DNA from: a virus
Direction: 5' to 3' (one strand)
Virus record (IMG/VR): IMGVR_UViG_3300044712_001906
Location: 1 to 64,000 of that record
DNA length: 64,000 nucleotides
Shown: piece after piece, positions 1-64,000 of the stretch
Numbering within the stretch: the first letter of the stretch is position 1
Layout: the number at the start of each line of letters is the position of its first letter
Translations under genes and position numbers: made by a program
The notes under the pieces: generated by a model
Seen by the model: the letters and a program-made list of their open reading frames with translations, nothing else
What the model was told of the DNA's origin: nothing
Database searches by the model: none

Positions 1-299
1 GCCGCGAGCGCCCATGGCACGCCCGAAAGGAAGACCCGCACGACGCCGTCCGGGGTGTCGGTCACGAGCACGACGCCAACGGGCGCGGCGACGATGACGC
101 GGAAGCGCTCGGGGCGGTCCTCCCGCACCCACCGAGCGGCGGCGATGAGCGCGCGAAGGGTGTGGGCCTCCCAGCGCCGCGGAACGCCGTCGCCCGACTC
201 GGCGAGCAGTCGCGCCACGTCAGAGCAGGTGATGCCCTGCTCGCGCAGCCACTTCCGTGCCCTCGTGCGGTACTTCCAGACGTCGCCGTTGCTCAGCAC
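1..299 (-). CDS. Hypothetical protein (partial, runs off left edge)
   Basis: GTG at 299 with GAGGTGG RBS, overlapping the upstream stop; open frame MLSNGDVWKYRTRARKWLREQG... Confidence 0.55.
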   Translation of the reverse strand, partial: MLSNGDVWKYRTRARKWLREQGITCSDVARLLAESGDGVPRRWEAHTLRALIAAARWVREDRPERFRVIVAAPVGVVLVTDTPDGVVRVFLSGVPWALA

Positions 300-523
300 A
301 CCACCACCTCCGGCGCCACAGGCTTCGCTGACTCCGCGAACCGACACAGGCCGTCTGCAAGGTCGTCGTCGCCGATGAAGGCCAGCATCGACCCGCGAGC
401 GGGCGTGCCGACGCTCATCCATCCGCGAATCACCAGCTCCCCGAGCCGCAGGCCCGGATGCGCCTCGCAGGCGTCGACGAGGGCTCCCAGGACGCGCATG
501 CGCTTGTCGACGTGGTCGCTCAT
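293..523 (-). CDS. Hypothetical phage protein
   Basis: MSDHVDKRMRVLGALVDACEAHPGLRLGELV..., starts right after the replication gene stop. Confidence 0.6.
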   Translation of the reverse strand: MSDHVDKRMRVLGALVDACEAHPGLRLGELVIRGWMSVGTPARGSMLAFIGDDDLADGLCRFAESAKPVAPEVVVC

Positions 524-525
524 GG

Positions 526-1713
526 TCACTCCGACACGCATCCAGGCACTACCGATGGCCGCTTGGATGGCGGTACGCGCGTCTCTCGACCACCGCGCAG
601 CGTCCAGACTGGGCGACCGAGCCCATCGAGCATGTCGGGGCAGCCCATCGCCTCCCAGTCCGCCACGGCCTGCGAGTGCTCGGCCTGTCCCGCGTCCGGG
701 TACGCCTCGGAGTGCTCGCCCCACGCAAACCAGCCGAGGGGCACGCGCCGCTCGTCCTCGGGACCCTGTGGCTTCGGAGGCGACGACGTTGGCAGGTGGT
801 CGACGCGGGCCTTTCCCTCGCCCTGGATGCGCAGCGCGATGGCCTCGAGGAAGCGGTACGGGCTTCCGTGTCGCGCGTCGAGCGCCTTGCCCTCGCCGAT
901 GTGCGTCTCCACCGCCTGGGCAAATGCGACAGCGCCGACCTTGCGTGCCAGGCTGTTGATGCTCGCACCGAAGCGCGTCACGATGCGGGCCGGATCCGAG
1001 CCTGAGCGCTCTGCGACCGCAATCACCCATGCCCCGATGGCGCGTCCTGCCGCCGGGTCTGGCGCCTTGGGGGTTCCCTCGGTCAGCCCCCACTGCGCAG
1101 CGAAGGCGTCGCTACCGTCGCTCGGTCGGTCCGTCGCCTTGGTCGGCTCCTGGGTCTCGGAAGGCGGAGCCTCGTGCGCGCGTGTGCGCGAGTCACGCTC
1201 CGAAGGAGCGTTTCTCTTCTCTTCTCTTCTCTTCTCTACTGTCCGGACAGGGGTGGACACGTCCGACGCGTCCGCGCTGTCCGTCGCGTCCGGATTTGTC
1301 GGGTTTTGTCCGGCGGACATTTCCGGACAGTCCTGGCGCGACTTGGCGGAACGACGACGTTCGGCCTTGTCGAGCCTGTCCGCTTCACGCTCGGCGATGA
1401 AGCTGCCTGCATGCTCGGCCCAATCGTGGACGGTGAGCAGGTCGCCGTCGTAGTCGAGCCAGCCGTGGCACACAAGGGCGTTCACGAACACGTCCGCGTC
1501 GCCGGACCATCCGGCTGCCTCGGCAACGTCCTCGTTCGCCCACCCAGGCAGCGTCCCATCCTCGGCGACGGTCAGCACGCGAGCCCACAGGCAGACGAGC
1601 GACCCGACTACGTCCCTCGGACTCGAGCCGAGCGCGCGAACGAGCCGCAGGAACTTCGGCAAGCCGAAGATCCGCAGTTCGATCGGCAGATACCGACCTC
1701 GGCGTTTGGTCAT
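526..1713 (-). CDS. Phage replication initiator / replisome organiser (lambda O-like architecture)
   Basis: N-terminal helical/wHTH region (PKFLRLVRALG...GSLVCLWA...HDWAEH), central low-complexity EKRREEK linker, position downstream of cro/cII. Confidence 0.75.
   Translation of the reverse strand: MTKRRGRYLPIELRIFGLPKFLRLVRALGSSPRDVVGSLVCLWARVLTVAEDGTLPGWANEDVAEAAGWSGDADVFVNALVCHGWLDYDGDLLTVHDWAEHAGSFIAEREADRLDKAERRRSAKSRQDCPEMSAGQNPTNPDATDSADASDVSTPVRTVEKRREEKRNAPSERDSRTRAHEAPPSETQEPTKATDRPSDGSDAFAAQWGLTEGTPKAPDPAAGRAIGAWVIAVAERSGSDPARIVTRFGASINSLARKVGAVAFAQAVETHIGEGKALDARHGSPYRFLEAIALRIQGEGKARVDHLPTSSPPKPQGPEDERRVPLGWFAWGEHSEAYPDAGQAEHSQAVADWEAMGCPDMLDGLGRPVWTLRGGRETRVPPSKRPSVVPGCVSE
1205..1335. 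repeat. Putative replication origin inside the initiator gene (GTCCG/CGGAC repeats plus CTTCT tract)
   Basis: Clustered gtccg/cggaca motifs at about 1240-1333 beside tttctcttctcttctcttctcttctct (1211-1237); lambdoid origins lie in this linker. Confidence 0.5.
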
Positions 1714-1961
1714 GGCTTGCGTGCCGCCTTCCAGAAGCCGCGCAGGTCATCCCAGCGCGTCTCCACTGGCTCTTTCGGCAGCGGTCCCTGCCACGACCAA
1801 CCGAGGCGGGTGAGCGTGACGAGTTCGCCGTCCGTGAACGACGACGGCTCCAGGCCGCAACCGGACAGCCAGCAGTCGCTGGGGTCGTCTTCGTACATCT
1901 CCTGGTCAGCGTCGACGCCGGCAAAGATGAGCGCCGCCTGAGCGATATCCGTGCACTTCAC
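1710..1961 (-). CDS. Hypothetical protein
   Basis: GTG with GGAGG RBS; GTGA/ATGA overlaps with both neighbours. Confidence 0.6.
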   Translation of the reverse strand: MKCTDIAQAALIFAGVDADQEMYEDDPSDCWLSGCGLEPSSFTDGELVTLTRLGWSWQGPLPKEPVETRWDDLRGFWKAARKP

Positions 1962-2197
1962 TTCTGTGCCCTCCACCGTTCGCGTCCCTGGACGCGCTTC
2001 CTCGTCTCGCGCCACTCCGCCATCAGCGCGCAGGCCATCTCGTCGAGCAGCTCGTCAGGCGACACGTGGCACCCGTCCTCGCGGCACTCGGCCGCGAGCT
2101 GCTCGAGGTCACGTACCGTCGCGCGCGGGAGGTACACGGCCTCGCGGTCGGTCGGCGCCTGCTTCGGGCGCTCGGGTGCCGGGGCGATGGTCGTCAC
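1958..2197 (-). CDS. Small hypothetical protein, possibly ribbon-helix-helix DNA-binding
   Basis: 79 aa; AVYLPRATVRDLEQLA...SPDELLDEM pattern; coupled overlaps. Confidence 0.55.
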   Translation of the reverse strand: MTTIAPAPERPKQAPTDREAVYLPRATVRDLEQLAAECREDGCHVSPDELLDEMACALMAEWRETRKRVQGRERWRAQK

Positions 2198-2502
2198 GGC
2201 CGCACGCCCTTGCTGGCGAGGCGCGCACGCACGCGCTCCATGCGAGCACGGCGGTCCGCCTCGGAGTCGGGGCGTTCCGCTGCGACCCGAAGCGCCTCAC
2301 GCCTCCGTGCGAGCTCTGGGTCTGCCGGCTCGTCGGTGCCGTCCTCGTCGTCAGGACCGGACAGCACCTGCCCGACCGCGCCGATGGTGCCGAGCGTCTC
2401 GACTCCGCGCCCGTCGACGACCTGCAGCGTCATCGTCACGCCGGCAGCCTGGAGCTTTCGGCGCAGCTCACGCGCCACATCGGCGTCCGTCACGCGTCCC
2501 AT
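2194..2502 (-). CDS. Hypothetical protein
   Basis: ATG 2502 with GGAGGT RBS; MGRVTDADVARELRRKLQ... Confidence 0.6.
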   Translation of the reverse strand: MGRVTDADVARELRRKLQAAGVTMTLQVVDGRGVETLGTIGAVGQVLSGPDDEDGTDEPADPELARRREALRVAAERPDSEADRRARMERVRARLASKGVRP

Positions 2503-2741
2503 GGGCCACCTCCCAAGGAGCCCGAGGCGTGCGGTACGCCCCGGGCTCCGCATCCGGAATGGCTCCGGTCGCCAGCATGGCCCGTGACCCCAGCACGGCG
2601 CACGACGACCTGAGCCGCCGAAGTGGACTCGGACGCGACGAGGCCGCCGTCCGTGCGGAGTGCCTGCGCCGCCCACGAGAGCGCAGCCCGAGCGGCGACC
2701 GCGAGCGCCGCCAAGAGGAGGAGAAGGAAGAGCAGGATCAT
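2490..2741 (-). CDS. Small membrane protein
   Basis: MILLFLLLLLAALAVAARAALSW hydrophobic N-terminus; ATGA overlap with VRR-NUC gene. Confidence 0.5.
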   Translation of the reverse strand: MILLFLLLLLAALAVAARAALSWAAQALRTDGGLVASESTSAAQVVVRRAGVTGHAGDRSHSGCGARGVPHASGSLGGGPWDA

Positions 2742-3175
2742 CTCCCGAACCCCAACGCCATGAGGCGTTCGCGCGCCTCGGTCCACCCGTCGGCCACGAA
2801 CGCGATCCACCCGTCCGCCTCGAGCTCCGCGATCCAGGCCTTCTGCTCGGCCGACGTCCGTCCGCCCTTCTCGCGCTTGAGCTCGACGGCGACGCCGCGG
2901 GCCTCCGGAGCGCGCGGGGCACGGCGCGTGATGATGATGTCCGGCACGCCAGGCTTGACCCCGAGCGCCTTCATGATCGCGGCCGTGGCCTTTCTGCGCC
3001 AGCCGCCGTTGGGGACGTGGAACCAGCCATAGTGCCCGAGCGCCGTGAAGAGCCAGCGGCACAGCCAGCGCTGCTGGTCGTCCTCGCTCGGCTCCGCGTT
3101 CGGCTTGGCGTGCAAACGCGGTGCGTTGCGCGACCTGCCGTTGCCACGGCTCCCGAGTGACGCAAGCCAGGTCAT
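2738..3175 (-). CDS. VRR-NUC domain nuclease (PD-(D/E)xK)
   Basis: FHVPNGG...GVKPGVPD...VELK...SAEQKAW motifs. Confidence 0.9.
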   Translation of the reverse strand: MTWLASLGSRGNGRSRNAPRLHAKPNAEPSEDDQQRWLCRWLFTALGHYGWFHVPNGGWRRKATAAIMKALGVKPGVPDIIITRRAPRAPEARGVAVELKREKGGRTSAEQKAWIAELEADGWIAFVADGWTEARERLMALGFGR

Positions 3176-3711
3176 CGCCGCGACTCCGCAAGGTGCACCG
3201 GTCGGCGGTCGTTGACGACGCGACGAAGAGTGACGCGGATGGACTCGACCTTCACGGCCACCGAGGCAAGCTCATCGAGGAGCGACTGGGCTTCGCAAGC
3301 GTCGATGGATCCGTCGGCCGCCGCGCGGGCCAATGCGCCGTCGAAGGCGCCGATCGTCGCGTGCAGCTCGAGGGCGCCGACGATGATCGTGCCGTCCTCG
3401 GCGGGGTGCTGCGGGGAGACGTCGTAGCCGCAGAAGCCGACGAGTTCGCGCAGGAAGCGCTCGCCGCCCTCCGGGCCGAGCGCGCGTACGATGTCGGGGA
3501 GGCAGCTCGCCGGGAGGTGCGGAGGGTAGTCGCCTGGCCTCGGGTGGAGCATCCGCGACACCCAGGTCTCCGAACGGCGGATCGCTGCGGCCAGGACGTA
3601 CTGGTGAGACTCGCCCCGCAGCTCGTGCCCGAGAAGGGTCTCAGCGAGACGCGGAAAGGGCGCGCTGTCGTTCTTGCTACATCCATGGCGGGCGTTGGTC
3701 GCACCGTTCAC
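3172..3711 (-). CDS. CII-like phage regulatory protein
   Basis: N-terminal HTH plus C-terminal AAADGSIDACEA motif; directly downstream of cro. Confidence 0.65.
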   Translation of the reverse strand: MNGATNARHGCSKNDSAPFPRLAETLLGHELRGESHQYVLAAAIRRSETWVSRMLHPRPGDYPPHLPASCLPDIVRALGPEGGERFLRELVGFCGYDVSPQHPAEDGTIIVGALELHATIGAFDGALARAAADGSIDACEAQSLLDELASVAVKVESIRVTLRRVVNDRRPVHLAESRR

Positions 3712-3953
3712 GGAGCGGGCTCCGGTGCCGGGGCCGCGGGGGTGCGCCGATGGTCAGCGTCCTCGAACTCGCGGATCGTCCCCGCCGCGTCGAAGTCCGG
3801 GATCGCTCGCGCACAGCGGGCAAGCAGGCCGGCAGACGGAAGACGGCGGCCGTCGCGCAGCAAGATGCCGGTGACGCGGTGGATCCCGAGGAGACGGGCC
3901 TTCTCGGGCATCTTGGGTTCGGGGGCGCTGAGCCACGCTCGGAGGGTCGTCAT
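3708..3953 (-). CDS. cro: Cro-like HTH repressor
   Basis: 81 aa HTH (EKARLLGIHRVTGILLRDGRRLPS) divergent from CI. Confidence 0.7.
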   Translation of the reverse strand: MTTLRAWLSAPEPKMPEKARLLGIHRVTGILLRDGRRLPSAGLLARCARAIPDFDAAGTIREFEDADHRRTPAAPAPEPAP

Positions 3954-3960
3954 GGGGATC

Positions 3961-4014
3961 TAGGTAGCATGGAGCTGCCTGCGGAGTCAAGGCCTGCCTG
4001 TAGCTGCCAGGTAC
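3961..4014. promoter_or_regulatory. cro promoter (- strand TTGACT-N18-TACCTA) with two operators GTAGC-N5-GCTGC (3964-3978) and GTAGC-N5-GGTAC (4000-4014)
   Basis: Palindromic motif shared with sites at 7156 and 7184; lies in the cI/cro intergenic region. Confidence 0.7.
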
Positions 4015-4055
4015 AGGCCTTGCGCCATGCGCCCGACCGACCCTATTGGGTGATC

Positions 4056-4742
4056 ATGTCGATGGGTCAACGACTCAGGGCCGCGCGGGACAGGCTGGGT
4101 CTGACGGCGGCGCAGGTGGCGTCAGCAATGGGTGTGAGCCGTCCGTTCTTGACGCAGATCGAGAACGACGAGGACCGCGTGCTGGGCACCGAAAACCTCG
4201 CGAAGGCCGCCGACGTCCTCGGCGTCTCGACCGACTACCTCCTCGGCCGCGCCACCGAGGAGACCTCCTCGAGCTCGGCGAGCACGAGCATCCCGCTCAC
4301 CGGCGAGGTGACCGCTCGCGGGACCGTGAAGAGTGAAGCGCTGGTGCACAACCGAGGCGGGCTACCGCGCGCGGCAGCGGACGCCTTCACCTACCCGGAG
4401 CGCATCCAAGTCGCAGGCGCTGGCCCGCGTTGGTACGCCGTGACGAGCGCCATTGACGCGCGGAGCACGCCGCTCGGAGACCTTCGCGTCGGCGACATCC
4501 TCGTGCTCGACCCGACGAGGCCGCCCAAGGTCGGTGACCTCGTCGTCGGCAGCTGGTCCATCGAGGAAACCGAGCAGGTCGACCGCCGGTTGACCCGTCT
4601 CCGCCGCATCCGCGAGGTCGAGGGCGTCCTCGAACTCGTGCCCGTCGCCGAGGACGACCCCTCGGGGATCCTGCGCATCGGCAGCCCGGGCGTCGAGGTC
4701 CTCGCCGTGGTCGTGGAGCTCCGGCGCAAGGCGCAGACGTGA
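4056..4742 (+). CDS. cI: CI-like repressor: XRE HTH plus degenerate S24-like C-terminal domain
   Basis: MGQRLRAARDRLGLTAAQVASAMGVSRPFLTQIEND HTH; IPLTGEVTARG and GDILVLDP...GDLVV S24-like segments. Confidence 0.85.
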   Translation: MSMGQRLRAARDRLGLTAAQVASAMGVSRPFLTQIENDEDRVLGTENLAKAADVLGVSTDYLLGRATEETSSSSASTSIPLTGEVTARGTVKSEALVHNRGGLPRAAADAFTYPERIQVAGAGPRWYAVTSAIDARSTPLGDLRVGDILVLDPTRPPKVGDLVVGSWSIEETEQVDRRLTRLRRIREVEGVLELVPVAEDDPSGILRIGSPGVEVLAVVVELRRKAQT

Positions 4743-5311
4743 ACGACTTCGCGCGCATCGTGGTCGGGTACCATGGGTGCCGCCAATCGTTCGCGTCTGA
4801 GGTGTTGTCCGGCTCGCTCCCTCGCTCGCGATGGCCTGCGAGCGACAAGAAGTGGGACTGGCTCGGGCGAGGTATCTACTTCTGGGAGCATGACCCTGAG
4901 CGAGCGTTGCAGTGGGCGACGGAGCGGTACGGAGGCCAGGCCGATGGTCCAGATGTTGTCGGGGCCATCATCCAGCTGGGGTCGTGTCTTGACCTGTCGC
5001 GGGTCGGGCACACCAGGCTTCTTGACGTGGCGCATCGGTTCGTATCGGCCACATACGCGGGGCAAGGCCAACCGCTGCCGGTGAACAAGCCAGGCAGCAA
5101 GGGAGACAGCGAGCTCCAACGACGCGAACTCGACTGCCTTATCGTCAACGAGTGCGTCCGCGTGCTACTGCCGAAGATACAGACGATCAGGTGTCCGTTC
5201 ACTGAGGGACCCGAGGCCTATCCCGGAGCCATGTTTCGCACCAAGACGCACGTCCAGCTTGCGGTCCGAGATCCGGCTTGTATCTTGGGAGTTTTCAGGT
5301 CAACGCTATAG
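4739..5311 (+). CDS. Putative ADP-ribosyltransferase-fold protein (YHG / WLGxGIYFW family)
   Basis: GYHGC...DWLGRGIYFWE...KTHVQLAVR; GTGA overlap with cI. Confidence 0.6.
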   Translation: MNDFARIVVGYHGCRQSFASEVLSGSLPRSRWPASDKKWDWLGRGIYFWEHDPERALQWATERYGGQADGPDVVGAIIQLGSCLDLSRVGHTRLLDVAHRFVSATYAGQGQPLPVNKPGSKGDSELQRRELDCLIVNECVRVLLPKIQTIRCPFTEGPEAYPGAMFRTKTHVQLAVRDPACILGVFRSTL

Positions 5312-5332
5312 TTGAAGTCGTCGGAGGCGAGC

Positions 5333-5512
5333 ATGAACAGCAAGACCGTCGAGGAGATGGCCGCGGAAAACCTCGAGAAGCTCAAGGACCTGGACCCGAA
5401 GCAGCACTGGGCCGACATGGTGAGCTCTGGCCTGATCGATGAAGACGGCCGCGTGGTCTGCCGAGAGCCGGCAGAAGTCCGGACGGGCCGCGACGGTGCG
5501 CGCTTCGACTGA
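5333..5512 (+). CDS. Small protein, possible partner/antitoxin of the ART-like gene
   Basis: 59 aa, GGAGG RBS; ...MVSSGLIDEDG. Confidence 0.55.
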   Translation: MNSKTVEEMAAENLEKLKDLDPKQHWADMVSSGLIDEDGRVVCREPAEVRTGRDGARFD

Positions 5513-5529
5513 CCACCATGGCGTCAGGG

Positions 5530-5569
5530 TACTGAACGCTTGATCAGTATATCGCTCCCGATCTATCCT
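5530..5569 (+). promoter_or_regulatory. LexA/SOS-box-like palindrome TACTGA-N8-TCAGTA overlapping a promoter TTGATC-N18-TATCCT
   Basis: Perfect 6-bp arms 5530-5549; CTG-N10-CAG core; -35 at 5540-5545 and -10 at 5564-5569, upstream of the metalloprotease. Confidence 0.65.
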
Positions 5570-5597
5570 CCTGGCCTGGTCGGCTTCGGAGGGGTTC

Positions 5598-6179
5598 GTG
5601 GGGCAGGGGACGCTGCGGGACCGCTTCTGCGCGCTGCAGGCAAGGGGCGGCGTCGACCTCGAGGCTGACGCGTCCCGGGTGCGCGCCGAGATCTGCGACC
5701 CCACCGAGGCGTTGCCCGCCGCTGCCCTGGCGACGGCCCGCAGGATCGGCCCCGTCGTGTGGCGCCTCCAGGTCGCCGAAGAGCTACCCGAGTCGGTGTG
5801 GGCGGTGACCTACGCGGCCGGCCTGGGCGGGCTTGTGACTTCGGTCTGCGAGACGGCCTGGAGGGAGCTCATCGCCGACGTGCCTCGGAGCAGGTTCAGC
5901 CTCGCCCACGAGCTCGCCCACGTGCACCTGCATCACGAGGAGATCCTCGAGGTCGGCTACCTGCCGCACACCGCGCCCGGGGACGAGACCGCGGGGCTGC
6001 CCGAGGCCTGGGACACCGAGCGCCAGGCGAACCGATGGGCGGGCGCTCTCCTGGTCCCTGCTGTCGGTCTCGAGCGCCTGGCGGGGATCGGGCTCCTGAC
6101 CGTCGCCGAGGTCGCCAGGCGCTACCAGGTTGCCGAGAGGGTGGCGGAGCGGAGGATCGGGGAGGTCTGCTACGGGTAG
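5598..6179 (+). CDS. ImmA/IrrE-family zinc metallopeptidase
   Basis: RFSLAHELAH (HExxH) and ERQANRWAGALLVP motifs, C-terminal HTH-like segment. Confidence 0.9.
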   Translation: MGQGTLRDRFCALQARGGVDLEADASRVRAEICDPTEALPAAALATARRIGPVVWRLQVAEELPESVWAVTYAAGLGGLVTSVCETAWRELIADVPRSRFSLAHELAHVHLHHEEILEVGYLPHTAPGDETAGLPEAWDTERQANRWAGALLVPAVGLERLAGIGLLTVAEVARRYQVAERVAERRIGEVCYG

Positions 6180-6727
6180 CAGCAGCGCTTGGCCTTCTTC
6201 CCGCTGCCGCACGGGCACAGCGCGTTGCGGGCTGGATGTCCCGGCGAGGGCGACTTCGCCGGGATCGCTTGCACCTGCTGGACGAAGTCGATCGGTCCCG
6301 CCGACGGCATCTGAAACGAGAAGACGGTCTTGCCGTTGTCGCTCGACACCGCCAGGTCGCCCAGGCCGATGATGTCCATGCCGACCAGGACGTCGCATCC
6401 GACGATGCTTCCGGTCGTGACGAGAAGCGACGGGAACCCAACACCGTGCGGGAAAGCCATGCTCACCACGTGGGTGCTGCACGTCCTTGGACCGTTCGCA
6501 GTCTGACTTACGGCCTGGCCAACTGGTGGGCATCCGAGCTGTGCGGCGAGGCGGTCGCTGATGACCGTGTTGGTCGCTCCCGTGTCCCAAACGCCGTCGA
6601 CCTCGATGGCCGCCGGCGGCGGCTGCGTTGCCGGGTCGAACGGCAGGCCAACCTTGACCTTGGTGACAAGGACGTTGCGGCGGCCGCTGTGTCGAACGGT
6701 GAAGCTACGCGATGCCGGCGGGCTCAA
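6170..6727 (-). CDS. Retropepsin-like aspartic protease with C-terminal SEC-C motif
   Basis: WDTGATNTVIS, DVLVGMDII, RNALCPCGSGKKAKRCC. Confidence 0.88.
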   Translation of the reverse strand: MSPPASRSFTVRHSGRRNVLVTKVKVGLPFDPATQPPPAAIEVDGVWDTGATNTVISDRLAAQLGCPPVGQAVSQTANGPRTCSTHVVSMAFPHGVGFPSLLVTTGSIVGCDVLVGMDIIGLGDLAVSSDNGKTVFSFQMPSAGPIDFVQQVQAIPAKSPSPGHPARNALCPCGSGKKAKRCCYP

Positions 6728-6972
6728 CGCGCGAAGCTCACGCGCGAGTGGAACGTGGCGGTGTACTTGGCCTCGCCCTCATCGCACTCCTGCAAGAAGA
6801 ACGTGCCGGCACCGCAAACCTCCACCCCGAACGTGTAGGCCGCGATCAAGGTGTCGAACGCTCCGGCCACGGAGGCGTCCTTGATCACCAAGAACTTGCC
6901 CCGGTGCTGCGCGACCAGCTCGGCCTGGTGCTCTCGATACCAGGCGAACTCGTCCTGAAGGGTGCGTGCCAT
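6724..6972 (-). CDS. DUF5678-like small protein
   Basis: EFAWYREHQAELVAQHRGKFLVIKD...GAFDT; stop overlaps the protease start. Confidence 0.7.
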   Translation of the reverse strand: MARTLQDEFAWYREHQAELVAQHRGKFLVIKDASVAGAFDTLIAAYTFGVEVCGAGTFFLQECDEGEAKYTATFHSRVSFAR

Positions 6973-7155
6973 CGCTACTCCTGACCGCGAGCGGCAGCGG
7001 TCCATTTGAAGATGGCGCCCTAAGCATCGCCCTGTCAAGGCACCATCCGGCTACTCCCGCCCGCCAGCCACGCCAATCGGTGAGTCCACGCTGACCTCCG
7101 TGGCCGCCGAGCCTAACACCCGCCGCCAGCCCGGAGCGAGGCGATCTGCGGCGGG

Positions 7156-7207
7156 GTAGCTGGCCGCTACTTTTCTTGTTGACATAGCCACGGGCTACAT
7201 GCACACT
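7156..7207 (+). promoter_or_regulatory. Early (PL-like) promoter TTGACA-N17-CACACT with operators GTAGC-N5-GCTAC (7156-7170) and ATAGC-N5-GCTAC (7184-7198)
   Basis: Consensus -35 at 7179-7184; second operator sits between -35 and -10. Confidence 0.75.
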
Positions 7208-7250
7208 CCCCCTCAGGTCGCCCATCCCGGGCGCCACGGGAGACGCAGCC

Positions 7251-7475
7251 ATGCCCAGCACCCCGACCACCGCGCAGCTCGTCGCGGGCCTCCACGGCTC
7301 CGACCTGGCGCGCAGCATCCGAGCTCCGCGCCGCGCTGACCTGCGCTCGGCCCTCGCCGAAGCCGCCTCCATCTTCCAGGACCACCTCGACCATCCGGGC
7401 CAGTACCCGCTGCTCCATGCGAGCACGCGCGTCGCCGCTGGATGCTTCGGGCCGGCGTTCGGGGGTGCGCGGTGA
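7251..7475 (+). CDS. Hypothetical early protein
   Basis: GGGAG RBS; first ORF after the promoter. Confidence 0.6.
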   Translation: MPSTPTTAQLVAGLHGSDLARSIRAPRRADLRSALAEAASIFQDHLDHPGQYPLLHASTRVAAGCFGPAFGGAR

Positions 7476-7897
7476 ACGCTGCTCTCGAGGTTCAGGCCAA
7501 CCGCTACCGACGCTACTGGTCCGCTGACGACGTGGAGGAGCTTGTGTCTGCCATCGGCCATGCCCTGGCGCATCACCAGCTCGCACAGCAGTCCGACCTC
7601 GGAAACCCGGGCGCCGGAGGCGTCGCGCTCGCCAGGTGGTCGGTCCTCGGCGGACACATCGGACGCACGCCGAAGGGCGCCTACGACAAGGCGTGCCAGG
7701 GCAGGCGCTTCGCACCAAACTGGGACGAGCGCGTTGAGGCCGCGCGCCTCGCCGAGCTCGAGCGCATCGCTCTTCGGGCCGCGATTCCGGCGGTGCCTCT
7801 TCCGACAGTGACGCCGAACGTCGCCAGCGCGCTCGCTGACCTTCGTCAGGCCAAGGTGCTCGTCGCCAGGGCGCTCGCCGCGCTGGGTGCCGAGTGA
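7472..7897 (+). CDS. Hypothetical protein, possible Myb/HTH-like N-terminus
   Basis: RYWSADDVEEL...IGRTPKGAYDKA; GTGA overlaps. Confidence 0.6.
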   Translation: MNAALEVQANRYRRYWSADDVEELVSAIGHALAHHQLAQQSDLGNPGAGGVALARWSVLGGHIGRTPKGAYDKACQGRRFAPNWDERVEAARLAELERIALRAAIPAVPLPTVTPNVASALADLRQAKVLVARALAALGAE

Positions 7898-8091
7898 ACG
7901 CCCCTCGGTACGCCAATCCCATCACCAGCGCCGAGCAGCGGATGCTGGACGTTTTCCACGCCGCCGACTGCGCGCGCTTCCACGTGCACGAGCTCTCCAA
8001 CCTGCAGCGCATCTTCGTCGACGGCTTCCGGAACGACGTCAGGCTCGCCACGGAGCTGCCCATCATGCAGCTCACAGCGGACACCAAGTAG
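7894..8091 (+). CDS. Hypothetical protein
   Basis: 65 aa, GTGA overlap. Confidence 0.55.
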   Translation: MNAPRYANPITSAEQRMLDVFHAADCARFHVHELSNLQRIFVDGFRNDVRLATELPIMQLTADTK

Positions 8092-8258
8092 CAGGCCCCG
8101 GCTTCCTCTCCATGGGCCGCGTCGTCGGCCCCAAGCCCTCTCCCGGGGCCTCGCAAGGTGGACAGGGAGGAGAGGGCAACGACCGGCGCCGCGGCGTCGC
8201 CGAAAGTGCCACCCTGTAGAGAGGGGGCACGCCGATCCTTCACCACGCAGGAGACACC

Positions 8259-9260
8259 ATGAGCACCGAGATTGCCACCGGAACTGTCATGCGAGGCTTC
8301 GGCGGGACCGAGATGGCCCGCACCGCCGAGACCGCGATTTCTGCCGCGGCTGCCGCAGCGAAGGCGGCCGTCGAGGCGCGCTACGCCGTCGCCATCGCTC
8401 GTCCCCGCGACGTCGACCAGGCGCGCGTCAAGCTCCTCGCCGCGTGCGCTCGGCCTCACTTCGCGAAGGCGGCGGAATATGCTGTCCCGCGCGGTGGGAA
8501 GACGATCACCGGCGCCACGGTGCGTTTCATCGAGGCTGCCATCGGCGCGCTCGGCAACATCAGCGTCGAGTCGACGGTCCTCTATGAGGACGACACCAAG
8601 CGGATCGTCCGCGTCACGGCGACCGACCTCGAGACCAACATCGCATGGTCCTCTGAGGCCGCGGTGTCCAAGACGGTCGAGCGCAAGGCCCGAAAGAACA
8701 ACAAGACGCAGCAGTGGGAGGCGCCTGCGGGCGACGTGCTCGGCGAGAGGCTGAACTCCTACGGCGACACCGTCTACATCATGCGGGCCACGGACGAGGA
8801 GGTCGAGATGGCCGTTGCCGCTCGGGTCGCTCGCGTCGGGCGATCGCTCGCGACCAAGCTCATCCCCGCCGACCTCATCGACGAGGGCCTCGAGAAGTGC
8901 CGCGCGGTGCTGCACGCCGACGACGCCCAGGACCCCGCCCAGGCGCGGAACAAGCTCGTCGACGCCTTCGCTGGCATCGGAGTCCAGCCGGCCGACCTCG
9001 CGCGCTACCTCGGGCACCCGCTCGCCTCGGCGTCGCCCGCCGAGCTGCGGGAGCTGCGTCCGCTCTACGCCGCGATCCGCGACGGAGAGACGACGATCGC
9101 CGCTGCCATCGCTGGGCGCAACGCCGACGTGATCGACGTCGAGCCCGAGTCCGGTCCGCAGGCCAGCGCGCAGACCGCTCCTCCCCAGGCTGGACAGCGC
9201 GCCCGCCGCCAGCCCGCCCCGGCGCCTCAGGCCATGGCGGACGCCGAGGAGGCGCCGTGA
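8259..9260 (+). CDS. Putative single-strand annealing / RecT-like recombination protein
   Basis: ARPRD...YAVPRGGKTITGATVRF...GNI family motif; AGGAG RBS; recombination-module position. Confidence 0.6.
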   Translation: MSTEIATGTVMRGFGGTEMARTAETAISAAAAAAKAAVEARYAVAIARPRDVDQARVKLLAACARPHFAKAAEYAVPRGGKTITGATVRFIEAAIGALGNISVESTVLYEDDTKRIVRVTATDLETNIAWSSEAAVSKTVERKARKNNKTQQWEAPAGDVLGERLNSYGDTVYIMRATDEEVEMAVAARVARVGRSLATKLIPADLIDEGLEKCRAVLHADDAQDPAQARNKLVDAFAGIGVQPADLARYLGHPLASASPAELRELRPLYAAIRDGETTIAAAIAGRNADVIDVEPESGPQASAQTAPPQAGQRARRQPAPAPQAMADAEEAP

Positions 9261-10966
9261 ACGCGCCCTCCGTCAGCACGCGCTCGATGATCTCCGAGGT
9301 CACCATTGAGGGCCTCGGACCGACCGAGGCTGCCGTGCTCCAGCTCGGCCAGTCCGATCTGATGGTCGTCTCGGGTGAGAGCGAGTGCGGCAAGTCGACG
9401 CTCCTCGAGGCGATCTGTTTCTGCCTCTGGGGCCGCTCCTCCGACGGCTCGGCCTTCCCAGTCGAGGCCGTGCGCGACGGGTGGGAAGCGGCGACCGTCA
9501 TCGTGCGCACCGCCAAGGGCACCGAGTTCAAGCGCGTGCTCTCGAGGAGCCGCGCCATCACCCGCGAGTGCCAGAAGGGCGGCGAGACGCACCGCCCGAC
9601 CCGCGAGGACGACTGGCGCGCACTCCTCGGCCCGCTGTCAGACGACGTGCTCGGCCGCGCGATCCTCGTGCCGTTCGCGTGGCAGGCGCTGGCAAACGGG
9701 CCGGGCGGAGGGCGACCGCTGCGCGACCTCCTCGCTCGGCTGCTCCCTCCGGTCGACCTCCGAGCGATCGTGGCCGAGCAGGTCGAGGTCCACGACGGCG
9801 ACAGCGTCGACGAGAAAGGCGTGTCGGCCCAGCGCGCCGAGGAGCGAAAGCACGCCGAGCAGTGCCGCGGCAAGGTGAGCCACCTGCGCGGCGAGCGTGA
9901 CGCCGCCGCGTGCGCGGTGCCTGTCGGCCCGTCCCACGCCGAGGTCGACGAGGCGCGGACGCTTCTCGCGGTCGCCGAGGCATGGCGCGAGCACGATGCC
10001 GCGAAGAAGCTCGGCGCCGCCGCCGAGCGCTGGGACGCGCAGCTCGCCGCGCTCGGACCCGAGACGCCCGAGCCGCCGGTCGCGTCGCCCGCTGAGGCGG
10101 ACGCAGCACACCGGGCCTTCGAGGCGTCGGGCATCCGGCTGGCCGCGGCCGAGACCGCGCTGCAGCGCGCCAGCAAGGCCTTCGACAAGGCGCAGGCAGG
10201 GACGTGCCACGCCTGCGGCCAGTCGCTCCCCGAGGGTGCGATCGGGGCCGCAGCCGACGCGCTCCGCGCTGCCGAGCTCGCGGTCGCGTCCGCCAAGGAA
10301 GCCCACGGCGCCGCCGGTGACGCCCGCACCCGCACGCGCCTCGCCTATGAGGCCGCGTGCGTGACCTCGCGAGCGTGGGCTGACACCGCCCGCCGCCGCA
10401 AGTCGCTCGGGCAGCGCCCCGAGGCGCCCGCGGTGGTCGAGCCGGACCTGCCGCAGCCGACGGCCGCCCAGGTCGCGGCGGCGAAGGCGACGATCTCCGA
10501 CGCGGAGCGGGCGGTCGGCGCCGCCGGCGAGCAGGACCGCCGCCGCGCTCGGGTGGCGGAGCAACTCGCGCAGGCGGAGCGCGACCTCTCCGACTCCGAG
10601 GGCGAGCTGCGCCGCCTCGAGCTGCTCCTCGACGCGGTTCGCCGCGCGCCGTCGGTCGCAGCCAGACGCCAGCTCGACGCGATCGGCGACCTTGGCCCCG
10701 TGCGCATCGAGTTCCCCGAGGGGGACAAGGCGGACGCCATCCGCGTGCTCCTCGACGGCCGCCCCTGGTGGCTTGCGTCAACTGGCCGGCAGATCGTCGG
10801 CGACGTGTGGCTTCGTGCCTGCATCCGGCGCCTCGCGCGCTGGCCGTGGATGCCGATCGTCGTCGACCGCGTGCAGGACGTGGCCGGGCAGGACGTGCCG
10901 GAGTGCCGGCCGGCGATCTGGCTGCGCACGTGCGAGGGGCCTCTGACGGTGGAGGACATGCCATGA
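9257..10966 (+). CDS. Rad50/SbcC-like coiled-coil ABC ATPase
   Basis: Walker A GESECGKST, central CHAC zinc hook, coiled coils, LASTG signature-like motif, IVVD Walker B. Confidence 0.8.
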   Translation: MNAPSVSTRSMISEVTIEGLGPTEAAVLQLGQSDLMVVSGESECGKSTLLEAICFCLWGRSSDGSAFPVEAVRDGWEAATVIVRTAKGTEFKRVLSRSRAITRECQKGGETHRPTREDDWRALLGPLSDDVLGRAILVPFAWQALANGPGGGRPLRDLLARLLPPVDLRAIVAEQVEVHDGDSVDEKGVSAQRAEERKHAEQCRGKVSHLRGERDAAACAVPVGPSHAEVDEARTLLAVAEAWREHDAAKKLGAAAERWDAQLAALGPETPEPPVASPAEADAAHRAFEASGIRLAAAETALQRASKAFDKAQAGTCHACGQSLPEGAIGAAADALRAAELAVASAKEAHGAAGDARTRTRLAYEAACVTSRAWADTARRRKSLGQRPEAPAVVEPDLPQPTAAQVAAAKATISDAERAVGAAGEQDRRRARVAEQLAQAERDLSDSEGELRRLELLLDAVRRAPSVAARRQLDAIGDLGPVRIEFPEGDKADAIRVLLDGRPWWLASTGRQIVGDVWLRACIRRLARWPWMPIVVDRVQDVAGQDVPECRPAIWLRTCEGPLTVEDMP

Positions 10967-11250
10967 CCAACGCCCGCAACATCAAGTGCGGCTGCATCGG
11001 CGGATGCGGGTGCACGTGGCGGATGGCGCGGGAGTGGATCCGCCGCGCGCGCGCCTCCTACCTGACCTGCCCGAGCTGCCACGGGCTCGCTCGGGAGGGT
11101 GAGCCGGCCAAGACGATCGACCCGCAGACGAAGGCGCTCATCGGGCGGATCTGCGAGCGCGTGGCGGAGGACTGCGCGCGGCTCCTCAATCCGGACCGGC
11201 AGGCGGAGCGTGACGCGCTGAGGGCGCGGTTCATGGGGGTGAGGGCGTGA
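10963..11250 (+). CDS. Small Cys-rich (zinc-binding) protein
   Basis: CGCIGGCGC and CPSC; ATGA overlap. Confidence 0.6.
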   Translation: MTNARNIKCGCIGGCGCTWRMAREWIRRARASYLTCPSCHGLAREGEPAKTIDPQTKALIGRICERVAEDCARLLNPDRQAERDALRARFMGVRA

Positions 11251-11813
11251 AGCCTTCGCTGCTCACCATCATCGAGCCCGTCCTCGAGAGCGGTCCGATC
11301 CTCGCGTGGTACCTGCGTGCCGAAGCTGGCAGACGGAGCCACTCCGTCATGCTGACCTTCGGGCCAGAGGGGACCACGATCGCGGGCGACCTCGTCAGCA
11401 CGGGCTGGACGTACCGCGGCGGAAGCCTCCGATGGTTCGCCGCCGACATGGCTCCGAGCTACCTCGCGGGGAAGTTCCTGCCCCGGGTCTGGTCGAAGAA
11501 GGCCGCCGAGGACTACTGCGCCGACCTGCTGGGCCGTCAGGGCGAAGATGCGTTGCCGTATGACGCCCGGATGGCCCTCGAGGATGCCAAGGCGGATGGC
11601 GACTGGTCAGAAGTGGCATGGGTGCCCGTTGCGACGGCCCTTCGAGACATCGGCTTCGACTGCGAGGAAGTGGCTCCGTCGTACCGACCGGACGAGTGCG
11701 ACTCGGAGACGCTCGCCGCGATCCATGGAGCGTTCAGGTGCCTCTTCTGGGAGCGGTGGGCGAGCATCGACGCGGCGGGGCAGCCGAGCAGGCGCATCGG
11801 GGGTGTGGCATGA
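11247..11813 (+). CDS. Hypothetical phage protein
   Basis: 188 aa, IAGDL...SYLAGK; coupled overlaps. Confidence 0.7.
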   Translation: MKPSLLTIIEPVLESGPILAWYLRAEAGRRSHSVMLTFGPEGTTIAGDLVSTGWTYRGGSLRWFAADMAPSYLAGKFLPRVWSKKAAEDYCADLLGRQGEDALPYDARMALEDAKADGDWSEVAWVPVATALRDIGFDCEEVAPSYRPDECDSETLAAIHGAFRCLFWERWASIDAAGQPSRRIGGVA

Positions 11814-12208
11814 ACCTCGGCGAGAACGTGAAGCGCCTGCGGGAGCGGGCGGGGATGACGCAGACTGACCTGTCGAAGCGCTCAGGGCTCGACCGAGCGC
11901 ACATCTCGAAGATTGAGTCCGGCGATCGCGGAGCGTCCGTGCTCGCGCTCATCGCCCTCGCCGACATCTTCGACGTCTCCCTCGACGAGCTCGTCGGCCG
12001 CACCCACGTCCCCGTCCGCCATGCCGTTGTCACGCTCGAGGGGGTGGTGACGAGCGTTGGCACGTTCGACCGCGCGAAGGCCCCCGGCATGGAGCTCGAC
12101 ACCGCCGAGGGGAGCTTGACGCTGGATCTGCCAGAGGACTCGGTCCGAGCCATCGCGACGCAGCTCTACCGGCGCGTGCGGCTCACGGTGGAGGTGCTCG
12201 ATGGCTGA
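11810..12208 (+). CDS. XRE-family HTH transcriptional regulator
   Basis: MNLGENVKRLRERAGMTQTDLSKRSGLDRAHISKIESG...LADIFDVSLDELVG. Confidence 0.9.
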   Translation: MNLGENVKRLRERAGMTQTDLSKRSGLDRAHISKIESGDRGASVLALIALADIFDVSLDELVGRTHVPVRHAVVTLEGVVTSVGTFDRAKAPGMELDTAEGSLTLDLPEDSVRAIATQLYRRVRLTVEVLDG

Positions 12209-13001
12209 CACCGCGATCGCTTGGACGGACCGCGTCTGGAACCCCACCGTGGGCTGCGCAAACGTGCGTGATTTGGTGTGCAATGCAATGCGTGAACAGA
12301 GAGCAAATCATCCTGTCAATCGTGGCCGCTGGGGAACTGGAGATCGACCCTCAGGGCAGGATCTGGCGCGTAGCGAAGCGGGGAGGCCGGCCGGATCGCG
12401 GCTCCTACGCGACGAGGTCGTGCACACGAGTGCGCGGAGAGTACCCGGCGAGGGGCGGCTACCTCTTGGTGACGACGACGATTTGCGGCGTCAAGACCAT
12501 TGCGAGCGCGCATCGAGTAGTCTGGACACACCTGTACGGCCCGATTCCGGAAGGACTGACGATCAACCACAAGAACGGCGTGAAGGACGACAACCGCCCC
12601 GAGAACTTGGAACTGGCGACCTACTCGGATCAGCGGCGGCACGCGATCGATGTACTGAACGTGCAGCGCAACCACCCTATCGGGGTCAAGAACCCCAAGA
12701 CGCATCTGACAGAGGAGGATGTGCGGCGGATTCGTCAGTTGCGAGCGGCGGGAGTGCTGGCGAAGGAACTGGCACAACAGTACGGCCTTTGCGCCCAAGC
12801 GGTCTCCGCGATCTGCACAGGGCGCACCTGGGCGCACGTCTGACCTGGCTCGCGCGCATCGTCTGGCAGTGCCAGGACGCCGGAGTGCCGGTCTTCGTGA
12901 AGCAGGACAGCGGCCCTCGCCCCGGGATGCAGGGACGCATTCCCGACGAGCTCTGGGCGCTCAAGCAGTTCCCGGTGACCGAGATGGAGGTGCCGTTTTG
13001 A
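12201..13001 (+). pseudogene. Gp37/Gp68 (DUF5131) gene whose core is replaced by an HNH endonuclease gene
   Basis: N-terminus TAIAWTDRVWNPTVGC and C-terminus CQDAGVPVFVKQ...LKQFP are family hallmarks; the middle is the shadow frame of the HNH ORF. Confidence 0.75.
12292..12843 (+). CDS. HNH homing endonuclease with C-terminal HTH
   Basis: AHRVVW...GPIPEGLTINHKNGVKDDNRPENLE; KTHLTEEDVRRIR...GRTWAHV; lower GC; start uncertain (12268-12292). Confidence 0.9.
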   Translation: MNREQIILSIVAAGELEIDPQGRIWRVAKRGGRPDRGSYATRSCTRVRGEYPARGGYLLVTTTICGVKTIASAHRVVWTHLYGPIPEGLTINHKNGVKDDNRPENLELATYSDQRRHAIDVLNVQRNHPIGVKNPKTHLTEEDVRRIRQLRAAGVLAKELAQQYGLCAQAVSAICTGRTWAHV

Positions 13002-13459
13002 CCACCGACTGCAAGTGCATCCTCATCATCGGAGACGACACCGACGCCGAGGCCAACATCCTCCACCGCGCGGGCCACGGCGTCATCCAGTCCGCCCTCC
13101 GCGACAACACGTGGCAGGGCTCGCTCAAGGACGTGGACGTCGTCGTGGCGGTCGACGCCTACAACGGCGACGCGCGCGTGTGGTGGATCGCGGGCTATGT
13201 CAGTGGGCGCACCGGATGCCCCGCCATCGCGGTCTCCACCCTCAAGACCGTGCCGTTCGGGTGGATCCACGTGAGCCAGTCCGGCCTGGCAGAAGCGGTC
13301 GACAAGTCCCGCTTCGCCGAGCCCCCGAGGCGGCGCATCATCGACGCTCGGAGGGCCATCGACGACGCGATCCGCGAGGCAGAGCGAGCCATCGGAGTCG
13401 CGCACCGCATCGCGGGTGACGCGCTCGACGAGCTCCTCGACGGTGAGGGCGGCAAGTGA
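12998..13459 (+). CDS. Hypothetical protein (Rossmann-like alpha/beta)
   Basis: TTG with GGAGGT RBS overlapping the upstream TGA. Confidence 0.6.
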   Translation: MTTDCKCILIIGDDTDAEANILHRAGHGVIQSALRDNTWQGSLKDVDVVVAVDAYNGDARVWWIAGYVSGRTGCPAIAVSTLKTVPFGWIHVSQSGLAEAVDKSRFAEPPRRRIIDARRAIDDAIREAERAIGVAHRIAGDALDELLDGEGGK

Positions 13460-13569
13460 CCTGCGCCTGTACCATCATCGCGCTCGGCCGCGACCTCGTC
13501 GGGCTCGTTGCGCTCGGGATCTACCTCTCAGCCGTGGCCCTCGAGGCTGCGATCGGAGGTGACCAGTGA
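13456..13569 (+). CDS. 37-aa hydrophobic peptide (not in ORF track)
   Basis: GTG 13456 to TGA 13569, GTGA overlaps at both ends; MTCACTIIALGRDLVGLVALGIYLSAVALEAAIGGDQ. Confidence 0.55.
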   Translation: MTCACTIIALGRDLVGLVALGIYLSAVALEAAIGGDQ

Positions 13570-14114
13570 ACTCCCAGAGCTTCGCAGGCCTGGCGCTGCA
13601 GGCCTCCATCCACGCCGGGGGGCAGCGCGCCCTCGCCCGCCAGATCATGCGCGACGCGTCGAGTGTCTCGCGCTGGATGAAGGGCAAGGAGTGCGTCCCG
13701 CGCTGCGTCGTCATGGCGCTTCAATCCGTTCTCGCTGGTCCTGAGCGCGTCTGCGCGGCGTCGCGTGACATCTCCGCTTGTGGCAAGTTGGAGACGCGAG
13801 AGTCGACAATCGGCGACCTCGAGTCGGCTCTCGGGCACTACGACGCGGCGAACTGCCGAGGGGCGCAGGCCCGACGCGCCATCGTCCGCGCGTGCCTGGT
13901 CGACTTCACGCCCAAGACGCTCGTGCGAGCCGTCATGCACGACGGCACCAAGGCATCATGGCTGCGGCTCAAGGCGGGCGACCTGACGCCAGACCAGCTC
14001 GCGCGGCTCGTGAGCATTGGCCGCGACGTGCTTCCCCGCATGCGCGACGCGCTCCAGGCGCCGCCGATCGATCCGTGGGTGCGTCCGTCCGACGCGCGGG
14101 AGGGGATGGTATGA
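13566..14114 (+). CDS. HTH-containing hypothetical protein
   Basis: GGQRALARQIMRDASSVSRWMKG. Confidence 0.65.
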   Translation: MNSQSFAGLALQASIHAGGQRALARQIMRDASSVSRWMKGKECVPRCVVMALQSVLAGPERVCAASRDISACGKLETRESTIGDLESALGHYDAANCRGAQARRAIVRACLVDFTPKTLVRAVMHDGTKASWLRLKAGDLTPDQLARLVSIGRDVLPRMRDALQAPPIDPWVRPSDAREGMV

Positions 14115-14470
14115 ACGACCGCGCCGAGGTGGCGTGCCCTTCGGGAGCTGCGCCTCAGGTTCTTGCCGACCAGCCCTCGGCGCGGTCGGCGCTTCTGCGG
14201 GTCCTGCGGGTCCGCCCCTGCACGCTCGGCCAGCTCCGGCACCTCCTCGGCGACGCGGCGGTCGCGGCCTTCGCTGAGGCCGAGGCGCGGGGCGAGGTCG
14301 CGGTGCGGGTCGACACGAGCGGCGGCGGGCTCTGGCGGGTGCCGGTGCTCGTGCTGACGGGTGCGGGCTACCGGGCCTCGGACGTGGCGAGACGAGAGGC
14401 CAGCGGCGAGCCGGTGTGGCTCGTGCGGGCGGAGAGAGCAGACGTGAAGGGGCAGGGGAGGTTGTTGTGA
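14111..14470 (+). CDS. Hypothetical protein (winged-helix-like), ends QGRLL
   Basis: ATGA overlap and RBS. Confidence 0.55.
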   Translation: MNDRAEVACPSGAAPQVLADQPSARSALLRVLRVRPCTLGQLRHLLGDAAVAAFAEAEARGEVAVRVDTSGGGLWRVPVLVLTGAGYRASDVARREASGEPVWLVRAERADVKGQGRLL

Positions 14471-14664
14471 CCCCCTGCCGCCACCCGACGACAGACGCCG
14501 TGGCCTACTCCTGCCGCGTCTGCGGCGCCTTCCTCTGGGACTGCCCGTCATGCGTCGCGCTAGGTGAGCGCGGCGCCGTCGTCTGCCGCCGATGCGGGCA
14601 AGACCCGCACTTTGCGCCGCCCGTTGCGCCACCCGCGGACGAGCGACAAGGGAGGCTGCTGTGA
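14467..14664 (+). CDS. Small multi-Cys zinc-ribbon protein, ends QGRLL
   Basis: CRVC, CPSC, CRRC. Confidence 0.55.
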   Translation: MTPCRHPTTDAVAYSCRVCGAFLWDCPSCVALGERGAVVCRRCGQDPHFAPPVAPPADERQGRLL

Positions 14665-15011
14665 TGCCCTCGCACCGCTCCTACCTCGTCCCCTTCCCGG
14701 TCGACGACGGCGAGCCACTGACCCTCGCCCTTCACCTGATCCCCGAGGGCTCCCACGTCTGGCTGACCTGGACCGCCGTGAGCCCCGCGGGCGACCTCAT
14801 GCACCGCGCCGCCAAGCGCCCGACCGACACGGAGAAGCTCAAGGCGTCGCCACTCGAGGAGACGATCGTCAGCTACCTCCTCGCCGGGCGCCTGGTAGAT
14901 CCGCCCTTCGTCGTCGCGCTGCTCCTCGGTCTCGGCGAGCGCTCGCCAGACGCGCGGCGGGGGCTTGAGGACGCGCTCGGGGACGCGGCGAGGATGCGAG
15001 GTGAGCCATGA
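14664..15011 (+). CDS. Hypothetical protein
   Basis: TGATG overlap with GGGAGG RBS. Confidence 0.6.
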   Translation: MPSHRSYLVPFPVDDGEPLTLALHLIPEGSHVWLTWTAVSPAGDLMHRAAKRPTDTEKLKASPLEETIVSYLLAGRLVDPPFVVALLLGLGERSPDARRGLEDALGDAARMRGEP

Positions 15012-15232
15012 CCCACGAAGACCTGCGCCACGCCATCCTCGAGGATCTCGCCGACGCCGCCTCCGAAGCTGCGAAGGCGGGCCGCACGCGACGGAGCACG
15101 AGGCTCCGGCTCCTACTCGGAGGCGCCGAGGAGGCGCTCTGCGGTCCCGTGCCGTCGACCACCGCGGCGCTCACGGTCGCCGCCGCGCTCGCGCGGGTCG
15201 TGCGGCTCCTCGCGGACGGAGGGGAACCGTGA
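15008..15232 (+). CDS. Hypothetical protein
   Basis: 74 aa, coupled overlaps. Confidence 0.55.
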   Translation: MTHEDLRHAILEDLADAASEAAKAGRTRRSTRLRLLLGGAEEALCGPVPSTTAALTVAAALARVVRLLADGGEP

Positions 15233-15627
15233 CCCCGGCCTATCTCACCCACCGCGAGGCGTGCGAGCACCTCCGCGTCCACCCGGAGACGCTCAAGGCC
15301 CGCATGGCCGTGACCCCCGAGCACGTCGCGCGCGCCTGGGTTGACTTCTCCGCCGGCGGGCGACCACGCTACCGCTGGCTCGCGTCCGAGATCGATCGCT
15401 GGTGGGCGGAGGTGTGCGCATGGCTACGATCGAGCAACGGGGCAGCACGTGGCGCGTCCGGTGGCGCGATCCAGACGGGCGGCAGAGGTCGCGGGCGTGC
15501 CCAGACCACCGGACCGCGAAACGGCTCGCCCTCGACGTCGCGGGCGAGGTCGCGGAGGGCCGACGGTGGTCCCCTCGCGACGCGGCGCCGGTCCCGCTCC
15601 TCGTCGACGTCCTCGACGCCTACCTGA
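15229..15627 (+). CDS. xis: Excisionase-like HTH protein
   Basis: YLTHREACEHLRVHPETL...GRPRYRW; immediately upstream of and overlapping int. Confidence 0.7.
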   Translation: MTPAYLTHREACEHLRVHPETLKARMAVTPEHVARAWVDFSAGGRPRYRWLASEIDRWWAEVCAWLRSSNGAARGASGGAIQTGGRGRGRAQTTGPRNGSPSTSRARSRRADGGPLATRRRSRSSSTSSTPT

Positions 15628-16499
15628 CCGACGTGCGCCGACTGCGCTCGGCCGGCACAGCGCGCGTCTACGAGAGCCGCCTCGACGGCTTCCTACTCTG
15701 GGCGGGCGAGGACGCGACGGTCGACGCCCTCTCGCGCCAGCTCCTCGCCGACTATTACGCGAGCCTCGCCCCCGGCCTCGCCACCCGCAGGCAGCTCGTG
15801 GCCGCGGTCGAGCGGGCGTGGCGCTGGGCGGCCGAGTCCGACGCCTACTGCGACGACGTGCCTCGCCCACGCCACCTCGAGGTGCCAGCGCCGCCCGGGC
15901 GCCCGACCGTGGCGCCCACGTGGGCCGAGGTCGACGCGGTCATCGCCCATGCGAAGGGAGAGCCCCACCGGCGGCTCCTCGCACTGCTCCGCTGCACTGG
16001 GCTTCGCGTCCACCAGGCGCTCGGCCTCGCCTGGTCCGACGTCGACCTGGAGCGCGGAACGCTCCGGGTACGCGGCGAGCTCGGCAAGACCTCGGTCGAG
16101 CGTCAGGGCCGAGTCGTGCCTCTAGCCCCGGTGCTCCTCGAGGAGTTGGCCGGCTGGGGCGTGCGCGAGGGCGCGCTCGTCGCGGGCCTGAAGGACGAGC
16201 AGGCGGCGCGCCTGCGGACGGTAGCTGCGTGGCAGGCGTCAGGCCAGCGGGCCGAGCTCTGGCAGAGACGCCCGCACCACGCCTTCCGTCGGGCCTTCGT
16301 GACTGGACTACGCCGCGCGGGGGCTGACCCGGACGCCGTCGAGGTCCTGGTCGGCCACTCGCTCGGGCTCCGCGGGGTCTACACGGACCCGGAGGCGCTC
16401 GGTCTGCGAGATGTCGTGGCCCTCGTGCCGAAGATCGTGTCGGGGGTCGTCTCGATTGGCTCCCGTGTCCGTAGCGTGTCCGCGCGAGCGAGGCGATGA
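15420..16499 (+). CDS. int: Tyrosine integrase
   Basis: N-terminal arm-binding WRVRWRDPDGRQRS; catalytic TGLR, GKT, HAFRR, LVGH, Y. Confidence 0.93.
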   Translation: MATIEQRGSTWRVRWRDPDGRQRSRACPDHRTAKRLALDVAGEVAEGRRWSPRDAAPVPLLVDVLDAYLTDVRRLRSAGTARVYESRLDGFLLWAGEDATVDALSRQLLADYYASLAPGLATRRQLVAAVERAWRWAAESDAYCDDVPRPRHLEVPAPPGRPTVAPTWAEVDAVIAHAKGEPHRRLLALLRCTGLRVHQALGLAWSDVDLERGTLRVRGELGKTSVERQGRVVPLAPVLLEELAGWGVREGALVAGLKDEQAARLRTVAAWQASGQRAELWQRRPHHAFRRAFVTGLRRAGADPDAVEVLVGHSLGLRGVYTDPEALGLRDVVALVPKIVSGVVSIGSRVRSVSARARR

Positions 16500-16694
16500 G
16501 CGTTCACCAGCATAGATGGCCGACGCGCTCGACATGGCAACAGAAACCTCAGGTTACGTCTGGCGACCGATGCAGGTCTAGGTGGAATGCGGGTGAGGCG
16601 CAAGAAACGCCGTCGAGACGGGCCTTCGCGAGATCGACGGTGAGCGGTCGAGATCGGTCGATCCTGCTGCTCGTGTGCCCGTGGTGTGTCCGCG
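16465..16694. other. Putative attP with paired arm-type repeats
   Basis: GTGTCCGTAGCGTGTCCGCG (16465-16484) and GTGCCCGTGGTGTGTCCGCG (16675-16694), 17/20 identical, flanking a non-coding segment at the 3' end of int. Confidence 0.6.
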
Positions 16695-16882
16695 TTGGCG
16701 CCGGAAGGCCGGCGCGAGACGGGTCCTCGCCGGCCCACACCAAGGCGCGCGGAGCCACTGGACGGGCATGGCTGTCATCGACGGCACCAATGCCGGGGAC
16801 GTCGTCGGTGTTTCCGGGCGGCCATCGCGCCTTGCATGACCCGCTCCCCGGCCGTAGCCTCGATCCGCAAGAGGAGGTCGCC

Positions 16883-18073
16883 ATGCGGTACGTTCTCGGG
16901 TTGGCGCTCGTCCTCGCCCTGGCCAACGTGACTGCGAGCTGCAGCTCGCCAGCTTCGTGCGTGCCAGGGCGCTCGGAGCAGTGCTTCTGCGGGTCGAAGT
17001 ACGGCGCCCAGGTGTGCCGGAATGACGGAACGTGGGGCACGTGCTTCTGCGGGGCCGGAGGCGAACCCGACGCCCTGGCCATCGGCCACGACGCCCACGG
17101 CGAGGCGGATGCTGCGCCATCGGACGACCCGGGGACGCCGCCCGGCGAGGCGGATGGCGCCGGCGGGGAGCTGCCACCCGTGGACGCGGCGAAGACCGAC
17201 GCCGGGTTCCCTGACGTCCCAGCCGATCACAAGCCTCCCACGGCGATCGCCTCCGTCCTTGAGGGCCTCGAGGTCGTCCCGCAGACGAAGCTCCACTTGA
17301 AGGGGAGTTCGAGCACCGCCGACGGCGGCCCGATCGTGAGCTGGCACTGGACGGTGACGCAGCCGGCCGGGTCGAAGTCGATCTTCATGGCGACCAACAC
17401 GGCTCCGGACCCGACCTTCGAGGTCAACGTGGCCGGGCTCTACGTCTTCGTGCTGACGATCAGGGACTGGGCGGGTGCGACATCCACCTCGGCTCCCGTC
17501 AGCGTCTCCGTCGTGCCGGACGAAGCGATCCACGTTGAGCTGCTCTGGGATACGCCGGCCGACCCAGACGAGACCGACGAGGGGCCCGAGGCCGGCGCCG
17601 ACCTCGACCTCCACTTCATGCACCCCTACGCCAAGACCGGGAGCGATTGCGACGGCGACGGCGTCGGGGATCCATGGTTCGACGGGCACTTCGACTGCTT
17701 CTGGTTCAATCCGAACCCCGACTGGGCCTCGAGCGACCAGATGGTCGACGATGACCCAGGCCTCGACCTCGCCGATACGGACGGGGCGGGGCCAGAGATT
17801 GTGAACCTGAACGCTCCCGAGATGAGCACGACCTATCTGATCGCCGCCCACTACCCGGACGATCATGGCTTCGGACCGAGTCAGGTCGAGGTTCGCATCT
17901 ACGTCTACGGCGCGCTGACCTACCAGGGTAATGCGGTCGAGTTGACGGAGGGCGACCTGTGGGAGGTCGTCACGATCGACTGGCCCACGGGCATCGTGGC
18001 CTTCATCCCCACGCCCGACGGCAAGCCAGCGATCGCGCATGGGTGCAGCAATCAGCCCTTACTCGGTCCGTAG
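16883..18073 (+). CDS. Cys-rich lipoprotein with PKD-like and DLDLH domains (moron)
   Basis: GAGGAGG RBS, signal peptide ending TASC, CVPG..C.C..GAQVC..DGTWGTC.C, PKD-like segment, ELLWD...DLDLH. Confidence 0.8.
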   Translation: MRYVLGLALVLALANVTASCSSPASCVPGRSEQCFCGSKYGAQVCRNDGTWGTCFCGAGGEPDALAIGHDAHGEADAAPSDDPGTPPGEADGAGGELPPVDAAKTDAGFPDVPADHKPPTAIASVLEGLEVVPQTKLHLKGSSSTADGGPIVSWHWTVTQPAGSKSIFMATNTAPDPTFEVNVAGLYVFVLTIRDWAGATSTSAPVSVSVVPDEAIHVELLWDTPADPDETDEGPEAGADLDLHFMHPYAKTGSDCDGDGVGDPWFDGHFDCFWFNPNPDWASSDQMVDDDPGLDLADTDGAGPEIVNLNAPEMSTTYLIAAHYPDDHGFGPSQVEVRIYVYGALTYQGNAVELTEGDLWEVVTIDWPTGIVAFIPTPDGKPAIAHGCSNQPLLGP

Positions 18074-18248
18074 CTGGCGGTCCATCGGAACTCGAAGAGG
18101 CAGATGTGTTCGAGGGGGCTCCTTGGCGCGGCACCTCGCCATGAAGTAGCATGCGGGAGCCTCGCGGTGGTCGCCAGGAAGTTTCGTGAAGGCGGCATGC
18201 CGTAGGCAGGGCATCCATGGACGCGCGTCGTGACATCCGGAGGAGCCT

Positions 18249-18440
18249 GTGATGGTGAGAATCGTGTGCGGCAACTGTGGAGGTGCGTTCACGCGCGAAC
18301 AGGTTCTGAACGGCAAGCCGCCGGATCCACCGAAGCCTCTCACGCCGGCAGGCGAGGCCGCCAAGTTCGACAACGAGACGCTTGGGGGCAAGCACCATCG
18401 ATGCCCAAGCTGCGGGAATCCCACCCTGAAGGTGGGATAG
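18249..18440 (+). CDS. Small zinc-ribbon protein
   Basis: CGNC...CPSC, AGGAG RBS. Confidence 0.6.
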   Translation: MMVRIVCGNCGGAFTREQVLNGKPPDPPKPLTPAGEAAKFDNETLGGKHHRCPSCGNPTLKVG

Positions 18441-18762
18441 CTCGGCGCGGCCGGCGTCCTCGAGGAGTCCTGCGGCGTGCGCCTCGGCGACTGCCGCATC
18501 GGTGCTCTTGCCGAGGATGGCCCCCCAGTGCGCGTCGCTGTCCTTCTCGTCGGCCCACTTCGCCCTCGAGAACTTCGCGAGGAAGAGCGCGCGGGCACGC
18601 TCCGCGACTGCAGGCGGTGGCATCGATGAGCGGCCTGATGCGCCTGGCCTGGCGTGCTCAGCGCCCGGCTCCGGAGCTCGGTCGCGTGCCAGCCAGAGGC
18701 CAAGTCCAATGGCGCGCCCATCGCGGTGACAAGCCAGCAGGGCCTTGCCGCCATGCGATAGG

Positions 18763-19326
18763 CTATGGCTCGGCGACCCCTGGACTGTCGTGGCTCGCGT
18801 TCTCGGAAGGCTCTTTCAGGAAGCCGATCCTCCGCGCCTTCTCGCCGGATTTCTTCATCGCGACCAGCAGGACGCTCAGTTGGGTCACGTGTTGGATGAG
18901 CTGAACGCGCGCGCCATCAGAGTTGACGCCGTGGAACGTAATGATGTCCGGACCCCAGAAGTCCATGTCCTCAATGTGGAACGTGACCTCGCTTCCGAAC
19001 GAGACGAGCCGCGCACCGACCTCGTGGTCTTCGTCGAGGCGCTCCTCGAAGCGATAGATGTACTCGCCGAGGCGCTCATGGGTCCACTTGGCGGGGTTGT
19101 TGGTCGGGTTGTTGACTATCGTCTGAAGGACGTCTGGCATGGGTGGCCCCATTGTCGGTCGCAGATCTGTTAGGAATCCCGGCATCTTGGCGAGTCCCGT
19201 CATGCGATCGATCTCGTCCTTGATGCGCGTCGCCGACTCGACGTTGGGCAACATGCCGTGGAACTGTCTGATTGCCTCAGATGCCTTCTCGCGCTTGTGG
19301 ATCTTCGTGATGTCGTCTTCTGACAC
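18763..19326 (-). CDS. DUF6173-like protein
   Basis: FEERLDEDHEVGARLVSFG...DIITFHG...QLIQHVTQL...RRIGF; start uncertain (19326-19371). Confidence 0.75.
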   Translation of the reverse strand: MSEDDITKIHKREKASEAIRQFHGMLPNVESATRIKDEIDRMTGLAKMPGFLTDLRPTMGPPMPDVLQTIVNNPTNNPAKWTHERLGEYIYRFEERLDEDHEVGARLVSFGSEVTFHIEDMDFWGPDIITFHGVNSDGARVQLIQHVTQLSVLLVAMKKSGEKARRIGFLKEPSENASHDSPGVAEP

Positions 19327-19739
19327 AGCGCCCCTCGCGGATCGTCGCATGGCCACCCACCGTGGACCCATCCGCTATCTGGTCCATAGAGGCGCCTCGC
19401 AGACGCCTGGTCAATGTTGGTGGGGACGGATGTTCAGCGTCAGCGCCGCATCGGCGCAATGCCTCTGCACGTGAGCGCTGCGGGACGACCGAGCGATTAG
19501 CAGCGCTTCCGACGTCTCGTACCATAGACCTCGATCAGCCGCCACTACACGAACCAGCAAGCGATCAAGCGCTGGAGCAAGCCCCGCGCTCGCATCATCC
19601 TTGGGTCCTGTGCTCCTGTCGATGTTGATGCTCGGGAAGAGCCTCAGGCGCATGGCCGGTCCCGACGTGGGAGCGGATGGGTGGGGTCTCCGCGGACTCG
19701 AGCCGTCGGAGCTCAGCGCTGGGGCGCCATGGCGATCTG

Positions 19740-20543
19740 TCACCGCCTCACAACCTCGACCGCGATCCCCGGAGGCACCATCGCCTTCAGCGCGAGCCGG
19801 AGGCCGCCGAAGACCGCGCGCCCGGACAGGTAGAGCGCGTGCGGCCCGGCGGTCGTGTCGGTCCGCTGCCACGCGTCCGTCTGAACGTGACCGCCGTAGG
19901 GCTGTCCGACCGGGCGGGCCTCGCCGCTGCTCTGCAGGTAGGTCGGCGGCGCCGAGCTGACGGCGTCCGCGAACACGACCACGCGGAGCGTGCCCGGCTC
20001 GCCCGGTGACGTCGTCTCGGCGCCGTTCGGCCAGTCGATCGGCCCCGGGGTGGGCTCCTCGATCCAGAAGGGCAGGATCTCGGCGTCGTGCGAGGCGCTC
20101 CCCAGGAACGTCGCTCCCGTCCATGCCGGCGTCCCGAGCGCCGCGAGCTCAAGGTAGGTCCCTCCGGCCCCGGCGACGTCCTCTGGCCCCACAACGAGAT
20201 GTACGACGTCGCCGAGGACCACCCAGCGTCCGACGTGCCGCTGCTCGAACGGCGTTCCGGACACGGCCGTGATGCGCTGCGGGTTCGCCGCGGCGACGGT
20301 GACGGGCACAACCTCGGACCGGTCGGAGAAGACGCCGCGCAGGAAGGCGAACATGCCGCCCGGGCGCCCTCGGTATCCGAGCGCGACCTCGCGCAGGCCC
20401 CGCCTCCATGCTGCAACCGAGAACCCGGCAGGCCTCGGCAGGCCGTAGAACCTCGCGACGCGGTCGAAGTCAGCGCCCTCGGCGCCGGCGACCATCGTCG
20501 ACCGCGCCGCCTGTGCCACCTGCGAGAGAGGTTGGAGCAGCAT
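19740..20543 (-). CDS. Baseplate/tail protein (P2 gpI-like wedge features)
   Basis: AEGADFDRVARFYGLPRP N-terminus, LKAMVPPGIAV C-terminus; last gene of the virion operon. Confidence 0.55.
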   Translation of the reverse strand: MLLQPLSQVAQAARSTMVAGAEGADFDRVARFYGLPRPAGFSVAAWRRGLREVALGYRGRPGGMFAFLRGVFSDRSEVVPVTVAAANPQRITAVSGTPFEQRHVGRWVVLGDVVHLVVGPEDVAGAGGTYLELAALGTPAWTGATFLGSASHDAEILPFWIEEPTPGPIDWPNGAETTSPGEPGTLRVVVFADAVSSAPPTYLQSSGEARPVGQPYGGHVQTDAWQRTDTTAGPHALYLSGRAVFGGLRLALKAMVPPGIAVEVVRR

Positions 20544-20546
20544 CGG

Positions 20547-22103
20547 TCAGCCCTCGGCCGGCGGAAGAGCGTCGACGGACGCGTCGAGCCGCACGGGAGC
20601 CCCTCGAGGGATCCACGTGACCCGGGAGTCCTCGCCGTCGATGCCGGTCAACGCGCCGTCGGACCGACCGGAGTAGGCGAAGCGCCAGCCGCCGACGAAG
20701 AAGGCCCCCTCGTCTGGCCAGCCGAACGTGCTCTCGACGAGAGCGACGGAGGCCGACGGGTCGAGGTCTGCCACGAGACGTGTGACGATGCCGCCCATCA
20801 TCACCTGCACCTCCTGGCCGACGGCGTGCGTGATGGTCTCGAGCAGGCCGATCGGGAACTCGTCGAACACGTCGCCAGCGACCACGACGAGCGCCGAAGG
20901 CACGTCCAGATCCGCGGTGCGGACGGTGTCGCCGTCGTCGAAGGTCACGACGTAGCCGCCGCCTGCCGTGAGCCTGGGATGGACGGTCAGGACTGCGCTC
21001 AAGCCATCGTTCGCCGCGTCGGCGCCGGTCACGACGACGTCGGCCTCCGCTCCGTCCGGGGCGAGTGACCAGGCGCCAGCGTCGCCGAGGTCCGCGGGGT
21101 CAACGTAGGCGTCGAAGGTCGCCTCGACGTGGGTGAGGTCGGCCGGCGTCACGGAGGCGAGGAGCGGCGGCCACTCGTAGGCGCCGATCGACGGTGGCGC
21201 CGCCAGGTCGGCCCCGAGGTAGTCGGATGACGCCGCGGAGGGCGTGGTGCCGGCGTGGATGCCGGGGCTCGCGGTGCCGAGGCGGAAGTCGCCGCCCGCG
21301 CCGTCGACGAAGAGCGGGTTGGCCTCGATGCAGTCGGCGGCCTCGTAGAAACCAGGCGAGTTCCGGATGCTCGACGTCGTGTGGTAGAGGCCGGCGTCGC
21401 TCGTGTAGCCGAGGCAGTTGTAGGCGTGGCCCGCCGTCAGTCCGTAGGGGTCGGCGTTGTCGACGACGATGCAGTTGCGCGCCACGGACGAGTAGGACGG
21501 CGCATAGATCCCCTGCCCACCGTTGAAGGCGGCGACGCACTGCTCGGCGGTCGCGGCGCCGGTGAGCCAGATCCCCTGCCCAGCGTTGCCGTGCGCGATG
21601 ACCGCCTCGAGGCTGCCGGTGCCGGCGTACTTGATGCCCGCTCCGAGGGCGCCGGTCGCGTTGCGGACGAGCACGCGCTGAACGGGGCCGCCCGCGTTGC
21701 AGTGGATGCCGGTCGTGCCTCCGTCGACGTCGAGGTCGCGCAGCGTGGCGCCCGAAGTCGAGAGGATGCCGTAGCTGCCGCCGCCGATGACGGACAGGCG
21801 TTCGACGGTGCCGGTCGACACGCGAACCGTGTACGACCCGAGCCCCTCGCCGTCGACCACCGTGCGCAGCCAGCCGAAGGCGCCGGCGAGGACCTGTTGA
21901 CCGCGCAGAGACCATCCCGTGCCGGGCGCGGTCAAGTCGATGTCGTGCTCGACGAAGGGGCCGAAGTTCTGGAGCTCGAGCGTGACGTCGTCCTCGCCGA
22001 AGCGGTCCCCGATGGCGAAGGCGATCGTCTTGTAGGGGTTGCCCTGCGAGCCGTCGCCCGTGCCGTCGTCGCCATCGGTGGAGTGCACGTAGTAAGTGGC
22101 CAC
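20547..22103 (-). CDS. Beta-helix (pectin lyase-like) tail spike-type protein
   Basis: YYVHS..GDD..GDGSQGNPYKTI, repeated GNAGQGI/NGGQGI coils, NPLFVD..GDFRL..SPGI.AG. Confidence 0.7.
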   Translation of the reverse strand: MATYYVHSTDGDDGTGDGSQGNPYKTIAFAIGDRFGEDDVTLELQNFGPFVEHDIDLTAPGTGWSLRGQQVLAGAFGWLRTVVDGEGLGSYTVRVSTGTVERLSVIGGGSYGILSTSGATLRDLDVDGGTTGIHCNAGGPVQRVLVRNATGALGAGIKYAGTGSLEAVIAHGNAGQGIWLTGAATAEQCVAAFNGGQGIYAPSYSSVARNCIVVDNADPYGLTAGHAYNCLGYTSDAGLYHTTSSIRNSPGFYEAADCIEANPLFVDGAGGDFRLGTASPGIHAGTTPSAASSDYLGADLAAPPSIGAYEWPPLLASVTPADLTHVEATFDAYVDPADLGDAGAWSLAPDGAEADVVVTGADAANDGLSAVLTVHPRLTAGGGYVVTFDDGDTVRTADLDVPSALVVVAGDVFDEFPIGLLETITHAVGQEVQVMMGGIVTRLVADLDPSASVALVESTFGWPDEGAFFVGGWRFAYSGRSDGALTGIDGEDSRVTWIPRGAPVRLDASVDALPPAEG

Positions 22104-22106
22104 GCC

Positions 22107-22676
22107 CTACCCCTCCAAGAGCGGTGCGCGCTCGTGCGAGACAGGCCCCTTGACGAAGAGCGACTGGAAGCGCCTCCGCAGCCGGTACGTCTCGTCGCAG
22201 CGCCCGCGCCGGACGACGAGGAAGGCCTCCGACACCGCCTCATCGGCGAGCTCCGGCCCCCAGCGCGCGATCAGCGTGTAGCTCCCGGGCGGTAGCGGCG
22301 GGAGAGCGCAAAGGAGCTTGCGCTTGCTGCGGTCCGTGCGGCAGTCGTCGCCTGACCCGGGGCGGCACGAGTAGAACCCGCCGCTCGCCGGCCACTCGTT
22401 GCCGTCCGCGTCGACGGCGCGCACCTGGTACGGACCGGTGACGGGCCACGAGCTCAGGAGCTCGAGCGGGACGCCGCCCTCGTCGGGGTACGGGCCGAGC
22501 TGCCCGGCGACGCCGAACACGGCCGGAGGGGACGGCGAGCCCAGACCGAGATCGAACTCGCCGGCGTCGGCGTCAGGCGCCCACGCGGAGGGAGAGCCTA
22601 GGCCGGTGTCGGACGGACCAGCGTCAGCGTCAGGCGCCCACGTCGATGGCGAGCCAAGGCCGAGGTCGCCGGCCAT
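22107..22676 (-). CDS. Virion-associated protein with N-terminal 19-aa repeats and Ig-like domain
   Basis: GLGSPS(T/A)WAPDADAG repeated about 2.5 times. Confidence 0.65.
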   Translation of the reverse strand: MAGDLGLGSPSTWAPDADAGPSDTGLGSPSAWAPDADAGEFDLGLGSPSPPAVFGVAGQLGPYPDEGGVPLELLSSWPVTGPYQVRAVDADGNEWPASGGFYSCRPGSGDDCRTDRSKRKLLCALPPLPPGSYTLIARWGPELADEAVSEAFLVVRRGRCDETYRLRRRFQSLFVKGPVSHERAPLLEG

Positions 22677-22679
22677 GGA

Positions 22680-23732
22680 CTAGTACGCCTTCTCGCCGTC
22701 GATGGAGATGCAGAGCCCGCCGCCTGGCGTTGGCGGCGCCCCGGTGATCCGCACGGCCAGGTACGAATTGGCCTCGGCGACGATGGGGTTCGCCGGCACG
22801 GCGCCGTTGACGGTCGGCTTGCCGGAGTCGGACGCCACGCTGATGGTCGCCAGCTTCCGGTTGGCCGCCGTCGCCGCGGCGAAGTCGTTGGTGGCGAATT
22901 CTGCCTGCAGGAGCTGATAGAACTCCACGGTGTACGCGCCACCGCCAGCGCCACCGTCGAGGAAGGCCGCCACGAAGAGGCTGGCCGTGTAGAGCGCCGG
23001 CACGACGCGCACCCAATGGCACTCGCTCCACGCCCCGCCGGTCTGCGGCTCGATGGTGCCCGGCTTCCAGCCGTCGCTGGTCATCGAGCCGTTGCAGACG
23101 GCCTCGATGGTGTACGGCTTTCGGGTCACGGCCCGTGGATTGCCCGCGTCGACCGGTGCGTCGGAGAGCTTCACCGTCCCGCGCGCGACCGTCGTCGCCG
23201 CCGGGACCGACGTCCCAGGATGGACGTGCAGCAAGGTCGACCCGCCACCCACAAGCTCATCGAGCTCCGCGCCGGTGGCGTTCGTGTCGTGGTCCTCGAT
23301 CTTCTGGGCGATGAAGTCGCCCCGCAGATCGTCGACGTGGTCGATGAGCCCGGTGATCGCGTCGATGTAGTCCTTCTCGTGCTCCGATGGCCGCCGGAGC
23401 GCCGCATGCTCTGTCGACACCCGGCAGGCCGTGTAGGCGGACACGGGCGCGAGCTGTCGCGTCGTCTCGCTCTTCACCGCGGCGTTGTCGGTCACGGCGA
23501 GGAAGAGGAGGTACGTGCCGGCGCGGTCGACGTTGAGCAGCTTCGGGTTCTGGAGGGTGCTGTCGTCCAGGGCGGCCGCCGAGCCTGACGGCTTGCCGAT
23601 CAGGTGCCACTTCCAGGACGAGTAGACGCCGGTGCCGCCGGTCGCGGACCCTGCGAGCTGAACCTCGGCGATCGGAAGGTCGCCGAAGACGTAGGAGCTG
23701 CTGGCGCCGGCGTTGGCTACGGGCTTGGCCAT
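22680..23732 (-). CDS. Tail fibre-like protein with N-terminal PKD/Ig-like domain
   Basis: VQLAGS...WKW...GTYLLFLAVTDN; ATTVARGTVKL fibre motif. Confidence 0.65.
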   Translation of the reverse strand: MAKPVANAGASSSYVFGDLPIAEVQLAGSATGGTGVYSSWKWHLIGKPSGSAAALDDSTLQNPKLLNVDRAGTYLLFLAVTDNAAVKSETTRQLAPVSAYTACRVSTEHAALRRPSEHEKDYIDAITGLIDHVDDLRGDFIAQKIEDHDTNATGAELDELVGGGSTLLHVHPGTSVPAATTVARGTVKLSDAPVDAGNPRAVTRKPYTIEAVCNGSMTSDGWKPGTIEPQTGGAWSECHWVRVVPALYTASLFVAAFLDGGAGGGAYTVEFYQLLQAEFATNDFAAATAANRKLATISVASDSGKPTVNGAVPANPIVAEANSYLAVRITGAPPTPGGGLCISIDGEKAY

Positions 23733-23743
23733 CGTCTACCTCC

Positions 23744-24931
23744 TCATCCGAAGCTGCCGAGGAGCGTCACGAAGAAGCTCTGCTCGGCGAAGGCGCCGCC
23801 GGTGCTCTTGATGTTGACGTCCACGCGCGCGTTCTCCTGGTCGAGGCGCCCGGCGTAGATGTAGCAGGGCAGGTTGTTGCTCAGCGGCGCCTCGTTGGTG
23901 TGGGGCGTGAGCAGGACGCTCTGGATGTCGATGACCGCTCCGACGAGGGGAGCGGCCTGGAGGCGCACCACGCCGGCGGACTGTCTGGTCGCTGTGACGA
24001 CGATCGGGTTGGCGCCGTCGCTCGGCTTCGCCCCGACGCCGACCCACGTGTAGGTCACGTCGCCGTCCCAGTCGACGCGCCCGGCGGCGAGCACGCGGCA
24101 CGAGTCCGTCCGTCCCGCGAGGTCGGCGAGATCGCTCTCGGTGTCGTCGATGGCCTCCTCGAGCTGGACGAGCCCGCCGCGACCAGTCGATGGCGCCGCA
24201 GTCAGCGGGTAGTTCCCGAGCTTGTCGTTCATGCGCGTCACGACGTAGACGAGCATGGACAGCACCTCGGACAGCGAGGTGACCGGGCTGTTGCCGAGGC
24301 CGAGGTTGAAGAGCTGCGAGATGCGACCCCATTCGTGGTAGGCGCCTCCGACGAGCGGGGTCTCGAGGTCGTAGCTGTCGGGGTCCCACGCGTGCTTGGG
24401 ATCGATGAGGGGCAGCCCGCCGCTCCAGTCGACGACGCGGGCGAACTTGAACCACCCCGGATCCGCGTCCGGCACGTCGACGCCGACCTCGAACGCCACG
24501 CGCTCGACGAGCTTGGTCGACGGCGTGATCGATGCCTCGACGCCTCCGCCGACGTCCCACTGCCTGCGCGTCTCGACGTCGGAGGCCACCTGGATGCGCC
24601 GCGCCCAGAGCCACGGCGTGCCAGATCCGGCGACGTAGGCGGAAAGGTCGACGACTGAGGTCTGGCTCGGCAGCGTCGGATCGTGCCGGATGACGCGCCC
24701 GTCGGCGAGCTTGCCCTCGGTGCCGGCGGCGACGCCGCGCCAGAGTAGGCACTCGCCGATGCCGACCGCGGCCGGGTTGGCGGTGTCGAAGGCGATGGAG
24801 CTCAGGGTGCCCGACGCGAAGCCCACGATGCCGCCCAGCGCTCGGGCCATGTACTCGCCAACGAGCGTCTGCATGCGGGCGATGTCGACGAGGTCGAACC
24901 GCTCGTCGTCGAGTAGCTGGATCTCGTCCAT
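23744..24931 (-). CDS. Baseplate/tail fibre attachment protein
   Basis: ATG 24931 overlapping the baseplate J stop; 395 aa. Confidence 0.6.
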   Translation of the reverse strand: MDEIQLLDDERFDLVDIARMQTLVGEYMARALGGIVGFASGTLSSIAFDTANPAAVGIGECLLWRGVAAGTEGKLADGRVIRHDPTLPSQTSVVDLSAYVAGSGTPWLWARRIQVASDVETRRQWDVGGGVEASITPSTKLVERVAFEVGVDVPDADPGWFKFARVVDWSGGLPLIDPKHAWDPDSYDLETPLVGGAYHEWGRISQLFNLGLGNSPVTSLSEVLSMLVYVVTRMNDKLGNYPLTAAPSTGRGGLVQLEEAIDDTESDLADLAGRTDSCRVLAAGRVDWDGDVTYTWVGVGAKPSDGANPIVVTATRQSAGVVRLQAAPLVGAVIDIQSVLLTPHTNEAPLSNNLPCYIYAGRLDQENARVDVNIKSTGGAFAEQSFFVTLLGSFG

Positions 24932-26325
24932 CAGACCACCTCGGCCAGTTCGGAGCGGGTGCGGAGCGCCGTGCGAGCGTCGACGGGGTACACGTCGCCC
25001 GAGGGCGTCTGGAAGACGTAGTTGTAGACGCCGGGGACGCGCATGAGCGCCCGCCCCAGGTGGGTCAGCAGCAGGGGCGCTCCCGGGGAGAGCCCCTGCA
25101 TGAAGGCGATGATCTCGTCGCGCACGGCGATACGCAGCGCGGCTAGGTCGTTGGTGCCGGCCTGGGCGATGATCGCCACGCGGATGGGGGTCCACTGCAC
25201 TCGCGGCGGCACCACGCGGAGACGGCACCCTGAGGACCGGTAGCCCGGGAGATCGAACGAGCTGGACGCGTGGCCCTCGATAATGGCCTGGAGCTCCCGG
25301 ATGATCCCCGTGTAGACCTTGTACCCGCGGATGCGCCACTGGTCGCCGGCGGCGAACGGGTTGAGCGCCGACCGGAGGTAGAACTGGCCGCGCTCCTCGA
25401 TCACCGTCCACGGGAGGTCGGCGTCGGGGCCGTACAGGAGCGACGCCCAGCCGCCGCCAGAGTCGCGCTCGACGATGAACGGCAGGCCCACCATGGGCGA
25501 CTCACACCACAGGAGCGACTGCCCGTTGGTCGGGATGGTCCCGCTCGAGGTGGCGCCGTTCGCCACGTCGGCCGTCAGGCCGGTGCCGTCGTCGACGACG
25601 AGCTCCGCGTAGGACGGCCGCTCGGGGTCCTCGAAGATGGAGACGTGCCGCAGGCGCCGACCGTCCGCGGCCTGATGGGACCGCGCCAGGAAGGCCACGG
25701 ATGCGGGCATGACGCCCGCCAGCCCGGCAAGGAAGTCCTGGACGCGGCGCCCGAGCTCGTCGTCGCTCTCGCGGTCGACGCCGCCCGTGATGGGGCCCGT
25801 GTTCGAGCAGGCAACGATGGCGCTCGGGACGGACAGCGGCAGGGTGACCGTGTTGGAGGACGCGTTGCCGGCGCTCCCTCGAGTCGCGCACGCGACGGGG
25901 ACGGCGGTCGCGGTCGTGAAGCCGTCGAGGATCGTGACGTCCGCGGTCTGGATGTAGACGAGCGACGGGTCATCACGGTGGCCGTAGACGGAGCCGGCCG
26001 GGACGACGAGGTTGCCCGAGGTCGTCAGCCGCTCCACCTGGAAGTCGCTGCCGGTCGCGGCCGACGCTCCGAGCCGCTTGCCGAAGCCCTTCGGCAGGTC
26101 GGTCAGGCGATCATCGAGGTCGGCCGACTTGCCGCGGAGGAAGAAGGCGTCCCGGATGGCCTTGAGGCGGAACTCGATCGCCTCGAAGTCCTCGGCGACC
26201 GAGCGCAGGATCGTCCGCGTGACTCCGCCCGGGGTGATGTCCGTGAGCCGTGGCTTCGCGCGCGCCACGGTGCGGGCCACAAGCCCGCGCTCGATCTCGT
26301 CGCGCACCCGTGGCTGATACGGCAC
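24931..26325 (-). CDS. Baseplate J/gp47-family wedge protein
   Basis: LTDITPGGVTRTIL, VPAGS, CATRGSAGN, ITGGVDRESDDEL. Confidence 0.9.
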   Translation of the reverse strand: MPYQPRVRDEIERGLVARTVARAKPRLTDITPGGVTRTILRSVAEDFEAIEFRLKAIRDAFFLRGKSADLDDRLTDLPKGFGKRLGASAATGSDFQVERLTTSGNLVVPAGSVYGHRDDPSLVYIQTADVTILDGFTTATAVPVACATRGSAGNASSNTVTLPLSVPSAIVACSNTGPITGGVDRESDDELGRRVQDFLAGLAGVMPASVAFLARSHQAADGRRLRHVSIFEDPERPSYAELVVDDGTGLTADVANGATSSGTIPTNGQSLLWCESPMVGLPFIVERDSGGGWASLLYGPDADLPWTVIEERGQFYLRSALNPFAAGDQWRIRGYKVYTGIIRELQAIIEGHASSSFDLPGYRSSGCRLRVVPPRVQWTPIRVAIIAQAGTNDLAALRIAVRDEIIAFMQGLSPGAPLLLTHLGRALMRVPGVYNYVFQTPSGDVYPVDARTALRTRSELAEVV

Positions 26326-26352
26326 CGGTCACCCCGCCAGGTCTGCATGCCG

Positions 26353-26382
26353 AGCGTGGGGGCGTTCCGCGGAGGCGTTAAG
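26353..26382 (-). promoter_or_regulatory. Putative late promoter copy 1: CTTAACGCC-N12-CCCCACGCT
   Basis: Same motif and spacing at 46853-46883 and 57972-58001. Confidence 0.65.
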
Positions 26383-26826
26383 GCGGGCGTTAGCGTCGCA
26401 CGTGGGCGGAATCCTGTACTTTGCTCGAACGACCTTCCGACTGGACGCATGGAGATTCGCTGCTCCGGTGCGGTCGGCGGGTGTGTCGGGCAAGCGTCCA
26501 TGGTCGTCCAGTACGGCCAGGCGTCCGGGTGGCGTCCAGGGTGCCCCGACGGTCGTGGCGAGCACGTAGCCGGTCCCATCGGCGACCTCACACGGGACTC
26601 CGGCGCCTGTCGACGCCGCGACCACGGGAAGGCCCCTTCCATGCGTCGGAGGATCTGGAGCCCATCCCGTTAGCGTCCGGAGCAGGATGGCGACCACCCG
26701 TCCCATGCTCCACCTCCACCACGAAGCTACCGCCGGGGGGGGGAGGTGGGGGCAACAGTCCGTGGCGGTGACTTACCTTGCCGCCCGATCGAGCCGAGGC
26801 TACCTTGGCCTCGGGAGGCGTACCGC

Positions 26827-27624
26827 GTGACCCAACCCATCGCGAACGTTGGACTGGCCCAGGAGGCTCCCGCCACGCCTCGACGCGTTGCCGACCTGAT
26901 CGAAGCCCTGTCGTCGGCCTCGGCGGCGGCGGCGTCTTCTCCGCTAGGCGAGGACCTCACAGTGACAGTGTCGAACCGCAAGGTCAGGGTCGAGTTGCAT
27001 GCATGGTCCGAGGAGGCTGGACAGTCGTTGGCCATCGTCAACGGCCTCATGCGCGACCCGGTCGCCACGGCCGAGCGTATGCCCTATGGCGTCGTGGGCC
27101 GCGTGGCGAAGGCCCTCCGTCGTCACCTCGAAGAGGCTCTACCCGCGGGCGAGCTTCGGCTCGTCGGGTCCGATGAAGGTGACCGCGTCATCTCGCTGCC
27201 TATTATCGAGGCGTTGCGAGGCTTCGAGAGGCTGCACGACCAACGCACCGTGCTGCGAGGGAGCACGGTCCTGCTCACGCCCGTGTTGCGCGTCGGGCGG
27301 AGCCCTTCCGGCTCAGCGCGCTGGGCGGCGCGCGTGAGGGTCTACGGCAAGCTCGCGGAGCTCCCATTGCTCGATGCAGCTGCGGCCAGGGCAATCCGTG
27401 CGCTCGAACGCAAGACCGATGTCGAGGCGTGCGTCCATGCGGTATGGACGCGCTACGGTGACGGAGGCTGGGAGCTCGACGCGCGCGCCTCGCAGATCGT
27501 CGAGGTCCGGGAGTCGGGCTATCGTCCGCTTGCGCCAGGCGAGTGGAGCACGTTGCCTTCGTCCATGTCGGCCTCGCGGGTCGGCGCCCTGCTGAACGAG
27601 GAGGCTGACGAGTGGGCCGAGTAG
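26827..27624 (+). CDS. Hypothetical protein, partner of PIN protein
   Basis: About 265 aa, GGGAGG RBS, overlaps the PIN gene. Confidence 0.65.
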   Translation: MTQPIANVGLAQEAPATPRRVADLIEALSSASAAAASSPLGEDLTVTVSNRKVRVELHAWSEEAGQSLAIVNGLMRDPVATAERMPYGVVGRVAKALRRHLEEALPAGELRLVGSDEGDRVISLPIIEALRGFERLHDQRTVLRGSTVLLTPVLRVGRSPSGSARWAARVRVYGKLAELPLLDAAAARAIRALERKTDVEACVHAVWTRYGDGGWELDARASQIVEVRESGYRPLAPGEWSTLPSSMSASRVGALLNEEADEWAE

Positions 27625-28160
27625 CCGTCGACACGAACGTCCTCATCGCATCCTTGCCAACGGTTGCCGACACGGCAGATCCCCGCTTCGCGCAGACCCG
27701 CGCTGCACAGCACCTCATGGACGAAGGTCAGGAGATCGTCGTGCCTGCGCCAGCGTGGTTCGAGATGCTGCGCAAGTGCACGAACCAGGAAGCCCAAGCC
27801 CTGGCGCCGCTTGCACAGAGGCTACGGATCGAGGCGGTCGACGCCGCCGCCGCCGAGCGCGCCGGCGAACTGGTCCGGGCGGCCGTGAAGACACCTCTCT
27901 GCGACGCCTGCTTGAACGAGATGCCGCCAGGTCTGTGCAACAAGTGCGGGGCAGCGCGTCCCAAGTCTGCGCTTCTGCTCGACGCGCTCATTGTGGCTGT
28001 GGCGGAGGTCCAGGGATGCTCGGCCTTCTACACGTTCGACGAGACCCTGGTGCGCGTCCTATCGCCGCTCGCGCGTGTTGCACTGCGAGTACCGAGGCCT
28101 CCTCCGCAAGGCGTGCTGCCGTTGGCTCCTCCGCGACGCGCGGCGGATGAAGCGCCGTAG
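27612..28160 (+). CDS. PIN-domain (VapC-like) ribonuclease with zinc-ribbon insertion
   Basis: VAVDTNVLI, WFE, LLDALIVAVA, FYTFD; CDAC...CNKC insert. Confidence 0.85.
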   Translation: MGRVAVDTNVLIASLPTVADTADPRFAQTRAAQHLMDEGQEIVVPAPAWFEMLRKCTNQEAQALAPLAQRLRIEAVDAAAAERAGELVRAAVKTPLCDACLNEMPPGLCNKCGAARPKSALLLDALIVAVAEVQGCSAFYTFDETLVRVLSPLARVALRVPRPPPQGVLPLAPPRRAADEAP

Positions 28161-28171
28161 AGCCTCGCGGA

Positions 28172-29695
28172 CTACCCCACGAACGGCACAAGCACCTGCA
28201 CCGAACCGCCGACAACCTCGACCTCGGCGTCTACCTCGAGCCGCTCCCCGTCCTCGACCACGCGCACGCCGCGCACGGCGACCACCCGGGGATCCGCTCC
28301 GAGCTGCGAGCTCGCGTGCGAAGCGACGAACCCGGCCTCCGTGGCATCGCCCGACTCTCCGACCAGGCGCGGGAGCCCGTAGTCCGACCAGACCGATTCG
28401 CCCTGCACCGTTCCGAGGCGAAGCTGGAAGGCCTGCTTGACGTTGTCCGGCCCCGAGACCGTTACGACGTCCGTGTCACCGAGCGCGACGAGGTCGCCGT
28501 CGACGAGGAACAGGTCCGAGCCGTAGGGGTCGCCGTCGAAGGTCGAGGCCGACGACGGAACGCCCGTGACCGGTACCTGGACGACGTCGCCGGGCTCGAG
28601 GGGGCTGCCGTCCGCCTTGCGGTCGGGCGCGGCCATCCCTGACGCCGTAGCGATCTCGACCCAGCGCGCGCGGTCGCCGAGCACGCGCCAGGCGATGTCG
28701 GTGAGGCTCTCGTTCGGGCGGATCGTGTAGGGCGCCGTGTCGACCTGCCCACCGGTGGGCGCGGTCATGGACGCGGCCCCTGGCGTGTCGTCGTCGACGC
28801 CACCGGCCACGCCATACCCGAACGATCCCAGGGCCTCGGCGACCGTCCGGCGGATCTCCGCGAGGCCCTCTAGGATGGAGTCGCGCGTGGGTCGTGCGTC
28901 CTCGGCGTTGTCGAGGCCGAGCGCGTCCCACGTGTCGAACACGGCCGTCGTGGCAGCCTCGGTCGCCTGGTAGACGTCCGCGAGGAGCTTCCCCGGGAAG
29001 GCCTTCAGGTCATCGACCTGTCCCGCCACTGCCTGCGCTTCCATGGCGATGCGCCCGACCGCTTGCACCGGCCCTCGCAGGTCGTCGAGGGTGCGGTTGA
29101 TGTTGGCGAGCTCCTCCTCGGCGCGCGCGACGTAGCCCGCGACAGCGTCCACCGCCTCGGTCGCGGACCGCGCCCAGCCAGAGATCGTGTCGAGGATGCC
29201 GCCCTTGCCGGCCTTCGCCTCGCCCATGCAGAGGAGCTCGAGGCTCCACGAGTACATGACGTTCGCCGAGGTCGTGTCCCTCTCGAGGGAGATCGTCGCG
29301 GGGTCGACGTCCCACGCCATGCCGTCGTCGATGGCGCGCAGCACGAGCCGCGGCTCGGGGCTGCCCGCCGCTTCGGCGGCGGCCGCGTCCTCCTCGAACT
29401 TCCGGAGGAAGGCCTTGAACTCCCGCGCGAGCTCGGGGCCGCCGGCGAACTTCCTGGTACCGGAGCGGTCTGACCCGAGGCGGTGCGCCCACCCCGAGAG
29501 GCCCCGGAACGAGACGCGCTCCTCGCGGAGCCCGGAGTGTTCCTTGACGGGGCGCTCACCCAGCGTCCACGAGACCTGCGAGGCGGACTGGTGCTGGATG
29601 GACGCGTTGGCCGTCGGCGGGAAGGCGATGGAGCGCGACAGGGCGCCTCGGCCATCGTAGACCTCGAGGAGGTATCGGATCTTCGCGCTGGCCAT
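28172..29695 (-). CDS. Baseplate protein: tube initiator-like N-terminus, LysM, gp25/GPW-like C-terminus
   Basis: YTIRPNESLTDIAWRVLGD..RWVEIA (LysM); VSGPDNVKQA..LRL.T..GE...DYG...ADPRV (gp25-like). Confidence 0.8.
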   Translation of the reverse strand: MASAKIRYLLEVYDGRGALSRSIAFPPTANASIQHQSASQVSWTLGERPVKEHSGLREERVSFRGLSGWAHRLGSDRSGTRKFAGGPELAREFKAFLRKFEEDAAAAEAAGSPEPRLVLRAIDDGMAWDVDPATISLERDTTSANVMYSWSLELLCMGEAKAGKGGILDTISGWARSATEAVDAVAGYVARAEEELANINRTLDDLRGPVQAVGRIAMEAQAVAGQVDDLKAFPGKLLADVYQATEAATTAVFDTWDALGLDNAEDARPTRDSILEGLAEIRRTVAEALGSFGYGVAGGVDDDTPGAASMTAPTGGQVDTAPYTIRPNESLTDIAWRVLGDRARWVEIATASGMAAPDRKADGSPLEPGDVVQVPVTGVPSSASTFDGDPYGSDLFLVDGDLVALGDTDVVTVSGPDNVKQAFQLRLGTVQGESVWSDYGLPRLVGESGDATEAGFVASHASSQLGADPRVVAVRGVRVVEDGERLEVDAEVEVVGGSVQVLVPFVG

Positions 29696-29704
29696 CGTTC
29701 CCTC

Positions 29705-32365
29705 CTAGGCGTTGGACGCGTCGAGCCAGAAGGCGGGCATGCCGCCGGACAATAGACCGCTCTGCCCCCAATAGCGGAGCGTCCCCGCAGGGTCCGGCAG
29801 GACGCCGTTGGTCACAACGAACTCGAAGAAGTAGCTGTCAAGGTACGCCGAGGCCGCCGCGAGATTGCCAGGCAGCGACGTCGGGACCGTCTTGATCTGC
29901 CCGGAGGTCTGCGTCACGGTGGCGCCGCAGGCCAGGATGCAGGCGTTCCCGAGCGTGGTGTCGACCGACATGGCTACGAAGTACGGCACGCCAGCCTCAA
30001 GCGTGCAGGAGAAGCTGCCGCTGCCCCATGTGTCGGCCGCCGTGTTGAAGTCAGCCAAGTAGGCCATCCTGGCCAGATCCGACAGGCGGTACACGGCGAC
30101 GTGGTGCGAGGTGTTCGCCGTGGTGTAGATGCCATACCAGCGGATCTTGGAGACCGTGATGGTCGTCCTGGGGATAAACAACGAGCAGCGCGCGGTCGAC
30201 GTGCCGATCTGCGTTGGCGTAGGCGAGACCACGCCGGACGCCTGGCACATGGCCATCAGCCGGCCCGGATCTCCGTCGCCCACGCATCCGATGATCTTGT
30301 CGCCCCAGGCAGAGGATGCGAAGGGCGGCGTGGCCCACGACGGATCTGCGCCCGCTCCGCCATCCCTGAGGTAGCTCCCGGCCGCGCTCGGCGAGAGCGC
30401 CGCCCACCCCGAGGCGCCGCGGTAGAGGATTTGCCCGCGCGTCGAGCCGACGAAGTCCAGGACCGCCGATGCGCTCAGCTCCTCACCCGTGCCTGCGCCG
30501 GACGCGCGCCCGAGGACGCGAGCCCCGGCCGCGAGCCCGAAGTCCGCCGCGACGTGCGAGTGCCCCGTCGCCGCCTTCTCCGTGTCGAGCTCGTCGATCG
30601 CCGCCTGCACGTTGGTTGCGGCGATGCCGCCCGCCGGCACGTTGACGACCTGCGCCGCCGTGAGCCCAGACACCGGCGAGATGCTCTGCTCGCGGTTCTG
30701 GAAGAGCCGCACGACCTCGCGGATACGGCTCTTGCCCGTGCCGCCGTAGGTCGACTTCGTGTCGAGGATGACCTTGAGCAGCGGCGTGAACTCGGAGAGC
30801 GGCAGCGTCGACAGGTCGAGGCTCCCGGTGGTCTCCGCGCGCGCGGCAGTCAGGCTGGTGTGCTGCGCCTGCCCCGGGATCCAGACCTGCCGGAGCGCCG
30901 TGTCGAGTGCGGGCATGCCGTAGCAGTAGTAGCAAACGAAGTTGGTCGTGTCTGCGTCGGTCAGTCCCAGGCCGGCGCCGTCGTACTGGAGCAGCGTGCC
31001 GTGCTTGTAGATGAGGCTCGCGCCCGTGCTCCAGACCCACTCGCCGGACGCGAGCCGGTAGAGGTGCGAGTAGGGGCCGCCGTCGGACTGCGCCGTGCAG
31101 GACGTCTTGAGGTCCTCGTCGTAGATGTCGACGGCCGTCACGGCCATCGTCGTCGCGGCGTCCGAGTCCGTGTCCGGCGTGTAGCCGCTCGGCACGGCGC
31201 CGGTGAGCGCGCGCATCGTGCCCAGGGTCGTGTGCAGCTCTCGGTGGGTCGCCGTGTCCATGGCGACGGTGTGCGGCTCGTGGAACCCGATCCCCGATGC
31301 GAGCGTGCCCGACCAGTACACCTCGCAGGTCGGCGCGTGGAGCATGATGTCCCACGGCGTGTTGACCGCCGACCACGTCCACGCGCTTCCGTCCCAGTAG
31401 TAGAACCACCGCCCGGTGCTCGCGGTGTGCGCAGTCGAAACGTGCGGCGACGGCTCCGTGTGCCGCACGCCGTTCACGTAGACGTTGAAGGTCCCGCCCG
31501 ACTTCGCGGTGACGGTGACTTTCCTGGTCCCCGCATCGTAGGCCACCGTGACCGCCGGCGTGCCGTCCGTGTGCAGCTCGTAGCCGTACGCTTTCTGGCG
31601 GCCCACGAGTCGCGAATCAGTCCCCTGGACGACGTCTGACGACTCCTCGCCATCCGCGGCGAGCCGCGAGATCCCGGCGTCGGAGGTCGATGCCGCGGGG
31701 AGGTCGCCCGCCGTGTGCGCGTGCGATGCAGCGGCGGCCCCGATGTCCCCCGGCGAGAGCGCGTCGCCGCCGAGGGTCGCGTGGCTCGCCTTGTGCGCCG
31801 TCGGCGTCCGAGCGTTGCTCAAGCGGCTGTCCGTCGAGTCGACTGCCTCGCCAGACGCGCTCTCACCGTCGGTCGCCAGGCGCACAAGGCCCTTCGTCGT
31901 CGTCGAGGCGTCCGAGATCCAACCGTCGAGCTTGCCTCCCGCGTCGGCCTTCGGGATGGCGTTGGCGCCTGGCGTCGCCGTGCCGACCTCGTCCCCGCCG
32001 CCATGCTGGTGCTGCGTCGCGTGATTCCCGCCGCCGCCCGGGGCGCCGCCGTCGATGACCTGGCCGTCCTCGTTGAAGACGGCCATGTTCCCGACGCCGG
32101 CCGTCGGGACGAGCTCCATGCCTCCGCCGGCAGGCTCCGCCCACATAGCCGCGTCCTCGCCGGTCGCCGTCAGAACGTCGCCGGCCTGCGGCTTGGACGC
32201 TGTGCTGACGACGACGACGACGCCCTCTGCGGTCCGGAGGCCGCTCGCCACGCGGTCGTCGCTCAGGCGCGCATCGTCCCCGGCGCACGCCTGATTGGCG
32301 CCCTCGCCGAGGGTGTGGTGGATGGATTCCGGGCTGCGGTCGGTGTCGGGGAAGCGCGGCGCCAC
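29705..32365 (-). CDS. Long tail fibre
   Basis: ASTTTKGLVRLA and DSRLSNARTPTAH fibre repeats, HxH motifs, ATNVQAAIDELD, Gly-rich C-terminal tip. Confidence 0.8.
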   Translation of the reverse strand: MAPRFPDTDRSPESIHHTLGEGANQACAGDDARLSDDRVASGLRTAEGVVVVVSTASKPQAGDVLTATGEDAAMWAEPAGGGMELVPTAGVGNMAVFNEDGQVIDGGAPGGGGNHATQHQHGGGDEVGTATPGANAIPKADAGGKLDGWISDASTTTKGLVRLATDGESASGEAVDSTDSRLSNARTPTAHKASHATLGGDALSPGDIGAAAASHAHTAGDLPAASTSDAGISRLAADGEESSDVVQGTDSRLVGRQKAYGYELHTDGTPAVTVAYDAGTRKVTVTAKSGGTFNVYVNGVRHTEPSPHVSTAHTASTGRWFYYWDGSAWTWSAVNTPWDIMLHAPTCEVYWSGTLASGIGFHEPHTVAMDTATHRELHTTLGTMRALTGAVPSGYTPDTDSDAATTMAVTAVDIYDEDLKTSCTAQSDGGPYSHLYRLASGEWVWSTGASLIYKHGTLLQYDGAGLGLTDADTTNFVCYYCYGMPALDTALRQVWIPGQAQHTSLTAARAETTGSLDLSTLPLSEFTPLLKVILDTKSTYGGTGKSRIREVVRLFQNREQSISPVSGLTAAQVVNVPAGGIAATNVQAAIDELDTEKAATGHSHVAADFGLAAGARVLGRASGAGTGEELSASAVLDFVGSTRGQILYRGASGWAALSPSAAGSYLRDGGAGADPSWATPPFASSAWGDKIIGCVGDGDPGRLMAMCQASGVVSPTPTQIGTSTARCSLFIPRTTITVSKIRWYGIYTTANTSHHVAVYRLSDLARMAYLADFNTAADTWGSGSFSCTLEAGVPYFVAMSVDTTLGNACILACGATVTQTSGQIKTVPTSLPGNLAAASAYLDSYFFEFVVTNGVLPDPAGTLRYWGQSGLLSGGMPAFWLDASNA

Positions 32366-32366
32366 G

Positions 32367-33113
32367 TCACACCCCCTGCTCGGCATCGGCCGAGACGTGG
32401 ATCGCTGCGGCCTTGAGCGCTTCTGGCGTCAGGGAGGGGAGGGAGCCAAAGAACTCCGGTACGCCGTGGCTCGCACCGAGCGCCGGTGCTGCGACAACGA
32501 GCCACGCATGCATCGCTTCCATGTAGCTCTGCGCCTGCTGCAAGTAGGCGAGAAGCGGACCGGCGAGCACGAGCCGCTCGGCAGCCTCTCCGCCGCGGGA
32601 GACGCGCAGGACGCCATCGTCCGGCAGCTGCACGCGGGCCGTCGGGTCCTCAGCGTCGCCGAGGTCGAGGGTCCACGCGCCCCTCGAGTCGAGGATCTGT
32701 CGCGTGCCCCCGTTGACCCGCGCGAAGTCGGCAGGCCCGACGTCCCCGGGGTGGTCCTCGGCTTGATCGACGACGGGCGTCCGCTCGGCGATGGTGGCTT
32801 GGGTGTTCTGGAGCGCTCCGACGATGACGGGCGGGTACTTCCCTCGCAGGACGAGCACGACCTGCGTTCCCTCCGGGGTGTCGGCCCCAATCGGCACGCT
32901 GTCGGCGATAGTCTGCGGGTCGGGCGTCGGAGGATCGTAGCCCCACGCGCTCGCGCCCCCGCCGGCGACGACGAAGGGCAGGTCGTTCCAGCGCTGGGGG
33001 CTGTTCGGCACGAAGACGTCAACGAACACGCGCCCGTTGCGGATGCGCACGCGACGCACGTTCGCGATGACGGCGGTCGGCGGGCTCAGGATGCCGGTGC
33101 CGTGCGGTCTCAT
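32367..33113 (-). CDS. Baseplate central spike (gpV-like)
   Basis: OB-fold-like N-terminus (GTQVVLV...PVIVGAL); position after hub. Confidence 0.65.
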   Translation of the reverse strand: MRPHGTGILSPPTAVIANVRRVRIRNGRVFVDVFVPNSPQRWNDLPFVVAGGGASAWGYDPPTPDPQTIADSVPIGADTPEGTQVVLVLRGKYPPVIVGALQNTQATIAERTPVVDQAEDHPGDVGPADFARVNGGTRQILDSRGAWTLDLGDAEDPTARVQLPDDGVLRVSRGGEAAERLVLAGPLLAYLQQAQSYMEAMHAWLVVAAPALGASHGVPEFFGSLPSLTPEALKAAAIHVSADAEQGV

Positions 33114-35014
33114 CCGATGTTCCAGGCCGGGCGGCGGAGGTTGAAGTCGCCCATCTCCGCGTCCTCGCGCGCGGTCCGCACGCCGCCGACACCGAGGCGG
33201 GGATCAGAGCGCGCCGACTCGTCGAAGAGCCCGCGCGAGTAGCTGACGGTGGTCGTCGAATGGATGGCCGACCCGACGACCGAGAACTGGTGGGTGACCT
33301 CCTCGACGTAGCAGGTCAGCTCCGGGCCCGGAGCGCCGGCAGGCATGCCAACGCGCAGCGGCTCGCCGTGCCGCACCTCCGGCGAGAAGCCCTTGATGAC
33401 GATGGTGCCCGACTCGAAGCGCTCGTTGGCGTACATGAACTGGTGCGCCTGAAGCGCGATGGTGCGGATGCCGGTGATGATGTCGGCGATGTCGCTCGCC
33501 TCGGGAGGCATGAAGGGCCACTGCGGCTGGAACATCCGGCAGCCGCGCGTCCAGAGCTGGTTGCCGCCGAAGATGGGCAGTCCGGCCTCCTTCAGGAAGC
33601 GGATCTCCGACTGCGGATCGGTCGGCAGCCCCATCGTGACGAGGGTCACCGAGTCGTCTTCCGACGAGCTGTAGGAGACCTCGGTGACGCGGTCGGCGAC
33701 GACGCGGGTCGCCCTGTCGATGTTCCAGGTGGGCTGCTCGAAGAGCGTCAGGTCGAGGTCGGTCGCGGACACGTTCCAGCGATGGGATCCGTCCTCGCGG
33801 AAGATGTTCATCCGGTCGCGGACCCACCGCGACAGCGGCATCGTCCGCCAGGGGCGCATCCGGTAGACGAGCACGGGGTTGCGCCCGAGCGCCGAGCCGA
33901 GCTTGGACGAGAAGGCCGCCCCGGCCGGCTGGCTCCGCAGCGCCTGCAGCCGCCGCTCACGCTCCTGTGCGACCTCGAGCTCCGACGGCTCGAGGAGGTC
34001 GCGAAGCGACGCGGCGAGGTCCGTGCTTGTTGCCGCCGTGCCAGCGAGGTTGGCGCCAGCGGTGGCGCCCACCGTCTCGGCCTGCCGCTTCTTCCGGAGC
34101 TCATCGCGCACCTGGGCCTCGAGACCGAGGGGCGACGCCTGCGACGGCACGCCGGGGGCCTCGAGGGATGCGAAGAGCTCCACCATGTTCGGATCGGCCC
34201 CGAAGGTGCCCATGATGATGCTCAGCGCCGTGGCACCGACGGGCCTCACGGCGTGCATGCCCGGGACGCCCCAGCCCGGCACCGCTTCGGCCGAGCGGTT
34301 CGCGGCGAAGGCCGTCGCCGTCGTCGGGTCGTGGACGACGGACACGGCGTGCCCGAGCTCCTCCTCGCCGAGCGACTTCGGCAGGACGATCGCGGCGAGG
34401 TGCGGTAGGATCTCGCGCAGCGACTCGCCGATGTCCCGGCGCTGGTAGGACGGGAGCGCCGGAACGCTCGCCAACGCCTCTCGCGGCTGGTCCTGGAACG
34501 GGTCAAGGTCGCCCAGGCGGCTCGCGAGCTGCGAGCCCGTCTGCTTGGCGATGGTCGGCATGAGCCGCTTCGTGTCGGCGACGGAGAGCAGCGCGTCGAG
34601 CCCTCCCTCCCACGCCTCGAGGCCCATCACGCCGCCGAAGCGCGTAGCGCCGAGCTGCGAGAGCACGTAGAGCTCGAGGCTCCCGAGCACCGCGAGCCAC
34701 GGCACGGCCTCGACCGTCGTCGGGCGCGAGACGATGGCGCCGGCGGGCCCGGACGCCGTGATGCCTCCGCCCCTGCGCTTCACGTACCCGAAGGCGAGCG
34801 CATCGCGGGTCACGCCGTCGCGCACGACGATCCAGTCGCCGTGACGCGGCCACACCTCGCGCTGCTGGCTCCGAGGCACCTGGAGCGTCAGGGAGATCTT
34901 GCCCCACGGCTGAGCCACCGCGTGCGACCAGCTGACCGACGTGCACCAGTCCGTCAACTGGATGACGCCGCGGGTGTGCGTGTGGAGCTCGATGGTCGGA
35001 GGCGTGGCGGCCAT
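33110..35014 (-). CDS. Baseplate hub protein
   Basis: Follows tape measure; ESGTIVIKG..EVRHG...YVEEVTHQF...TTTVSYSRG hub C-terminus. Confidence 0.7.
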   Translation of the reverse strand: MAATPPTIELHTHTRGVIQLTDWCTSVSWSHAVAQPWGKISLTLQVPRSQQREVWPRHGDWIVVRDGVTRDALAFGYVKRRGGGITASGPAGAIVSRPTTVEAVPWLAVLGSLELYVLSQLGATRFGGVMGLEAWEGGLDALLSVADTKRLMPTIAKQTGSQLASRLGDLDPFQDQPREALASVPALPSYQRRDIGESLREILPHLAAIVLPKSLGEEELGHAVSVVHDPTTATAFAANRSAEAVPGWGVPGMHAVRPVGATALSIIMGTFGADPNMVELFASLEAPGVPSQASPLGLEAQVRDELRKKRQAETVGATAGANLAGTAATSTDLAASLRDLLEPSELEVAQERERRLQALRSQPAGAAFSSKLGSALGRNPVLVYRMRPWRTMPLSRWVRDRMNIFREDGSHRWNVSATDLDLTLFEQPTWNIDRATRVVADRVTEVSYSSSEDDSVTLVTMGLPTDPQSEIRFLKEAGLPIFGGNQLWTRGCRMFQPQWPFMPPEASDIADIITGIRTIALQAHQFMYANERFESGTIVIKGFSPEVRHGEPLRVGMPAGAPGPELTCYVEEVTHQFSVVGSAIHSTTTVSYSRGLFDESARSDPRLGVGGVRTAREDAEMGDFNLRRPAWNIG

Positions 35015-36516
35015 CAGTGCACCGCTCCCTTCACCGCGTCGATGACCGTGTCGAACCCGCTCTTGATGGAGTCGCGGACGCTGCCGACCGTGTCCTTCAC
35101 CGCATCGACCGCGATGGTCGAGACGAAGTCCGAGAGCTTCCCGCTCCGGATGGCGTCCGCGAGCTTGTTGACCGCATCGACCGATGCCGCGCCCAGAGCG
35201 GTCATCGCTCGGTTGACGCCGGCCTCGGCGACCACGACGTCGCCCCACTGCTTGTCGGAGGCGCTGTTGATCTTCGACCACTCGGCGGCTGCGATGGTGG
35301 TCGACAGGCCGTAGTTGGCGCCCGTGAACCGAGCCGACTTGCCGGCCGACGCCTCGCTCCCGGAGAGGTTGACGACGCCGCGAGCCGCGTCCGACCCGAT
35401 GCCGAGCGACGCCATCGCGGCGAACTGTCCGGCCGAGCCCGTGCCGGCGTAGGCCCCGAGCGCCAGGTTCGGGTCGGTCATCATCCGCTCGTAGCCCTGC
35501 ATGAGCCCGCCGAAGCCTGGCCCGCCGAGTCTCGCGGCGTTGCGGAGCATGTAGGCCTCGCTCAGGCTGCCGAAGCCGGCCAAGAGCCCCGCGCGGCCCT
35601 GCCCTGCAAGCCCGGTGGCGCGTGCTGCAAGCTGCGGCTGCAGCGTGCCCATGCCGGCGAGGCCCGGCGTGTTCTCCATGCGTCCGGTCGCCCGGTTGAA
35701 GGCGTCGAGGTCCATCTTGAGGCCCTGGGACGCCATCTGGGACGTGGCGCCAGCGATGGTGGCAAGCCATCGATCCAGCGACGAGCCGCGAAGCCCCTGC
35801 GAGAAGGCCTGACGCAGCGCGGCCTGCGCGTCTCCGTTCTTCCCGCCGCCGCCGGCGCCCATGGAGCCCGCGTAGCCAGCGATGGCGCCCATGGACGCGC
35901 CAGAGAAGCCAGCGAGGTGGAGCGGGTTCATCCCGCCCATGCCGATGTCGGACGCGCCCACCATGCCCCGGGAGCGCGCGAACTGGAGCTGCATCGCCGA
36001 CGACTCGCCCGGCGTGAGGCCGAACTGCGTGCCGATGGCGCCCATGCCGGCGCCGCTGAGGCCCGCTACCTGGGCGTTGGCGATGTTCTTCTGGACGCTC
36101 GCGCGGTTGACGGCGTTCTGGTAGCCGGTCGCGATGGCGTTCGGGATGAGGCCGCCGGCGAGCCCGAGGATGCCCCCGAGCCCGCGGAGAGCGGTCCCGC
36201 CAGCGCCACCCACGCGGTCGGCCAGCTTGTTCGCGCCGTAGCTGCCGGCGAGGAGAGCGCCCCCGGCGACCGCGCCGTAGGGGTTCGACGCAAGGTGACC
36301 AGCGAGATAGCCGGCGCCGGCCATCATCGCCGTGCCGATGCCTCCGCGCCCCGCCTGTCCGGCCCGTCCGCCTCCGGCCGACCCGCCGCCTCCGAGCGCC
36401 TTCCCTGCCGCGTCCGCGGCACGGTCAAGCGACCGCTCGACGCCTTGGATCGCCTGCTGCGCCTTTCGGGTGTCGGCGTTGACCTCGAGCGTTACCTTGT
36501 GGCGGGTCTCACCCAC
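35014..36516 (-). CDS. Tail tape measure protein (short, 500 aa)
   Basis: Ala/Gly-rich helical protein after the tail chaperones. Confidence 0.75.
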   Translation of the reverse strand: MGETRHKVTLEVNADTRKAQQAIQGVERSLDRAADAAGKALGGGGSAGGGRAGQAGRGGIGTAMMAGAGYLAGHLASNPYGAVAGGALLAGSYGANKLADRVGGAGGTALRGLGGILGLAGGLIPNAIATGYQNAVNRASVQKNIANAQVAGLSGAGMGAIGTQFGLTPGESSAMQLQFARSRGMVGASDIGMGGMNPLHLAGFSGASMGAIAGYAGSMGAGGGGKNGDAQAALRQAFSQGLRGSSLDRWLATIAGATSQMASQGLKMDLDAFNRATGRMENTPGLAGMGTLQPQLAARATGLAGQGRAGLLAGFGSLSEAYMLRNAARLGGPGFGGLMQGYERMMTDPNLALGAYAGTGSAGQFAAMASLGIGSDAARGVVNLSGSEASAGKSARFTGANYGLSTTIAAAEWSKINSASDKQWGDVVVAEAGVNRAMTALGAASVDAVNKLADAIRSGKLSDFVSTIAVDAVKDTVGSVRDSIKSGFDTVIDAVKGAVH

Positions 36517-36745
36517 GGCGCTCCTCCTCCCACGCCTCGCGTTCGAGCGCGTCCCACTGCGGATCCCCGAGGAGCACCGGCCCCTTGTCGGCCTGCGACT
36601 TCGCCGCGGCCGTCATCCGGGCCTTCTCCATCGCGGACCACTCCGCGTCGGAGAGCCGCATGAGCACCGCTTCGGCCTCGTCGGCTGCGGCGAGGTCGGG
36701 CATCAAGGGGTGCGTCCGGCTACGCGGCGGCTCCGGCCAGGCCAT
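36509..36745 (-). CDS. Tail assembly chaperone, second ORF (likely frameshift extension)
   Basis: Overlaps the chaperone 3' end; GDPQWDALERE. Confidence 0.6.
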   Translation of the reverse strand: MAWPEPPRSRTHPLMPDLAAADEAEAVLMRLSDAEWSAMEKARMTAAAKSQADKGPVLLGDPQWDALEREAWEEERRG

Positions 36746-37208
36746 GCGCGACCACCTCCAGCCGGCGGCCGCCCGCGCCCTCCTGACCCGCTCCTCCGTC
36801 TCTGCGAAAGTAGCGGGCGGTGTGCGCCTCCGTGATGGCGAAGAGCCGGCCGAGTAGCTCCTCGTCCTCGCCGATGGCCTCGAGGAGCCAGTCAGGCACT
36901 TCGCGGAGCTGCGTCGCGACCGAGACCAGCGCCCAGATCTGGGACTGCGCCGCGGGCGGGAGATGCTCCCAGGGCATGCCGGCGCACGCCGCGGCCCATC
37001 GGTCGCGCTTCACGAGCTCGTCGCGCGTCATGATGCGCGAGACGACGGTCGCGCGGTGGAGCTCTCCCGACAGCGGGTGCTCCCAGGCGACAACGACGTC
37101 GAGGTCGCGCGGCACGAGCGGCTTCGTCTCCGGCACCTGCTCCGCCGGGGGCTCCCCGCGGTTCATGCGTCGGAGGTCGACAGTCCCGAGGCTCGGAGGC
37201 TTCGTCAT
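36720..37208 (-). CDS. Tail assembly chaperone
   Basis: Between tube and tape measure genes. Confidence 0.7.
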   Translation of the reverse strand: MTKPPSLGTVDLRRMNRGEPPAEQVPETKPLVPRDLDVVVAWEHPLSGELHRATVVSRIMTRDELVKRDRWAAACAGMPWEHLPPAAQSQIWALVSVATQLREVPDWLLEAIGEDEELLGRLFAITEAHTARYFRRDGGAGQEGAGGRRLEVVAHGLAGAAA

Positions 37209-37232
37209 GGTCTCGGCCCACCCCTTCCTGCG

Positions 37233-37661
37233 CTACGCCGTCTGCTCGTCGAACACGGTGATGCCGACGCCGCCGACGTCGGACATCAGCACGCCGCCGA
37301 GGCTCAGGTTCGTGCCGACGCTCTGGATGCGCGCGCCCTCGACCTTCAGGATCGGCGCGTCCTCCTTGCGGTTCCAGAGCTCGAGCGTCATCTTCGGGAA
37401 GCGCAGCACGTCGAGCGTGCCGCCCCGAGGCATGACGCCGAGCTCGCCGAACGAGCGCTTGTAGACGCGGACGAACCCGGCCGACCACGAGACGGAGCGC
37501 GCGTTGGGCACGTGCTCGATGGGGTCGATCTCTCCGAGCTCGCGCACCTCGGCGTGGTCGATCGTCTCGTTGACCGAGACGGACTGGCAGTGCCCGACCT
37601 TCCGGCCGTTGAACTTGAGCCAGGCGCCCGCCGAACCTACCGCACGTCCCTCGTCGGCCAT
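37233..37661 (-). CDS. Tail tube protein
   Basis: 142 aa after sheath; VGHCQSVSVNE...ELGEIDPIEHVP. Confidence 0.85.
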   Translation of the reverse strand: MADEGRAVGSAGAWLKFNGRKVGHCQSVSVNETIDHAEVRELGEIDPIEHVPNARSVSWSAGFVRVYKRSFGELGVMPRGGTLDVLRFPKMTLELWNRKEDAPILKVEGARIQSVGTNLSLGGVLMSDVGGVGITVFDEQTA

Positions 37662-37676
37662 GGTCTGACCTCCCTG

Positions 37677-39647
37677 CTACTGGATGACCGTCGTCGCGTG
37701 GACGGCGTGGCTGTTGAGCACGACGAACTTCTTCGTGATGCGCGGCGCGTAGTCCCAGTCGCCCACGAGCACTTCGCCCTCGTCGCGGATGGTCGCGGAG
37801 CGGTCGTCGAACGAGACGATCCGCCCGTCGGCCACCTGCTGACGGAGCACCTTCTTGAGCAGCGTGAGGGCGGCCGCGGCATCGGTGTCCTCGTCCGCCA
37901 CGAGGACGCGCATGGCCTCCCGGGTCTCGCGCACGTGTGTCAGGCAGCCCTCGACGGTTGCGCCGTCGCTGAGCGCCGGGTTGTCGTCCTCCTGCCAAGT
38001 CGTGAGGTCGTCCTCGACGCGCCAGCCGACCTCGTCCTCGGTCAGGATGACGGCGCGCATCTCGAGCATCTCCTCGACCTCGGACGCCGGCGTCCAGTCG
38101 GCGCCCTGCCGCACGCCGATGACGCGCGGGCGCTTCCAGGTGAGCGACGTGCCGACGTTGACCCCGGCCTGCATGCCGCAGAGCATGAGGGCGAGCCGAT
38201 TCGGCTCCACCCACGATCTGCGGCCGCGGTAGTCGACGAGCTCCACTTCCTGCGCCACGAGCTTCGCGTACTGCGAGTTGAGCCCGTTCAGGCGAGCGCG
38301 GATCTGGTCCCGGGTCTCGTCGGGCTCGGTGCCGAGCCAGGCCTGACGCTCCGAGCTGCCGGCGACGTCGACGCAGTGCGCGAGAGCCTTGGCGTGCACG
38401 GTCGAGTCCTGAGAGTCGAGCCAGAGCAGGTGGATGGGCAGGTTCTCGAGCGACGCGAGCGCGGTCTCGTAGTCGTCCGCGTCAGGAGCGGCGGCCGACC
38501 CGCCGGAAAGGTAGCTCGCCACCAGCGCCACCGGTGGCTTGGTCGCGTTCGCCGCCCGCTCCACCTCGACGAGCGAGGAGGCACCGAGGGCCGTCTCGAT
38601 CGCCCAGAGGTCAGCCTTGAGCGAGATCGTGGCGGCCTTGATGCTCCCTCCGGCCGTCTCGTCGAGCTCGTCGAGCCCGATGACGGCGGCCTTGGCGCTG
38701 ACGATGGTCGCGTCGAACCCCTTGCCGGAGTAGTGGTTGATGTGGTCGGCGGCATCCTTGGCCGTCGGGTACTGCGCGAGCTGCAGGTCGAACGCCCGGC
38801 CTTCGATGGTGAAGGTCGGCGCGGCGGCTCCTGTCTCGGCGAACACGATCGTCGTGACCGCGTTCCAGGACTTCGTCGACGTCTTGAAGACCGCGTCACC
38901 GGCAAGCCAGGTCAGCGTCTCCGTCTCCGGGGAGCCCGTGGCGCGGTTGATGCCGCTGATGACCGCCGTGAACTGCTTGTCGGCCGCGGGAGCGCCAGAC
39001 GGGGTGATCTTGATGGTCCCGTCGAACGCCATCTTGCTCGGCGTGTAGGTGCCGAGCGCGATGGTCGTCTTGGTGTAGCTGATGCGCAGGCCGGTCGAAG
39101 GCGCGTAGGTGAGCGCCATCGTCGTCGCCTCCGTCTCGTCGTAGGTGACCGACAGGACGAGGCCCGAGCCGATCTTGGTGAAGCGCTCCACCTTCGCGTC
39201 GCGCTCGAGGGTGTAGTCCCACTTCGTCGCGTCGCCGGTGTTGGCCGCGACCGTCACCTTGATGCGGTTGCCCGCGTAGCCCCATCGCTTCGCGTTGACG
39301 ACCAGGGATCCGGCGCCTCCGGCGTCGAGCAACGTCCTGGTCGCCTGCGTCGTGACGCCGGCGCCGACGAGGTAGACCCGCGACGGTGCGCCGCGCACGG
39401 CCTGGTCATTCGAGGGCGAGTAGATGATGTCGACGAGCTCCTTCAGGAGCTCGCTCCCGGGCTCGACGGCGAGGAGCGACGACGGGCTCATCGCCATGAC
39501 GGGCGCGGCCTGCTCGAGGAAGGGGAAGTCCCCCACGAGCGCCACAGACTTGCCTCCTGGCGACTGGCCGCCGAGGGCGGAGACGTCCGAGGTGCTGTAG
39601 ACGCCGGGGCGCCGGGTGACGCGACCGTTGACGTTGACCGAGCCCAT
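37677..39647 (-). CDS. Contractile tail sheath protein
   Basis: RRPGVYS N-terminus, WGYAGNRI, YLSGG, SLTWK, VEDDLTT. Confidence 0.92.
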   Translation of the reverse strand: MGSVNVNGRVTRRPGVYSTSDVSALGGQSPGGKSVALVGDFPFLEQAAPVMAMSPSSLLAVEPGSELLKELVDIIYSPSNDQAVRGAPSRVYLVGAGVTTQATRTLLDAGGAGSLVVNAKRWGYAGNRIKVTVAANTGDATKWDYTLERDAKVERFTKIGSGLVLSVTYDETEATTMALTYAPSTGLRISYTKTTIALGTYTPSKMAFDGTIKITPSGAPAADKQFTAVISGINRATGSPETETLTWLAGDAVFKTSTKSWNAVTTIVFAETGAAAPTFTIEGRAFDLQLAQYPTAKDAADHINHYSGKGFDATIVSAKAAVIGLDELDETAGGSIKAATISLKADLWAIETALGASSLVEVERAANATKPPVALVASYLSGGSAAAPDADDYETALASLENLPIHLLWLDSQDSTVHAKALAHCVDVAGSSERQAWLGTEPDETRDQIRARLNGLNSQYAKLVAQEVELVDYRGRRSWVEPNRLALMLCGMQAGVNVGTSLTWKRPRVIGVRQGADWTPASEVEEMLEMRAVILTEDEVGWRVEDDLTTWQEDDNPALSDGATVEGCLTHVRETREAMRVLVADEDTDAAAALTLLKKVLRQQVADGRIVSFDDRSATIRDEGEVLVGDWDYAPRITKKFVVLNSHAVHATTVIQ

Positions 39648-40277
39648 CTAGCCCTCCGTGACCGGATTGGCGCCGCCCTCGACGCCGTTGATGCGCACGC
39701 CCCTCGCGGCGATGAGGAGCGGCCTGCGAATGGTGACCGTCTGCGACGGTGACTGCTCTTTGGCCGTGGCCCGCCAGCGCTGGGTGCGCGAGAAGGGGAT
39801 CTGCGCCTCGAGGTTCGCCTCGAGCGCGAGGTCTCCGCCGCCCTCGAAGTGGACGTTGTCGTAGCCCGCGGAGATGAGGCTGAGCGTCGCGCGCATCATC
39901 AGGTGCCGCACGATGGTGTGGAGCGCCCGCGCCTGCTCCTGGCTCTCGCCGATGACCATGATGACGGCCACCTGGTCGATGAGCATGGAGAGCCACGTCC
40001 GGCCGTCGTCGTCCTCCTCCTCTTCGGAGAAGCCGAGGGCCTGCGACCGGTCGGTGTCCTCTTGGAGCAGCACGAGGACCTTGGGCGGCCCCTCGGGGTC
40101 GAGCTGGAAGCCCGAGGAGAAGTTCAGGCGGCCGGAGAGCGACGCGTGCCACTCCGCGATGACGTCGTCTGGCACGCGGCCTGAGAAGAGCCGTGCGAGG
40201 TCGTCGACGTTCCGCGACACGTCCGCCCACTCCTGTTGGAGCGCGGTCAGCACGTGCAGGTCGAAGAAGGCCGACAT
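39648..40277 (-). CDS. Tail completion/terminator-like protein
   Basis: Immediately upstream of sheath. Confidence 0.55.
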   Translation of the reverse strand: MSAFFDLHVLTALQQEWADVSRNVDDLARLFSGRVPDDVIAEWHASLSGRLNFSSGFQLDPEGPPKVLVLLQEDTDRSQALGFSEEEEDDDGRTWLSMLIDQVAVIMVIGESQEQARALHTIVRHLMMRATLSLISAGYDNVHFEGGGDLALEANLEAQIPFSRTQRWRATAKEQSPSQTVTIRRPLLIAARGVRINGVEGGANPVTEG

Positions 40278-40940
40278 CTACGGGATCTCCGACAGGATCT
40301 GCGGGATCTTCGCCAAGACCGCGGCGGCGATGTTCCGCGCCTTCACGCCCTTGACGATCCAGGGCTTGCCGCCCTGGGACATCGTCCGCCAATTGCGGTA
40401 GGTCGACTGCGTGGCGCCGGCGTAGGTCTTCTGCATCCGGACGAGACCGGCGAGCTTGCCTCCGCCGCCGAGCCGCCCGCCCCAGATCGTAGGACTACCC
40501 GGGGCCGACGTGGACGGCTTGAGCGCCTGCGCCGCCTTCACGGCGCCCTTGCCGCCGACCGCCGCGATGGACTGCTCGGTGAAGCCCTGCGGGATGTTCA
40601 CGTAGAACCACCCGCCCTTGGACATCTTGAGCGACTTCGTCCCGGGCTTGAGCACGAACTTGCGCAGGTCGAACTGCCCCTGCGTACCGATGCCGCCGGG
40701 TCCCATGCCGAGCTCGACGAGGCTCGGGAGCATCCCGGTGAGCGCGATCACGGCCTTGCTGCCCTTGATCGACTCGATGTTGATGCCGCGCTGGTAGGCC
40801 GCCAGCGTCGTGCCGAGGACGCGCGCCGCCTCGCGCTGCCAGAGGCCCACGACGGCGTGGGCGAGAGTGCTGATGCGCGACTTCTGCCCGGACTGGTCGA
40901 GGCCGAGGATCTTCGCGAGGTCGATGCGGGGGACGCCCAC
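40278..40940 (-). CDS. Neck/tail-completion virion morphogenesis protein
   Basis: Basic protein, LVELG...YRNWRTMS..W; neck-gene position. Confidence 0.55.
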   Translation of the reverse strand: MGVPRIDLAKILGLDQSGQKSRISTLAHAVVGLWQREAARVLGTTLAAYQRGINIESIKGSKAVIALTGMLPSLVELGMGPGGIGTQGQFDLRKFVLKPGTKSLKMSKGGWFYVNIPQGFTEQSIAAVGGKGAVKAAQALKPSTSAPGSPTIWGGRLGGGGKLAGLVRMQKTYAGATQSTYRNWRTMSQGGKPWIVKGVKARNIAAAVLAKIPQILSEIP

Positions 40941-40942
40941 GG

Positions 40943-41749
40943 CTACGCCCTCCCCGAGAAGTAGAAGTCGAGGCGCGCGTCGACCTGAACGGGGAGCATC
41001 GTCAGGAGGGGCTCAGGCGCCTTCGCGGCCACGCGCGTGACTCGCGTCACATGCGGGATGCTCTCGACGACGTACCTCGGATTCGTGAAGTAGGACGCGG
41101 CGAACCATCCGCCCACGGGAGGCGCGGTCCCGAGCGCGTCGCCCTTCGTCCAGTCGAGCTTGCCGTCGACGGTGACCTCGAAGTCCGTGCCGTCGGAGAG
41201 CTCTCCCGGCATCAGGACGCCGTCCTCGCCCGAGCGCCGGCAGTAGAGCACGGCGACGTCGAGGTTCTCCGGGACGGTCGGATCTGCCTCGGTCCCAACC
41301 TGGACGGTGTGCCGCACGATGGGCGCCCGCACCGCGTCGACGGTGCCCACGCGCTGGCGCACCTCGCGGTAGACCATGAAGTAGTCGAGGACCGTGAACC
41401 GGTCCTGGAAGCTCGGCAGATGCTCGCCGAGGAGCGTGATGCGCACCATCCCGTTCGCGTTGACGCCGTACTGCTCGATCTTGTCGTGCGTCTCCGCGCC
41501 CAGGACGACCGCGCGCACCTCGTTCGGCGAGTGGTAGATGAGGCCGCTCCCCTGGCACTCGATGCAGCCCTCGCGCGGCTCCGAGGTGGCCGCAGACCGT
41601 CCGGCCGACGAGAAGATGCGGCGGCAGGGGCACGCGGCGGCCTGCTCCCAGACGACGCGGAGCCCCTTCATCCAGATCTCGTCGCGGATCATCTTCGGAT
41701 CGATGTCGACCCGCATGGACTTGATGGGCTTGAGGCCGCGGAAGATCAC
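40943..41749 (-). CDS. Head closure/neck protein with Cys motifs
   Basis: WEQAAACPC...CIECQGSG. Confidence 0.6.
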   Translation of the reverse strand: MIFRGLKPIKSMRVDIDPKMIRDEIWMKGLRVVWEQAAACPCRRIFSSAGRSAATSEPREGCIECQGSGLIYHSPNEVRAVVLGAETHDKIEQYGVNANGMVRITLLGEHLPSFQDRFTVLDYFMVYREVRQRVGTVDAVRAPIVRHTVQVGTEADPTVPENLDVAVLYCRRSGEDGVLMPGELSDGTDFEVTVDGKLDWTKGDALGTAPPVGGWFAASYFTNPRYVVESIPHVTRVTRVAAKAPEPLLTMLPVQVDARLDFYFSGRA

Positions 41750-42504
41750 AGGATGCAGACCTCCATGCCGGTGTACTTGGCGCGGAGGGCGACGAGGACG
41801 TCCTCGAGGTGCTTGGCCTCCTGGATCATGCGGGCGCCGAAGCCCGCGTTGGTGCTGGAGTTGGCCGTCGTGATGTTCGTGCTCAGGCCGTCCATGCTGA
41901 CGGAGTAGGCCTGCAGTCCGGAGCCGGCCACGAGGTCGCCGGCGGTGTTCAGCACGAGGATGGAGGCCTTGATGCCGATGGCCCGCAGGATGAGCTCGTC
42001 GCGCTGCGCTGGGTCGTCCCAGTCGATGCCGGCGCGGTACTCGAACCCGACGAACTGCGGCGCGTAGCTCCGGCTCGTGAGGAAGGGTCCTGGACCGTAG
42101 GAGCTGAACCCGACGGCGGCCCCGGAGAACGACTGCTGTCCGGGGATGATCTGGAGCTGGCCCGCGATCGGGAACTGGACGTGGATCCAGCTGAGCGGCA
42201 GCTCCTGAGGCGCGGTGTCGCCGATCTGCAGGTACGCCCGGGTAACCTCGCGGACGGGCCGGTTGCGGAGCCTCGTGAGGTGGTAGGAGAGCTCGTCGCC
42301 GGCGAGGAGGTCGACGCGTTCGGTGAAGGCGTGGACGTCGTCGAGCACGATGCCGAGCCGGCTACCAACCTCGCTGATGGCCGACTCGATGCAGTGCGTG
42401 TAGTGGACGTCCGGATACTCCGTGCCGTCGTCGAGCGTCAGGTCGATGCCGACGAGGTGGGTGGCCTTCAGCCAGTCTGGCGTGACGATGTCGCGCAGGG
42501 CCAT
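41746..42504 (-). CDS. Head-tail adaptor
   Basis: LVGIDL...RPVREV...YRAG...YSVSMDGLS...GFGARM. Confidence 0.65.
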   Translation of the reverse strand: MALRDIVTPDWLKATHLVGIDLTLDDGTEYPDVHYTHCIESAISEVGSRLGIVLDDVHAFTERVDLLAGDELSYHLTRLRNRPVREVTRAYLQIGDTAPQELPLSWIHVQFPIAGQLQIIPGQQSFSGAAVGFSSYGPGPFLTSRSYAPQFVGFEYRAGIDWDDPAQRDELILRAIGIKASILVLNTAGDLVAGSGLQAYSVSMDGLSTNITTANSSTNAGFGARMIQEAKHLEDVLVALRAKYTGMEVCIL

Positions 42505-42529
42505 CGGGCCACCCCCTCCACGGTCAGAC

Positions 42530-43438
42530 CTAGGCGGGCATCACTTCGGCGGTGAAGTCGGTCAGGGTCAGGGTGTTGCCGGCGTTGTTGCTCGAGGCGA
42601 GCGCCGTCACGACGACGTCCACCGTGCCGGTGGTGTCGATGGCCCCGGCGACGTTGAAGGTCGAGATGGGCGTGGCGCCATCGGGCACGGTGAGCCCGTA
42701 GCTGTTGAACTTGCCCCCGGCGCCGACGTCGGTGATCTGGGCGTCCGCCTCGAAGTAGATGGCCTCGCCCACGCCGGCGTTCGCCAGGGCGCCCGAGTCG
42801 ACGATCACCTCGCCCAGGAGGCCGCCGACGCGCACGCGGACGCGCCAGGTGTCGACTGCGTTGAAGCCGAGCGCGCCCACGTAGCCCTTGACCCGCACCT
42901 TCCGGCGGGCGGTGCCGACGGAGGCCGCCGTCAGCGTGAGCGTGGCGAGCACCTTCTCGGCGTCGAACCCGTCGTCGCCAGCGGCGTCCGCGTCCTCGGC
43001 CATCGCCAGCTTGAGGAGCGGCGTGTTGGTCGCGTAGACGGTGGAGTCCTTGCACTGCACGCCGTCTGCCGTCACGCCGGCGCCCGGCGTCTTCTCGATG
43101 AGCGTGTCGGTCTTGACCGTCGAGTCCTTGAGGAGCACGCCGTCGACGGTGACGCCCGCGGCGGGGGTGTGCTCGCCGATGGTGTCGGCCTTGACCGTCC
43201 CGGCGGAGTCGATGTTGCCGACGTCGTCGACGTTCTGCCCGTTCAGGTCGAGGGCCTCGTCGAGGGCCGCGAACACGGCCAGGATGGAGGCCTTCGTGAC
43301 GCCGGCGACGAGGGTGTCCATCTCCGCGCGGAGCTGCCGGACGCGCTCGAAGATGCGGAAGCGGCCGAAGAGGCCGTTGCTCCGGTCGAGCTCTTCCACC
43401 TGGTCGACGGTGAGGTTGGTTCCGGTGGGATCGGCCAT
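42530..43438 (-). CDS. Head decoration/fibre-like protein
   Basis: Tandem DTI.E.TP.AGVT.DGV..KD repeats; follows capsid. Confidence 0.55.
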   Translation of the reverse strand: MADPTGTNLTVDQVEELDRSNGLFGRFRIFERVRQLRAEMDTLVAGVTKASILAVFAALDEALDLNGQNVDDVGNIDSAGTVKADTIGEHTPAAGVTVDGVLLKDSTVKTDTLIEKTPGAGVTADGVQCKDSTVYATNTPLLKLAMAEDADAAGDDGFDAEKVLATLTLTAASVGTARRKVRVKGYVGALGFNAVDTWRVRVRVGGLLGEVIVDSGALANAGVGEAIYFEADAQITDVGAGGKFNSYGLTVPDGATPISTFNVAGAIDTTGTVDVVVTALASSNNAGNTLTLTDFTAEVMPA

Positions 43439-43453
43439 GTTCGTCGTCTCCTG

Positions 43454-43756
43454 CTACTGACGCCGCTTGCCGCGGCCTTGCTTGTGCGTGTTCGGGCTGA
43501 GGTGTGCGGAAGCGGAAAGGGGTGCCGCCACGGCCGCCGCCGGGGTGGGGGCGGAGGCGTTGCCGACGGCGGCATCCCGCTCGGTGTGGCTCGGCGCAGA
43601 GTCGACGAGCCGATAGTTGCGGTGCTCGGCGAGCTTCGCCCGCGTCGCCGCGTCGGGCTGCGGATCCAGGGTGCCGTCCGCACCGACGGAGTAGAGGAGC
43701 GAGCCGATCGTGATCGACCCGCTCCTCATCCTCACGTGCTGGACCAGCGTGGCCAC
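43454..43756 (-). CDS. Small hypothetical virion protein
   Basis: GTG 43756 with GAGGAG RBS; basic C-terminus. Confidence 0.6.
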   Translation of the reverse strand: MATLVQHVRMRSGSITIGSLLYSVGADGTLDPQPDAATRAKLAEHRNYRLVDSAPSHTERDAAVGNASAPTPAAAVAAPLSASAHLSPNTHKQGRGKRRQ

Positions 43757-43767
43757 CCGGTCACTCC

Positions 43768-45252
43768 TCAGAGGGTGAGCGAGACGTTCGTCCAGACCTT
43801 GTGCTTGCGCGGCGCGCGGACGTGCGGCGCCTTGAAGAGCATGGTCATGAACGGCTTGCTCGTGGCGACCTCCGCCAGCGGGCGGCGGATGACCGGGAGC
43901 AGGTTCGCGACGTAGAGCGAGTCGGGGTTCGTCTCGAGCGCGTAGACGTCGCTCGTGCCCGGGATGGACCGGTTCTCGTCGTAGAAGCCCGTCGAGTCGC
44001 CGCCCGTGCCGAGGAGGTTGCGCGCGAAGCGGCCGATGTACTTGCACGTGCTCGCGTCGCCGTCCTTGGCCGACCGGTAGACCTCGTAGAAGCGGACCGA
44101 GTAGTCGCCCGAGGTCGGCGCGTCCGAGTCCTCGATGTCGATGAACACGCGGTCGCCGCTGGCCACCGTGACCGGACCCTTCGTGATGGGCGCCGCGCTG
44201 CCCTTGTCGCCCACGGCCACGATCTTGTAGTAGTAGTCGCCCAGGTCGGCGGCCTTGAAGTTCGTGTCCCCGCCCGCGTTCGGGCTGGTCAGCGTGATGT
44301 CCCCGCCGGCGACCACGGTCGGCGCCTTGCCGGAGGCGGTGGCCTTCGGGGTCTGCGCGTGGCGGATCATGGGGGTGGGCATGAGCGGGATGGCCTCGCC
44401 CGTCGGACCGACGATGGAGAGCCGCCCGGCGTTGAAGGTCAGCATCGTGCCCGGGCCGAGGTCCATGGTCTGGAGCCGCGCCGAGGACTGCGAGAAGAGG
44501 CCGAGCAGGTTGCCGATGAGGGTCGTCGGCATGAGGATGGTGTCGACGTGCCCGTAGTACGGGTCGTCGGCGAGCTCGAAGATGCCCGAGACGAAGTCCG
44601 CGAGCTGGAGCTTGCCGCCGTCGGCGTCCACGACGTTGCCGCCCGCCACGATCTGCTTGCGGATGCCGTCGAACTCGAGGGGGCTCATGGCGGTGTCGCC
44701 GTCGAAGAGCGACCGCTCGTACTTGCGCGAGAGGGACTGGACTGCCGCGCTCGTCTGGAAGTCGAGACCCGACTTGCTCACCTGCCCGCGGCCGAGGATG
44801 TCGGTGACCGCCGCGACGTCGGTGATGGACCGCTGGACGCCCAGGTACTTGATGCGGGCGATCTTGCGGTTGATCTCCGACTCCTCCTGCTCGGTCGTGC
44901 CGCCCTCGGCGAACGCCGCCGGGATGCCGTCGTCGCCGAACTGGGTCACGGTCGCGACCTCGTAGAGGGGCGAGCCGACGGCCTTCTCCTTCAGGAGCTT
45001 CTGCAGGACGAGGTCCTTGTCCTGGAAGGTCTCCGAGGTCCACTGCGTGTCGATCGCCTGCGTGACGAGCGGGGTGAAGGCGTCCGTGAACTCCTGACCC
45101 TGCAGGATGTTCGACACGTCGGCCTTGTAGAGCGGCTCGAGCTGCGGCAGCGCCTTCAGGAGCTGCTGCTGCGTCGGAGACGCCTTCGCCATGGCGACCG
45201 CGGCGCGGATCGCCTGGAACTCCTCGAAGCTGATGGTTCCGTGCCCTTCCAT
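43768..45252 (-). CDS. Major capsid protein (HK97 fold with inserted FN3-like domain; SPO1/Twort-like)
   Basis: AFAEGG...IKYLG...ERSLFDGD...EFDGI...DADG; YYYKIVAV insertion; follows scaffold. Confidence 0.88.
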   Translation of the reverse strand: MEGHGTISFEEFQAIRAAVAMAKASPTQQQLLKALPQLEPLYKADVSNILQGQEFTDAFTPLVTQAIDTQWTSETFQDKDLVLQKLLKEKAVGSPLYEVATVTQFGDDGIPAAFAEGGTTEQEESEINRKIARIKYLGVQRSITDVAAVTDILGRGQVSKSGLDFQTSAAVQSLSRKYERSLFDGDTAMSPLEFDGIRKQIVAGGNVVDADGGKLQLADFVSGIFELADDPYYGHVDTILMPTTLIGNLLGLFSQSSARLQTMDLGPGTMLTFNAGRLSIVGPTGEAIPLMPTPMIRHAQTPKATASGKAPTVVAGGDITLTSPNAGGDTNFKAADLGDYYYKIVAVGDKGSAAPITKGPVTVASGDRVFIDIEDSDAPTSGDYSVRFYEVYRSAKDGDASTCKYIGRFARNLLGTGGDSTGFYDENRSIPGTSDVYALETNPDSLYVANLLPVIRRPLAEVATSKPFMTMLFKAPHVRAPRKHKVWTNVSLTL

Positions 45253-45276
45253 GTTCCTGCGCTCCTTCTGCTCGGC

Positions 45277-46017
45277 CTAGAGGCCGTACTTGGTGATGAC
45301 GGCCGCCGGGTCCGAGCCCGGGCGATCGATGTCTCGCGCTGCCTTCTTGAGCTCCTCACGGCGCTCGCTGGTCGTGTCGCTCGCCTTGATGAGCGCCACG
45401 ATCTTGCTGGCCACCTTGTCGCGGTCCTCGTTGGTCGGGACCGTCTGGGCGGACGGAGCGGCCGGCGTCCCCTTCGCGATCTGCTCGCCCGGTGGCGGCT
45501 GGATGACGACGTCGGCGACGTTCACGACGGCCTTGCCCGGGCGGGGCTCGGCCACGGCCTTCTCGAGCTCCCCGACCTTCGCGTGCAGCGAAGTGACGGT
45601 CTGGATGCTCGTCGCGACGGCCTTCACGAGCTCGCGGTGCGTGGCGCCGACGATCTCGAGGGCCTTGAAGAGCCCGGCGGCGCGGAGCATGGACGCGCCC
45701 TTGGCGGCCTGCTCCTCTTCGTCCTCGTCGCCGTCGTCGTCGGACGTGGCCTTGCCGTCCTCGTCGACCTTGCCGCCGCACTTGCCGCAGCACTTCTCCT
45801 CGGCCTTGGCGAGGCGCGCGGCCTCGTTGGTCGAGTCGAGGGCCTTGGCGACCTCCTCGAGGTGCCGGTCGAGCGCGGCCGGGTCGAGGTCGTTGAGCGG
45901 GTCGGTCTCCGCCTTGCACAGCCCGGCGGTGATCTGGGTCTGGACGATGGAGTCGATGAGGTCGGCTGCGAGGCCGCCCTTGGCCAGCGACTCGCGAAGC
46001 TCCTTCTCGGTCGGCAT
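45277..46017 (-). CDS. Scaffold protein
   Basis: Charged helical protein between protease and capsid; ten [LVI]xK[AG] motifs. Confidence 0.75.
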   Translation of the reverse strand: MPTEKELRESLAKGGLAADLIDSIVQTQITAGLCKAETDPLNDLDPAALDRHLEEVAKALDSTNEAARLAKAEEKCCGKCGGKVDEDGKATSDDDGDEDEEEQAAKGASMLRAAGLFKALEIVGATHRELVKAVATSIQTVTSLHAKVGELEKAVAEPRPGKAVVNVADVVIQPPPGEQIAKGTPAAPSAQTVPTNEDRDKVASKIVALIKASDTTSERREELKKAARDIDRPGSDPAAVITKYGL

Positions 46018-46844
46018 CAGCGGTACTCCTGCGCGTCGCGCAGCAACTGGATTGCCGCCTCGCGGTTGAATTCCTCCGGGAGCCGGCGGACCACGCGGGC
46101 GATGAGCACGTCGACCGGTTCGAGCCCCTTGCAGAGGCGCGCCCAGTCGATGCCTGCCCTGGCGGCCGCGGCCTTCGCGATCGCGTCAGCGGCAGGCGAC
46201 TCCTCGCGGAGCTGCGGCAGCGGACAGCCCGCCTTGGCCCACTCCTCGAGGCTCTGGTGACCCGTGCGCGCGAGGTGGGCCGTCATGCCGGCGGCCATCA
46301 CGTCGAGCCACGAGTCGAAGTTGCGCGGCGCGGGGTCCACGGCGACCGTCAGGACACGCGCCTTCGTGATGCGCTTGCGGTCCGATGGGTCGCGCTCGAG
46401 GATCTCGCCCTCGACGGAGAAGCCCAGGCGCGTCCTCGCGCCCGACTTCGCCATGCCCTTGGCCGTCTCCCAGGCCTTACGCCCGAGCGGGTTCCAGAGG
46501 AACAGCTGCCCGCGCATCTTCATCGCGGCGACGCCGTCGTCGGTCAGAGTCGGGCTGATGTCGAGGGGCTCGCCGCAGATGTTGTCGTTGCGGGCGGGGT
46601 GGCCGTAGGAGATCTTCCCGAACGACTTGAAGAACGACCAGTCGATCCCGGACTGCACGACGACCTCGTCGTCGGCGTCGCGGCGCTCCGAGGTGATGAT
46701 CCCCGACACGCGGCCGTGGTCCTCGTCACCGAGCGGCGACTGTGTGCCAGCCTTCTCGATGGGATCGCCGGCCTTCTCGAACGGCTCCGCGTCGAACGGG
46801 AGCCACGAGTAGAAGCGATCGGGCTGGGTGCGGAGGGTCGCCAT
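46017..46844 (-). CDS. Prohead protease
   Basis: GIITSERRDADDEVV..GIDW, YGH, LGFSVEG, VAVDPAPRN. Confidence 0.88.
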   Translation of the reverse strand: MATLRTQPDRFYSWLPFDAEPFEKAGDPIEKAGTQSPLGDEDHGRVSGIITSERRDADDEVVVQSGIDWSFFKSFGKISYGHPARNDNICGEPLDISPTLTDDGVAAMKMRGQLFLWNPLGRKAWETAKGMAKSGARTRLGFSVEGEILERDPSDRKRITKARVLTVAVDPAPRNFDSWLDVMAAGMTAHLARTGHQSLEEWAKAGCPLPQLREESPAADAIAKAAAARAGIDWARLCKGLEPVDVLIARVVRRLPEEFNREAAIQLLRDAQEYR

Positions 46845-46852
46845 GCCCCCCG

Positions 46853-46883
46853 ATTCAGGGGGCACGTTTCAGGGGGCGTTAAG
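46853..46883 (-). promoter_or_regulatory. Putative late promoter copy 2: CTTAACGCC-N12-CCCCCTGAAT
   Basis: Conserved motif 8 nt before the protease ATG. Confidence 0.65.
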
Positions 46884-46904
46884 TCGACCCATCACCACCC
46901 GACG

Positions 46905-49900
46905 TCACGGGTACCAGTAGTCGTACTTCGCGCCGTTCTTCTTCCGCATGCCGCCCTTCGTGCCGCCCGGGATGGCCTGCCAGCCGGCGCCAGTCGGACG
47001 CTCGCCTCCGTGCGTCGTTGATGCGGCATCGGTCGCCTTCGCGTGCTCCGCCTCGAAGGCCTTGACCTGTTCGTGGATGCCCTGCGCGCGGGCGATCTCC
47101 TGAGCCGCGATCTTGGGCTTGATGCCCCACGACTCGAGGTGCTCCGCCGTGATGCTCCCGTCGGCGACGCCCCTGACGAACTCGAGGTACGCGGCGCGGC
47201 GCGCTTCCTTCGTCGCCGTCTTGTCGCCCAGGGTCGCCCGCAGCCTGTCGAACGTCGCCCGGCTCGTCTTCGCCGCGTCCGCCCGGCGACGGAGGAGGCC
47301 CATGCCGACCTCGCCAGCCTTGCGATCTGGAGCGGACACGGTCTCAGGCTTCGCGCGATCTTCCTCGGGAGCGGCTTCCTCGTTCGGCGTCGGGGCGTCT
47401 GGCTCCGCCGCTGGGGCCTTCTCGTCGCGCTCCTCCGGGGCCTTCGTCGGCTGCTCGCTCTTGGGCTCGGACTTCTCGGGCTCGGGCTCGGGTTCGGACT
47501 TCGGTGGCTCTGCCGACTTGGGCGTCCGCTTCTTCTTCGCCCTGGCCGGCTTGGTCTTCTCGGGCTCGGGCTTGCCCTTGCCCTTGGGCGCCTTCGCGCC
47601 GTCAGGGTTGGGGGCGGCACCCGCCTTGCCCTTGCGCGGCTTCCTGGGTGTCCTCTCCGGCGCTCCCTTCGGGGCGGGCTCGGGCGCCTTCGATCCCCCG
47701 GAGGTCTCATCGATGGCGGGGTGCGGGGCGGGCGCCGGACGTGGCTTGCCCTTCGGCTTGGGCGCCACCGCGGCCGGCGAGACCGGAGCGATCGGGTCGG
47801 CGCTGGGCGACACGAACGACGCGTCCGGCTTCTGGTAGCGCGCCTGATGCTCCGCGAGCGCGTCGACGAAGCCCTGATGCGACTCCGCGACCTCGCGCTT
47901 GACGTCCCCCACGCGACGCTTCTCTCCCCCGAGCTCGATCTCCGCGTCGTCGGGGAGCTTGGCGAGCTTCTCGTGGGTGCGCGCGGTCGCGTCGACGTAG
48001 GTGGCGAGGGCCTCGTGCCGCTGGTAGTGCTTGGGGTCGTTGTAGCCCGAGGCCTCGGACGCAGCCCTGAGGTCGGCCGCGCGCTTGCGTGCCTTCTTCG
48101 ACGCCGCCTTGATGAGGTCCGCGGCCCCGGCGCTCGCGCCAGCGAATAGGCCCGTCTGGCGCTTCCCGGCGTCTTTCTCGGACCCGAGCATGTCTGCGAG
48201 GACGTCGGCTGTGCTCTTCGCTGGCCCCATGAGCGTCGACTGTCCGGCCGGGTTGCGCTGGGCGTGCTGGGCGATCTTGCGGAAGGCGTCGCTCATCTGG
48301 ACGTGCCCAGTGCGTGTCGTGATGAGGTTCAGGACGTGCTTGCCCTCGGGCGAGAGCTTGGGCTTTGACCCGAAGCCGCCCGAGTCGCCTCCGAGGAGGT
48401 CGCCGAAGCCCTGATCGCGATCGAACTCGCTCACGCTCTTGATGTTGTGCTTGCGCATGTAGGCATGCGCCTGCACCGCCTCGACGAGCGGCGCCGAGAG
48501 GTCGTGCCCGGCCGAGCCCGACCGGACGATGTGCGGGACCGAGCGCGCGATCGCCTGGATCTGGCTCTGCGGCATGTCGCTCAGCGTGTCCGCGTGCGGG
48601 ACGACCTTGCCGACGAGGAGGCGCTCGACGAAGGTCTTGCCGTCCTCGTTCAGCGCCCCGTCCTTGCCGAGGTACTGCGAGCGGTTGCGCCGATCGATGA
48701 TGCCCGCGCGCTGCATCGCGTCGACGAAAGGCCGCGCGTCGGCCGACGACAGGTACGCGTTGAGCGTCGCGTGCTTGTCCTCGCCGTTGTCGGCCTTGGC
48801 CTCCATGCCCGTGGCGAGGGTCTGGAGCATCGCCGGGGTCACGAGGCGCGCCCGGGCGACCTGGTCCGTCCGCGGGTCCATCGACTGCGTGAAGGCCTCG
48901 TTGTAGCGGCGGACGAGCACGCCGAGGTTCTGCTTGCCCTGGTCCTCGACGTCGACCTGTCGCACCAGGACCGGCTGCTTGAACTGCGACACGTCCTCGG
49001 GCGCGAGACCCCACTGGTGGGCGTTGTCCTTCAGGTGCTTGACGTAGGCCGCCCTCGCGTCGCCTCCCTTCTCGTGCGCGAGCTGGATCGACATCGTGCG
49101 CGAGTTGCCGCCGAGCACGATGCCCTTGTCGGTCACGAGCGGAGGCCCGTTGACGGCGTCGGGGTTGGTGTTCGCCACGAGGTCGGGCTTGAGCTTCTGC
49201 GCGTTCCTGAGCACCTTCTCCTGCTCTGCCTTGTCGCGATGGTAGACGCGCTCCTGAACTCCCTCCGGGTACTCCTCGCGCTGCTTGAAGCCCTTGGTGG
49301 GATCGTGCGACGCGATGAGGTCGGACGCCTCCATGAGCTTGTACCGCGCCGCCTGAGGGGTCGGAGAGCCGTCGGCGTCGGCGACGTAGACGGTCGTGCT
49401 CGAACCCGTCCCGGGCGCGGTCTCATCGCCGGCGTGCTTGGTGAGCGCGTGCCACTTCCCTTGCAGCTCGCGGTAGCGCTCGAGCTCGTCGAGCTTGCCG
49501 AGGTCCGGGTAGGCCTCAGCGGCGGCCTGGAGGCGCGCGAGCGCTGGCGACTCGACGGACTGCTTGGCGTAGGCGAGGAGCTGCTTGACGGCGCTCTCGT
49601 TGCCCTTGACCGCTTCGACGGCGCCGAGGAGCCCTTCGAGCTTCCCGAGGTCTGCGGCTGCGGCTGGGCGAAGCTCGTCGATCGCCCGTCGCGACGACGC
49701 GGCCTCGACGACGTGGGCGGGTTCGACCTGCTTGGCGCCCGAGGTGCGCCGCAGGTTCTCCGCGCCGCGGGCGATCTGCCGCCCGGCTCCCGTGACCTCG
49801 CGCCCGGTCGCCTTGTGCGTGGCCAGCGCGAGGAGGACACCCTTCGCGTCGCCGGACCATCCGGGGCGCTGCGCGAGGAAGTCGACGAGGGCCTTGGCGT

Positions 49901-52900
49901 GCTTGAGGTCCACGCCCGCGGCCTGGAAGCGATCGCCGTAGGCCTTCCACATGGCGTCGGCGGTGTCGTGGGCGCCATCGGGGAGTTTGCCGACGGACGC
50001 GAGGAGCTGGCGCGCGATGGTCTCGGCGCCGCGCTCCATCCGCGCGCGGTAGACCGCGTGGAGCTCGTCATGGAGCGCCGACAGGGGCAGCGTGCGCTCC
50101 TTGCCGGTCTTGGGGTCGCGGAGCGTCACCGAGCCGTCCTCGCCGACCTTCACGACGTCGGCGACGCCGTGACGGCGGAGGTTGATGCGCTCGCCCTCGC
50201 GCGCTTCGTGGGCGGTGGCCGCGTCGTGGTAGTAGTAGCGCCAGCCTCCCCCGGGCTTGGGCACGCGGCGGATGTACTTGTGGGAGCCGGCCTTCCAGAG
50301 CGCCTTTCCGATCTGGGCCGGGAGCTCGTGGCCGTGGGCGATGGCGGCGGAGACGGCCTTGATCAGCGAGGCATGGCGGGTGCTCGTGTCCGATGTAGCG
50401 AAGGCTTTGGCGAGGTGCCCGCCGTTCTTGAGGACGTCCATGAGCTTGCCCATGGCCGCAACGATGCGCGTGCGCTCGTCGCCGCTCGGGTAGGGCTGCG
50501 CCTCGGCCACGGCGCCGTCGGACCGCATGACGGTGACGCCGGTCCCGAAGACCTTGTCGGTGCCCGCGACCAGGTAGCCGTTCTCGCGCCCTCCCGCCTT
50601 GAGCGTGTCGTGGACGTAGGTCTCGAAGGCGCGCGCGAACAGCTCATGTGGCGACGCCCAATAGCCCTCGCCGAGCCGGACCGCCGATTTCACGAAGTCG
50701 GTCGCGGTGGCGGGCGTGTCGCGCCAAATCTTCTCCAGGCTCTTCGCGCGGTTGATGCTCAGGCGCAGGCTCTCGACGTCGCGCTCCAGCTTCGCCATGC
50801 GGGCGGCGTCCTCTGGCGTTCGGACCCGCTTGCTCTTGACCGCCTCCTCCTCGCGCTGGATCCAGTAGCTCCGCGCCTGCGCGGCCATGAGGAAGTCCTG
50901 CACCCGCTTCGGCGCCAGGCCCGGCTCGGCCGCCATGCCCTGATACTTGTCGCGCTCGGCGGCCCACTTCGTCGTGTTGAGCGCGAGGATCTCGTGGGCG
51001 CGCTTGAGCGCCGCCTCGTCGGCGACGGTCGAGCCCTTGATCTTCTCGTGCTCGCTCACGAGGTCGTTGGACTGCTGGATGAGGGCGTTGGTGTTGTCGG
51101 CCAGCGTGCGCGCGTGCTTCCGATGCGACTCTCTGGCCGCGTCGGGGTTGGGGTGCGCGGTGATCGCGTGCATCGCGGCGGAGACGGCTGCGTTGACGTC
51201 CGGCGGCAGGTTCGATCGCCCGCTGGCGTGCGACAGGAACGTGCCCTGCAGCGAGGTCGCGCTCCCGAGGTAGTGCTCCGCGATCACGTTGTCGAGCGCG
51301 TGGCCCCACTCGTGAGCTACGGACCCGCCGCCGTTCAAGCGGGTGATGTTGATCTGCTTGCGCGACGGGGCGTAATGCGCCGCGGCCGCGCCTCGCCCGT
51401 CGGCGCCCAGCGCGATTCCGAGGCGCCCCTTGAACGAGACGACCGACGGGTCGATGCCCGTCACGTCGACGAAGTCGTGCATGGCCGCTTCGAGCGCCCT
51501 GGTGTGATAGGCGCGGTCGGCCTGCGTCATGTAGCCGTCCTTCCCGTAGTCGACCTCGCGCAGCCCGAAGGCCTCGCGCATCCGCTCGGGGGAGACCCCC
51601 TCGGGCATGGGGCGCCCGCCGACGCGCTTGAACTCGCCGTCGCTGCGCTTGGCGCCGCGCCACGAGAGGGCCTCTTGTGCCGACTGGCGCCCGGAGACCT
51701 TCGGCGCCTTCTCGCCTGCCTCCTTCGGCTTCTGGCTGTCCTCCATCCACGCCCAGCCCCTCGCCTGCGCGGCCTGCGCTTCGGCGGGCGGGAGCGGGGC
51801 GCCGCGAACGAGCCCGTCCAGCTCCTTCGCCTTCTCGGTCGTGGCGTACAGGTGGCGCCCCTTGTCGAGTAGGCGTGTGAAGTTGGCCCCCAGGGCGTCG
51901 TAGGGCCGCGGGACCTTGTGAACGATGGTGAAGGCGTAGACGTGGTGGTCGTAGACGAGGCGGTACTCCTCGCCCTTGTTCGCTGCCGCCAGCGCCCGCG
52001 CCTTGTCGGACGCCTCGCGGCTCGACGCGTACTCGCCAGTCCCCGGTACGCGGGCGTACTTGCTCGCGCTCTCGCGCCGGTGCTTCATCTCCAAGAGCAG
52101 ACGGCCAATGTCCCCGAGGTCGCGGACGTTCTTGAGCGCGCCGTGAAGCTGCCGTAGGTCTTCGGCATAGGCCATTTGCTCGGCCTTGTTCGCGCCCGGC
52201 TTCTCGCGCACGGCCGAGAGGATGGCGATCGCGCAGTAGGCCGTGCCAGGCGTCATCCCGGCCGCCTTCGCGTGCGCCAGATCGATCGGCTCGACGAGGC
52301 GGCTCTTGCGGACGATGTGCGCCGCGTCGTCGTATCCGAGGCGGCTGATGTCATCCAGGCTGACGGTCGCCAGCGCCGCGAGATCCTTGCGCGAGCCCCA
52401 GACGTGATCGCCCGTGGCTTCGATCTTGCCGTCGAGGCCCTTGACCCCCTCTGGCTTCTGCCGCGGCTTGCGGGGCATTTTCTCCACCGGAGGGGTAGGC
52501 GCCGGAGCCGGAGCGGGGTCGGGAGCCGGAGCAGGCGCCGGTGGCGGGGGCGCCGGGGCGGGCTTGGCCTCGGGGGCGTCGTCGCCCTCGGGGGCATCGT
52601 CGAGCTTCCGGAGGTGGCCTTCCATCCACTCGGCCGCGGAGAGCCACGCGTCGGCGTGGTAGGTGTTGCCGGGGAGGCGCCGTTCGATCTCGGTGAACAG
52701 GTCCTTCCGGGCGCGGATCTCGGCGATGGCGGCCTGCAGCTTGCCGCGCTCCGCCGCCGCCATGGGCGCCACGGTGTCGCGGGTCAAGGCGAGGAGGTGC
52801 TCCAGGCCTTCGACCTTCTGCCGCCAGATTTCCGTCGGCGTGTGCGGGTGCTCGGCGCCGTAGTAGCCGGCGAGGTCGTCGGTGCGCCCGTCGAAGAGCT

Positions 52901-54515
52901 GCTGCAGCTCCCTCTTCGCCGCGGTCATGCTCTGCGGCACGGTGCTCTTTGGCGCGTGCCCGCGCTCCCACATGAGGAGGGCCGTCGCCGAGCGGAGGCC
53001 TGGCATCCAGGCCTGCTTGTGGAGCGCCGAGAAGTCGTCCGCGATCTGGGCGCCGGTGCGCTCGGGGGCGGGCTCGGGCGCTGGGGCTACCGGAGGAGGC
53101 AGGGCCGGTTCCTTCGCCTTCCGGTTCTTCGCAGCCGCCTCCCTCCGCTGCTTCAGCTCCGCCTCCGAGAGCCCCGCGCGCTTGGCGAGCCCTTCGGCAC
53201 GCTCGACCTGCTTCAGCGTCCCGTGCGCGTGGGCCTCGTCGAGCACGGCGCTGGCCTTCTTCTTCGCCTCGTCCATCGCGGCCGCATGCTCGCTTCGGAG
53301 GAGCTCGGCGAGCCTCTGTTTCGTGATGACCTGTGTGGCGCCCGTCTCGTCGTGTTTGACGGTGACGTGGTCGCCCGGCGACGCCCCGATGATGTGGTAG
53401 TGGCCCTCGCCGACACGGAACGCTGCGCCCACGACGAAGTGCTTCTCGTCCGCGACGCCTCCGCCATGGTGGACGGCGTAGAAGTACCTGTACCCGCCAC
53501 CGCTCTTCGGGACGCGCTTGATGTACTTGTGCCCCGCGCCCTTGAAGAGCCGCTCGCCGACGTCAGCCGGTAGGGGAACCCAGAAGCTCACGCCGCGGCG
53601 CCCGGACATCGAAGCGGCCATGGGCTCGCGGCGGAAGATGTCGACCTGGCCAGTGCCCTGCCCGTGCATGGTGACCTCGTTGGCGTGATGGACCTTCGGC
53701 CCCTGCGGCGTGTGGACGAGGACAGCCATGCGTCCCGTCCGCTCGTGGACCCCGACCGCCTTGACCTCGTGGAGGTTGCCTTCGCGGTCTCGGATGATGG
53801 CTCCGCGCTGGAGCGCCCGGCCGTGCGGGTTCTCGTGGCGCCAGGCTATGTGGTGTGCCGGGTCGACGTACCTGCCGCCCTTCGGACCGATGAAGACCGC
53901 CTGCGGGCGCGGCTTCGCCGGTGCGGCGCCCGACTTCGCGGGCTCGCCGTCTGGCACGTGCTTCGGGGCCCCGAAGAGGTCGGCCTGCGCGGCCTTCTCG
54001 ACGGAGCTCGGCCCGCCAGTCATCGCTCGAGCGCGCTCACGCCCGTCCTCGGCGACGATCTCCTGCGGGTAAACGACGGCGGCGGCGTACTGGTAGCGCT
54101 TGGCGAAGCCGTCGACCTCGTCCTCGTCTGGGCGCAGCCGGTCGCCGGAGATCGACACCGTGAGGATGACAGGCCTGCCGCCGTGCTTGGCGACGGCGCC
54201 GAGGGCGTAGGACTCGGCCGATGCCGGGCCGGTTGGCTTGGCCGTCAAGTAGACGACTGGAGCGCGCTCGGAGTCCTCGCCCGTCAGGTTGGATCGCGCG
54301 TGACAAGCGCCCAGGCCTTCCTCGAGGATGCGCGGCAGCAGGGCGGAGCTCGTGCCGTGGAAGAGGCGCACGCCCGGTTGCCCGCGGAGCTCCTCGAACG
54401 GTGGCGGGGCCATCCAGTCGATGGTGCCGCGCCAGTCGAGGTCGCCGACGTTGCGGCCGTCCTGAGGAACGAGCGTCATGCCCATCTTCTCGGGCAGGTC
54501 GATGGGCAGCGTCAT
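46905..54515 (-). CDS. Giant polyvalent head-associated protein (ART-like, LPD5/LPD1-like with HExxH, DdrB-like ParB domains)
   Basis: LFHGTS..ILEEGL..VYLT; GDHVWGSRKD; HEWGHALD; YWASPHELFARAFE; LIASHD..QERVY..GPPLV..VLGGNSR; two KYI(K/R)RVPK.GGG.RY.Y repeats. Confidence 0.8.
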   Translation of the reverse strand: MTLPIDLPEKMGMTLVPQDGRNVGDLDWRGTIDWMAPPPFEELRGQPGVRLFHGTSSALLPRILEEGLGACHARSNLTGEDSERAPVVYLTAKPTGPASAESYALGAVAKHGGRPVILTVSISGDRLRPDEDEVDGFAKRYQYAAAVVYPQEIVAEDGRERARAMTGGPSSVEKAAQADLFGAPKHVPDGEPAKSGAAPAKPRPQAVFIGPKGGRYVDPAHHIAWRHENPHGRALQRGAIIRDREGNLHEVKAVGVHERTGRMAVLVHTPQGPKVHHANEVTMHGQGTGQVDIFRREPMAASMSGRRGVSFWVPLPADVGERLFKGAGHKYIKRVPKSGGGYRYFYAVHHGGGVADEKHFVVGAAFRVGEGHYHIIGASPGDHVTVKHDETGATQVITKQRLAELLRSEHAAAMDEAKKKASAVLDEAHAHGTLKQVERAEGLAKRAGLSEAELKQRREAAAKNRKAKEPALPPPVAPAPEPAPERTGAQIADDFSALHKQAWMPGLRSATALLMWERGHAPKSTVPQSMTAAKRELQQLFDGRTDDLAGYYGAEHPHTPTEIWRQKVEGLEHLLALTRDTVAPMAAAERGKLQAAIAEIRARKDLFTEIERRLPGNTYHADAWLSAAEWMEGHLRKLDDAPEGDDAPEAKPAPAPPPPAPAPAPDPAPAPAPTPPVEKMPRKPRQKPEGVKGLDGKIEATGDHVWGSRKDLAALATVSLDDISRLGYDDAAHIVRKSRLVEPIDLAHAKAAGMTPGTAYCAIAILSAVREKPGANKAEQMAYAEDLRQLHGALKNVRDLGDIGRLLLEMKHRRESASKYARVPGTGEYASSREASDKARALAAANKGEEYRLVYDHHVYAFTIVHKVPRPYDALGANFTRLLDKGRHLYATTEKAKELDGLVRGAPLPPAEAQAAQARGWAWMEDSQKPKEAGEKAPKVSGRQSAQEALSWRGAKRSDGEFKRVGGRPMPEGVSPERMREAFGLREVDYGKDGYMTQADRAYHTRALEAAMHDFVDVTGIDPSVVSFKGRLGIALGADGRGAAAAHYAPSRKQINITRLNGGGSVAHEWGHALDNVIAEHYLGSATSLQGTFLSHASGRSNLPPDVNAAVSAAMHAITAHPNPDAARESHRKHARTLADNTNALIQQSNDLVSEHEKIKGSTVADEAALKRAHEILALNTTKWAAERDKYQGMAAEPGLAPKRVQDFLMAAQARSYWIQREEEAVKSKRVRTPEDAARMAKLERDVESLRLSINRAKSLEKIWRDTPATATDFVKSAVRLGEGYWASPHELFARAFETYVHDTLKAGGRENGYLVAGTDKVFGTGVTVMRSDGAVAEAQPYPSGDERTRIVAAMGKLMDVLKNGGHLAKAFATSDTSTRHASLIKAVSAAIAHGHELPAQIGKALWKAGSHKYIRRVPKPGGGWRYYYHDAATAHEAREGERINLRRHGVADVVKVGEDGSVTLRDPKTGKERTLPLSALHDELHAVYRARMERGAETIARQLLASVGKLPDGAHDTADAMWKAYGDRFQAAGVDLKHAKALVDFLAQRPGWSGDAKGVLLALATHKATGREVTGAGRQIARGAENLRRTSGAKQVEPAHVVEAASSRRAIDELRPAAAADLGKLEGLLGAVEAVKGNESAVKQLLAYAKQSVESPALARLQAAAEAYPDLGKLDELERYRELQGKWHALTKHAGDETAPGTGSSTTVYVADADGSPTPQAARYKLMEASDLIASHDPTKGFKQREEYPEGVQERVYHRDKAEQEKVLRNAQKLKPDLVANTNPDAVNGPPLVTDKGIVLGGNSRTMSIQLAHEKGGDARAAYVKHLKDNAHQWGLAPEDVSQFKQPVLVRQVDVEDQGKQNLGVLVRRYNEAFTQSMDPRTDQVARARLVTPAMLQTLATGMEAKADNGEDKHATLNAYLSSADARPFVDAMQRAGIIDRRNRSQYLGKDGALNEDGKTFVERLLVGKVVPHADTLSDMPQSQIQAIARSVPHIVRSGSAGHDLSAPLVEAVQAHAYMRKHNIKSVSEFDRDQGFGDLLGGDSGGFGSKPKLSPEGKHVLNLITTRTGHVQMSDAFRKIAQHAQRNPAGQSTLMGPAKSTADVLADMLGSEKDAGKRQTGLFAGASAGAADLIKAASKKARKRAADLRAASEASGYNDPKHYQRHEALATYVDATARTHEKLAKLPDDAEIELGGEKRRVGDVKREVAESHQGFVDALAEHQARYQKPDASFVSPSADPIAPVSPAAVAPKPKGKPRPAPAPHPAIDETSGGSKAPEPAPKGAPERTPRKPRKGKAGAAPNPDGAKAPKGKGKPEPEKTKPARAKKKRTPKSAEPPKSEPEPEPEKSEPKSEQPTKAPEERDEKAPAAEPDAPTPNEEAAPEEDRAKPETVSAPDRKAGEVGMGLLRRRADAAKTSRATFDRLRATLGDKTATKEARRAAYLEFVRGVADGSITAEHLESWGIKPKIAAQEIARAQGIHEQVKAFEAEHAKATDAASTTHGGERPTGAGWQAIPGGTKGGMRKKNGAKYDYWYP

Positions 54516-55691
54516 CTAGTCCTCCGCGTCGACGGCGTGCGACGGACGCATGTTCCAGTGCTTGTCGAAGGCGAAGCCTGGCGGGACGACTTGCGTGGAG
54601 CAGCGACAGTTCGGGTGCCCGGGCCACAGCCCCGCCTGCTTGTCCTCGTCCTTCACGCCCACGCCCGTCCCGTTCTCGACGAGCCGCGCCACCGTCCAGA
54701 CCTTCGGCCGCCCGCCGCCGTCGAGGTAGAGCCTCCGGCAGAGCGCGCACGCCCCCGACTCGGGGATGCGTGCGACCTGGGCGTCCGGCCCGAAGTCCCT
54801 GACCGCGGTGATCGCCACGCCCTCGTTGTGCGTCGCCTGGAGCTCCGTGCGGGCGATGCGGAGCCAGTTGCGCGTCCAGTCGCCCGTTCGGTGCCCGAGG
54901 TCGCTCGCGAGGTCCTCGGCGGTCTGCCCGGTGGCGATGGCGTCGGCCACCTCCTCGCGGATGGCCTCGCGCGTGGCGATGCGCTGGTCCTGGTCGACCT
55001 CGCTCTGGATGTCCTCGCCCTGCCAGACCTCGCGCTCGCGCGTCGCCCACTCGGTCACGTCGTTCTCGACGCGGTTGCCGAGGCCGCGCACGTACTCGGC
55101 GCCGCGCGTCCGCGCCTGGATCCACGACTCCCGTTCCTGGGGCGTCAGGTACTCCGGGGGCGCGGGGATGGGCGGCTCTCCGCCTCCTCCTCCCCCGCTC
55201 CCCCCCGGAGGGGTAGGCGGCGCAGGCGCCGATGGTCCGCCACCGTCTGCGGCCGCTGCGGGACCTCCGAGCTCCGGCGGCGCTTGCACGCGCTCGCGTA
55301 GCGCTGCCTCCGTTTGCACGGCCTGCAGCTCGTCTTCCTCGCGCCGCCGCGCGATCTCGGCGCCGACGGCCGGGAGCCAGCGCGAGAGCGGCCAAGCCCG
55401 CATCTGCTTCACGAGCGACGGGGCCGCACCGGCCATGAGCGCGCCCATGAGCAGGGCGAGCGCCCACGGGTCCATCGCAAGCTGGCTCTTCGGACCGCCT
55501 GCGCGCGCGCCACGCGAAGGTGCCGGGGCTGGCACGGCAACGGCAACGTCCACGGGCGCCTCGAGGACGCCGGCGTCGATGAGCTCGCTCATGCGCTCGG
55601 GCGTGACCGCTGACGGCCCGAAGGCCTGCACGAGCCACGCGTCGTTGTGCGCCCTGGCGATGGCTGCGGGGTCGGTGAGGGGCTCGGCCAT
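54516..55691 (-). CDS. MuF/SPP1 gp7-like head morphogenesis protein
   Basis: RIARTE, CALC, GHPNCRC. Confidence 0.88.
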   Translation of the reverse strand: MAEPLTDPAAIARAHNDAWLVQAFGPSAVTPERMSELIDAGVLEAPVDVAVAVPAPAPSRGARAGGPKSQLAMDPWALALLMGALMAGAAPSLVKQMRAWPLSRWLPAVGAEIARRREEDELQAVQTEAALRERVQAPPELGGPAAAADGGGPSAPAPPTPPGGSGGGGGGEPPIPAPPEYLTPQERESWIQARTRGAEYVRGLGNRVENDVTEWATREREVWQGEDIQSEVDQDQRIATREAIREEVADAIATGQTAEDLASDLGHRTGDWTRNWLRIARTELQATHNEGVAITAVRDFGPDAQVARIPESGACALCRRLYLDGGGRPKVWTVARLVENGTGVGVKDEDKQAGLWPGHPNCRCSTQVVPPGFAFDKHWNMRPSHAVDAED

Positions 55692-55945
55692 CACGGCCTC
55701 CCCGAGCACGCCTGCCTCGTCGCCAGGATGTCCGCGCGGAGCCGCTCGGCTCTGCGCTGGTAGGCTCGCGTCATCATCGCTGCGAGCTCGTCGAGGGCGG
55801 TCACTTCGCCGCCGGCAGGCGCGCCGACGCCCTTGGCGATCGCCTCGCGCGCCGTGTAGAACGCCTCGTCGAGACGCGCGGCGACCTCGGCGGCCGTCAG
55901 GCCGTCAAGCTCGCCAGGCCTCGACTCGACGATGGCGACGCGCAT
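55691..55945 (-). CDS. Small head-operon protein
   Basis: 84 aa; contains IAKG motif; TGATG overlap. Confidence 0.65.
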   Translation of the reverse strand: MRVAIVESRPGELDGLTAAEVAARLDEAFYTAREAIAKGVGAPAGGEVTALDELAAMMTRAYQRRAERLRADILATRQACSGRP

Positions 55946-55948
55946 GGG

Positions 55949-56344
55949 TCACGGCGCCGGCGGGGGCTCGGGGGCGTCGCCGAGCATGAGGATCGTGACC
56001 GCCGCGGCGGAGTCCTGCGTCGGGTTCTCGACGGTCAGCGCCTCGAAGTAGGTGGCCTCGAGGACCATCGTCGCGACGCCGCTCGCCGAGGGTCGGAGCC
56101 GGACGAGCCCTGCGTCCATGACCAGGTCGACGGCGCTGTCCGCCTCGACGAAGATCGCCTTGCAGACGCCGATGCCGCCGAGGTCGATGGTCTTGACGCC
56201 GTCCGTATCGGCGAGGTCGAGGCGCACCATCGTCGCCTCATCCCAGTCCGTGCCGGCGACGACGTCCTTGACCCGGTGGAAGATGAGGTCCTGGAAGTTC
56301 GCGTCCTGGGCGACCTTGAGGACGAGCTCGCGCCGGTAGTACAC
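55949..56344 (-). CDS. Hypothetical virion protein (beta-rich)
   Basis: 131 aa after portal, GGAGGT RBS. Confidence 0.7.
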   Translation of the reverse strand: MYYRRELVLKVAQDANFQDLIFHRVKDVVAGTDWDEATMVRLDLADTDGVKTIDLGGIGVCKAIFVEADSAVDLVMDAGLVRLRPSASGVATMVLEATYFEALTVENPTQDSAAAVTILMLGDAPEPPPAP

Positions 56345-56345
56345 G

Positions 56346-57965
56346 TCAGACCTCCACCATCCACGCTCGCGCCTGCGGGCGCGTCACGGGCACGCGCCTG
56401 GCGGTTGCTCCCTTGCCGAACGCAGCAGCGAAGGCGTCCGCCGCGTCGTCCACCTGTCCGCCCGTCTCGTCGTCGAGCTGCGGCGCGCCGTCAGGCCCCT
56501 GCGGCCCGGCACCTTCCGCGTCGCCACCGTCGCCCGGCTGCCCGCCACCGTCCTGCGGCGCTGCGGCCGCCTGTGCCGCCTGGAGCCACGTGGCGTTCAG
56601 AATGACCTGCCCCTTGCCGTCCGGAAGGGGCTTCATGTCGTGCTCGGCGCGGATCTCGTCGACCATCATGAAGTGCTGGCAGCGCTTGACGTCGTTCTCG
56701 AGCTTCTCCGTCTCGCTCATCGAGTCCATGCCGGCGAACTCGAGCTCGAAGTCCTCGTTGATCGGCCAGACGATGTGCTCGTTCAGCGCGTTCTGCGCCG
56801 AGCGCACGAACGGGCGGATGCCGCCTTCCTTGGAGTTGGCAATCCGGTCGCGCGGGTTCGCGCTCGCCAGCGCGTTGGTCTGGTTCTCGTTGCCGTAGAC
56901 GTACCCGCTCTCGCTCGGGTCCATCAGGAACAAGGCGTGGATGATCTTGTTCAGGAAGCCGATCCAGACCGAGAACTCCATCTCGCGGTTGTTCGACGAG
57001 AGGTTGACGGCCTTCAGCTCCTCGTCCTTGCTCGGGTCGAGGCGGAGGATCGGGGTCTTCTTGGCGTTGCGCGGCCCCGAGAGCATCGCGCGCACGTACT
57101 GCGTGAACGCGGCGAAGTTCTTGGGATCCATCGCGCTCTTGAGCGTGAGGATCGTGCTGACGTGGACACCATTCGTGAAGTTCGCGTCGTTGTAGGCCGC
57201 CGCGTTCAGGTAGCTCTGGAGGACCTGCACGGCCTCGTCGAGCTCGGGGAAGCCGTAGCCGCAGACGTTGACGTCGGTCCGCGGGCGACGGACGCAGAAC
57301 GCGAGCTCGTCGCCGTCGAACTGCTGGACGATGCGCCCCTGGATGACCTGCGCGAACTGGCGCTCGGACGGCGGACGGCCCGTGCTCAGGTCCTTGGGCC
57401 GAGCGATCCGAATCGTCGACCCGTCCACGGCGCGGAAGCCAGCGGGGCGGTTGCCCTTGCTGTAGAGCTTCTCGAAGCAGGCCTGGTCGTAGATGAGCGC
57501 GTCACGGCCCCAGAGCCGGAGGAAGGTCTCGAGCGAGCCGTTGCCGTGCTTGCCGCCCGTCGTCAGGACGAGCTTCGTCAGGTCTCGGATGACCTTCTGC
57601 GCCGCCCGCGTCGGATGCGCCTTGGGGTCGCGCATCTTGATGACCGTGCCGATGCCGTACCGGTTGGGCTGCGGAACGGCGAACTCGGCGAGCTGATTGA
57701 TGCGCCTGGAGATGATCGGCGCGACGACCGGCACCCGGGCCATGCGGGCGAGCGCATCGTAGGTCAGACCGATCGTGCCGTGATGGGTCGGGTCCTGCGC
57801 GCCGAACCAGAACGCCATCTGCAGCGGGTCGAACGCCCATGCCTCGCCAGGCACGGTGGGCGGCGGCGGGACTGATGCGGATGCGGGCGCCACGTCGCCC
57901 GGGTCCTGCCTCCGTCTGGCCTTGCCGAGGCCGAAGGCCCGCTTCGTCGCGTCCCAGAAGCCCAC
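56346..57965 (-). CDS. Portal protein
   Basis: F.AVDGSTI, GYGFPEL, REMEF..W, F.MDPSE.G, SKEGGIRP, DEIRAEHDMKPLPDG; start taken at GTG 57965. Confidence 0.92.
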   Translation of the reverse strand: MGFWDATKRAFGLGKARRRQDPGDVAPASASVPPPPTVPGEAWAFDPLQMAFWFGAQDPTHHGTIGLTYDALARMARVPVVAPIISRRINQLAEFAVPQPNRYGIGTVIKMRDPKAHPTRAAQKVIRDLTKLVLTTGGKHGNGSLETFLRLWGRDALIYDQACFEKLYSKGNRPAGFRAVDGSTIRIARPKDLSTGRPPSERQFAQVIQGRIVQQFDGDELAFCVRRPRTDVNVCGYGFPELDEAVQVLQSYLNAAAYNDANFTNGVHVSTILTLKSAMDPKNFAAFTQYVRAMLSGPRNAKKTPILRLDPSKDEELKAVNLSSNNREMEFSVWIGFLNKIIHALFLMDPSESGYVYGNENQTNALASANPRDRIANSKEGGIRPFVRSAQNALNEHIVWPINEDFELEFAGMDSMSETEKLENDVKRCQHFMMVDEIRAEHDMKPLPDGKGQVILNATWLQAAQAAAAPQDGGGQPGDGGDAEGAGPQGPDGAPQLDDETGGQVDDAADAFAAAFGKGATARRVPVTRPQARAWMVEV

Positions 57966-57971
57966 GCTACA

Positions 57972-58001
57972 ACGGTGGGGCCGATGCGGCAGGGCGTTAA
58001 G
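57972..58001 (-). promoter_or_regulatory. Putative late promoter copy 3: CTTAACGCC-N12-CCCCACCGT
   Basis: Conserved motif 6 nt before the portal GTG. Confidence 0.65.
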
Positions 58002-58137
58002 GCGGCCGGGGCCGCCGCGGTCGAGCTCGTTGCTGGTCTGCTTGCCGATGCCGACCGCTATGGATGGCCCGTGGACCTCCGAGAAGCAGTCACGTTGGAC
58101 GCCCGGAAGTCGTCTCGCGACGTTCCGGCTCCCGTCA

Positions 58138-61100
58138 TCACGTGGCGAAGCGCCCGTCGTCGAGCTGGCGGACCTGGCCGTTGTCGACAAGGACCGCCAG
58201 GATGTCGCCGACGTCGGCTGCGGGCGCCTGCGCGAAGGTGGCGGCCAGCGCTTCGAGCGTGAGCGGCGCGGCCGCCGTAGCTAGGACCGCTCGAACTGCG
58301 CGGACGCGCTCGAGGACGGACGACGGCCACGGTGCCGAGGACGCAGGGCTCGGTGCCGGCGCGGCCTCGTCGTCCTGGGTCTCTTCCTCAGCCGCGGGCG
58401 CTGCGTCCTCGGTGGCCGCGGCGCCGCGCTGGAAGTCGGGGCGCAGCCAGCGGACGAGGCCGCGCTTCTCCTCCTCGACCCGCTCGGCGTTCAGTGCCAC
58501 GAGGCGCTCGAGGATCTCCTCGCCGGTGAGCGTGGTCGGCCAGCCGTAGGCGTCGAAGACTGCGGCGTCGAGATCGTCGTGGAGCTTCAGCAGGATCGAG
58601 CAGAGGCCCTGCTCGTGGACCTTCTTCTCCTTGGCCGTCAGGGCTTCGCCGCTCCGGAGCTTCTCGAGCACGTTGTACATGTTGGTGAGGGTCAGGTCCG
58701 GGTGCGCGGCCTGCTGGCGCTTGCGGTGGGCGTCGAGGGCCTCGGCGAGCTCGCGGATTCGGGCCTGCTGGGGCTCGGTCGCGGCGGGGAAGGGGAAGGG
58801 GTCGAAGCAACGACTCTTGGCGTAGACAGGATCGTCGCCGACTCCCAGTCGGCCGCCTGCGGCGATCGACCAGAGTATGTGTGGTCGGCCGCACAGGTTG
58901 CCCAGCACGAAGGCGTCGTCGGAGGCGACGACAACGTTCTTGTGCACACAGAGATAGGCAGACTCAATGAACTGAAAGATGCGGTGCTTCGCGGTCTCGG
59001 TCGTGGCCATGTACCGCCGGAGGCCGGAGAGTGCCCGTCGGAGTTCGGGTCGTTCCCATCCAAAGCGCCACCATAACTCGCGAATCGTCTTGCGACGGTT
59101 CTCCTTGCGCTCCGGCAGGACGTGATCCACAAGATGCTGGAGTGCACTCGCGTTCGCCTGCCGCGCCGCGTTTTCGGACATCCCCGAGAAGTCGATCACA
59201 TACTGCTCGCGGCACTTCTGGAGGAGGTCCCGACCGCCAAGGAACGGTCGTATCACCCGGCCATCGCCCGCCGCTCGGAGGGCGCTGGCAACGCCAGGTT
59301 CAACGATGAATCCGGCGCCGTGCAACGCGACGCCGTTCGCCGCGCATCCCGAGTTGGCGCGAAGGGGCATCGCGGCAGCCACGTTGGCCCCCGCCGAGAG
59401 ATCAGCGTGGACGCAGTCGACCGCGCGCGGCTGAAGGATCACTGTGGATGCCCCTGCCTCGTCATGCTGTCTGCCCTCCGAGACGACCCGCAGCAGCATT
59501 GCTGGCCCGGTGTTGGCGTCGGCGCATGTCATGGCGACGCGCACATCGGCACCATCGGTGCTGTCGACCCAAGGATGGTTCGGGACGGCCCACGCAATCC
59601 TGACCCCTGCCTCGATCTGCCGCACCAACACGCGCCGGTTGAACGTCTGCGTGATGCTGTTGGTGGTGATGAAGCCGAACCGGCGGAGCTTGCCGGCCGA
59701 GACCAGGTTGCCGGCCTCGTTCCACCAGTACATGACGAAGTCGGCGTTGTCCTCGACCTCGCCTGACCACGCCCGACGGAGGGCGTCCACGTAGCCGTCC
59801 CCGAGCGCTGCTCGCATGCGCTTCGTGCCCAGGAACGGCGGGTTGCTGACGACGTAGGCCGCGTCTGGCCACTCCGCCTTTCTCGCGTTGACGTACCTGT
59901 AGAGCGGCTTCCGCGCCGTCTCGTCCGGCACCTGCTTGCCGGTCACGGGATGGGTCTTGGTGGTCTCGCCATCCCACACCGTGACCGGCTTCCCATCCTC
60001 CCCAACCACCACCTCCTCCGCGTCGTAGGCCAGCACGGCGTCCCTGCACTCGATGTTCTTGAAGTCTCGCAGCACCGGCTCGGTGACCTGGACGCGGCCG
60101 AGCGTGCGGAAGTGCCACTGCAGGTAGCCGATCCAGAGCACGAGCTCGGCGATCGCCGCCGCGCGGGGGTTCTTCTCGATGCCGAGGAACTGGTGCGGGT
60201 CGACCGTCTGGCCCCGCAGCTCAAGCGTCTCCTGGGCCGCATCGAGGTCAGCGAGCGCCTCGAGCACCTCGCCCTCGAGCCGCTTCATGTGCTCGAGGGT
60301 GACGTAGAGGAAGTTCCCCGTCCCGCAGGCCGGGTCGAGGACGCGGAGGCTCGTGAGCTCCCGGCGGAAGTCGGAGATGAGCTTGACCGCCTCCTCCTGC
60401 TTCTTCCCGGCGGCGCGAAACGTCTTAGCCTTCGTGCCCTTGAGCGCGAGCGCCGCCGCCTTGACGGACTGCCACTCCTCGCGCAGCGGCTCGATGACGG
60501 TCGGGAAGACGAGTCGCTCCACATACGCGCGCGGGGTGAAGTGGGCGCCGAGGGCGTGGCGCTCGGCCGGGTCGAGGGCGCGCTCGAGGAGCGTCCCGAA
60601 AATGGCCGGCTCGACATGGCTCCAGTCGGTCCGGGCCGCGTCGATGAGTAGATCGATCTGTGGGGTCGAGAGCTGGATGGCCGTCGCATCCTTGAAGAAG
60701 CGCCCGTTGAACCGCAGGAGCTTCGTCCGGAGGGACGGCGAGAAGCCGCCGCGATCCATCTCGTGCCAGAGCGACTCGAGCATGCTCGCGAGGGCCGCGG
60801 GCTCCGAGCGCATGTCCGTCAGGAGCTTGGTGAAGCTGTCCTTCGGGATGAGCCCGACGTCCTCGGCGAACATCGTGAAGAGGCACCGCATGAGGAAGTC
60901 GGCCACGAGCTGCGGGTGATGCCGCGCCGCCTCGAGCGACTTGGCGAGGGCCGCGAGGCGTGCGGCGATCTTCTGGGTCACCTCGGCGGCGTAGCGGCCC
61001 GGGTCGAGCGTCATCGGCTCGGTCCAGACGCGTCGCAGTCGGTTCGCGATGGCGGGGTCGGCGAGATCCTCGAGGGCGAAGCGGTGCGAGCGGGCGTCGG

Positions 61101-61644
61101 GGAAGGGGAGGTAGGCCTTCCCGTCGCGCGCGAAGTTCGCAAAGAGGGCGAACGAGTGCCCGACGTCGACGACGATCAAGAACGGCGGCCACTCCGGCAG
61201 CGCGCGGGCGTAGCGCTCGGCCTGGGCGCGGGCGCGGTCCATCGCGGCCGTCCACCACGCGGTGCCACGCACCGCGGTGCCGATGCGGCGGGTGCCTGCG
61301 GCCGGCGATGAGCCGCCGAGGAGATCGAGCTGCTCGGCGTCCTCGGCCTGGCCGGCCTGGGTCCCTTGCTTCGCCTCGAGCACGAAGCAGTCCGCCTTGT
61401 AGAGGTCGATCCAACCGCGGCTAGTGGTTCCGTCGCCGTTCTGGAAGGTCACCGCCTTCTCGAAGACGTACCGGTTCTTCGCCTCGTCCTGCTTGGTCGC
61501 GTCGGGGTGCGCGATGTCGAGGAGCGTGCAGAGCTCCGTGAGAAACGACACGTAGTTGGCCCGCTCGGCGCCGCCTGAGGCTCGCCATTTGGCGATGAAG
61601 GCGTCGATGGTCGCGCGTTGCCCTGCGGTGTCTGCCTCCGACAT
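58138..61644 (-). CDS. MmeI-like Type IIL restriction-modification enzyme (nuclease, N6A methyltransferase, TRD)
   Basis: IDLYK..CFVLEAK, GAHFTP, LDPACGTGNF (motif I), NPPF (motif IV), FDPFPFP, LDAAVFDAYGW. Confidence 0.92.
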   Translation of the reverse strand: MSEADTAGQRATIDAFIAKWRASGGAERANYVSFLTELCTLLDIAHPDATKQDEAKNRYVFEKAVTFQNGDGTTSRGWIDLYKADCFVLEAKQGTQAGQAEDAEQLDLLGGSSPAAGTRRIGTAVRGTAWWTAAMDRARAQAERYARALPEWPPFLIVVDVGHSFALFANFARDGKAYLPFPDARSHRFALEDLADPAIANRLRRVWTEPMTLDPGRYAAEVTQKIAARLAALAKSLEAARHHPQLVADFLMRCLFTMFAEDVGLIPKDSFTKLLTDMRSEPAALASMLESLWHEMDRGGFSPSLRTKLLRFNGRFFKDATAIQLSTPQIDLLIDAARTDWSHVEPAIFGTLLERALDPAERHALGAHFTPRAYVERLVFPTVIEPLREEWQSVKAAALALKGTKAKTFRAAGKKQEEAVKLISDFRRELTSLRVLDPACGTGNFLYVTLEHMKRLEGEVLEALADLDAAQETLELRGQTVDPHQFLGIEKNPRAAAIAELVLWIGYLQWHFRTLGRVQVTEPVLRDFKNIECRDAVLAYDAEEVVVGEDGKPVTVWDGETTKTHPVTGKQVPDETARKPLYRYVNARKAEWPDAAYVVSNPPFLGTKRMRAALGDGYVDALRRAWSGEVEDNADFVMYWWNEAGNLVSAGKLRRFGFITTNSITQTFNRRVLVRQIEAGVRIAWAVPNHPWVDSTDGADVRVAMTCADANTGPAMLLRVVSEGRQHDEAGASTVILQPRAVDCVHADLSAGANVAAAMPLRANSGCAANGVALHGAGFIVEPGVASALRAAGDGRVIRPFLGGRDLLQKCREQYVIDFSGMSENAARQANASALQHLVDHVLPERKENRRKTIRELWWRFGWERPELRRALSGLRRYMATTETAKHRIFQFIESAYLCVHKNVVVASDDAFVLGNLCGRPHILWSIAAGGRLGVGDDPVYAKSRCFDPFPFPAATEPQQARIRELAEALDAHRKRQQAAHPDLTLTNMYNVLEKLRSGEALTAKEKKVHEQGLCSILLKLHDDLDAAVFDAYGWPTTLTGEEILERLVALNAERVEEEKRGLVRWLRPDFQRGAAATEDAAPAAEEETQDDEAAPAPSPASSAPWPSSVLERVRAVRAVLATAAAPLTLEALAATFAQAPAADVGDILAVLVDNGQVRQLDDGRFAT

Positions 61645-61668
61645 GTAGCGTCCTCCTGAGAGCGGAGA

Positions 61669-61698
61669 ACGCTAACCCGGCGTTCGATCGCCGCGCAA
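61669..61698 (-). promoter_or_regulatory. Sigma70-like promoter for the MmeI-like gene (TTGCGC-N18-TAGCGT)
   Basis: In the short intergenic gap upstream of an AGGAGG RBS. Confidence 0.4.
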
Positions 61699-61727
61699 GG
61701 GCTTGCAGGACTATCCCCCCAAGGCCG

Positions 61728-63176
61728 CTACGCCTCGAGCGGCGCGGCCAACGTGCCGACGTGCCCACGCGCGAGCGAGATACGCTCGGCCTGGAGTCCT
61801 CGCCAGCTACCCGCGAACCCGCGCGCCTTCGTCCACGCGCACGGAGCGACAGCGGTCGCCCAGCGGATGACGCGCAGCCCGCTCTTCGACGGAAGGTCGG
61901 CTGGGCTGTGCTGATGCCCGGTGCAGCAGAGGCGGTGCGTGGCCGCACCCCACTCGACCGGCCACTGCTTCGGCACGATGAGCCCGAGGTCCTTCACGGT
62001 GTGCTCGTCGCCATGGTGGAGGCAGAGGAGCGTGGAACCGACGAGGCCGCCGGGAAGGCGATCGTCGTCGAACCGATGCACGGTCACATCGTCGGCGTTG
62101 CGGTACCACGCGGCGAGCACCTCGCCGGCCCACGCCGTCGAGTGCCGGTCGTGGTTGCCCTCCCAGAGCCAGACGTCGACGGGGGCGACTTGGCGCGCGA
62201 GGTCGATCTGCTCGACCTTGTACGCGACCCATGAGCTCACTCCCTCGGCTGGCGGCGCCTCCGTGAAGAGCTGCGTGCCGGAGGTGGTAGTGCTGCCCGC
62301 CGAGTCGACGTGGATGCCATCGGAGCCGACGGGGAAGATGATGCGCTCGGGACGTCCGAAGAGCACGGCCTCGCTGAAGATCTGCCCCAGTAGGTCGAGG
62401 TAGACCCGCCGCTGAATGGCGCGGGACCACCCCGCGGCCTGCAGGTTCCAGTGCTCGTCGGTCAGCCCGAGAAGAAGTGCCCACGGGTCACGCGCCTCCC
62501 GGACCTGTAACTGCGGAGGCGCGTAGGTTGGCGCGTGCTCGGCGAGCCAGCCCAGAAGAGGCCGCACAAGCTCCTCGTGCGCGCGTCGCCACTTGTCCGC
62601 GTCCGCCTTGATCTGGTTCCACTTCTGGCGCTCGATCTGGGAGTAGATCCTGAGCTGCCTGAGCTGCCCCGCCTCCTCCAGAAGCTCCTCGTCGCCCTTC
62701 TCCGCGAGCGTCTCGGCCGACCACGGCAGCGCCTTGTGCGTGAGCCCCAGCGCGCGGCGGACGCCGTCCATGATCGCGTGCGGTAGGCCGAGCGTGCGCC
62801 CGACCTCCGTCAGCGTCGCGCCCTTCTCGGCGGCGACCTCCGAGTAGTCTCGGAAGACCTGATCCACCTGCGCGCGCGAGAGGTTGAAGGCCTTGGACAC
62901 GCCTGGCAAGCGGAAGGTGTAGGTGCCGGTGTCGGGGTCGTAGACGTAGTGCGGCGTCTCCTCGAGCACCGGAGGCGCCTCGGTGGGAGCTCCGCTTTCC
63001 CTTGTGCCGGCGCTTTGGTCACCCGGCTTTCCAGCCCCCCTGAGCTGCGGCGCGAGCGAGCGCGCCTCCTCGTAGCTGCACCCGAGCTCCCGCGCGACCT
63101 CAGCGACCCGGCGAGACCGGGCGTGACGGGCCGCCACTGCCGCTCGAGGGTGGGCGAGGGCCTCGTCGAGGGTCAC
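61728..63176 (-). CDS. Calcineurin-like metallophosphoesterase with N-terminal HTH regions
   Basis: TDEH, GSDGIH, GNHD, HHGD, GHQH; GTG 63176 overlaps the upstream stop. Confidence 0.85.
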   Translation of the reverse strand: MTLDEALAHPRAAVAARHARSRRVAEVARELGCSYEEARSLAPQLRGAGKPGDQSAGTRESGAPTEAPPVLEETPHYVYDPDTGTYTFRLPGVSKAFNLSRAQVDQVFRDYSEVAAEKGATLTEVGRTLGLPHAIMDGVRRALGLTHKALPWSAETLAEKGDEELLEEAGQLRQLRIYSQIERQKWNQIKADADKWRRAHEELVRPLLGWLAEHAPTYAPPQLQVREARDPWALLLGLTDEHWNLQAAGWSRAIQRRVYLDLLGQIFSEAVLFGRPERIIFPVGSDGIHVDSAGSTTTSGTQLFTEAPPAEGVSSWVAYKVEQIDLARQVAPVDVWLWEGNHDRHSTAWAGEVLAAWYRNADDVTVHRFDDDRLPGGLVGSTLLCLHHGDEHTVKDLGLIVPKQWPVEWGAATHRLCCTGHQHSPADLPSKSGLRVIRWATAVAPCAWTKARGFAGSWRGLQAERISLARGHVGTLAAPLEA

Positions 63177-63523
63177 TCGCGCCGCTCCCACGCCTCGAGC
63201 ACCGCCTCGGTGATCTTCGCGGCCGCATCGGTGACGGCGCCCCTCGGCAGGCGGCCTCCGTGCGCGGTGAGCAGCGGCGCGAGCTCTGCTTCGGCTGCTC
63301 CGATCGCCGCGTCGAGTCGCTCCGCTCGGTCGCTTGCGGCCGCCGCGGCGTGCCGCGCGTCTTCCTCGGCGTCGGCCACGTAGGTCACCGGGCCGATGAG
63401 CCACTCCTCGCCGTCCATCGCTTCGACGCCATCGAAGTAGACCTGATCGTACCGTGGAGGGTGGCGCGTTCCTGCCGCTCGCTTGGCCGCTGGCGCGTAC
63501 TTCTCAGGGAAGCCGGGCTTCAT
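63173..63523 (-). CDS. Hypothetical protein
   Basis: ATG 63523 in ATGA overlap; MKPGFPEKYAP... Confidence 0.6.
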   Translation of the reverse strand: MKPGFPEKYAPAAKRAAGTRHPPRYDQVYFDGVEAMDGEEWLIGPVTYVADAEEDARHAAAAASDRAERLDAAIGAAEAELAPLLTAHGGRLPRGAVTDAAAKITEAVLEAWERRE

Positions 63524-63999
63524 GGCGCCACCGCGTCCCGGACAGCGACAACGACGACAGCCACAGCCCCGGTGACGACGACGGACAGCGTCGCCACGAA
63601 CCACGGCCTCTCGACGAGCGGGACCTTCCTCGCCGGCGGCGCCTGTACCGTCCCGGGCAGCTTGAGCAGCTCGGCGATGGTGTCGTCGCGGGCCTCGAGC
63701 AGCGAGGCGCAGGTCTTGCGCTCGGCCGCCAGTTCGTCGCGGGCCACGCCCAGGTCGATGCGGCACCGCGGGAGCTCGGTGCGGACGCAGAACCCGCCGC
63801 GCACGGCCTCGGGGACGGGCACGAGGAGCCCATCGCAGACCGCGGGCTCGCCCATGCGAAGCTCGTGGGACTTCTGGCACGGCAGAGGTGCCGCCGACGG
63901 CTCCGCGGCCGATGCGCGCTTTGCCGACAGGACGATGACGAGGACGGCGAGGAGCACGGCCAGAAGCAGGAGCGCCTCGACGGCCGCGCCGTTCCGTCT
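63520..63999 (-). CDS. Membrane protein with N- and C-terminal hydrophobic segments, possible spanin-like lysis protein (5' end may be off window)
   Basis: LLLLAVLLAVLVIVL, coiled coil with Cys, C-terminal TM WFVATLSVVVTGAVAVVVV. Confidence 0.5.
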   Translation of the reverse strand, partial: RRNGAAVEALLLLAVLLAVLVIVLSAKRASAAEPSAAPLPCQKSHELRMGEPAVCDGLLVPVPEAVRGGFCVRTELPRCRIDLGVARDELAAERKTCASLLEARDDTIAELLKLPGTVQAPPARKVPLVERPWFVATLSVVVTGAVAVVVVAVRDAVAP

Positions 64000-64000
64000 C

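Follow-up and report, generated by a model that had tools for sequence, protein, structure and literature searches.

The immunity region of an uncultured soil phage (genome, 77.9 kb) lies within the 64,000 nt stretch of DNA analyzed here, which we refer to as the window. The stretch is present in two rhizosphere metagenome DNA runs, which are probably its source, and no RNA run is listed as containing it. A CI repressor gene stands opposite a divergent cro-like gene, with two copies of a candidate CI operator between them, and a gene for a COG2856/Peptidase_M78 protein of the ImmA/IrrE/CapP family is located 856 bp downstream of cI on the same strand (Table 1). Two ORFs separate these genes, and a palindrome predicted to be a LexA box precedes the M78 gene. 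We read the locus as the immunity region of a temperate phage whose host belongs to the Myxococcota and which appears to be induced in two steps, as proposed below.

Table 1. Features of the immunity region (window coordinates)
Feature	Position	Strand	Description
CII-like activator gene	about 3172-3711		Leftward of the cro-like gene; phrog_101 match
cro-like small gene	3708-3953	-	ORF divergent from cI; GC3 0.83
Candidate CI operator (OR), GTAGC-N5-GCTAC	3964-4014		Two copies; two more at 7156-7198 around a TTGACA promoter
CI repressor	4056-4742	+	228 aa, from ATG at 4056 to a stop at 4742; XRE HTH (1-65), then a linker rich in Ser/Thr and a divergent C-terminal domain of S24 fold
ORF190	4739-5311	+	Start overlaps the cI stop; phrog_14664, unknown function
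Small ORF	5333-5512	+	59-66 aa; behind a promoter-like site at 5285-5312
Predicted LexA box, Myxococcota type	5530-5549	.	TACTGAAC-N4-GATCAGTA; matrix score 17.0
Candidate sigma-70-type promoter	5540-5569	+	TTGATC-N18-TATCCT; weak, 8/12 by eye; -35 inside the box
COG2856/Peptidase_M78 (ImmA/IrrE/CapP family) protein	5598-6179	+	GTG start behind GGAGGGG; 193 aa; PF06114, E 3.9e-13

Gene content and likely host

The candidate CI operator has six matches at ≤1 mismatch, where 0.95 are expected, and six matches were reached in none of 100 shuffles. The cro-like gene had no Pfam or PHROG match, and no family match was found for the small ORF at 5333-5512. ORF190 differs in composition from cI (GC 62% and GC3 0.74 vs 70% and 0.88) and is absent from a related cassette in a Myxococcota genome, G134; we regard it as a probable moron, inserted after cI and ahead of the protease unit. 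Accessory genes, including ORF190 and a retropepsin/SEC-C pair, flank the M78 gene, and a second XRE gene of ImmR size is located at 11807-12205. A scan of positions 3600-6400 flagged the site at 5285-5312 as the only promoter-like sequence, and a terminator scan of the same interval found none.

We infer a Myxococcota host from the relatives of the portal, M78 and CI proteins. The portal protein has matches in 3 of 301 Myxococcota genomes (best identity, 47%) and none among 553 genomes belonging to three further phyla of high GC, and the nearest M78 and CI relatives that we found are encoded in Myxococcota genomes. The three Myxococcota genomes with related portals yielded no match to the M78 protein. 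An actinobacterial host was considered and rejected: the portal had no match in 251 genomes, and by eye the palindrome fits TCGAAC-N4-GTTCGA poorly. A search for tRNA genes that might place attP or the host found none. Viral contigs searched with M78, its two closest homologues (P0002 and P0003) and the CI alignment gave no matches. The M78 alignment retrieved only distant M78 domains of many phyla from genome and metagenome contigs.

A divergent S24-fold repressor and an M78 protein

The N-terminus of CI matches HTH_3 in Pfam (E 1.5e-12), which calls no Peptidase S24 domain directly in this protein. A HMMER search of all libraries tied two genuine Peptidase_S24 proteins to the C-terminal part of CI (149 aa), and the CI subfamily aligned with LexA/S24 by hhalign at 98.1% probability (E 9e-14). 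The AF2 model (pLDDT 80) was matched by Foldseek to lambda cI and the lambda C-terminal domain (3bdn, 2hnf, 1f39) as well as to LexA. By the HTH_3, hhalign and Foldseek matches, CI combines a DNA-binding domain at its N-terminus with a beta-rich C-terminal fold of the LexA type.

The original prediction held that this domain lacks the GDSM serine, the catalytic lysine and the Ala-Gly scissile site, and alignment with LexA/S24 bears out all three. In the stretch VTSAIDA (residues 129-135), the catalytic Ser column of the hhalign alignment falls on Asp134, and the CI subfamily has A, C, S, N or T at this position. The strand containing RLRR (residues 181-184) reads T-R-L-R-R where the general-base Lys of S24 proteins (T-x-K-R) is expected; alignments differ on exactly where the Lys column falls, and residues 159-224 contain no lysine at all. 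At TARG (residues 86-89), V-A-A-G of LexA aligns to V-T-A-R, so that Ala87-Arg88 replaces Ala-Gly. Having lost the Ser-Lys dyad and the Ala-Gly site, CI is predicted to be unable to cut itself. CI shares with lambda cI and LexA the two-domain architecture, the C-terminal fold and the divergent cro/cI layout with a cII-like gene, but differs in these replacements and in an insert at ~residues 88-118. The insert is subfamily-specific and conserved, is predicted to be disordered at ~residues 100-118, and contains a motif, A-[FL]-T-[YH]-P-[ED], in common with the CI homologue of G134.

An HExxH gene of the ImmA/IrrE type had been predicted downstream of CI, which was confirmed by the PF06114 match, the active-site residues and a CapP/IrrE-like fold. 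The M78 protein carries HELAH at residues 104-108 and a conserved E141 with an AN-x-WA-x2-LLVP motif; H104, E105, H108, E141, A144, A148 and L151-P154 are invariant across four close homologues. As judged from its sequence, the protein is intact in its active-site motifs. Its profile matches CapP (7t5t, E 1e-5), the best match among solved structures, and IrrE (3dte). The AF2 model (pLDDT 81.5, pTM 0.79) has a thermolysin-like COG2856 fold and was matched by Foldseek at a probability of 1.00 to 6cz6, 7t5t (CapP) and 3dti (IrrE), including an Mtb XRE-COG2856 regulator. The model has no GAF-like or other sensor domain outside the ~190-aa core.

A candidate LexA box upstream of the M78 gene

The palindrome TACTGAACGCTTGATCAGTA at 5530-5549 is unique in the window and matches 15 of the 17 positions of CTRHAMRYBYGTTCAGS. 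This consensus, cited in the original prediction, is the one printed for M. xanthus LexA (PMC9705874). To score the site independently of the phage, we used a PWM built solely from 35 Myxococcota lexA promoters, whose motif is CTG(T/A)nC-N4-GTTCAGTA. Across the 77.9 kb phage genome, the palindrome scores 17.0 and is the only match above 7.9; none of 300 random Markov genomes reached this score. The site is near-identical to the lexA operators of two Myxococcota genomes (G076 and G081), both its half-sites being equal to those of real lexA operators, and to a site beside a radical-SAM repair gene in a third (G231). The pattern TACTGAWC-N4-GWTCAGTA occurs in 80 of the 301 Myxococcota genomes, compared with ~8 for the reversed control, and flanks recA, dnaE2, imuA-like, imuB and radical-SAM repair genes. 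Provided that the host belongs to the Myxococcota, the palindrome is therefore very likely, on the strength of these matches, to be a LexA box.

We rejected the palindrome as a CI operator because the CI operator motif has a different sequence. It could instead have arisen by chance or serve as operator for a regulator that the phage encodes, since a perfect 6+6 palindrome is a form typical for operators in phages, the host is predicted from relatives of phage proteins, and 0.19 matches per window are expected at ≤2 mismatches. However, the palindrome occurs in a single copy, in contrast to the four copies of the CI operators, and both its score on the host-phylum lexA matrix, unmatched by any random genome, and the identity of its half-sites with real lexA operators argue against this explanation, which we regard as very improbable.

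The GTG codon of the M78 gene lies 48 nt past the end of the box. The gene had been predicted to have its own promoter overlapped by the box; a match to TTGATC-N18-TATCCT was recognized there by eye, but it is below the threshold of the promoter scan, which flagged no promoter at the box in 3600-6400. The geometry is unlike that of host lexA promoters (TTGACA-N2-box-TAnnnT), and the promoter match at the site is weak. A better promoter-like site precedes the small ORF at 5285-5312 and the terminator scan gave no hit, so a roadblock may be all that the box provides.

A similar arrangement recurs in the G134 genome, in a different prophage with a cro-like gene, a dyad-less CI homologue, a LexA-like box and an M78 homologue. 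There the full-length CI homologue (E 1e-5) is followed directly by the M78 homologue without intervening accessory genes, and the box starts ~38 nt upstream of the M78 homologue. This box (score 8.9-9.5) is the only PWM match of ≥7 in 19.9 kb and scores as high as the lexA operator of G134 itself; ~0.001 such boxes are expected in a gap of that size. In a second genome with a close M78 homologue, G115, no box was found and the M78 gene overlaps an upstream XRE gene; M78 directly adjoins an XRE repressor gene in both genomes. None of 28 more distantly related M78 loci in Myxococcota carries a box. The CI alignment retrieved mostly HTH-only matches from the 301 Myxococcota genomes and little beyond G134.

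A proposed SOS-responsive switch and its alternatives

We propose that LexA represses the protease gene, that the SOS response derepresses it, and that the protease then inactivates CI; on the sequence analysis presented here, we give this scheme an even chance of being correct. In the lysogen, CI bound to the GTAGC-N5-GCTAC operators would silence both early operons, and host LexA bound at 5530-5549 would keep the M78 gene off or block read-through from the cI operon. Upon DNA damage, RecA* would drive LexA autocleavage and the protease would be made. The M78 protease would then inactivate CI, for which cleavage in the insert at ~residues 100-118 is the likeliest route and binding the alternative. 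LexA binding, use of the promoter and CI as the substrate are steps that we infer.

An SOS-derepressed protease acting on CI was the core of the original prediction, and the results support it at each point open to in silico testing, namely the fold and lost residues of CI, the intact M78 protein, the box and the recurrence in G134. The accompanying claim that two normally separate induction logics are joined was overstated: PBSX xkdA, a COG2856 gene next to xre, is listed as a member of the LexA regulon, and antirepressors under LexA control are well established for repressors that cannot be cleaved. Several observations argue against the scheme. The best promoter-like site is not at the box, where there is no strong promoter consensus, and the box is missing from G115 and the 28 distant M78 loci. 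Two ORFs separate cI from the M78 gene, the second XRE gene at 11807-12205 could encode the real substrate, and the host is predicted from relatives of phage proteins. Moreover, characterized ImmA, IrrE and CapP are controlled post-translationally, not by transcription.

The last point underlies a different explanation, in which M78 is regulated post-translationally by ssDNA, zinc or RecA, or acts on the XRE protein of 11807-12205, or controls a nearby accessory or defense unit, for example ORF190 or the retropepsin/SEC-C pair, the LexA box adding gain only. All characterized COG2856 proteases are activated post-translationally (PMC7907104; PMC5812530), the protein most similar to M78 among solved structures is CapP, the XRE gene has the size of ImmR/DdrO, and accessory genes surround M78. 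On the other hand, M78 has no sensor domain beyond its core, and no accessory genes intervene in G134, where the M78 homologue directly follows that of CI; we consider this explanation unlikely. A real LexA box would also be compatible with a non-proteolytic antirepressor of the Rir/Crh type (phage TP-J34) that binds CI and blocks its oligomerization. The COG2856 protein Rir, which also carries HExxH, inactivates its repressor, and no cleavage was detected (PMC6868357). Its larger metallopeptidase motif is, however, reported to be incomplete (PMC6868357), while the four close homologues all keep the extended signature of M78 (HExxH, a Glu downstream of it and AN-x-(F/W)A-x2-LL-x-P) unchanged, which makes this role for M78 distinctly unlikely.

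A more specific form of the LexA-controlled scheme is that M78, acting in trans, has replaced the lost Ser-Lys dyad and cuts the CI insert at ~residues 100-118, with LexA-controlled transcription as the sole damage input. We hold this form only tentatively and think it somewhat doubtful. If true, the lineage would hold an intermediate evolutionary position between autocleaving switches of the lambda type and those of the ImmR/ImmA type, and for one clade it would answer how DNA damage reaches COG2856 proteases.

COG2856 proteins inactivate partner XRE repressors (PMC6868357), and how damage activates these antirepressors has been called unknown for ICEBs1 and most COG2856/XRE pairs (PMC5812530; PMC7907104). 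A protease gene behind a host LexA box would be a simple and testable route, by transcription. ImmR/ImmA of B. subtilis ICEBs1, phi105-type pairs and MpaR (Listeria monocin/phi10403S) resemble the phage locus in combining an XRE repressor with an HExxH M78 protease on the same strand of a damage-responsive mobile element, the protease being the antirepressor, as proposed for the phage. However, immA is co-transcribed with immR and its product undergoes post-translational RecA-dependent activation (PMC5812530; PMC6872733), whereas the phage gene has its own predicted LexA box. ImmR has a short helical tail, unlike the 228-aa CI with its S24-fold domain, and two ORFs lie between the phage genes. 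An S24 fold without its own chemistry would make CI join the two main families of damage-sensing phage repressors.

In the LexA-controlled antirepressor systems (coliphage 186 Tum, Salmonella Gifsy GfoA/GfhA [PMC3121763] and N15 AntC), LexA represses an antirepressor gene and a non-cleavable repressor is inactivated indirectly upon SOS induction, as proposed here. These antirepressors are small binding proteins, while the phage protein belongs to a metalloprotease family and the host LexA motif is of the Myxococcota type. In Bacillus PBSX, the COG2856 gene xkdA (ORF2) adjoins the xre repressor gene (PMC2701414), and xkdA is listed in the lexA/SOS regulon with 17.8-fold induction in B. pumilus (PMC3896406). 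Compared by description, it offers the nearest precedent for a COG2856 gene under LexA control in a phage-like element, although PBSX Xre has no S24-fold domain and the phylum and LexA motif differ. Because of the 186, Gifsy and PBSX xkdA precedents, the novelty of the proposed switch is lower; apart from these hints on xkdA, we found no description in the literature searched of a LexA box directly before an ImmA-like phage gene.

IrrE/DdrO (Deinococcus) and CapP/CapH (CBASS) share the M78 fold and motifs, with an XRE substrate that is cleaved after DNA damage, as CI is proposed to be. IrrE and CapP differ in having extra sensor domains, in being switched on by zinc or ssDNA rather than by transcription, and in controlling chromosomal repair or defense genes, not a prophage. 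As a by-product, the analysis provides a phylum-wide LexA motif for the Myxococcota and, for the scarcely studied phages of this phylum, a first prediction of an SOS-induction circuit.

Repressor and protease of the lysogeny switch

The full virus record is 77,882 bp long with 70% GC, of which the window covers the first 64 kb, and the only sequencing runs containing the window were two rhizosphere metagenomes. The cro/cI/M78 region, in which M78 denotes a Peptidase_M78 (COG2856) protein, is a lysogeny switch, and the phage is temperate.

Features of the phage and of the related cassette in genome G134
Feature	Position	Strand	Remark
CII-like activator gene	3172-3711	minus	phrog_101
cro-like gene	3708-3953	minus
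GTAGC-N5-GCTAC pair, cro/cI gap	3964-4014		at 3964 and 4000
cI	4056-4742	plus
ORF190	4739-5311	plus	phrog_14664, function not annotated
TTGGGA-N16-TATAGT	5285-5312		upstream of small ORF
Small ORF	5333-5512	plus	59-66 aa
Gap, small ORF to M78 gene	between 5512 and 5598		85 bp
Palindrome	5530-5549		putative LexA box
TTGATC-N18-TATCCT	5540-5569		candidate promoter
M78 gene	5598-6179	plus
Retropepsin/SEC-C gene	6170-6727	minus	convergent with M78 gene
GTAGC-N5-GCTAC pair, early promoter	7156-7198		at 7156 and 7184
Rightward early operon	begins at 7251
Second XRE gene	11807-12205		133 aa
Integrase	15402-16499
G134 cassette (cro-like gene, dyad-less CI homologue, LexA-like box, M78 homologue)	L268 (G134:C9:139000-158900), about 9788-11567

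Pfam assigned residues 7-62 of CI to HTH_3 (E 1.5e-12) and matched nothing on the other 150 residues, and a word-based search with the C-terminal part found no relatives. HMMER, run in full against 1.84 billion representatives, recovered seven relatives of this part, four of which share the length of CI and group with it as a subfamily, while two (P0010 and P0011) are genuine Peptidase_S24 proteins (E 5e-18 and 2.5e-16). By hhalign, the subfamily matched Myxococcota LexA plus P0010/P0011 with 98.1% probability (E 9e-14). The best PDB match of the CI AF2 model (pLDDT 80) was full-length lambda repressor (3bdn, E 5e-7), and the model also matched LexA and the C-terminal domain of lambda repressor (TM 0.66-0.71 on target). 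Because these comparisons agree, the C-terminal domain is assigned, from alignment and model, as a divergent S24 fold, in line with the original prediction. In the seventh relative, P0006 (1977 aa), nine separate stretches match CI residues 138-193, and the S24-like domain's beta-barrel portion recurs there as a tandem repeat module.

Asp134 occupies the catalytic Ser column in the alignments, inside V129-T-S-A-I-D-A135, and V-T-A87-R88 aligns with the V-A-A-G cleavage strand of LexA. The strand at the Lys position reads T-R-L-R-R; MAFFT and hhalign disagree on the exact Lys column, and residues 159-224 contain no lysine whatsoever. CI was thus correctly described as devoid of the catalytic Ser, the Lys and the scissile Ala-Gly, and since these features are missing in the alignments, we strongly infer that it is incapable of autocleavage.

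The 193-aa M78 product matches Peptidase_M78 (E 3.9e-13), and H104-E105-x-x-H108, E141 and A-N-x-(F/W)-A-x2-L-L-V-P are invariant across its four closest homologues, which bears out the HExxH ImmA/IrrE-type gene predicted downstream of CI. The closest homologues in the protein collection are P0002 (57% identity) and P0003 (53%); scans of three contig collections recovered no contig encoding either of them. A profile of the four homologues matched the solved structures of CapP (7t5t, E 1e-5) and IrrE (3dte), and the AF2 model (pLDDT 81.5, pTM 0.79) resembles an M. tuberculosis XRE-COG2856 regulator, CapP and IrrE/PprI. The protein carries no additional sensor domain. The stop of its gene is overlapped by 10 nt by a gene whose product is a retropepsin-like aspartic protease ending in a SEC-C zinc tail (PF13650, PF02810); that gene is coupled to a 104-aa ORF upstream (6170-7038).

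The candidate CI operator is GTAGC-N5-GCTAC, which has six matches in the window where 0.95 would be expected; one pair occupies the cro/cI gap and another brackets the TTGACA promoter that serves the rightward early operon. The palindrome upstream of the M78 gene is unrelated in sequence to this motif and was ruled out as a CI operator.

The palindrome upstream of the M78 gene

The host phylum was tested first. With the phage portal as query, 3 of 301 Myxococcota genomes gave good matches (best 47% identity, E 3e-132), and none did among 251 Actinomycetota, 151 Gemmatimonadota and 151 Planctomycetota genomes; portals of cultured phages reach no more than 31-35% identity.

The palindrome, TACTGAACGCTTGATCAGTA, occurs once within the window. 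The originally quoted consensus, CTRHAMRYBYGTTCAGS, is the M. xanthus LexA consensus given in PMC9705874, and the claimed agreement at 15 of 17 positions was reproduced. Among 35 Myxococcota lexA loci, the upstream regions of 28 contain sites matching at least 14 of 17 positions, against about 3 expected from shuffles. Expectation-maximisation on the lexA promoters yielded the motif CTG(T/A)nC-N4-GTTCAGTA. A LexA matrix built with the phage site excluded had its sole match in the whole 77.9-kb phage at this palindrome (17.0 and 13.4 on the two strands; runner-up 7.9), and none of 300 first-order Markov genomes attained 17.0 (highest 16.4). In genomes G076 and G081 the lexA operator has the sequence CTGATCGAACGTTCAGTA; the minus strand of the phage site is CTGATCAAGCGTTCAGTA. 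TACTGAWC-N4-GWTCAGTA (at most one mismatch) was found in 80 of 301 Myxococcota genomes (about 8 for the reversed control), adjoining genes that include recA, dnaE2, imuA-like, imuB and radical-SAM repair genes; in G231, one box that flanks a radical-SAM repair gene shares 19 of 20 positions with the phage site. These sequence comparisons indicate that the palindrome is very probably a Myxococcota-type LexA box. The Myxococcota genome G184 has 26 copies of TACTGAWC-N4-GWTCAGTA, which may be a repeat element bearing a LexA box, against 0-3 in most genomes, and lower-GC lineages (e.g. L183, L180, L202) have CTGT-N8-ACAG-like lexA boxes resembling the E. coli type.

The M78 gene had been predicted to have its own promoter at the box. 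TTGATC-N18-TATCCT can be read there by eye, but the promoter scan flagged only TTGGGA-N16-TATAGT, upstream of the small ORF; a terminator scan of the region found none. High-GC Myxococcota lexA promoters, among the loci L178-L206, L082 and L173-L176, have the form TTGACA-N2-CTGnnC-N4-GTTCAG-TAnnnT, in many cases followed by a second box, and their TAnnnT -10 element begins with the last TA of the box, a geometry unlike that of the phage site. Given the weak promoter match and differing geometry, LexA could control a weak promoter dedicated to the M78 gene, or it could serve as a roadblock against read-through from the cI operon.

Occurrence of the cassette in other phages

The M78 alignment, used as query against 301 Myxococcota genomes, gave two close full-length relatives, in G134 and G115. 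The G134 homologue lies in a prophage-like region, surrounded by primase, SSB, terminase, RusA and helicase genes. Directly upstream, a 265-aa XRE protein diverges from a cro-like gene and, with the C-terminal domain included, aligns full-length with CI (25% identity, E 1e-5); it too lacks the Ser-Lys dyad. The 95-bp gap between them contains TACTGCTCACCTGTTCACGT, beginning about 38 nt upstream of the M78 start codon. The matrix scores this site 8.9-9.5, no other site across 19.9 kb reaches 7, and G134's own lexA operator scores 8.6; about 0.001 such matches would be expected in a gap of this size. In G115, the M78 homologue overlaps the XRE gene upstream and has no box; 28 more distant Myxococcota M78 loci were also examined, and no box with a score of 10 or more turned up in any of them. 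The LexA-like box therefore recurs in G134 but not in G115: as read from sequence, the dyad-less CI-box-M78 cassette occurs in two instances, in otherwise different phages, and the box is no general feature of M78 genes.

ORF190 (GC 62%, GC3 0.74, below neighbouring genes) and the small ORF, lying between cI and the box-M78 unit, look like a later insertion. As both are missing from the G134 cassette, they are probably a moron transcribed from the cI operon.

Possible circuits and their precedents

The original observation of a dyad-less CI, an M78 gene and a LexA-like palindrome is upheld overall. The best-supported reading, to which we give about even chances, is that SOS would free the M78 gene from LexA and M78 would then inactivate CI. 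COG2856 partners inactivate XRE repressors by cutting them (ImmA/ImmR, IrrE/DdrO) or by binding to them (Rir/Crh) (PMC6868357). The remaining probability is divided among non-proteolytic antirepression by M78, post-translational control of M78 or another substrate, and an operator at the palindrome that does not belong to LexA.

The SOS-LexA-M78 circuit would be a variation on known induction circuits and not a separate class. Phages 186 and N15 also place antirepressors of non-cleavable repressors, Tum and AntC, under LexA control. Such control is established for the Gifsy phages (PMC3121763). Reviews call the damage activation route of COG2856/XRE pairs unknown (PMC7907104, PMC5812530). In Listeria, for comparison, mitomycin C induction via MpaR requires cleavable LexA, and mpaR shares a transcript with the gene of its repressor (PMC6872733). 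The nearest precedent found for a LexA-linked COG2856 gene, going by its published descriptions, is PBSX xkdA (ORF2), a COG2856 member neighbouring xre (PMC2701414) that appears in a table of the lexA/SOS regulon as induced 17.8-fold (PMC3896406). The second XRE protein of the phage is ImmR/DdrO-sized and is a possible alternative substrate of M78.

What the first reader, a model, noticed from the sequence alone, without database searches (positions are those of the whole stretch)
46905..54515. Giant head-operon protein looks like a protease-processed polyprotein of ejected effectors
Seen: the 2536-aa ORF sits between MuF and the prohead protease. Hydrophobic-x-K-[A/G] motifs fall at its apparent domain boundaries: VEKA (aa ~172), LFKG (~323), LAKA/LIKA/IGKA/LWKA (~1368-1409) and LIKA (~2134). 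The same motif occurs ten times in the 246-aa scaffold, three times in the capsid N-terminus (MAKA, LLKA, LYKA), at both ends of the protease (FEKA, IEKA; IAKA, LCKG) and near both ends of the portal (LGKA, FGKG). Known: SPO1/Twort/A511-type capsids are matured by cleavage after a Lys in such motifs, and polyvalent LPD/DdrB proteins are linked to anti-defence cargo such as the P1 Dar system. Inference: the protein is packaged whole and cut into about five effectors (ART-like; small beta domain; LPD5/LPD1 metallopeptidase-like; ParB-like; basic tail) that are injected with the DNA, making a modular cassette-style delivery system.
Basis: partly seen in the sequence, partly recalled or inferred. 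Interest (0 to 1): 0.88.

Follow-up and report, generated by a model that had tools for sequence, protein, structure and literature searches.

The report
Protease-cut cargo polyprotein in phage head
A 2536-residue multi-enzyme protein in the head gene cluster of an uncultured 78-kb phage carries the phage's own head-protease cutting motif at the borders of its building blocks, and each block starts with a previously undescribed tag domain, so it is probably loaded into the capsid, cut into about five pieces and delivered with the DNA.

Summary
[LIVFMW]xK[AGS] is strongly over-represented against shuffles in the scaffold (10 seen, 1.3 expected), the protease (8, 0.9) and the capsid protein (6, 1.8). 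The same holds in related phages (scaffolds 7.5x, proteases 5x) and is specific for Lys.

The giant protein as a whole is not enriched (12 seen, 10.5 expected). Its sites at residues 172, 323, 1368, 1406 and 2134 are nevertheless conserved in relatives (67-96% for four of them; 172 kept in its one homologue). They lie at homology-block borders or in predicted flexible linkers. The other sites are not conserved.

Two sites open a roughly 125-residue domain, an SH3-like barrel plus helices, that is not in Pfam or PHROGs:
- It has 866 clusters in 1.84 billion representative proteins.
- 96% of copies start with the motif.
- It sits behind a roughly 25-residue leader at the N-terminus of single-cargo head-operon proteins (methylases, helicases, ParB, ART).
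- It recurs up to four times inside polyvalent proteins.

That polyvalent proteins are packaged and processed was proposed in 2017, with their own metallopeptidase as the enzyme. The prohead-protease code and the tag domain are the new elements. The scan's other notes on this feature are all from this same genome.

The parts
46905..54515 (-). Giant polyvalent protein gene (2536 aa plus stop)
   Evidence: Open frame, GC3 0.92. Pfam LPD1 and ddrB-ParB. 125 polyvalent homologues.
53994..54515 (-). Predicted fragment 1, aa 1-174: N-terminal domain, possibly ART/Tpt1-like
   Evidence: 73% identical to the N-terminus of P0002, and homology ends at VEK|AA. Protein-atlas leads to Arr, DarT and Tox-ART. 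Weak NCBIfam hit to RNA 2'-phosphotransferase, E 0.055.
53991..54002 (-). Site VEK|A (aa 172-175) in a Gly/Pro/Ser-rich linker
   Evidence: Kept in P0002, after which the two proteins diverge. Low-hydrophobicity stretch 161-200.
53541..53993 (-). Predicted fragment 2, aa 175-325: starts AAQADLF, holds a short IGPKGG..W element, ends with the leader of tag domain 1
   Evidence: The short element recurs in P0010, P0022, P0006 and P0009. In homologues it often follows an hxK| site directly.
53172..53549 (-). Tag domain copy 1 (aa 323-448), opening with LFK|G then GHKYIKRVP..YRYFY
   Evidence: HMM and alignments. AlphaFold2 pLDDT 91, with the site in a coil at pLDDT about 73. Site conserved in 149 of 155 aligned homologue segments.
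51126..51638 (-). Zincin-like metallopeptidase block (aa 960-1130) with HEWGH at aa 1068-1072
   Evidence: Conserved block in 76 homologues. Motif position. PHROG 616 and 29900 matches.
50424..50675 (-). LPD1 domain (aa 1281-1364)
   Evidence: Pfam PF18796, E 6e-18.
50289..50414 (-). Linker with four sites: LAK|A, LIK|A, IGK|A, LWK|A (aa 1368-1409)
   Evidence: Cluster p about 0.003. AlphaFold2 pLDDT below 60 for aa 1374-1413 between two confident domains. LAK|A conserved 90%, LWK|A 94%.
49944..50300 (-). Tag domain copy 2 (aa 1406-1524)
   Evidence: HMM E 1.6e-31. These are the only two copies in the 77.9-kb genome.
48108..50291 (-). Predicted fragment 4, aa 1409-2136: tag domain 2 plus ddrB-ParB unit (ParB at aa 1722-1854)
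   Evidence: Conserved as one block in P0003, P0006, P0007, P0008, P0010 and P0019, with ends at 1396-1406 and 2097-2125. Pfam PF18763.
48105..48158 (-). End of the ParB unit: QTGLF (aa 2120-2124) then LIK|A (aa 2134-2137)
   Evidence: Relatives show the same Q..[LM]F-then-hxK| arrangement. Site conserved in 4 of 6 aligned homologues.
46908..48107 (-). Predicted fragment 5, aa 2137-2536: helical part, about 150-aa Pro/Lys/Glu-rich basic low-complexity tail, C-terminal element ending KYDYWYP
   Evidence: Composition scan. C-terminal element recurs in other polyvalent proteins.
46017..46865 (-). Prohead serine protease
   Evidence: phrog_1028, E 1e-20. Invariant H89 and S150, near-invariant K31 of the N-terminal FEK|A, in 15 relatives. 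Motif 8 seen, 0.88 expected.
45277..46017 (-). Scaffold protein with ten hxK[AG] sites
   Evidence: Position between protease and MCP. 10 seen, 1.31 expected. Same in relatives, 7.5x overall.
43768..45252 (-). Major capsid protein, SPO1/phi812/A511 type; predicted mature N-terminus A44 after LYK43
   Evidence: PDB matches 9vel, 9row and 5lii. The register of the mature-length chain 9row maps its first residue to A44. The A511 mature peptide starts after ALK|S.
54516..55709 (-). MuF-like minor head protein; its TAG stop abuts the giant gene's ATG in frame
   Evidence: Pfam and PHROG matches. Junction sequence with a GGAGGA ribosome-binding site.
56346..58190 (-). Portal protein (N-terminal part of the ORF is doubtful)
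   Evidence: Pfam PF04860, phrog_12. The L002 portal aligns only from residue 120 onward.

Best explanation
The gene encodes a polyvalent capsid-cargo protein. It is made with the head proteins and taken into the prohead. There the prohead serine protease, which cuts after Lys in h-x-K|[A/G/S], would trim the capsid protein N-terminus and degrade the scaffold. It would also cut the giant protein at a few exposed, conserved sites.

The predicted products are about five pieces plus short spacer peptides:
- aa 1-174: possible ART-like domain.
- aa 175-325: small basic piece.
- aa 326-1370: tag domain, zincin and LPD1.
- aa 1409-2136: tag domain and ParB-like unit.
- aa 2137-2536: basic tail.

The pieces would leave with the DNA and act early in the host, in the manner of T4 Alt and internal proteins and the P1 Dar proteins.

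The repeated unit is a leader helix, LxK|G, and an SH3-like tag domain. It is the common N-terminal element of cargo proteins in this phage group. I take it to be the head-loading or delivery adaptor.

Shown here: the motif statistics, site conservation, block borders, predicted linker location, and the distribution of the domain family. Inferred: the cutting itself, packaging, injection, and the role of the tag.
For: 1. The motif behaves as a protease code.
- Scaffold 10 seen, 1.3 expected; protease 8, 0.9; MCP 6, 1.8; tail proteins about 0.
- In relatives: scaffolds 92 seen, 12.2 expected; proteases 86, 17.2.
- Lys-specific and register-specific: R, E and Q variants give 0.8-0.9x in scaffolds.
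- The MCP is of SPO1/phi812/A511 type. The mature N-terminus of that type maps to A44 after LYK. The annotated A511 mature peptide starts after ..ALK|S.
- The protease has invariant His and Ser, and a near-invariant Lys in its N-terminal hEK|A.

2. Sites in the giant protein.
- Conserved: 323 in 96%, 1406 in 94%, 1368 in 90%, 2134 in 67% of aligned homologue segments. The other sites: 7-42%.
- Homology with P0002 stops exactly at VEK|AA.
- The ParB unit 1406 to about 2125 is a block whose C-end carries hxK| in most close relatives.
- BLAST alignment-segment (HSP) ends cluster near sites (p 0.003-0.03).
- AlphaFold2 places LFK|G in a coil before the domain. The 1384-1409 sites fall in the only low-confidence linker of aa 1234-1530, with LAK|A 1368-1371 at its edge. 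The non-conserved FVKS lies in a confident helix.

3. Cassette nature.
- The tag domain starts with the motif in 93 of 106 copies and 184 of 191 copies.
- It is N-terminal, behind a conserved leader of about 25 aa, in single-cargo proteins. These are encoded between portal/MuF and protease and carry varied effector domains.
- It occurs up to four times inside polyvalent proteins.
- L002 has four separate genes, each with its own ribosome-binding site, where relatives have fusions.

4. Precedents from papers.
- P1 DdrB and DarB are head-packaged; DarB has an N-terminal targeting signal (PMC9024508).
- A 2811-aa LPD protein was detected in phi24B virions (bioRxiv 10.64898/2026.04.10.717836).
- Polyvalent proteins were predicted to be packaged and processed (PMC5512222).
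Against: - No proteomic or biochemical datum exists for this phage or any relative.
- Motif density in the giant protein is at chance, as it is in polyvalent proteins generally (1.13x).
- At the tag domain the motif is part of a conserved sequence block. Its conservation there could reflect folding or binding rather than cutting.
- The protein has an intact zincin motif, which could do the processing, as Iyer et al. proposed.
- VEK|A conservation rests on a single homologue, and LIK|A on six.
- No cultured phage carries the tag domain, so nothing can be transferred from a studied system.
Confidence: 0.6

Rival explanations
1. The protein is packaged, but it is processed by its own zincin metallopeptidase or not at all. 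The hxK[AG] at the start of the tag domain would then be a structural or binding motif, for example for docking to the scaffold or capsid interior, and not a scissile site.
For: An intact HEWGH motif in a block conserved across 76 polyvalent proteins. Iyer et al. 2017 propose autoprocessing by this domain. Overall motif density is at chance. The motif lies at a mostly fixed distance from GHKY in most copies.
Against: Most single-cargo proteins with the leader-motif-tag unit show no peptidase domain. Conserved sites also occur away from any tag domain: VEK|A, HLAK|A after LPD1, and hxK| after ParB units. The same Lys-specific motif fills scaffolds, which are classical protease substrates. The sites lie in predicted flexible segments.
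Confidence: 0.22
2. The tag domain is a self-cleaving module that cuts at its own N-terminal LxK|G, using its invariant His, Asp and Glu residues.
For: Invariant K, four His and an H-D-E triplet in 53 diverse members. The cut site always lies immediately upstream of the domain. No match to a known fold assigns another function.
Against: The identical motif is abundant in scaffolds, proteases and capsid N-termini, which lack the domain. Conserved sites exist without an adjacent tag domain. A small SH3-like barrel is not a known protease fold. The invariant residues could equally bind a metal or nucleic acid.
Confidence: 0.05
3. The protein is not virion cargo. It would act in the producing cell, as an assembly factor or a late anti-defence enzyme, and the site pattern would be a by-product of shared ancestry of linker sequences.
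For: There is no direct evidence of packaging. A roughly 270-kDa protein is bulky for the capsid of a 78-kb genome.
Against: The gene is translationally coupled to MuF inside the portal-to-capsid operon. The same position holds in dozens of relatives. ddrB-ParB and LPD proteins are found in virions of P1 and phi24B (PMC9024508; bioRxiv 10.64898/2026.04.10.717836). The sites are conserved where the flanking sequence is not.
Confidence: 0.08

Closest known systems
Polyvalent proteins of phages and conjugative elements (Iyer, Burroughs, Anand, de Souza, Aravind 2017, PMC5512222)
   Same: Multi-domain giant protein with LPD1, ddrB-like ParB and a zincin metallopeptidase, encoded next to virion genes. 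Predicted there to be packaged, processed into units and injected.
   Different: That work names the protein's own metallopeptidase as the processing enzyme. It does not describe a prohead-protease motif at unit borders. Its Pfam-deposited families give no match to the leader-LxK|G-tag domain found here.
T4 internal proteins and Alt with capsid targeting sequence, cut by gp21
   Same: Cargo proteins, including an ADP-ribosyltransferase, with a short N-terminal leader. They are taken into the prohead, trimmed by the prohead protease at a simple motif shared with scaffold and capsid protein, then injected.
   Different: The T4 motif is (L/I)xE|, whereas here it is hxK|[AGS]. T4 cargo proteins are separate small proteins. 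Here several units are fused, and a folded tag domain of about 125 aa follows the cut.
phiKZ / SPN3US ejection and inner-body proteins (PMC10052503, PMC7411985)
   Same: Many head-internal proteins are cut, some at several sites, by the prohead protease before ejection.
   Different: Different protease specificity (cut after Glu), jumbo-phage context, no polyvalent LPD/ParB architecture, and no shared tag domain.
Phage P1 Dar system (DarB, DdrB, DarA, Hdf; PMC9024508)
   Same: Very large anti-restriction proteins and a ddrB-ParB protein are loaded into the head. DarB has a 30-residue N-terminal targeting signal. DdrB is processed.
   Different: P1 cuts its capsid protein after Glu120. No common targeting sequence is known among the Dar proteins. 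DarA/Hdf homologues were not looked for here. The P1 proteins are separate genes.
A511 / phi812 / SPO1-type head maturation (Herelleviridae)
   Same: Homologous capsid protein. The A511 capsid protein is matured by a cut after Lys23..ALK|S.
   Different: In A511 the scaffold-like gp85 is not enriched for the motif (2 seen, 1.5 expected). tblastn with the tag domain found no match in 50,697 GenBank phage records, which include A511. Whether the A511 head operon holds a polyvalent protein was not examined.

Membership tests
Polyvalent protein (sensu Iyer et al. 2017) | Two or more effector-type domains of the polyvalent repertoire in one polypeptide | tested here: met
   Pfam LPD1 (E 6e-18) and ddrB-ParB (E 2e-18). 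Zincin HEWGH block.
Polyvalent protein (sensu Iyer et al. 2017) | Encoded by a phage or conjugative element, in phages next to virion genes | tested here: met
   IMG/VR virus record of 77.9 kb. The gene lies between MuF and the prohead protease.
Polyvalent protein (sensu Iyer et al. 2017) | Mosaic domain shuffling among homologues | tested here: met
   125 homologues with different domain sets. Block-wise homology.
Prohead serine protease (HK97/T4 gp21-like) | Conserved catalytic His and Ser | tested here: met
   H89 and S150 (in GFSVEG) are invariant in 15 relatives.
Prohead serine protease (HK97/T4 gp21-like) | Match to a curated protease family model | tested here: inconclusive
   phrog_1028 'head maturation protease', E 1e-20. 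No Pfam or NCBIfam hit and no PDB sequence match. The fold was not predicted.
SPO1/A511-type capsid protein matured after Lys | Homology to the SPO1, phi812 and A511 major capsid proteins | tested here: met
   PDB 9vel E 5e-15, 9row and 5lii E 2e-13. tblastn to Herelleviridae.
SPO1/A511-type capsid protein matured after Lys | Lys at the position aligned with the known maturation cut | tested here: met
   The offset of the mature-length chain 9row puts its first residue at A44, after LYK43. A511 mat_peptide starts after K23. The cut itself is not testable here.
T4-type capsid-targeting-sequence cargo | N-terminal leader removed by the prohead protease at the motif shared with scaffold and capsid protein | not testable with these tools
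   A conserved leader of about 25 aa ends in hxK|G in single-cargo relatives. Removal has not been observed.
T4-type capsid-targeting-sequence cargo | Cut after Glu in (L/I)xE | tested here: not met
   The Glu variant of the motif is not enriched (0.9x). The Lys variant is enriched 5-7x.
MuF-fused polymorphic toxin or effector | MuF domain and effector in one polypeptide | tested here: not met
   MuF ends with TAG. The giant gene has its own ATG and GGAGGA site, although it is in frame and directly abutting.
P1 Dar system | DdrB-like ParB protein in the head operon | tested here: met
   Pfam PF18763.
P1 Dar system | DarA/Hdf/DarB partners | not tested
   No search for these proteins was made.
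ADP-ribosyltransferase (N-terminal domain) | Recognisable ART fold or family match | tested here: inconclusive
   Atlas feature hits to Arr, DarT/PARP and Tox-ART clusters at 0.92-0.93. NCBIfam RNA 2'-phosphotransferase E 0.055. No Pfam or PDB sequence match.

The most novel reading that the evidence does not exclude
The leader-LxK|G-SH3-like domain is a portable capsid-loading and delivery tag used by a whole clade of uncultured phages with SPO1-like capsids. Any enzyme placed behind it is loaded into the head. Strings of tagged units are separated by the prohead protease. The cuts also expose terminal signals, such as Q..[LM]F sliding-clamp-binding-like motifs, that direct the pieces in the host. 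That would make it a natural, programmable multi-cargo protein delivery system.
Probability: 0.35. Interest if true: 0.85.

Novelty: new variant of a known kind. Interest (0 to 1): 0.68.

Why it matters
How phages load, organise and release protein cargo, including giant polyvalent proteins, is an open question. The phi24B cryo-EM authors ask it explicitly for their 2811-aa protein.

This work offers three concrete, testable things:
- A simple cutting code, h-x-K|[A/G/S].
- A defined leader plus a domain of about 125 residues that marks each cargo unit.
- A residue-level map of the predicted products.

If confirmed, it would shift the processing of polyvalent proteins from their own peptidase to the head protease. 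It would define a large unannotated domain family (866 clusters). It would also give a candidate tag for loading foreign proteins into capsids, as the T4 and P1 targeting sequences do.

Tried and rejected
The contigs of P0002, P0003 and P0007 could not be fetched, so context came from the search for related loci instead.
- blastn of the head genes against GenBank phages gave no match. The protease as a single query against IMG/VR found nothing. Alignment A1 was too diverse for a pattern scan.
- The tag domain has no match in Pfam at E<=1, in PHROGs, or in 50,697 phage records by tblastn.
- Foldseek against PDB gave only short SH3-like pieces (E above 0.1). BFVD gave one homologous uncharacterised DdrB-like protein. 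The wide VIA-align search matched only the helical part at Z below 8, which is uninformative.
- Complex prediction on protease, scaffold and leader-tag gave no verdict (score 0.00). This is not evidence either way.
- The N-terminal domain has only one solo homologue and no PDB match by profile. The ART assignment stays a lead.
- The Felix O1 and Bc431v3 papers held nothing on cuts after Lys.
- Motif density as evidence for the giant protein was rejected. The portal sites were also rejected as evidence: they are at chance and the ORF start is doubtful.
- The GTDB genome scan found only two loci. One is in a Myxococcales MAG next to a portal gene, which is a weak host lead.
Full report
**Context.** The window is 64 kb of a 77.9-kb IMG/VR virus record that CheckV estimates as complete. 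It has about 70% G+C. The phage is a myovirus, with tail sheath, tube and baseplate genes on the minus strand.

The head operon reads, on the minus strand:
- portal (56346-58190);
- two small ORFs;
- a MuF-like protein (54516-55709);
- the 2536-aa ORF (46905-54515);
- a head maturation protease (46017-46865);
- a 246-aa scaffold (45277-46017);
- the major capsid protein (43768-45252).

The capsid protein is a distant relative of the SPO1, phi812 and A511 capsid proteins. The giant gene's ATG directly follows MuF's TAG, in frame, with a GGAGGA site four bases upstream.

**The observation.** Against 1000 shuffles of each protein, [LIVFMW]xK[AGS] occurs 10 times in the scaffold (1.3 expected), 8 times in the protease (0.9) and 6 times in the capsid protein (1.8). 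Three of the capsid sites are in the first 44 residues. Tail proteins have none or one.

The giant protein has 12 sites against 10.5 expected, so density there is at chance. The portal is also at chance. The enrichment is specific for Lys and for the register. In ten scaffolds of related phages the Lys motif is 7.2-fold over expectation. The Arg, Glu and Gln variants and a shifted register are at 0.8-1.0.

**Is it a protease code?** Four lines of evidence point that way.
- In the PDB matches, the full-length phi812-type chain (5lii) and a chain of mature length (9row) differ by 24 N-terminal residues. Carrying that register into the window's capsid protein puts the mature N-terminus at A44, directly after LYK43.
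- The GenBank record of Listeria phage A511 annotates the mature capsid protein as starting after ..ALK|S.
- The protease family here has invariant His and Ser (GFSVEG). The Lys of the N-terminal hEK|A is kept in over 90% of 15 relatives, as expected for self-trimming.
- In 57 related loci, every locus with a recognisable protease and following ORF repeats the pattern. Overall, scaffolds have 92 sites against 12.2 expected, and proteases 86 against 17.2.

I take h-x-K|[A/G/S] as the cutting motif with about 85% confidence. No cut has been observed in this phage group.

**The giant protein.** Pfam finds LPD1 (1281-1364) and ddrB-like ParB (1722-1854). There is a zincin HEWGH at 1068-1072, inside a block shared with 76 other polyvalent proteins. 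A search of 5.8 billion proteins returned 125 large homologues with very different domain sets: cytosine methylase, SNF2 helicases, topoisomerase IB, Zeta-like kinases, InPase and others. That is the hallmark of polyvalent proteins (PMC5512222).

Homology is block-wise:
- P0002 shares residues 1-177, then jumps to 1234. The two sequences are alike up to VEK|AA and unrelated after it.
- Residues 1406 to about 2125 form one block that moves as a unit among P0003, P0006, P0007, P0008, P0010 and P0019.
- The C-terminal edge of that block carries an hxK|[AGS] in most close relatives, although the flanking residues differ.

Site-by-site conservation in aligned homologue segments is shown below.

| Site (residue) | Conserved |
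|---|---|
| LFKG 323 | 96% |
| LWKA 1406 | 94% |
| LAKA 1368 | 90% |
| LIKA 2134 | 67% |
| LIKA 1384 | 42% |
| VRKS 735 | 37% |
| 335, 883, 1274, 1402, 1522 | 7-14% |

Other measurements agree:
- Four sites in 42 residues (1368-1409) is unusual (p about 0.003).
- BLAST alignment-segment (HSP) ends fall near sites more often than near random Lys residues (p 0.003 at ±5 residues). The HSPs are not independent, and tag-domain starts dominate this result.

The remaining motif hits look like chance.

**A new repeated domain.** LFKG 323 and LWKA 1406 are the first residues of a roughly 125-residue unit that occurs twice in this protein. It occurs nowhere else in the genome. The unit reads LxK[GA], then GHKY[IL][KR]RVP, a turn, YRYFY, a small beta domain with invariant GH and HDE(T/S)G, then helices.

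- **Structure.** AlphaFold2 on a 48-sequence alignment gives mean pLDDT 91. The model shows a short leader helix and a coil holding LFK|G (pLDDT about 73). These are followed by a hairpin, an SH3-like barrel and three helices.
- **Known folds.** No convincing match was found in PDB. The one good BFVD hit is an uncharacterised homologue.
- **Libraries.** It is absent from Pfam and PHROGs and from 50,697 GenBank phage records.
- **Distribution.** A profile search of 1.84 billion representative proteins found 866 clusters, 687 of them at E<=1e-10.
- **Motif at the start.** In that independent set, 184 of 191 complete copies start with the motif, with Lys in 180. In the first set it was 93 of 106. 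That set also had a further 0.83 sites in the 40 residues upstream, against 0.22 background.
- **Position.** Seventy-three of 105 single-copy proteins carry the domain within 60 residues of the N-terminus. It lies behind a conserved leader of about 25 residues, of the type ..E[LI]P.W[LM]...L[LW]..hxK|G. The internal 'spacers' of the giant protein are homologous to these leaders.
- **Cargo.** Single-copy proteins carry cytosine methylase, Sno/SNF2 helicases, InPase, ddrB-ParB, ART-PolyVal, LPD1 and others.
- **Gene context.** In the loci these genes mostly lie within or next to the head gene cluster, often between portal/MuF and the protease.
- **Split against fused.** Locus L002 has four consecutive genes, each with its own ribosome-binding site and tag domain. 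Relatives such as P0003 have fusions with four tag domains.

**Linker location.** A second AlphaFold2 run covered residues 1234-1530. It gives confident helices for LPD1 and a confident second tag domain. Between them lies a single low-confidence stretch, 1374-1413 (pLDDT 45-56), which holds LIK|A, IGK|A and LWK|A, with LAK|A at its edge. The non-conserved FVKS 1274 sits inside a confident helix. VEK|A and LIK|A lie in Gly/Ala/Ser/Pro-rich stretches.

The motif after LPD1 is conserved only in one subgroup (11 of 26). Several of those copies come from loci fetched for this head type. The other subgroup has an unrelated sequence at the same place, which argues that the motif is not needed for the LPD1 fold.

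**Mechanism proposed.** The protein is made with the head proteins and enters the prohead. It is cut after K174, K325, K1370 (and within the spacer up to K1408) and K2136. This gives pieces of about 19, 16, 113, 79 and 43 kDa, which would be ejected with the DNA. The leader and tag domain are most simply read as the loading adaptor.

This parallels known systems:
- T4 internal proteins and Alt (leader, gp21 cut, injection).
- phiKZ/SPN3US ejection proteins (PMC10052503).
- P1 DarB, which has an N-terminal targeting signal, and P1 DdrB, a ParB-type protein found in heads (PMC9024508).
- phi24B, where a 2811-aa LPD protein was detected in virions (bioRxiv 10.64898/2026.04.10.717836).

Packaging, cutting and injection are all inferred.

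**Rivals.**
- **Processing by the protein's own zincin.** This is what Iyer et al. proposed, and it remains possible, perhaps in addition. It does not explain the same sites in single-cargo proteins that show no peptidase domain, nor the scaffold pattern.
- **A self-cleaving tag domain.** The invariant His, Asp and Glu residues suggest it. It is less economical, because the motif abounds where the domain is absent.
- **A purely structural role of LxKG.** This cannot be excluded at the tag domain. It fits poorly with conserved sites that have no tag domain next to them.

**Novelty.** The general concept is known. Three things are new:
- The Lys-type code shared by scaffold, protease, capsid protein and polyvalent cargo in a clade of uncultured phages.
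- The large unannotated leader-tag domain family.
- The evidence that polyvalent proteins of this clade are strings of tagged cargo units that also exist as single genes.

Earlier notes of this scan on the same genome had already flagged the repeated tag, the shared code, the ART-like N-terminus and the Q..LF motifs. No note from other DNA exists.

Noticed in passing
window 48144-48158 and 53973-53987 (giant aa 2120-2124 QTGLF; aa 177-181 QADLF): Q..[LM]F motifs, which resemble sliding-clamp-binding motifs, sit next to predicted cuts. After the ParB unit, 15 of 74 homologues have one within 60 residues (background 0.036 per 60 aa), and in 13 an hxK| site follows, often as ..MFK|A. A cut there would leave the motif at the very C-terminus. 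In the giant protein, QADLF would lie 3 residues from a new N-terminus.
   Followed up: partly
window about 53841-53900 (giant aa about 206-225) and 46908-46960 (C-terminus): A second short element, [YF]IGP[KR]GG[KR][WY].D..H...W, recurs many times in polyvalent homologues and often follows an hxK| site directly. It looks like another post-cut tag. The protein's last residues (..GAKYDYWYP) are a related recurring element.
   Followed up: partly
window 54510-54530: MuF's TAG stop is followed at once, in frame, by the giant gene's ATG, with a GGAGGA site upstream. This indicates translational coupling. Read-through of the single stop would give a MuF-polyvalent fusion like those common elsewhere.
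   Followed up: no
window 58138-61644 (minus strand): A 1168-aa ORF just upstream of the portal, where a terminase might be expected. It gives weak matches to adenine methyltransferases of BREX PglX and MADS type and to phrog_25988. It is possibly a fused restriction-modification-like enzyme.
   Followed up: no
window 57920-58190 (portal ORF N-terminus): The first roughly 90-120 residues of the listed portal ORF (TTG start, overlapping the upstream gene) have no counterpart in the L002 portal and look non-coding.
   Followed up: partly
L003 (Listeria phage A511) 2302-3096 and 4152-5555: The A511 protease carries, after FMK|S, a stretch closely resembling the mature N-terminus of its capsid protein after ALK|S (..TTG.G.TPDTQ..AGALRRE). 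The protease seems to mimic its substrate's new end.
   Followed up: no
L002 11890-11910, 16225-16240, 22400-22420: A GAAAGCTCAC word recurs just around the stop codons of three consecutive cargo genes in the related phage. Its meaning is unknown.
   Followed up: no
L060 (Myxococcales MAG chromosome CP070713.1) 7465-19456: One of only two hits in 185,579 species genomes. A 1715-aa tag-domain protein lies next to a portal gene, flanked by two motif-rich ORFs. It is a possible prophage and a weak host lead.
   Followed up: partly
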